18,659 nt of DNA from an uncultured archaeon (lineage in GTDB: Archaea > Asgardarchaeota > Lokiarchaeia > Sigyniarchaeales > SOKP01), in assembly GCA_964388035.1 (NCBI GenBank), contig CAYLZE010000103.1, positions 1 to 18,659 of the forward strand, written 5' to 3'. A program made the translations under genes and the position numbers. How positions within the stretch are numbered: position 1 is the first letter of the stretch; each line of letters starts with the position of its first letter. Under the pieces are notes generated by a model. It was given only the letters and a program-made list of their open reading frames with translations, was not told the origin of the DNA and made no database searches. Below, piece after piece: positions 1 through 18,659 of the stretch.

Positions 1-193
1 TTCTCATTTTTATATAGTATGAGGCAAAATACAAGTTAAGAATAAGATTAAACCTTTTTTTTACTCAATATTTAATTAAGCCAGCCAATTCAAAAAAGTT
101 GAAAAATACGACTAAAAATAAAGACTAATTTCTCCCTAATTTATTTAGCTAATTTTAAATAAATAAAATATATCTTTTAAAGAAAATAATCGC

Positions 194-1660
194 TTATTCA
201 TCAATAATAATTTCTTTCTGTTGATCTATCTTCATTTTTTTTTCTCTTTCTTTTATGATATTTGCAACTTCATTGAAATCTTTTTCACACGTGAAGAATA
301 ATGGGATCCAAAAACATATTGATATAATTCCAAAAATCAAGGTTGACCATAATAGAGCCATAGAAAATGAATCTGTAGCGGTGACTATTATTCCTCCCAG
401 AAATGCACCAAGAGCCCTACCAAATGTATCAACAAAAGAAGCAACAGCAACCATTGTGCCTCTATGTTCTGGAAGATTAACATCAATTAATGAAGAATAC
501 CAATTCGGAGCAATACCAAAACTAAAAGCTAATCCTACTCCTAATAATAGCGAAAAAATGACCCAAAAAATCCAAAATTCTGCTCCCTTCGTTGCAAACT
601 CACCAAAGAAAAAAGTCTGTTTAGTTACATTTGGTGCAAATATAAAGGCTATAACTAAAAAGGGAATATTAACAATTCCACATATTGTTGCTACTTTTAC
701 TCGTCCTGATAAATCTCCTCGCTGAACCCTCTTATCTCCCCAATGTGCAAATCCAAATTGTCCTATTATAAGAGCTAATGGAATAACGATTAACAGCATC
801 ACAATTATTGATTTTAATCCGAGAGGATCACCAAAAGATATTCCCATTTCTAAATTTATGTAAGGAAAAATAAATGCCACTAATAATCCCGAGGCAACCA
901 CATCGAAAAGATTTAAAATCAAGAATAGGTTAGATCGTCGGGTAAATACATATTTTAAGTCCGAAATTTTAATCTTATAAGAATACTGATATTTCTCTTC
1001 TTTGATATGAAAATCTTGAACTCCTCTTTGCGGTTCAACCGTAAAAAAAATATTAAAAAAGCTCAAAATAATTACAATAATTCCTAAATATAAAAATGGA
1101 TATCTCCACGTGTGAACTAAATCGGAATAATTTAAAATAATATAATTGATATTATCAGAAATACCTGCTGCTTCAATCTCCTCATAAGGTATAGTATTAA
1201 ACGAAAGTGCAATGCTCCCGGCAATTAAAGAAGCAATTGTCGATATTAAGGACCAAAATGCAAAAGCTTTTGAACGAGCCTTTGAGGTGACGATGTCTGC
1301 TAAATAGGAAATCGAAAGTGGAGCAGTCACTCCCGTGGCAATTGCTGCAACCATTCGAGCGAGTACTAATTGCCACATTTCTGTGATAAATAAGTGCAAT
1401 ACGGCTGTAACTCCCCATAAAAATCCCGCTATTATTAATAAATTTTTTCTCGGAATGATATCTGAAATATATCCGAATGAAAGAATGGCTGCACCATGTA
1501 AGATGGTATAGACAGCTATAATAATTCCGATAACATCAAAATAAATTCTAAAATCCGCCGCAATCAAAACCTCATTGGAAAGAATGAGGGTAGAATCCAT
1601 CATCAGAATTAATATTAATGATAAAAAAAGGATTAATGAGATTAGTTCTTTCTTCTTCAT
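194..1660 (-). CDS. Major facilitator superfamily (MFS) transporter, possibly Spinster-like
   Basis: 488 aa with about 12 hydrophobic segments. Has MFS motif A-like FGYISDIIPRK after TM2, LARMVAAIATG in TM4, YLADIVTSKARSKAF, WRYPF, a second-half WGDKR repeat and IDVNLPEHRGT. Substrate cannot be determined. Confidence 0.9.
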   Translation of the reverse strand: MKKKELISLILFLSLILILMMDSTLILSNEVLIAADFRIYFDVIGIIIAVYTILHGAAILSFGYISDIIPRKNLLIIAGFLWGVTAVLHLFITEMWQLVLARMVAAIATGVTAPLSISYLADIVTSKARSKAFAFWSLISTIASLIAGSIALSFNTIPYEEIEAAGISDNINYIILNYSDLVHTWRYPFLYLGIIVIILSFFNIFFTVEPQRGVQDFHIKEEKYQYSYKIKISDLKYVFTRRSNLFLILNLFDVVASGLLVAFIFPYINLEMGISFGDPLGLKSIIVMLLIVIPLALIIGQFGFAHWGDKRVQRGDLSGRVKVATICGIVNIPFLVIAFIFAPNVTKQTFFFGEFATKGAEFWIFWVIFSLLLGVGLAFSFGIAPNWYSSLIDVNLPEHRGTMVAVASFVDTFGRALGAFLGGIIVTATDSFSMALLWSTLIFGIISICFWIPLFFTCEKDFNEVANIIKEREKKMKIDQQKEIIIDE

Positions 1661-1683
1661 ATTTTTAAATTAGAATGCATCAT

Positions 1684-1690
1684 AAAAAAA
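1684..1690 (-). terminator. Possible archaeal oligo-T terminator after the GTPase gene
   Basis: T7 run on the minus strand about 20 nt downstream of the GTPase stop. Weak evidence in AT-rich DNA. Confidence 0.2.
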
Positions 1691-1709
1691 TAATTTAGAA
1701 TGGGATGGA

Positions 1710-3506
1710 TCAATCAAGCGTTTTAAGAATATTTTCAATTTCTACTATTTGTGAAGTAATTTTCTCTTCCAATAATTCAATTTTTTCAAGTTTTTCTTTT
1801 ACATCTTTTGCACTAATTTCACCGGTCAATTCTTGCATTTCAATTTCTAAACTCATTTTAGAAATATTTGCTTTTTTAATTTTTAAATCTAGCAAGGTTT
1901 TTTCCAAGTCCTTTCTCTGTACTCCTTCAGTTGTTTCTTCCTTAGACTTTTCTTCTTTTTTTTCATCCCTTGTCTCAGATACTGGGGACTTTATTTCCTC
2001 TTTACCTTCGCTAATTATAGTTTCCATTGGTTTAGGCTTTTCGACAGGTTTTTGGGGCTTGATTTCAGGGGTAGACTCTACATTTTTCACGTGACCAAAA
2101 GCTGATGTTTTTAGTTTTGTTTTAGCATCTTTAGGGACATGTACCACTTCTTTTGGACGTTCCTTTATTTTGAATTCCTCGGGATTTACTTTTATAGGAA
2201 TTTGTATTTCTTCTTCTTGTTTTTTCTCTATACGAGTATCACCTGAACCAGTAGATCTTGCCTTTTCGGCTTCATTTGCAGGAGGTTCAATTTTTATTGC
2301 TTCTGGTTTTTTTAAAGTGAGTGATGGTAATGGTTTAGCTTTAGGTTTGGGTGCATTTAATTTGGGTAAGATAGTTTTTTCAGTTATATCTGTTTTTTCT
2401 AGTTCTTTACTTGGAATTTTGCCTTCCTCCTTAGCTAATTCTTCCCCTTTTCCCTTTTTACTAGCGGTTTCCACCGTTTTTCTAATTTTCTGAGATAATT
2501 CGTAAAATTCTTGACTATAAGAGTCATCTCCCAGTTCAAGGCACAAATCACTAATTTTTTCATAGATTTCTGAGGCATCCAGTAATCGATTTTCCTCCAA
2601 AGCTTTTTCTGCTTCTTTCGTTAACTTATCACGGTCCATTAGGGGTTTTAATAAAGGAGAAACTTCAGCACTCATATCCAAGATATCAGCAATTATTTGA
2701 ATCATTTTATCTCTGTTCCCTGCTTCTGTTGCGATCATTTTATATGCTTTTAATCCAATAATCTTTTCTATTTGATCGGGCTTTAAAGCCTCTTCTAAAT
2801 CTTGTTTATTTCCGATCACTGCAGCATGTGCATTAGGGGCTTGTTCTTTTATTAATTCCAAAAAAAATTTGCTTTTTTCAACGTTTTCAAGAGTAGAATC
2901 CGTTATTAATAAGACCGCATCGCTACCTTTAATGAAATTATTCCATAAATAACTAAATTGCTCTTGCCCTGCGAAATCCCAAAGATGGAAGTGGAGCTTG
3001 CCGATCTTAATCGTCGCGATATCTCCCGTAATGGTGGGAATATGCTTCATGGGAATTTCTTCCGCTTTGATTAATTTAGTTATCGTAGTTTTTCCTACAC
3101 CGGAAAATCCCACGAGAGAAATTTTAGGTCTCATATTTCTATGGATGGCATCTATTGTAGGATCAAACATTTCAAAAGTAGAAGCATCGTGCTCGACTTG
3201 AAGGATATCTTCAAATAAATTCAAGAAATCTTTCTTGCAACGAAGTAATTCTTTCTTAATGGCTTCTTGACTATCTGTTAGACCCGTTATGAAAATAAAC
3301 ATTAATCCCAAATCTCTTTCAGTCGCAAATGCGACCCTATACTTATAATAATCATAAATATCTAAATTTTTACCCCCTCTACCAAAAGCTTCTTTTCTTA
3401 GATCTCTTAATAAATTATCAAAAACTTCTGGACTTAATGCTTTTCCAAAATGCCTATAGTACAAACATTCCTCATTCTTATAAATATATACTTGACGTAA
3501 AATAAT
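1710..3506 (-). CDS. Multidomain Arf-like small GTPase: N-terminal longin-like domain, G domain, helical (TPR/MIT-like) segment, K/E/P-rich linker, C-terminal coiled-coil hairpin
   Basis: G1 GFSGVGKT (nt 3110-3087), Arf-like G2 HIPTITG, G3 WDFAGQ followed by FSYLWNNFIKGSDAVLLITDS, G4 NKQDL, G5-like MIAT. The N-terminal ~120 aa show a beta-beta-alpha-beta-beta-beta-alpha-alpha pattern. The ORF track starts at TTG 3464, but the frame is open to 3515 and adds ILRQVYIYKNEECL. Start placed tentatively at ATT 3506 (or 3503), behind AAGGTGA. Confidence 0.88.
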   Translation of the reverse strand: MILRQVYIYKNEECLYYRHFGKALSPEVFDNLLRDLRKEAFGRGGKNLDIYDYYKYRVAFATERDLGLMFIFITGLTDSQEAIKKELLRCKKDFLNLFEDILQVEHDASTFEMFDPTIDAIHRNMRPKISLVGFSGVGKTTITKLIKAEEIPMKHIPTITGDIATIKIGKLHFHLWDFAGQEQFSYLWNNFIKGSDAVLLITDSTLENVEKSKFFLELIKEQAPNAHAAVIGNKQDLEEALKPDQIEKIIGLKAYKMIATEAGNRDKMIQIIADILDMSAEVSPLLKPLMDRDKLTKEAEKALEENRLLDASEIYEKISDLCLELGDDSYSQEFYELSQKIRKTVETASKKGKGEELAKEEGKIPSKELEKTDITEKTILPKLNAPKPKAKPLPSLTLKKPEAIKIEPPANEAEKARSTGSGDTRIEKKQEEEIQIPIKVNPEEFKIKERPKEVVHVPKDAKTKLKTSAFGHVKNVESTPEIKPQKPVEKPKPMETIISEGKEEIKSPVSETRDEKKEEKSKEETTEGVQRKDLEKTLLDLKIKKANISKMSLEIEMQELTGEISAKDVKEKLEKIELLEEKITSQIVEIENILKTLD

Positions 3507-3510
3507 AAAT

Positions 3511-3517
3511 TCACCTT
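3511..3517 (-). promoter_or_regulatory. Shine-Dalgarno site (AAGGTGA) for the GTPase gene
   Basis: Plus strand tcacctt reads AAGGTGA on the minus strand, matching the 16S anti-SD core (UCACCU). It lies in the short gap after the roadblock-like gene, 4 and 7 nt before in-frame ATT codons. Confidence 0.6.
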
Positions 3518-3533
3518 AATGTAATGAAATAAT

Positions 3534-4028
3534 TTATTTCGACACGAATTTTATTAATTCTTTGATTATATCATATTTTTGATCGTTAAATACCGCATCA
3601 TTCTTCAAAGTAGACTCGATTTGTGAAATTTCCTTCGAAAAGTTAAAGAGAGAGAATTTATTCATTTCTGCTTCTTTTGCTTTTTCGTTTATTATTTTTA
3701 AAGATTGATCTGCTTTTTTTGAAAATTCTGCCAAATTGATGTTTATGGCTACTTTAGAAATTAATATGAAATTCTCTCTAAAAGTAAAAACAAAATGATT
3801 ACGTTGGAATTCCAAAATAAATGAAATAATCTGTTGATTTTTTATTTCTGTTTCAATATTATTGCGATTAGTAATAAATTCGAGTAGATTCTGAGGAAGA
3901 ACTGTATTTGCTACAAATTCCTCGATATTTGATCCTAAAATAATACCGTAATTATTAGTTAATGCGCAATTAGAATTCAATTCCTTTTCTAATTGAGATA
4001 TAATTCCCTTATAATCTTCATCCTTCAT
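3534..4028 (-). CDS. Roadblock/LC7 (MglB/LAMTOR-like) domain protein with C-terminal helical extension (tentative)
   Basis: 164 aa. Pattern: helix (DYKGIISQLEKEL), beta-hairpin (CALTNNYGIILGSN), helix, three strands (IISFILEF, HFVFTF, FILISKV), then NINL plus helix. This matches the roadblock/profilin-like topology. It lies directly upstream of a small GTPase. Confidence 0.6.
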   Translation of the reverse strand: MKDEDYKGIISQLEKELNSNCALTNNYGIILGSNIEEFVANTVLPQNLLEFITNRNNIETEIKNQQIISFILEFQRNHFVFTFRENFILISKVAININLAEFSKKADQSLKIINEKAKEAEMNKFSLFNFSKEISQIESTLKNDAVFNDQKYDIIKELIKFVSK

Positions 4029-4137
4029 GTGGAGCCAAAATACAATTTATTAATTATAAAAATAATAATATAAAGGTTATTTATATTTTTATAGATTAAT
4101 CTACAAGCACAAGTATAAATAATTATTTATCTCTAAA
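4029..4137. promoter_or_regulatory. Divergent promoter region with TATA-like boxes
   Basis: 109-nt AT-rich gap between divergent genes. TTTATAAT on the minus strand (4060-4053) is about 25-32 nt before the roadblock-like ATG; TATAAAT on the plus strand (4114-4120) precedes TTG 4138. No SD at either start, consistent with leaderless mRNAs. Confidence 0.35.
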
Positions 4138-4923
4138 TTGAAAAAATATAAAATTCATTTTATTGAAAAAGAATCAGATGTCTCGATTATATCAGAATCA
4201 AAAAGGGCAATCGAACGTGCTAGATCATCTTTTTTTCATCATCGTACTATTTTGGAAAAATATGTTGCTAAAAGTAAACTATTTCTTGAATCTCTTAATC
4301 CTCTAAACACTAAATCAGATTTAGAAATTATAGATTTAATGATTCGAGTTTCTCAACAATGTCATGTTGGTCCGATGGCAACTGTAGCGGGAGCTTTAGC
4401 AGATTTAATGGTTGCGAATATGATGAAAAAAGATAAAAATTACATGCCACCAAGAGTTGCACTGGTAGAAAATGGAGGGGAAATTGCGATAAATTCAGTG
4501 GAAGATGTCAAAATTGGGCTCTATGCGGGAGAAAATGTTTTGAATATTAAAGTAGGATTTCTAATAAAGAAATCTGATAATCCAATGGGTATTGGAACAA
4601 GTTCCGCAACTATTGGACATGCACTAAGTTTTGGAGAAGCGGATGCAGTGACTATTTTTGCGGATAATGCTACTTTAGCTGATGGTGCCGCTACTTATGT
4701 AGCAAACTTGGTAAAAGGTGATGATGTTGAACTATCAATACAAAAGGGATTGGATGCTGTGGATGATATATCTAATCTTAAAGGGGCTTTTATATCGCGA
4801 GATAATAAGGTTGGTATTGTGGGAAAAATACCTGAAATGTTTAGAATAAAAGATGACATAAAATATTTTTTAAAAGGAAAGATAGAAGACTTATTATCCT
4901 CTAATGGTGAAATAATTAAGTAA
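4138..4923 (+). CDS. UPF0280 family protein (ApbE-like superfamily, archaeal type)
   Basis: 261 aa, TTG start. Motifs VGPMATVAGALAD, VENGGEIA and GIGTSSATIGHALSFGEADAVTIFADNATLADGAATYVAN are typical of UPF0280/COG2122. Confidence 0.88.
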   Translation: MKKYKIHFIEKESDVSIISESKRAIERARSSFFHHRTILEKYVAKSKLFLESLNPLNTKSDLEIIDLMIRVSQQCHVGPMATVAGALADLMVANMMKKDKNYMPPRVALVENGGEIAINSVEDVKIGLYAGENVLNIKVGFLIKKSDNPMGIGTSSATIGHALSFGEADAVTIFADNATLADGAATYVANLVKGDDVELSIQKGLDAVDDISNLKGAFISRDNKVGIVGKIPEMFRIKDDIKYFLKGKIEDLLSSNGEIIK

Positions 4924-4974
4924 TTTGCTACATGTTTACTTTTTGACTTTATATTTAAGAGTAAGTACACGTTC

Positions 4975-5952
4975 TTAATCAATATCTAATGTTACTTTAT
5001 AGGTATCTTTATACCACTGAAAATAATCCTTCAATCCTTGTTCTTGATTATAATTCGGTTCAAAATGTAATAATTCTCGAGCGAAGGATATATCAGCATA
5101 ACTATGTAAAATATCTCCGGGTCTTGGGTCAGAGTGAATAATCTTTAATTGTTCCTTATTTGAAATTTTAAGCATCAATTTAGCTAATTCATTTAAACTA
5201 ATAGGGGATCCCGCCCCTATATTTATGATTTCTCCTTTAGCATCAAGTTGCCCCGCTAATAAATTTGCTTCTACTACATCTTTTATGTATGTAAAATCTC
5301 TTGAATTTGTTCCATCCCCAAAAACTATTAGATTTTCATCTCTTATGATATTTCCTAACCATATAGCAATTACACCACTATAGGGTGAATCATTTTGTCT
5401 TGGACCAAAAACATTAAAATAGCGTAATGAAACTGTCTTTAAACCATATATATGATAATATACTTGAATATAAGATTCACACGCCAGTTTTGCAACTCCA
5501 TAAGGCGAAATGGGAACGCGTTTCATATTTTCTTTTTTTGGTAATTCAGGAATATCTCCATAGACCGAAGAACTTGAGGCAAAAACCACTTGATCAACGT
5601 TATTTCTTCGTGCAGAATTTAAGACATTTAATGCACCATTTACATTTACATTATTACAAGTTTCAGGCATTAAAACGGATTGTGGTACGCTTGTAAATGC
5701 AGCCTCGTGAAATACGATATCCACATCTTGAAAAATTTCTAAAAGGAGATTCAGATCGCGAATATCTCCCTTGATAAATTGAAAACATTTACTCTCACGG
5801 GCTTTTTTCAAATTTTCTAATCTACCATTGAATAGATTATCTATTCCAATTACTTGTGCCCCTAATTCTAATAAGGAATCGGTGAGATTACTTCCAATGA
5901 AGCCCGCGGCACCAGTTACCACAATTTTCTTATCTTTATAAAAATCGTCCAT
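4975..5952 (-). CDS. NAD-dependent NDP-sugar 4-epimerase (extended SDR; WbpP/TviC-like UDP-HexNAc(A) epimerase type)
   Basis: TGAAGFIG Rossmann motif, FHEAA, ASSSSVYG, catalytic YGVAK, LRYFNVFGPRQNDSPYSGVIAIW, GDGTNSRDFTYI, RPGDILHSYADI. Confidence 0.9.
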   Translation of the reverse strand: MDDFYKDKKIVVTGAAGFIGSNLTDSLLELGAQVIGIDNLFNGRLENLKKARESKCFQFIKGDIRDLNLLLEIFQDVDIVFHEAAFTSVPQSVLMPETCNNVNVNGALNVLNSARRNNVDQVVFASSSSVYGDIPELPKKENMKRVPISPYGVAKLACESYIQVYYHIYGLKTVSLRYFNVFGPRQNDSPYSGVIAIWLGNIIRDENLIVFGDGTNSRDFTYIKDVVEANLLAGQLDAKGEIINIGAGSPISLNELAKLMLKISNKEQLKIIHSDPRPGDILHSYADISFARELLHFEPNYNQEQGLKDYFQWYKDTYKVTLDID

Positions 5953-5978
5953 GATAATTTGAGGTTTTTTTAAACGTA

Positions 5979-6025
5979 CTTTTTAAAATTAATTTTTTAA
6001 AAAGATGGATCGAAAATTAATTTTC
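5979..6025. repeat. Two copies of the palindrome AAAATTAATTTT, the first nested in a 10-bp inverted repeat
   Basis: AAAATTAATTTT at 5985-5996 and 6013-6024; the second extends to GAAAATTAATTTTC (6012-6025). CTTTTTAAAA (5979-5988) pairs with TTTTAAAAAG (5995-6004). Located in the divergent epimerase intergenic region. Confidence 0.45.
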
Positions 6026-6144
6026 CTTTATTCATTTTAGTAAAAAATATGATATCAATCAACTATTTGAAGAATATACGTGTTAATTTAATAAATTATA
6101 ATTTTGGAATAAAATTATATTAATTTGTACTCTATTTAAGAATA

Positions 6145-7122
6145 ATGATCAAAAATAAAACGATCTTAATCACGGGGGCTGTAGGATTTATAGGATCACA
6201 TTTGACGGATGAGTTATTGGGGGAAGATAATTTTTTAATATTAATCGATAATTTTAATGATTATTACAAGGGTAAGGATAAGACCTTCGAGGAAATCACT
6301 AAAAATTATCAAGAAAATCGAGATTATCAATTAATTAAAGCAGATCTAACTCAAAAGAAAACGTTAGATTTTGAATTTTCCCAGATCGATTATATATTTC
6401 ATTTAGCAGCTCAAGCGGGAGTTCGATATTCCATTGAAAATGCTATAGAAATTAGTGAAAATAATATTATTAGCACAATAAACATTTACGAAAAAGCCTT
6501 AACTCTAAGCCCTAAGAAAATAGTCTATGCTTCTTCTTCTTCTGTTTATGGAAATCCAATTTACACGCCAGTAAATGAAGACCATCCAAAAAATCCAATC
6601 TCTCCATATGCGGTATCTAAATTGTGTGGTGAAATTTATGCTGATTACTATTATCGAGAAAAAAAGTTGCCAATTACTTCCTTAAGGTTTTATACGGTCT
6701 ATGGTCCAAGAGGTAGACCTGATATGGCGATTAGAAAATTTTTTAATTCGATTTTAAAGGAGGAAACAATCAATATTTATGGAAATGGAGAGCAACTGAG
6801 AGATTTTACCTTTATATCCGATCTTATTGATGGATTAATATTAGCAGCGGAAAACGGTAGATCTGCTGGAGAAGCTTTCAATTTAGGATGCTCTAATCCT
6901 ATATCTGTTAATGAACTTGTAGATAAAATGTATCAAATTGCAAAAAAACCGAAAAAAATAAATTATATAGAAAAACAAGAAGGTGATGTCGAGGTTACCT
7001 ATTCTGATACAACAAAAGCAAAAAAAGTTTTGAGATATTCACCTAAAATTCATATTGACGAGGGCCTAATCAGACAATGGAATTGGCAAGAAACTCTCTT
7101 TAAATGCGAAGATAGAAGTTAA
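6145..7122 (+). CDS. NAD-dependent NDP-sugar epimerase, UDP-glucuronate 4-epimerase (CapI/GAE)-like
   Basis: TGAVGFIG, HLAAQAGVRYSIEN, YASSSSVYG, catalytic YAVSK, LRFYTVYGPRGRPDMA (characteristic of the UDP-GlcA epimerase subgroup), RDFTFISD. Confidence 0.9.
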   Translation: MIKNKTILITGAVGFIGSHLTDELLGEDNFLILIDNFNDYYKGKDKTFEEITKNYQENRDYQLIKADLTQKKTLDFEFSQIDYIFHLAAQAGVRYSIENAIEISENNIISTINIYEKALTLSPKKIVYASSSSVYGNPIYTPVNEDHPKNPISPYAVSKLCGEIYADYYYREKKLPITSLRFYTVYGPRGRPDMAIRKFFNSILKEETINIYGNGEQLRDFTFISDLIDGLILAAENGRSAGEAFNLGCSNPISVNELVDKMYQIAKKPKKINYIEKQEGDVEVTYSDTTKAKKVLRYSPKIHIDEGLIRQWNWQETLFKCEDRS

Positions 7123-7149
7123 AAATAATTTGATTTAAAAAAGATAGAA

Positions 7150-8283
7150 TTAAAGCAATTGCTTGTAAATATTTATAATTTGGTTCGTAACATGTTCCCA
7201 AGAATACTTTTTCTCGATGAGATCCCTTCCTTTAATGCCATATTGTTTTAACTGATCATCATTATTTATTAAATCTATTATTTTTGAAAATTTATTACTT
7301 AAATGATGATCATTTAACAAAATACCGTTTATTCCGTCTTGAATAATCTCCGAAATTCCACCTACATTTGTAGATATTACGGGAGTTTCACACGACAAAC
7401 TTTCTAAAATTGTTGTTGGAACGCCTTCAAATCGAGATGTTAAAATCAGTAATTTGCTTTGGTTATATATATTTTTCATCCGGTTATATGGGTAATGAGG
7501 ATAATAGGTTATTGGCAAGGATTTTCTCGCATCTTCGACTAATTTTCTTAAAGGCCCATCCCCTACAATTAAAAATTTTAGATCATGGTTTTTTGCATAA
7601 AGTTTTTTGATCAATCTAATGAAAAGGTCAAAGCCTTTAACATATGTTAGTCTTCCTATAAAAGTTAAATATTCTCTTTTAATATTCTCTTCAAACTTAA
7701 ACTTTTCAATACTCACACCATTAGGAACATGATATAAATATGGTTTTGAAATGTTAAAATTCTCTTGTAGAAACTTTAAATCTTTCAAGGAAACAGAAAT
7801 AATGGCATCAGCTTTATCGACTGTAAATCTTCCAATAAATCTATCAAATAGGGACTTTTTTATTATTAACTGAAAGTGCTCAATTAGATTTGCCTTCAAA
7901 TGGGGAGATGTTTGGACACCTCCATGTAAGTGAAGAATGTAAGGAAAATTTCTAAGTTTCCTAAATAACGCAACTTGTAAAGATGTGAAAAAGATATAGG
8001 AATGAGCATGGATGATATCATAATTTTGATAATTGCGTTTTAAAAATGAATATACGTTAACTAAAGGATTTTTACTCCAAATATTATAGTAATATTTCTT
8101 GTAAATCACGTTTACATCTTCGTTTAACTCTGTTTTCTTCACAGCTCTTCCAAAATAATCTGCCGTTAAAATATCTGATTGAATATTATCAAATTTTGAG
8201 AGATTTAATGCTAAATTTTTACAAAAGATCTCTGACCCTCCCATATGTTCGGGAGGATAAGGATTTACATGGAGTATTTTCAT
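7150..8283 (-). CDS. Glycosyltransferase family 4 (GT-B fold)
   Basis: MKILHVNPYPPEHMGGSE, YDIIHAHS, VPNGV, FIGRLTYVKG, IVGDGPLR, EX7E motif EGVPTTILE, VISTNVGGISEII. Confidence 0.92.
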   Translation of the reverse strand: MKILHVNPYPPEHMGGSEIFCKNLALNLSKFDNIQSDILTADYFGRAVKKTELNEDVNVIYKKYYYNIWSKNPLVNVYSFLKRNYQNYDIIHAHSYIFFTSLQVALFRKLRNFPYILHLHGGVQTSPHLKANLIEHFQLIIKKSLFDRFIGRFTVDKADAIISVSLKDLKFLQENFNISKPYLYHVPNGVSIEKFKFEENIKREYLTFIGRLTYVKGFDLFIRLIKKLYAKNHDLKFLIVGDGPLRKLVEDARKSLPITYYPHYPYNRMKNIYNQSKLLILTSRFEGVPTTILESLSCETPVISTNVGGISEIIQDGINGILLNDHHLSNKFSKIIDLINNDDQLKQYGIKGRDLIEKKYSWEHVTNQIINIYKQLL

Positions 8284-8568
8284 TACAATTTTAAATTATA
8301 GTTGGTTTAATTGTTAAGCAGATTGGATAAGAAGGTTATTTATTTAAATTGAATTGAACATTTAACTTTAATTTTTTCTGTAATTTTATGCTATTTCTTA
8401 AAGAAGATCTGCGATTTATTAAATTAAAAGGACAGCTTTTTAGAAAGATTATAATTTAAATCTTTAAATACATGACTTCTTAAATTTCTTATTAGAATTG
8501 AAATTTATTCATAGGTATATAAAAAGGACGTTTATTTTCATCTGAATGAACAAGTAAAGTATAACTTC

Positions 8569-9693
8569 TTAGTTTTTGATATTCTCAATTATTTCAATCC
8601 ATTCTTTAAAAATTCGTTCTTGATTGAAGAATTGAATCCTCTCAAGTGATAATGTTGAGTATTTTTTAAGAAGACTTGGATTTTGTGCTAACAATATCAT
8701 GTTCTTTGCCAAGTCATCAATATCTCCTACTTTAACTAAAAGGCCATATTTATCATTTTCCAATATTTCTCTTGGCCCTGTAGGACAATCAGTCGAAATG
8801 ATGGGAAGCCCACAGGCTAAGGCTTCCAATAAAACCATTGGAAATCCTTCATGAATCGAAGATAAAACAAAAATATCTGATTTGGATAAGTATTTATAAG
8901 GATTTTTTTTCTTTCCCAAAAGTAAAATATCCTTTTGTAAATTTTTTTCTTTAATGAGGGCATTGAATTTTTCTTTTAAAGGGCCCTCCCCTATAATAAT
9001 TAATTTCGAATTGGGAACTTCTCTTTTAACTTCTTGAAATGCTTTTATTAAATGGATTTGCCCCTTTTCTCCACTTAACCGACCAATAGTGATGAATTTA
9101 ATCAAAGATCCATTCTTAAAGATCTCCGGATGATCGGAAACTTCTTGATCCCTTATCATCTCTAATTGTCTTAATTCAACTGCGTTATATATGGGCTTTA
9201 TTTTTTTGGGATTTATATGATAATCATTTACTAAAATGTATTTGATTTCTCGAGAAACCGTTATTATTTTGTTCACACGGTTTAAATTGTAAAGTATTTT
9301 TATCAAATAATTAATATAACGATTTTCTTTCAGGTAAGCCATTTTTGGATTTCCCCGTATGGAAATAATTAAGGGAAGATCGAGATGAAACAAATAATCA
9401 ACGAAAATTGATAATAAATTAACATGATCCATGAAAGATAATATAACTTCAGGTGAAATTTTTTTTATCATTCTATACATTTTTACTGGGCGAAAAATCT
9501 TGCGCCAAGAATATAATGGTTCATTTAGGGAGAAAAAATATCCTTTAAATGAGTAATGATTCTTTACATTATGGAAAGTTAAAATAAATACTTTATATAG
9601 CGTAGATAACTCCGCGGATAAATTTGAAACGACTCTTTCTGCCCCTCCACCTATTTCCAATGAAGGGATGATAAATAGTATCCTCTTTTTCAT
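8569..9693 (-). CDS. Glycosyltransferase family 4 (PglJ/WabH-like subgroup)
   Basis: ILFIIPSLEIGGGAERV, IYNAV, IGRLSGEKG, IIGEGPL, NPYKY, EGFPMVLLEALACGLPIISTDCPTGPREIL. Start taken as ATG 9693 (MKKRILF); the ORF track uses TTG 9705. Confidence 0.92.
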   Translation of the reverse strand: MKKRILFIIPSLEIGGGAERVVSNLSAELSTLYKVFILTFHNVKNHYSFKGYFFSLNEPLYSWRKIFRPVKMYRMIKKISPEVILSFMDHVNLLSIFVDYLFHLDLPLIISIRGNPKMAYLKENRYINYLIKILYNLNRVNKIITVSREIKYILVNDYHINPKKIKPIYNAVELRQLEMIRDQEVSDHPEIFKNGSLIKFITIGRLSGEKGQIHLIKAFQEVKREVPNSKLIIIGEGPLKEKFNALIKEKNLQKDILLLGKKKNPYKYLSKSDIFVLSSIHEGFPMVLLEALACGLPIISTDCPTGPREILENDKYGLLVKVGDIDDLAKNMILLAQNPSLLKKYSTLSLERIQFFNQERIFKEWIEIIENIKN

Positions 9694-9772
9694 GTAATTG
9701 ATCAATATCGTTTTAAATAATTTTACTCATATTCAAAATTATGTTAGCAATTATTTATAATTCTTCTATTAA

Positions 9773-10951
9773 TTAGTTCTCTATGATGATCTGCTTGTAT
9801 AACATTTGAATTTTTTTATTTAAAATCTCTTCTAAATTGAATTTATCTACAATTTTCTCTCTTGCATTCTTACCTAATTTTTGTTGAAATTTTTGATCAG
9901 ATAATATTTTCATGATTAGCTTAGAAAGCTCAACATTATCTCCTGTTTTAAATAGCAATCCATTATATTCATGGTCAATTAAGTTGCGAATTGCTCCCAC
10001 ATCGCTAGCAATACAAGGCATTTCAAGAGCCATGGCTTCCATCAGACTATTTGGCATTCCTTCTGAATATGAAGTCATTATAAAAACTTTTGCTTCTTGA
10101 AATTGCCTTTTAAGATTTTCTCTGTTTTTTATAAAACCTTTAAACGTAAAATATTGATCAATATCATCTGATATCATCTGCTTTAATAATGGTAAATCAT
10201 ACTTACCCAAAACTGCAACTTTTAAATCGATTCCTTTCTCTTTCTTTAAATGTGTTAATGCATCATAAAAAGTTTTAATTCCCTTATTAATAATATGAGA
10301 TACATCAAAGAGGTTTCCAACAAAAATAAGATCATATTTATTCTCGATTTCTTTTTTAAAACATGGTTTCCAAAATTTAATATTAATTCCATTTGGTAAG
10401 TAAAATACTCTTTTATGTCTAAATAAAAAATCAGGTAACATTGATTTTTGCTTGTAATTATCAATCATATTAGCAGCATTTGTTATTATGAAATGAGAAA
10501 CTAAAAGAGAGGAATCTACAAGACATTGATTGAATCGGGACAAATATCCTTCAGGTCCCCTCAAATTAATTGTAGCTCTACTTCTGAAAATTTTTGAAAG
10601 TATTAGAACAATGGTTGCAAAAAGAGAAGGTTGATAGATATTAACAAGATCATACTTTTTTTTCACTAAAACAAATGATACATAAAAAATCGTTGAGAAG
10701 GAATTGAAAAGAAGGGCAATTAAACCCATAAAAGAAGAAATCAACAAGTTTCGTTTTTTATAATTAGACTTTAAAAAAAATTCAGGTATAAGATATATCT
10801 TGACACCTTCAAGTGAAACATTATGTCTCGAGGGAAGAATTAAAGTGAGATCATGTTCTTTCTTAAGGCCTTGGATGATTTGATATAATTGTTTTTCCAT
10901 GCCTCCCGAATCTCTAGGTAGGAAATTTAGAGAATAGAAAAGTAATTTCAT
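9773..10951 (-). CDS. Glycosyltransferase family 4 (GT-B fold)
   Basis: MKLLFYS...SGGME, LPNGIN, FVGNL...NKG, EGMPNSLMEAMALEMPCIASDVGAI. Start taken as ATG 10951, with SD-like GGACGTG 6 nt upstream; the ORF track uses GTG 10966. Confidence 0.9.
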   Translation of the reverse strand: MKLLFYSLNFLPRDSGGMEKQLYQIIQGLKKEHDLTLILPSRHNVSLEGVKIYLIPEFFLKSNYKKRNLLISSFMGLIALLFNSFSTIFYVSFVLVKKKYDLVNIYQPSLFATIVLILSKIFRSRATINLRGPEGYLSRFNQCLVDSSLLVSHFIITNAANMIDNYKQKSMLPDFLFRHKRVFYLPNGINIKFWKPCFKKEIENKYDLIFVGNLFDVSHIINKGIKTFYDALTHLKKEKGIDLKVAVLGKYDLPLLKQMISDDIDQYFTFKGFIKNRENLKRQFQEAKVFIMTSYSEGMPNSLMEAMALEMPCIASDVGAIRNLIDHEYNGLLFKTGDNVELSKLIMKILSDQKFQQKLGKNAREKIVDKFNLEEILNKKIQMLYKQIIIEN

Positions 10952-10969
10952 TTCTAACACGTCCACACA

Positions 10970-12817
10970 TTAATAATTATTTATAGGGTGTAAACCATCC
11001 GCTTCCATGAAGGTTTCATACCATAATTCAAACATTAATAAATTCCACGCTCTATTGACATGCAATATGTTATTCGTATTTTTTTTAATAAATTTGATGT
11101 ACTTATACTTTATGATCTCTTCTCTTCTTGATAATCTATCAAATATTTCATTTGAGAGATTTTTCAATCCTGTTCTAAGCCAAAAGTTCACAGGAGTATT
11201 AAAACCCATTTTTTTTCTTTTCAATATCTCTGGAGGCAATAGATCTTTTACAGCTAAACGGAGTATGTATTTTTCAATAGAATTATGGATTTTATATTTT
11301 GGGGGTATTTTTGTAGCCCAACTTACCAATTTCCAATCAAGAAAAGGAACTCTCGGTTCAAGTGACGCAGCCATGCTCATTTTGTCTATCTTCATGTTGT
11401 ATTGGCTCGGAAGTTGATATTTTAAATCCCAATTTAAAGTTTGATTTATAAAACTAAGTTTGTTATTAAACTTACTCTTTAAGACATTCTTAATAGATTT
11501 TGTTTTAAAGGATAAAAGTAACGGCTTTTCCTCATCGGTGATATAAATTATTTCTCTTAAAAAGCGTTCCAATTCTGAATAAGAGGATTTTAAGTAAGAA
11601 TTTATCATTTTTAATCGAATTGAAGGTAAAACTTCGGAAATATTCGAAAAAGCTGAGATAAAGGGCTTAGGGAGAAGTTTAAGATAATTATTTTTCGGAT
11701 TTAAATAATAAATAGAATATCCTGCAAATACTTCGTCAGCACCATCCCCTGTAAGCGCTACCGTCATTCGCTCCCGGGCGTTTTTAGCCATTAAGTACAC
11801 GGGAATAAAAGCCGCATCAGAAATTAAATCATCTAAGTGCCAAATTAAATTTGATACTAGCGAGATATCGGGAGATTTGACCAAAATTTGCTTGTGATCA
11901 GTATTATAATAATCTGCCATGAATTTTGAATAATATGTTTCATTAACTGGAGCACCCTCTTCAAATCCAATAGAAAACGTCTTGACGGGATCTTTCATTA
12001 ATTTCGACATGATTGCGACAATTGAAGAGGAGTCTATTCCTCCCGATAAAAATGCTCCGAGGGGTACATCACTGATCAATCGAATCTTAACACTTTCTTC
12101 CAATAAATCTCTTAAAGATTTAGTTAATAAAGATAAAGAACCATTATTCTCCGGTTCGAAAGTAATATCCCAATATTTGTTTAGCATTAAACCATGAGTT
12201 TTTAGATCAAAAATCATGTAATGAGCGGGAGGACATTTTTTAACTTTTTTTATCAATGTACGGTCAAATGGAGTATATCTTAGGGATAAATACAAGTTAA
12301 GAGCTATTTTATCCAATTCTTTTCCGATATCATGACATAAAATTGCTTTTATTTCAGATCCAAAGATAAATTTGTCATTATCTAAATAATAATACAAGGG
12401 TTTTAATCCGATATGATCCCTTGCAAGGAATAATACCTTTTTTCTCATATCATAAATGCAGAAAGCAAACGGACCTTGAAATTTTCTTACACAATCGAAA
12501 CTCCATTCTTCATACGAATGTATTATAACTTCGGTATCTGAAGTCGTATAAAAATGATGTCCTTTTTGAATTAATTCTTCTTTTAATTTCATAAAATTAT
12601 AAATTTCCCCGTTAAAAACTATCCATATATCTCCTTCTTCATTGTGTTGAGGTTGGTGTCCTGTTTTTAAATCGATTATTGATAATCTTCTCATTCCAAT
12701 TGAAACGAATTCATCTATTAAATAACCTTCATCATCTGGACCCCGATGCTTTATCGTTTCACACATTTTCTTTAATAATTCTCGATCTTCAGAGTTAAAT
12801 CCACATATACCGCACAT
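10970..12817 (-). CDS. asnB: Asparagine synthase (glutamine-hydrolysing) family amidotransferase, probably acting on a glycan
   Basis: N-terminal MCGICG (Ntn nucleophile Cys), HRGPDDEG, RRLSIIDL, FNGEIYNF, SDTEVI, ARDHIGLKPLYY, PP-loop LSGGIDSS, TGDGADEVFAGY, EPRVPFLD, RKKMGF. Confidence 0.95.
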   Translation of the reverse strand: MCGICGFNSEDRELLKKMCETIKHRGPDDEGYLIDEFVSIGMRRLSIIDLKTGHQPQHNEEGDIWIVFNGEIYNFMKLKEELIQKGHHFYTTSDTEVIIHSYEEWSFDCVRKFQGPFAFCIYDMRKKVLFLARDHIGLKPLYYYLDNDKFIFGSEIKAILCHDIGKELDKIALNLYLSLRYTPFDRTLIKKVKKCPPAHYMIFDLKTHGLMLNKYWDITFEPENNGSLSLLTKSLRDLLEESVKIRLISDVPLGAFLSGGIDSSSIVAIMSKLMKDPVKTFSIGFEEGAPVNETYYSKFMADYYNTDHKQILVKSPDISLVSNLIWHLDDLISDAAFIPVYLMAKNARERMTVALTGDGADEVFAGYSIYYLNPKNNYLKLLPKPFISAFSNISEVLPSIRLKMINSYLKSSYSELERFLREIIYITDEEKPLLLSFKTKSIKNVLKSKFNNKLSFINQTLNWDLKYQLPSQYNMKIDKMSMAASLEPRVPFLDWKLVSWATKIPPKYKIHNSIEKYILRLAVKDLLPPEILKRKKMGFNTPVNFWLRTGLKNLSNEIFDRLSRREEIIKYKYIKFIKKNTNNILHVNRAWNLLMFELWYETFMEADGLHPINNY

Positions 12818-12900
12818 GCTGCATTTTTTATTAATTAATTATAATTCTAATTTAAGCTGGGAAAATCATTTACTCTTTCATTGATAAATTTGGTAATTAA

Positions 12901-14412
12901 TTATCGCTTTTTTTTGAATTCTTCTTTTATTGAATTCTTGTAAATATTATATTTGAATAAATCCATAAATTTTTTGATATCCTCCTTTTTCAATTGTTTA
13001 AACAAAAATAAACTGCAAACAAAAATAAAGAATTGAATTAGACCTATTAATACGATTATTAATAAAGTATTCATTTTAACCATGATAAATAATTGTTTTA
13101 TTAAGAAACTTACAAAAAATGAAACTAATGCCAAGGGAATATGAATAAAGATGGTCCCCTTTAAGGGGATTTGAAAATGTTTATAGACATAATATCTATT
13201 AAGAATGGTCCAAAGTATCCATGGAAGTGTTTGCGCCAGGGCATACCCTATTGCCCCTAAATTTAATCCCGGAAAAATCAGAAACTTATCAGGAATAAGG
13301 AATATCATTAAAAAAATGATTAATATTGAGTTTATTGAGCTAATTATTGCATTTAATTTTTGTTTCTTCCCCGATACCAATATATAAGGATAATGTCGTG
13401 AAATACCCACGATATAAGGGATGAAAATCATGATATATAAAATTTCGATAGCCCCAACGTAATTAGGCAAGAAAAGCTCAAAGACTTCCCTTCCAATTGA
13501 ATATACCAAGGAAATTATGAAAAGAAATAGGATAGAGAAGTACTTCTCTAATACACGAGATATTGACTTGATTGAAGTAATATCATTATTTTCGAAAAAC
13601 TTGGAGAAAAAAGAGAAATATACTGTAATTACACTTCCTGAAATCAGTAATAAAACGGGAATGATGAATGTATTTATAATACTAAAATTTGCTAAAGCCT
13701 CATAACCAAATGAATAATTTAAAATGATATCACCTAAATAAGTAGCAATTACTAAAATGATTGAATAAATTGCTAAAGATTTGACATCTTTAATATAATT
13801 TTCAGCTACTTTTCTAATTGGTTTCATGGTTTTAATTTCACTCTTACTCAAAAAAATTAAAATTATGAGGAAAAAAAAGTCAAATATGAAATTATTGAGG
13901 GCCAAGAATAGGATGGGATTATTAAATTCTGAAATATGTACGGATAAGAAAATAATGAATATACTCTTCAGACAAACAGTTAAAAAGCTGGGAATCTCTG
14001 CTTTGAACACTTTAATCTTTGCTCTAAGATGCACCAAAAAAGTATTAGCATAATAGGAAAAAACTTTGGACATTAAGAGAATAAGAATGAAAATTATGAT
14101 GGTTTCATTCCATAAGTTCAAGAAAGTAGTTATCAAAAAAGAGATCAATAAATTGAGTAATAATAAGATTGATTTCAAAAAAAAGTATGTACCAAAATAA
14201 TTGGAAAACTCATTTTTTCCGGAGTATTGATAATGAAGAATATCAAAGCCAATATCGATGAATAAAAAACCTAAATTTACTATACTATTCAAAAATACCC
14301 ATAATCCTAATAAAATAACCTCTAAATGCAGTACTAATAAATAGCTGCTTATTATGTAGATTATATTGGAACTGATATTGAATACAAAAGTAAAAAGAAA
14401 CTTCTCCTTCAT
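12901..14412 (-). CDS. Oligosaccharide flippase (Wzx/RfbX-like, MOP superfamily)
   Basis: 503 aa, strongly hydrophobic with roughly 14 putative TM segments. Has FIDIGF, LGDIILNYSFGYEALANFS, SGKKQK and LIP...LGAIGYALA features of Wzx/MOP exporters. Embedded among glycosyltransferases. Confidence 0.82.
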   Translation of the reverse strand: MKEKFLFTFVFNISSNIIYIISSYLLVLHLEVILLGLWVFLNSIVNLGFLFIDIGFDILHYQYSGKNEFSNYFGTYFFLKSILLLLNLLISFLITTFLNLWNETIIIFILILLMSKVFSYYANTFLVHLRAKIKVFKAEIPSFLTVCLKSIFIIFLSVHISEFNNPILFLALNNFIFDFFFLIILIFLSKSEIKTMKPIRKVAENYIKDVKSLAIYSIILVIATYLGDIILNYSFGYEALANFSIINTFIIPVLLLISGSVITVYFSFFSKFFENNDITSIKSISRVLEKYFSILFLFIISLVYSIGREVFELFLPNYVGAIEILYIMIFIPYIVGISRHYPYILVSGKKQKLNAIISSINSILIIFLMIFLIPDKFLIFPGLNLGAIGYALAQTLPWILWTILNRYYVYKHFQIPLKGTIFIHIPLALVSFFVSFLIKQLFIMVKMNTLLIIVLIGLIQFFIFVCSLFLFKQLKKEDIKKFMDLFKYNIYKNSIKEEFKKKR

Positions 14413-14709
14413 TACTTTTCAGACTTTTTCGATAAATATAATTTTAATTATGATTCAAGATAGAGATAATAAATAATTCACCACATTTTAATACTGCAAA
14501 AGAAAACGATCAGTTTTTAAGTAAAAGTATAAACGATTGTTTTTTTCAGAAAAGAGAAATCATGTTTTGTATTTAGTATACCGATATTACTAAATTTCAA
14601 ATAAAAACCAAGTTGGTAAGATTTAATTCAGTTTTTTAATTGCTCTCTATATATAATTAATAATTGTTATTTCAACAGAAATTTCATTGAAAATATAGCA
14701 ACTATTAGA

Positions 14710-15855
14710 ATGTGTGCTTTACATAATAAAAAGAAGATTTTGTTCATTATTCCTTCTTTGGCAAGAGGGGGAGGAGCAGAAAGAGTTGCTTCAGAATTAT
14801 CTAAAAGATTGTCAAGAAAGTATGAGTTATGTGCCCTAACCTTTACTAACGTTAATGATTTTTATTCATTTGATGGAGATGTCTATTCCCTATCTGAAAA
14901 TTATAGTTTTCCGGAGAAATATATTCATTTTCTCAAAAGAACTATCAAAATATATAAAATAATAACATATATTTCACCAGATCTTATTATCTCCTTCATG
15001 GAAATTGCCAATACTTTTTCAATTTTAACAAAAGTAGTGTTTCAGCTAAAAATTCCTTTAATTATTTCGGTCCATTGCAATCCAGAAATAGTGTATCAAC
15101 AAGACATGAAGTATTTTAAAATTCTAATACGTCTTTTTTATCCTCTTAAAGTAGTTTATAAAATAATTACTATTTCCTATGAAGTTTCAACTATTCTTGT
15201 CTCGAGGTTTAACTTAGCTCAAGATAAAATCATTACTATACATAATGGAATTGATATCAAGCAGATTTCCCATTTAAAAGAAAAGAGATTGGATAAATAC
15301 CAAAATATTTTTAATGATAATAATCTGTTAAAATATATTACTATTGGTCGATTAGAAGAACTTAAGGGGCATGCATCCTTAATTGAAGCATTTTATGATG
15401 TAAAAAAGAAAATCCCTAATTCTAAATTGATTATTATTGGTGAAGGTTCCTTAAAAAGGCTTCTAAAAGAGCAAATAGAAAAACTTCAATTAAATAATGA
15501 TGTAATTTTAACAGGGTATATAAAAAATCCATTTAAATATATTAGCAAAGCCGATATTTTTGTATTATCCTCATATTATGAGGGCCTTCCCATGGTTTTA
15601 CTGGAAGCTCTAGCGTGTGAACTACCCATCATATCAACGGATTGCCCCACGGGACCACGAGAAATATTGGGTAATAATGAATTTGGAATTTTAGTGGGTG
15701 TAAAAAATCTGAGAGAGTTAACTATGCGGATGATTGAACTGGGAAATAACAAGGAATTAAGAATGTGGTTAAAAAAAAAATCTTTAATAAGAGCTAAAGC
15801 TTTTGATTATAAAATAGTAGAACAACAATGGATTAAATTAATTGAATCATCATGA
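14710..15855 (+). CDS. Glycosyltransferase family 4 (PglJ/WabH-like subgroup); paralog of 8569-9693
   Basis: ILFIIPSLARGGGAERV, IHNGID, IGRLEELKG, IIGEGSL, NPFKY, EGLPMVLLEALACELPIISTDCPTGPREIL. Confidence 0.92.
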   Translation: MCALHNKKKILFIIPSLARGGGAERVASELSKRLSRKYELCALTFTNVNDFYSFDGDVYSLSENYSFPEKYIHFLKRTIKIYKIITYISPDLIISFMEIANTFSILTKVVFQLKIPLIISVHCNPEIVYQQDMKYFKILIRLFYPLKVVYKIITISYEVSTILVSRFNLAQDKIITIHNGIDIKQISHLKEKRLDKYQNIFNDNNLLKYITIGRLEELKGHASLIEAFYDVKKKIPNSKLIIIGEGSLKRLLKEQIEKLQLNNDVILTGYIKNPFKYISKADIFVLSSYYEGLPMVLLEALACELPIISTDCPTGPREILGNNEFGILVGVKNLRELTMRMIELGNNKELRMWLKKKSLIRAKAFDYKIVEQQWIKLIESS

Positions 15856-15881
15856 ACTATTTCAGGATATAAATCGAAGGT

Positions 15882-16718
15882 GTGGCTAGTATTTCAGATT
15901 ATAACATTATCACAAAATCAATTAAAAAACCTCTAATTACATTTTCATTTGGTAAAAATTGGCAGGATTTTCTTAGAACAGTCAATATAAAAAAGGTAAA
16001 AATAGCAATGGATTCTTTAACTGAGTTCTTAGGAGATCTTGATGGGAAGAATATTATTGATATTGGAAGTGGCAGTGGTTTGTTTTCTTTTAGCATGTAT
16101 TTATTAGGTGCAAAAGAAATCACAAGCATGGATATTGATCCTTTTTCAATAAAATGTGCAAACTTCTTAAGAAGTAATATTAAGAACCAGACAAAATGGA
16201 AAATAATCCATGAATCCATTTTAAATAAGAAATTTATCTCACAATTAGGAAAATATGATATCGTATATTCCTGGGGTGTTTTACATCATACGGGTAAAAT
16301 GTGGGAGGCAATTAGAAATAGCGCAACTTTAGTTAGAAAAAATGGTTTATTTTATATCGCCATCTATAATAAAACTCGCTTTTCTGATTTTTGGTTAAAA
16401 ATTAAAATTTTTTATAATCTCCTTCCATTTATGGGAAAAGTTATGGTAGATTATGGATACTTTATCATATATTATTTATTATATCCCCTTTTTTTGATTG
16501 AAAATCCTTTCAGATTACTCAAAAGTTATCAAGATAATCGAGGCATGAATCCTATAATAGATATAAGAGATTGGTTAGGTGGATATCCTTTTGAGTATGC
16601 AACTTTTGACGAAATTGTAAATTACGTGAAAAAACTAAAAGGAAATTATGAATTAATTAAATACAAAAGATATCAAGGATCAACGAATAATTTATATCTC
16701 TTTAGACGCAATAATTAG
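15882..16718 (+). CDS. Class I SAM-dependent methyltransferase, probably modifying a glycan
   Basis: Motif I IIDIGSGSGLFS, acidic MDIDP, YDIVYSWGVLHHTG; also FSFGKNW and DWLGGYPFE. Lies 26 nt after a GT4 gene on the same strand. Start uncertain (GTG 15882 or ATT 15891). Confidence 0.85.
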   Translation: MASISDYNIITKSIKKPLITFSFGKNWQDFLRTVNIKKVKIAMDSLTEFLGDLDGKNIIDIGSGSGLFSFSMYLLGAKEITSMDIDPFSIKCANFLRSNIKNQTKWKIIHESILNKKFISQLGKYDIVYSWGVLHHTGKMWEAIRNSATLVRKNGLFYIAIYNKTRFSDFWLKIKIFYNLLPFMGKVMVDYGYFIIYYLLYPLFLIENPFRLLKSYQDNRGMNPIIDIRDWLGGYPFEYATFDEIVNYVKKLKGNYELIKYKRYQGSTNNLYLFRRNN

Positions 16719-16759
16719 TGTAATCTATTGAGTCTTAATTTGTAGATCTTAATTTATTA

Positions 16760-17596
16760 TTATTTTGTGACAATAATTTTTATTTTTCGAAAGAAATAGA
16801 TAAAAATACACGAAAATAAATTAAAGGTTAAACGAGTCAAATGGATCTTGGATTTACCGTGAGATCGCTCATATAAATTAATAGGGCATTCTTTTATTTT
16901 GTAACCTTCTAATGCCGCCTTAATTATAATCTCAGTGCAGAAAGCAAAATCACTATATTTAATATTTTCGAAAAGATGTTTTAATTCACTATTAAGGGCT
17001 CTAAAACCATTCTGATTATTCATGATTCTAGTTTTAAAAAAGAGAAAAATCAATTTTTCAACCAATGCTTCTCCCAATCTTGTTTTTAGAGGTAATCTAT
17101 AATGGCATTTTCCAAGGTATCTTGATCCAATTGTTAAATCTGCTTTTTTCTCTAAAAGGGGTTTCACCAACCTGTAAATATCTTCTGGGCGATGTTGACC
17201 ATCCGAATCCATCATGATAAGAATGTCTCCTTTAGCTTCTTTTATTCCGGTAAGAATTGCTGCACCATATCCCATATTCCTCTTATGGCGTAAAATTTTT
17301 ATCTCATTTTTTACTTCAGCATTCAATATTTCCTTTAAACTATTATCTGTAGAATGATCATCAATAACTAATATTTCTATACTGCTATCATTTGGTATGG
17401 TTTCCAAAACTTTTCTTACGGTTCCTTCTTCATTATAGACGGGTAATATTATAGAGATTAATTTATTTGAATTCTCTTTCTTATATTTTGCTAAGAGTTT
17501 CCGGAATTTTTGATTCTTATTTTGTTCGGATTGGATATTTATCACTTGTTCCTTTATGATATGGGGTGTGAGGTTATTAAAATTAAAGGTTTTCAA
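16760..17596 (-). CDS. Glycosyltransferase family 2, DPM1-like polyprenol/dolichol-phosphate glycosyltransferase
   Basis: ISIILPVYNEE, ILVIDDHSTDNS, NMGYGAAILTG, DxD motif MDSDGQH, IGSRY, GFRA, ERSHGKSKI. Short hydrophobic C-terminus, N-terminal extension of about 45 aa, TTG start preceded by AGGGGT. Confidence 0.9.
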   Translation of the reverse strand: MKTFNFNNLTPHIIKEQVINIQSEQNKNQKFRKLLAKYKKENSNKLISIILPVYNEEGTVRKVLETIPNDSSIEILVIDDHSTDNSLKEILNAEVKNEIKILRHKRNMGYGAAILTGIKEAKGDILIMMDSDGQHRPEDIYRLVKPLLEKKADLTIGSRYLGKCHYRLPLKTRLGEALVEKLIFLFFKTRIMNNQNGFRALNSELKHLFENIKYSDFAFCTEIIIKAALEGYKIKECPINLYERSHGKSKIHLTRLTFNLFSCIFIYFFRKIKIIVTK

Positions 17597-17707
17597 TTAT
17601 TACCCCTGTTCGTGAGGTGATGTTTTTTTAATAAAATAGTTAATTATTATTATTGAATAATGTTTAATATAAATTTGTTTTCTATAATTAGTTTGATTCA
17701 GACCTTT

Positions 17708-18659
17708 TTAACTTTTCATTAAATAAAGTATTTTATCGAAGATCAAATCTCTATCAAATTTCTCTTTTGCCCTTAAATAAACCTCTTTCTTTTTTTTTTC
17801 TTTTTCTTGAGTATTCAAAAAGTAAAATTTTCTTATTGCATCATCAATATCTTTAATATTTCCAGGATGCACAATATATCCAGTTTTTCCAAGAATATAT
17901 CTGTTCTCCCCAACATTTGAAGCCAAACATGGCACTTTTGAAGCCATGGCTTCAATTAGAATTATAGGAAATCCTTCTATATAAGATGTAAGACCTAGTA
18001 GATCAGTAATTGCTAAAATATGTCTAATATTTTTTCGCCTTCCTAAAAAAAACACGTTATTGTTTAGTTTTTGTTTCTCAATCTCATTTTTCAACAAGAA
18101 GGAGTACTTACCTTCACCGATATAAAGCAATTTTACTCGGTTTTTTTCTTCTACATTTTTTAAAGTTTGAAGAAAATTAGAAAAAGCCTTAAGAAAATCC
18201 ATCATACCCATAACTTTTTGATGCAAAACCATGTATCCTATATAAGATATAACAAAATCATTTTTTTCTAAAATCATCTCTAACTTTTCTCTCTTTATGA
18301 TCTCCTCCTTTTGGAGAGAAGATTCAGCATGATAATAGAGCGGTAAATCAATCCCCGTTGGTATCCATTCTATTTTTCTTAGATGGAAGTTCCTATTAAG
18401 ATAACGCTTAATACCCCTACTGATAGTTATAATATATTTAGCATTTTTTGCCACCCATAAGGCATCTATTTTAAGAAGTAAATAATGTGGATAATCTAAA
18501 CCATGAAAAGTATATAAATAAGGAATTTTAAGTATTTTTGATATGCAAAATGCTATAATACCAGAGGGAGGAGGAGAATGAGCATGAATAATCTGAATAT
18601 TGTTTCTACGAGATAACTTAATTCCTTTCATTAGTCCAAGTATGAAGAATTTTAAGAAA
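17708..18659 (-). CDS. Glycosyltransferase family 4, 5'-truncated by the window edge
   Basis: IIHAHSPP, YTFHG, IPTGID, YIGEG, FLGRR, EGFPIILIEAMASKVPCLASNVG. The frame stays open from ATG 18631 to the window end (FLKFFILGL), and the usual GT4 N-terminal strand and GG motif are missing. Confidence 0.88.
   Translation of the reverse strand, partial: FLKFFILGLMKGIKLSRRNNIQIIHAHSPPPSGIIAFCISKILKIPYLYTFHGLDYPHYLLLKIDALWVAKNAKYIITISRGIKRYLNRNFHLRKIEWIPTGIDLPLYYHAESSLQKEEIIKREKLEMILEKNDFVISYIGYMVLHQKVMGMMDFLKAFSNFLQTLKNVEEKNRVKLLYIGEGKYSFLLKNEIEKQKLNNNVFFLGRRKNIRHILAITDLLGLTSYIEGFPIILIEAMASKVPCLASNVGENRYILGKTGYIVHPGNIKDIDDAIRKFYFLNTQEKEKKKKEVYLRAKEKFDRDLIFDKILYLMKS

Follow-up and report, generated by a model that had tools for sequence, protein, structure and literature searches.

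Gene content of the locus

The window analyzed here is an 18,659-nucleotide stretch of DNA from an uncultured lokiarchaeon (GenBank assembly GCA_964388035.1, contig CAYLZE010000103.1). Its minus strand carries three co-oriented genes, for a roadblock protein, a longin-Arf-like GTPase (open frame 3515..1710), and an MFS transporter; their features are collected in Table 1. An initial annotation made from the sequence had described these three genes, the sizes of the gaps between them, and a Shine-Dalgarno motif in front of the GTPase gene, all of which were borne out by the coordinates; its naming of the three products was upheld by the models and matches presented below.

Table 1. Features of the locus
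Feature	Position	Strand	Details
Stand-alone roadblock-fold protein, 164 aa	3534..4028	−	AF2 model, structure and profile matches
Shine-Dalgarno-like GGTGA and probable non-AUG start	3501..3515	−	ATT at 3503, or 3506
N-terminal longin domain, residues 1–123	3135..3503	−	Model and fold matches
Arf-like G domain, residues ~125–275	2679..3131	−	G1 GFSGVGKTT, switch I Thr157, G3 WDFAGQ (Gln180), G4 NKQD
Three-helix segment after G domain, residues 286–344	2472..2648	−	Helices 286–303, 307–323, 327–344
Low-complexity linker, 182 aa	1923..2468	−	20% Lys, 18% Glu, 10% Pro
Conserved C-terminal segment, ~65 aa, putative helical hairpin	1710..1922	−	Conserved in orthologues; hairpin read from the sequence pattern
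GTPase–MFS gap, 49 nt	1661..1709	−	Coding-strand T7 run, 1690–1684
MFS transporter, 488 aa, spinster-like	194..1660	−	Pfam MFS_1, E 1e-33

The GGTGA motif occupies positions 3515–3511, and the two ATT triplets downstream of it define a gap of 27–30 nt from the roadblock gene. At the Met position of an x-L-R sequence, 79 of 80 close relatives had ATT (51), ATA (19), ATC (4), ATG (4), or ACG (1), and in 72 of these 79 a GGTG lay within 22 nt of that codon; several of the more distant orthologues had ATG there. This codon usage suggests that translation of the GTPase probably begins at AUU. The TTG start at 3464 given by the ORF finder was rejected, because it would remove the first longin strand with its invariant L2 and R3.

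A Pfam search with the single 164-aa sequence gave no match to the roadblock protein. Its AF2 model (pLDDT 85.6) has a five-stranded sheet that carries the N-terminal and C-terminal helices on the same face, plus a central helix, the order found in Roadblock/LC7 proteins. The top fold match was MglB (Z 12.9, rmsd 2.9, 119 residues aligned), together with MK-D1 Roadblock3 (Z 12.9, rmsd 2.7, 114 aligned); Foldseek gave E = 6e-6 and also matched the fold to LAMTOR subunits. Profile searches against PDB roadblocks found 7yh1 (E = 8e-4) and 9jue (E = 6e-3), and the next-best matches of the profile within its own genome were Pfam roadblocks. The core comprises approximately residues 1–125 and is followed by an additional helix (131–163) closed by a conserved K-Y-x-I-I-K-x-L motif. 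As modeled, the product is a divergent roadblock protein.

The first 120 residues of the GTPase were modeled with pLDDT values of 77–93 per block, as a sheet without an N-terminal helix and with two C-terminal helices, the arrangement by which a longin domain is recognized. The model matched the longins of Sec22 (Z 14.4, rmsd 2.9, 123 aligned), Vamp7 (Z 13.8), and SRX (Z 12.0). The N-terminal amphipathic helix of the Arf family is absent; the longin stands in its place, and its last helix (107–123) precedes strand 1 of the G domain. That domain matched Pfam Arf with E = 1.9e-21, its 60 best PDB sequence matches were all of Arf/Arl type, and it aligned without gaps to Arl1 and Arf1 from the switch I Thr to G3, giving an interswitch of Arf length; GerdArfR1 (8oun) scored like the eukaryotic Arfs. 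The G1–G4 motif residues, including the catalytic Gln, are invariant across 41 orthologues. The switch regions were modeled with low confidence. Within the three-helix segment, which tail-less paralogues also possess, G325-D326-D327 is invariant. Linker length varies, with open frames of 532–782 aa among 42 orthologues. The terminal hairpin was present in 66 of 68 complete loci and is single copy in this genome; it matched no Pfam family above the cut-off and gave only weak coiled-coil matches.

Three other identities were considered and rejected. For a Rag GTPase, the Gtr1_RagA match had E = 3.3e-6, compared with 1e-21 to 1e-26 for the Rag-like genes of this and related genomes, and helices rather than a roadblock domain follow the G domain. 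For MglA, switch I has no conserved Arg and the best matches are Arf/Arl. For a longin of the FLCN/NPRL2/SMCR8 GAP type, the 41 orthologues lack a GP motif between strands 1 and 2, and no Arg is conserved in the loop that follows strand 4, which we take to be the place of the arginine finger in FLCN-type longins. A conserved arginine finger and, between the first two strands, a GP motif are described for those longins in PMC12290439.

Conservation of the roadblock–GTPase pair

The roadblock gene was found in 124 of the 161 genomes of the class and in 38 of the 40 high-quality ones. Of 123 informative Lokiarchaeia genomes, 117 have it directly upstream of the GTPase gene; 11 of these belong to two other families and have largely different flanks. 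Ten further genomes were examined, nine of distant families and one of the same family that lacked the pair; a 169–178-aa homologue, which matched the roadblock family by profile (probability 78%, E = 1.8e-5), was directly upstream in four of them and one gene away in two. None of 20 loci of shorter paralogues had a roadblock neighbor. Both genes are near single copy and are co-distributed. Because the adjacency is so widely kept, and diverged forms of the pair are present in distant families as well, the roadblock protein and the GTPase are likely to be functionally linked, as the initial annotation had proposed. In 191 genomes outside two families no member of the roadblock family was found at E 1e-9, a search that is no proof of absence because it also missed the divergent homologue in genome G004.

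The two genes could instead be co-regulated or merely syntenic, with the roadblock protein serving as a scaffold for different partners and the GTPase's own longin exerting control in cis, in the manner of SRX and the Arf-family SR-beta, an SRX longin being among the fold matches. The pair is split in six genomes, each with two seemingly intact genes (G078, G083, G087, G096, G097, and G152). Gene order is conserved in the main family anyway: a divergent UPF0280 gene was present in 75 of 80 loci, a frequency equal to that of the roadblock gene. Tail-less paralogues retain the longin-G-hairpin core with no roadblock gene beside them; furthermore, some roadblock and longin proteins act outside GTPase regulation, according to PMC10933270. 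Against these points, the pair stays adjacent where the flanking genes change, the gap is only tens of bases and holds a conserved ribosome-binding motif, and the two genes travel together at near single copy. We regard coincidental synteny with cis control as unlikely, and favor as the probable reading a two-gene module, old within Lokiarchaeia, in which a divergent roadblock protein is combined with a longin-Arf-like GTPase whose terminal hairpin sits on a long tether.

Counting against the module, a search for fusions between this roadblock family and the GTPase found none among 8000 longer candidates, which is weak evidence, or among 44 representative matches. The 597-aa match P0048 proved to be an unrelated protein whose roadblock is C-terminal; P0036 was a repeat protein. 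Genome G087 encodes a 695-aa longin-Arf-like-roadblock-Rab-like fusion, which was not counted as support because the roadblock in it has a canonical appearance and could be part of the Rab half.

Possible action of the pair and known systems

For the two-gene module, we propose that a roadblock platform, either a homodimer or the roadblock protein together with the GTPase's own longin, would bind the switch regions and shift the nucleotide cycle allosterically. The extra C-terminal helix of the roadblock protein would hold the complex in the way known for the C-terminal helix of MglB, and the linker and terminal hairpin would tether the switch to a partner. Taken as a whole, this scheme seems to us about evenly balanced between right and wrong. 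A classical arginine-finger GAP role for the roadblock protein is unlikely, since both it and switch I are without a conserved Arg. Alternatively, the roadblock protein might be a structural subunit that clamps the terminal hairpin or the longin, with its extra helix paired to the hairpin, while the nucleotide cycle stays unaffected. The extra helix and the hairpin are both conserved at paired loci, and paralogues without the tail are also without a roadblock neighbor; but long-tailed relatives without that neighbor occur (L140, L153, L145, L146, L148, L149, and L157), which also weighs against the two-gene module, and G domains are described in PMC10933270 as the usual docking site of roadblock dimers. 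We consider such a clamp improbable, more so than the syntenic explanation.

A small GTPase gene with a stand-alone roadblock gene next to it is likewise found in MglA–MglB of Myxococcus and Thermus and in the Asgard MglA/MglB-like pairs modeled in PMC13408092, and M. xanthus MglB, in the accessible description, also has an extra C-terminal helix. The GTPase here differs in being Arf-like, with a longin and a long tail, and in having no conserved switch I Arg, the residue that serves as MglA's intrinsic finger in the available text of Tran et al. (PMC10933270). Lokiarchaeal longin-Arf-like fusions (Klinger et al. 2016, via PMC4917890; PMC10933270; PMC11914678) have the same N-terminal longin on an Arf-like G domain, whereas the accessible parts of those reports do not mention a roadblock neighbor, a long linker, or a terminal hairpin. 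Pairing of a roadblock gene with a small GTPase gene has precedent, since an Asgard roadblock-Rab-DENN operon is known from the available text of bioRxiv 10.1101/2020.10.19.343400, which is also a conserved operon of these two components; that operon contains a Rab-like GTPase and DENN, in contrast to the Arf-like longin fusion of this locus, and the scanned neighbors of the pair gave no DENN match. The literature searched yielded no description of a roadblock-longin-Arf gene pair, and subscription papers (Klinger 2016; Vargova et al.) and supplements may list it.

Lokiarchaea have small GTPases and roadblock/longin proteins by the dozen; in this genome Pfam matches number 78 for the former and at least 17 for the latter. 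According to Tran et al. (PMC10933270), who solved structures of such proteins, MK-D1 GTPase genes lie generally outside operons with roadblock or longin genes, and matching of GTPases to regulators in lokiarchaea is said to be impossible because no operons are formed. The pair described here is a conserved, near single-copy exception, a rare matched set of candidate regulator and switch. As a candidate pair of substrate and regulator, it allows a direct approach to the question of how Asgard roadblock/longin platforms work on an Arf-like GTPase, whether as GAP, as GEF, or as scaffold. Automated annotation misses the pair, since the roadblock gene lacks a Pfam match and the GTPase probably starts at a non-AUG codon.

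The transporter as a neighbor of the pair

The MFS assignment rests on a Pfam MFS_1 score of 117 bits (cut-off 33.4) and a multi-pass topology, with 11 hydrophobic segments in a crude scan. The best PDB profile match was 6E8J (E = 7e-13, positions 11–220), which is HnSpns (PMC10243590); NorA was nearly tied (3e-12). The likeness to Spinster-type MFS proteins (HnSpns, SPNS1/2) extends from TM1 to the central loop and includes the TM1 Asp and TM4 Arg, here the invariant Asp22 and Arg102, which are proton-coupling residues of the superfamily, whereas R42 of HnSpns, a conserved cavity residue that follows the TM1 Asp, is not retained.

Where the MFS gene directly follows the GTPase gene it is co-oriented, with gaps of 23–107 nt in the loci retrieved. 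No GGTGA precedes the MFS start in the 49-nt gap of this locus, and the T7 run there is suggestive of a possible archaeal terminator. Such a run within 50 nt of a stop codon was counted at three kinds of gene end: tightly coupled junctions (22 of 680), convergent ends (298 of 1618), and the remaining co-oriented ends (388 of 1790). This comparison is biased because tight junctions hold little non-coding sequence. The run was absent from most other loci in which the MFS gene adjoins the GTPase gene.

The initial annotation had proposed a transporter-coupled switch, in which the MFS protein reports substrate occupancy to the roadblock/longin-GTPase as SLC38A9 does to Rag-Ragulator, and had suggested synteny of the three genes as a check, naming a non-conserved neighborhood and an MFS gene in unrelated contexts among the results that would speak against it. 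That check separated the two links: the roadblock–GTPase pair was kept, as counted above, and the MFS gene was not kept with it, most genomes that have the MFS gene carrying it in unrelated surroundings. Among 112 genomes bearing the pair, the MFS orthologue adjoined the pair in 15 and lay elsewhere in 39, and in 58 it was not found; five genomes of 98–100% completeness in which it was not found retain the pair. Three of the 12 adjacent cases among named loci had a broken MFS gene; remnants and frameshifts show the gene to be decaying in several relatives, in some as a pseudogene, and in G089 an IS605-type transposase gene separates it from the GTPase gene. In three single-contig genomes the MFS gene was 0.36–2.5 Mb from the pair.

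The adjacent arrangement is not recent, since four genera share it, and the adjacent copies lie in one part of the tree with the relocated copies of genus g12; the position may therefore be ancestral for that subgroup. These observations, with the short co-oriented gaps, are what speaks for a transporter-coupled switch. SLC38A9 is an APC/LeuT-fold protein. The likeness of the locus to SLC38A9-Rag-Ragulator consists of the LAMTOR match and of a GTPase gene adjoining a transporter gene; it differs in that the GTPase has no Rag architecture, the transporter is an MFS protein, and the genetic link is not conserved. In the MFS protein, TM1 begins near residue 9 and some 30 residues come after the last helix, which leaves no cytoplasmic signaling domain or tail of the SLC38A9 type, and SLC38A9 signaling runs through its N-terminal domain, according to the accessible text of PMC9994763. 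No literature was found that treats Asgard archaea, small GTPases, transporters, and SLC38A9 together.

We consider it very improbable that a switch of this kind operates, or that in the three-gene subgroup the roadblock/longin-Arf switch receives signals from a co-transcribed spinster-like transporter. If it did, the relay would be an archaeal transporter-to-GTPase system assembled independently of SLC38A9-Rag-Ragulator and dispensable in other lineages. The MFS protein is very probably an ordinary spinster-like transporter whose gene took the downstream position in part of a single family and was moved or lost elsewhere. What is new here is the negative test of its membership: the MFS gene is a changeable neighbor and probably not part of the switch, a result that removes a tempting but unsupported nutrient-sensing story. 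Relocated MFS genes sit among metabolic genes, and in this genome 8 of the 78 small GTPase genes lie near an MFS gene, compared with 6.2 ± 2.4 at random, which is the level of chance.

The roadblock and GTPase genes and their surroundings

The window is an entire contig of a 5.47-Mb genome assembled in 211 contigs. The intergenic gaps, ribosome-binding motif and T7 run listed in the initial annotation were all correct.

Features of the window and their coordinates
Feature	Position	Strand	Remarks
Roadblock-fold protein gene	4028..3534	minus	Gene
Longin-Arf-like GTPase	3515..1710	minus	Open frame
GGTGA, ribosome-binding motif of the GTPase gene	3515-3511	minus	Followed by ATT codons at 3506 and 3503
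MFS transporter gene	1660..194	minus	Gene
UPF0280-type gene	4138-4923		Divergent from the roadblock gene; NCBIfam PRK04334

The GTPase orthologues begin with M/I-L-R-Q-V, which corresponds to the second ATT (3503). Among close relatives (79 of 80 scorable), the codon at this position was ATT in 51, ATA in 19, ATC in 4, ATG in 4 and ACG in 1, and GGTG lay just 5' of it in 72. In several orthologues the TGA within GGTGA is an in-frame stop, which makes a start farther upstream impossible in them. Starts at AUU, AUA or AUC after GGTGA look common throughout this genome: among 119 long frames that have GGTGA but lack ATG, GTG or TTG at the right spacing, 66 had an in-frame ATH codon, versus 23 and 16 in the other two frames. 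Genes with such starts would be truncated by gene callers, and a literature search for non-AUG starts after GGTGA turned up nothing specific.

The UPF0280 label is one that we presume. Positions 4975-18659 hold what we take, from the ORF translations, to be a surface-glycan locus (NAD-dependent epimerase-like, several glycosyltransferase-like, asparagine-synthetase-like, flippase-like membrane protein and methyltransferase genes), and this locus is variable among relatives. At the other end, this genome's assembly yielded neither the PHP phosphatase nor the aspartokinase gene known downstream in relatives. The contig stops 193 nt beyond the MFS gene (1-193), and another contig, C38, stops within the small GTPase found next in line in relatives, which suggests an assembly gap.

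Conservation and folds of the roadblock-GTPase pair

The roadblock gene was present in 124 of the 161 Lokiarchaeia genomes (38 of the 40 of high quality), with a single match in 120. The coordinate comparison used 128 of 129 roadblock matches (one weak match with stops was dropped), 130 of the 150 GTPase matches listed (20 short paralogues were dropped; 182 more matches exist) and 68 of 69 MFS matches (a second fragment was dropped). Among the matches listed, the GTPase gene lay within 500 nt downstream of the roadblock gene in 112 of the 124 genomes. The other 12 comprised 5 with an adjacent but partial or gapped GTPase, 1 cut by contig ends and 6 splits, so that the gene link proposed in the initial annotation held in 117 of 123 informative genomes; these counts are descriptive, because related genomes are not independent. 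The splits arose either by insertion of DNA encoding giant surface proteins and other GTPases, or by relocation, which in genome G152 left a 72-aa 5' remnant behind.

Within the main family, the divergent UPF0280 gene was adjacent in 75 of 80 related loci and adjacency of the pair was no better; the weight therefore rests on distant genomes. The pair was kept in 11 genomes of two other families, with mostly different flanks. Among 19 loci from ten further genomes, a 169-178 aa protein, a putative homologue of the roadblock family by profile-profile comparison (probability 78%, E 1.8e-5), was encoded immediately upstream at 4 and, divergently and at a distance of one gene, at 2; 7 long-tailed GTPase relatives among those 19 loci had no such neighbour. 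The roadblock gene was found at 0 of 20 loci of shorter paralogues, two of them without upstream sequence. The roadblock protein and longin-Arf-like GTPase form a real, conserved module, a variant of known roadblock-GTPase systems, and we consider a functional link between the two likely.

A Pfam scan with the single roadblock sequence gave no match. A profile of 42 sequences matched the PDB roadblocks 7yh1 (E 8e-4) and 9jue (E 6e-3), and with the same profile the next-best matches in the window's own genome were Pfam roadblocks. The predicted structure (pLDDT 85.6) resembled MglB (Z 12.9, rmsd 2.9, 119 residues) and MK-D1 Roadblock3 (Z 12.9, rmsd 2.7, 114 residues); GAF domains ranked below (Z up to 10.8), and a Foldseek search agreed. 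The roadblock fold first assigned from sequence alone is thus borne out. An additional helix (131-163) has lower model confidence and a conserved motif at its end.

The longin and Arf-like assignments for the GTPase were likewise upheld. Residues 1-123 were modeled as a longin fold (Sec22 Z 14.4, Vamp7 13.8, SRX 12.0), and the G domain was nearest Arf/Arl by Pfam (Arf 2e-21 versus Gtr1_RagA 3e-6), PDB profile and fold; a Rag identity was rejected, and the amphipathic N-terminus typical of Arf is absent. All 41 orthologues compared share G1, Thr157 of switch I, G3 with its Gln180 and NKQD unchanged, so the protein is probably an active GTPase. The G domain is followed by three helices, a linker of 182 residues rich in Lys, Glu and Pro, and a conserved C-terminal segment of about 65 residues. 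Database records of close relatives of the GTPase were mostly from Promethearchaeota/Lokiarchaeia.

Small GTPases use roadblock and longin dimers as platforms, and MglB is a GAP whose C-terminal helix keeps it bound and promotes exchange (PMC10933270, PMC13408092). The roadblock protein would bind the GTPase as a homodimer or together with the fused longin. There is no Arg among its conserved alignment columns and no conserved Arg in switch I of the 41 GTPase orthologues; because an arginine finger is evident on neither side, modulation would be allosteric. The GTPase tail may tether the switch to a partner. We give direct regulation an even chance, and the pair is useful as a testable one.

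Longin-Arf-like fusions have been catalogued (PMC4917890, PMC10933270, PMC11914678), another conserved Asgard operon, roadblock-Rab-DENN, has been published (10.1101/2020.10.19.343400), and models exist for Asgard MglA/MglB-like pairs (PMC13408092). In searches of the literature, including passages of these and further papers (10.1101/2024.02.28.582541, PMC12290439, 10.64898/2026.10.28.762692), neither this pair nor a connection to a transporter was described; supplementary data may bear on it.

The adjacent transporter

The initial annotation had extended the switch to the MFS transporter, and this part was not sustained. An MFS orthologue (E below 1e-50) was found in 68 of 161 genomes. In the 112 pair-bearing genomes it was adjacent in 15 (14 by coordinates, plus locus L088 of genome G063), elsewhere in 39, where a position on another contig may reflect assembly fragmentation, and not found in 58; the three-gene neighbourhood is thus not generally conserved. 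Fifteen MFS loci from genomes carrying it on another contig lay among unrelated genes (tRNA methyltransferase, acyl-CoA synthetase, ceramidase-like, PAP2). Three single-contig genomes have the homologue 0.36, 0.70 and 2.5 Mb from the pair. Five genomes 98-100% complete with the pair had only distant MFS matches and no orthologue. At 66 informative named loci, drawn from the same collection and not independent of these counts, the next gene after the pair was MFS in 12 (3 broken), PHP phosphatase in 20 and aspartokinase in 34. In the window's genome, which has 122 MFS genes, 8 of 78 small-GTPase matches had one of these no more than 2 kb away, a chance-level proximity (random placement, 6.2 ± 2.4).

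In favour of the initial annotation, the position next to the pair, with short gaps and co-orientation, is common to four genera and could be the ancestral state in that subgroup. In this genome a T7 run occurred within 50 nt of the stop at 3% of tightly coupled junctions, which hold little non-coding sequence, versus 18-22% of uncoupled ends; this suggests that the run after the GTPase gene is typical of uncoupled ends. It was not conserved among other loci. SLC38A9 has an N-terminal domain (PMC9994763), whereas the lokiarchaeal MFS has no cytoplasmic extension resembling it. We conclude that the MFS gene is very probably a passenger.

By profile, its best structural relative was HnSpns (6E8J; PMC10243590) at E 7e-13, then NorA (3e-12). 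Asp22 and Arg102 are invariant among orthologues, and the TM1 Arg characteristic of spinster is not present. At loci L082, L084 and L087, distant MFS homologues have genes for ceramidase-like, PAP2, metallophosphoesterase and acyl-CoA synthetase proteins as neighbours, a hint that the substrate derives from lipid.

Paralogues and other GTPase loci

In distant families, seven GTPase loci (L139, L141, L142, L145, L149, L152, L154) carry genes with G-x-x-I-x-x-W-D-like starts, longin/DENN-like by eye; Pfam gave them no confident family. Where separated from the roadblock gene, the long GTPase gene was tandem-duplicated at L104 and L105 (genomes G078 and G096). At L096:5823-7907 (genome G087), a 695-aa fusion (longin, degenerate Arf-like domain with altered G3, helical segment, roadblock-like domain and Rab-like GTPase) was inserted between the roadblock and GTPase genes, along with giant LamG/DUF2341 surface-protein genes and one gene for a coiled-coil protein; L099 and L100 have similar fusions. 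Many tail-less paralogues (L114-L125, L128; genus g11/g12) lie within clusters of large surface-protein-like genes, alone and on the strand opposite to them. Four of the 20 tail-less loci (L130:4597-6609 on contig C2 of the window's genome, L126, L127 and L129) had a Rag-like GTPase gene directly in front of them in the same orientation, a possible pairing of Rag-like GTPase with tail-less longin-Arf protein.
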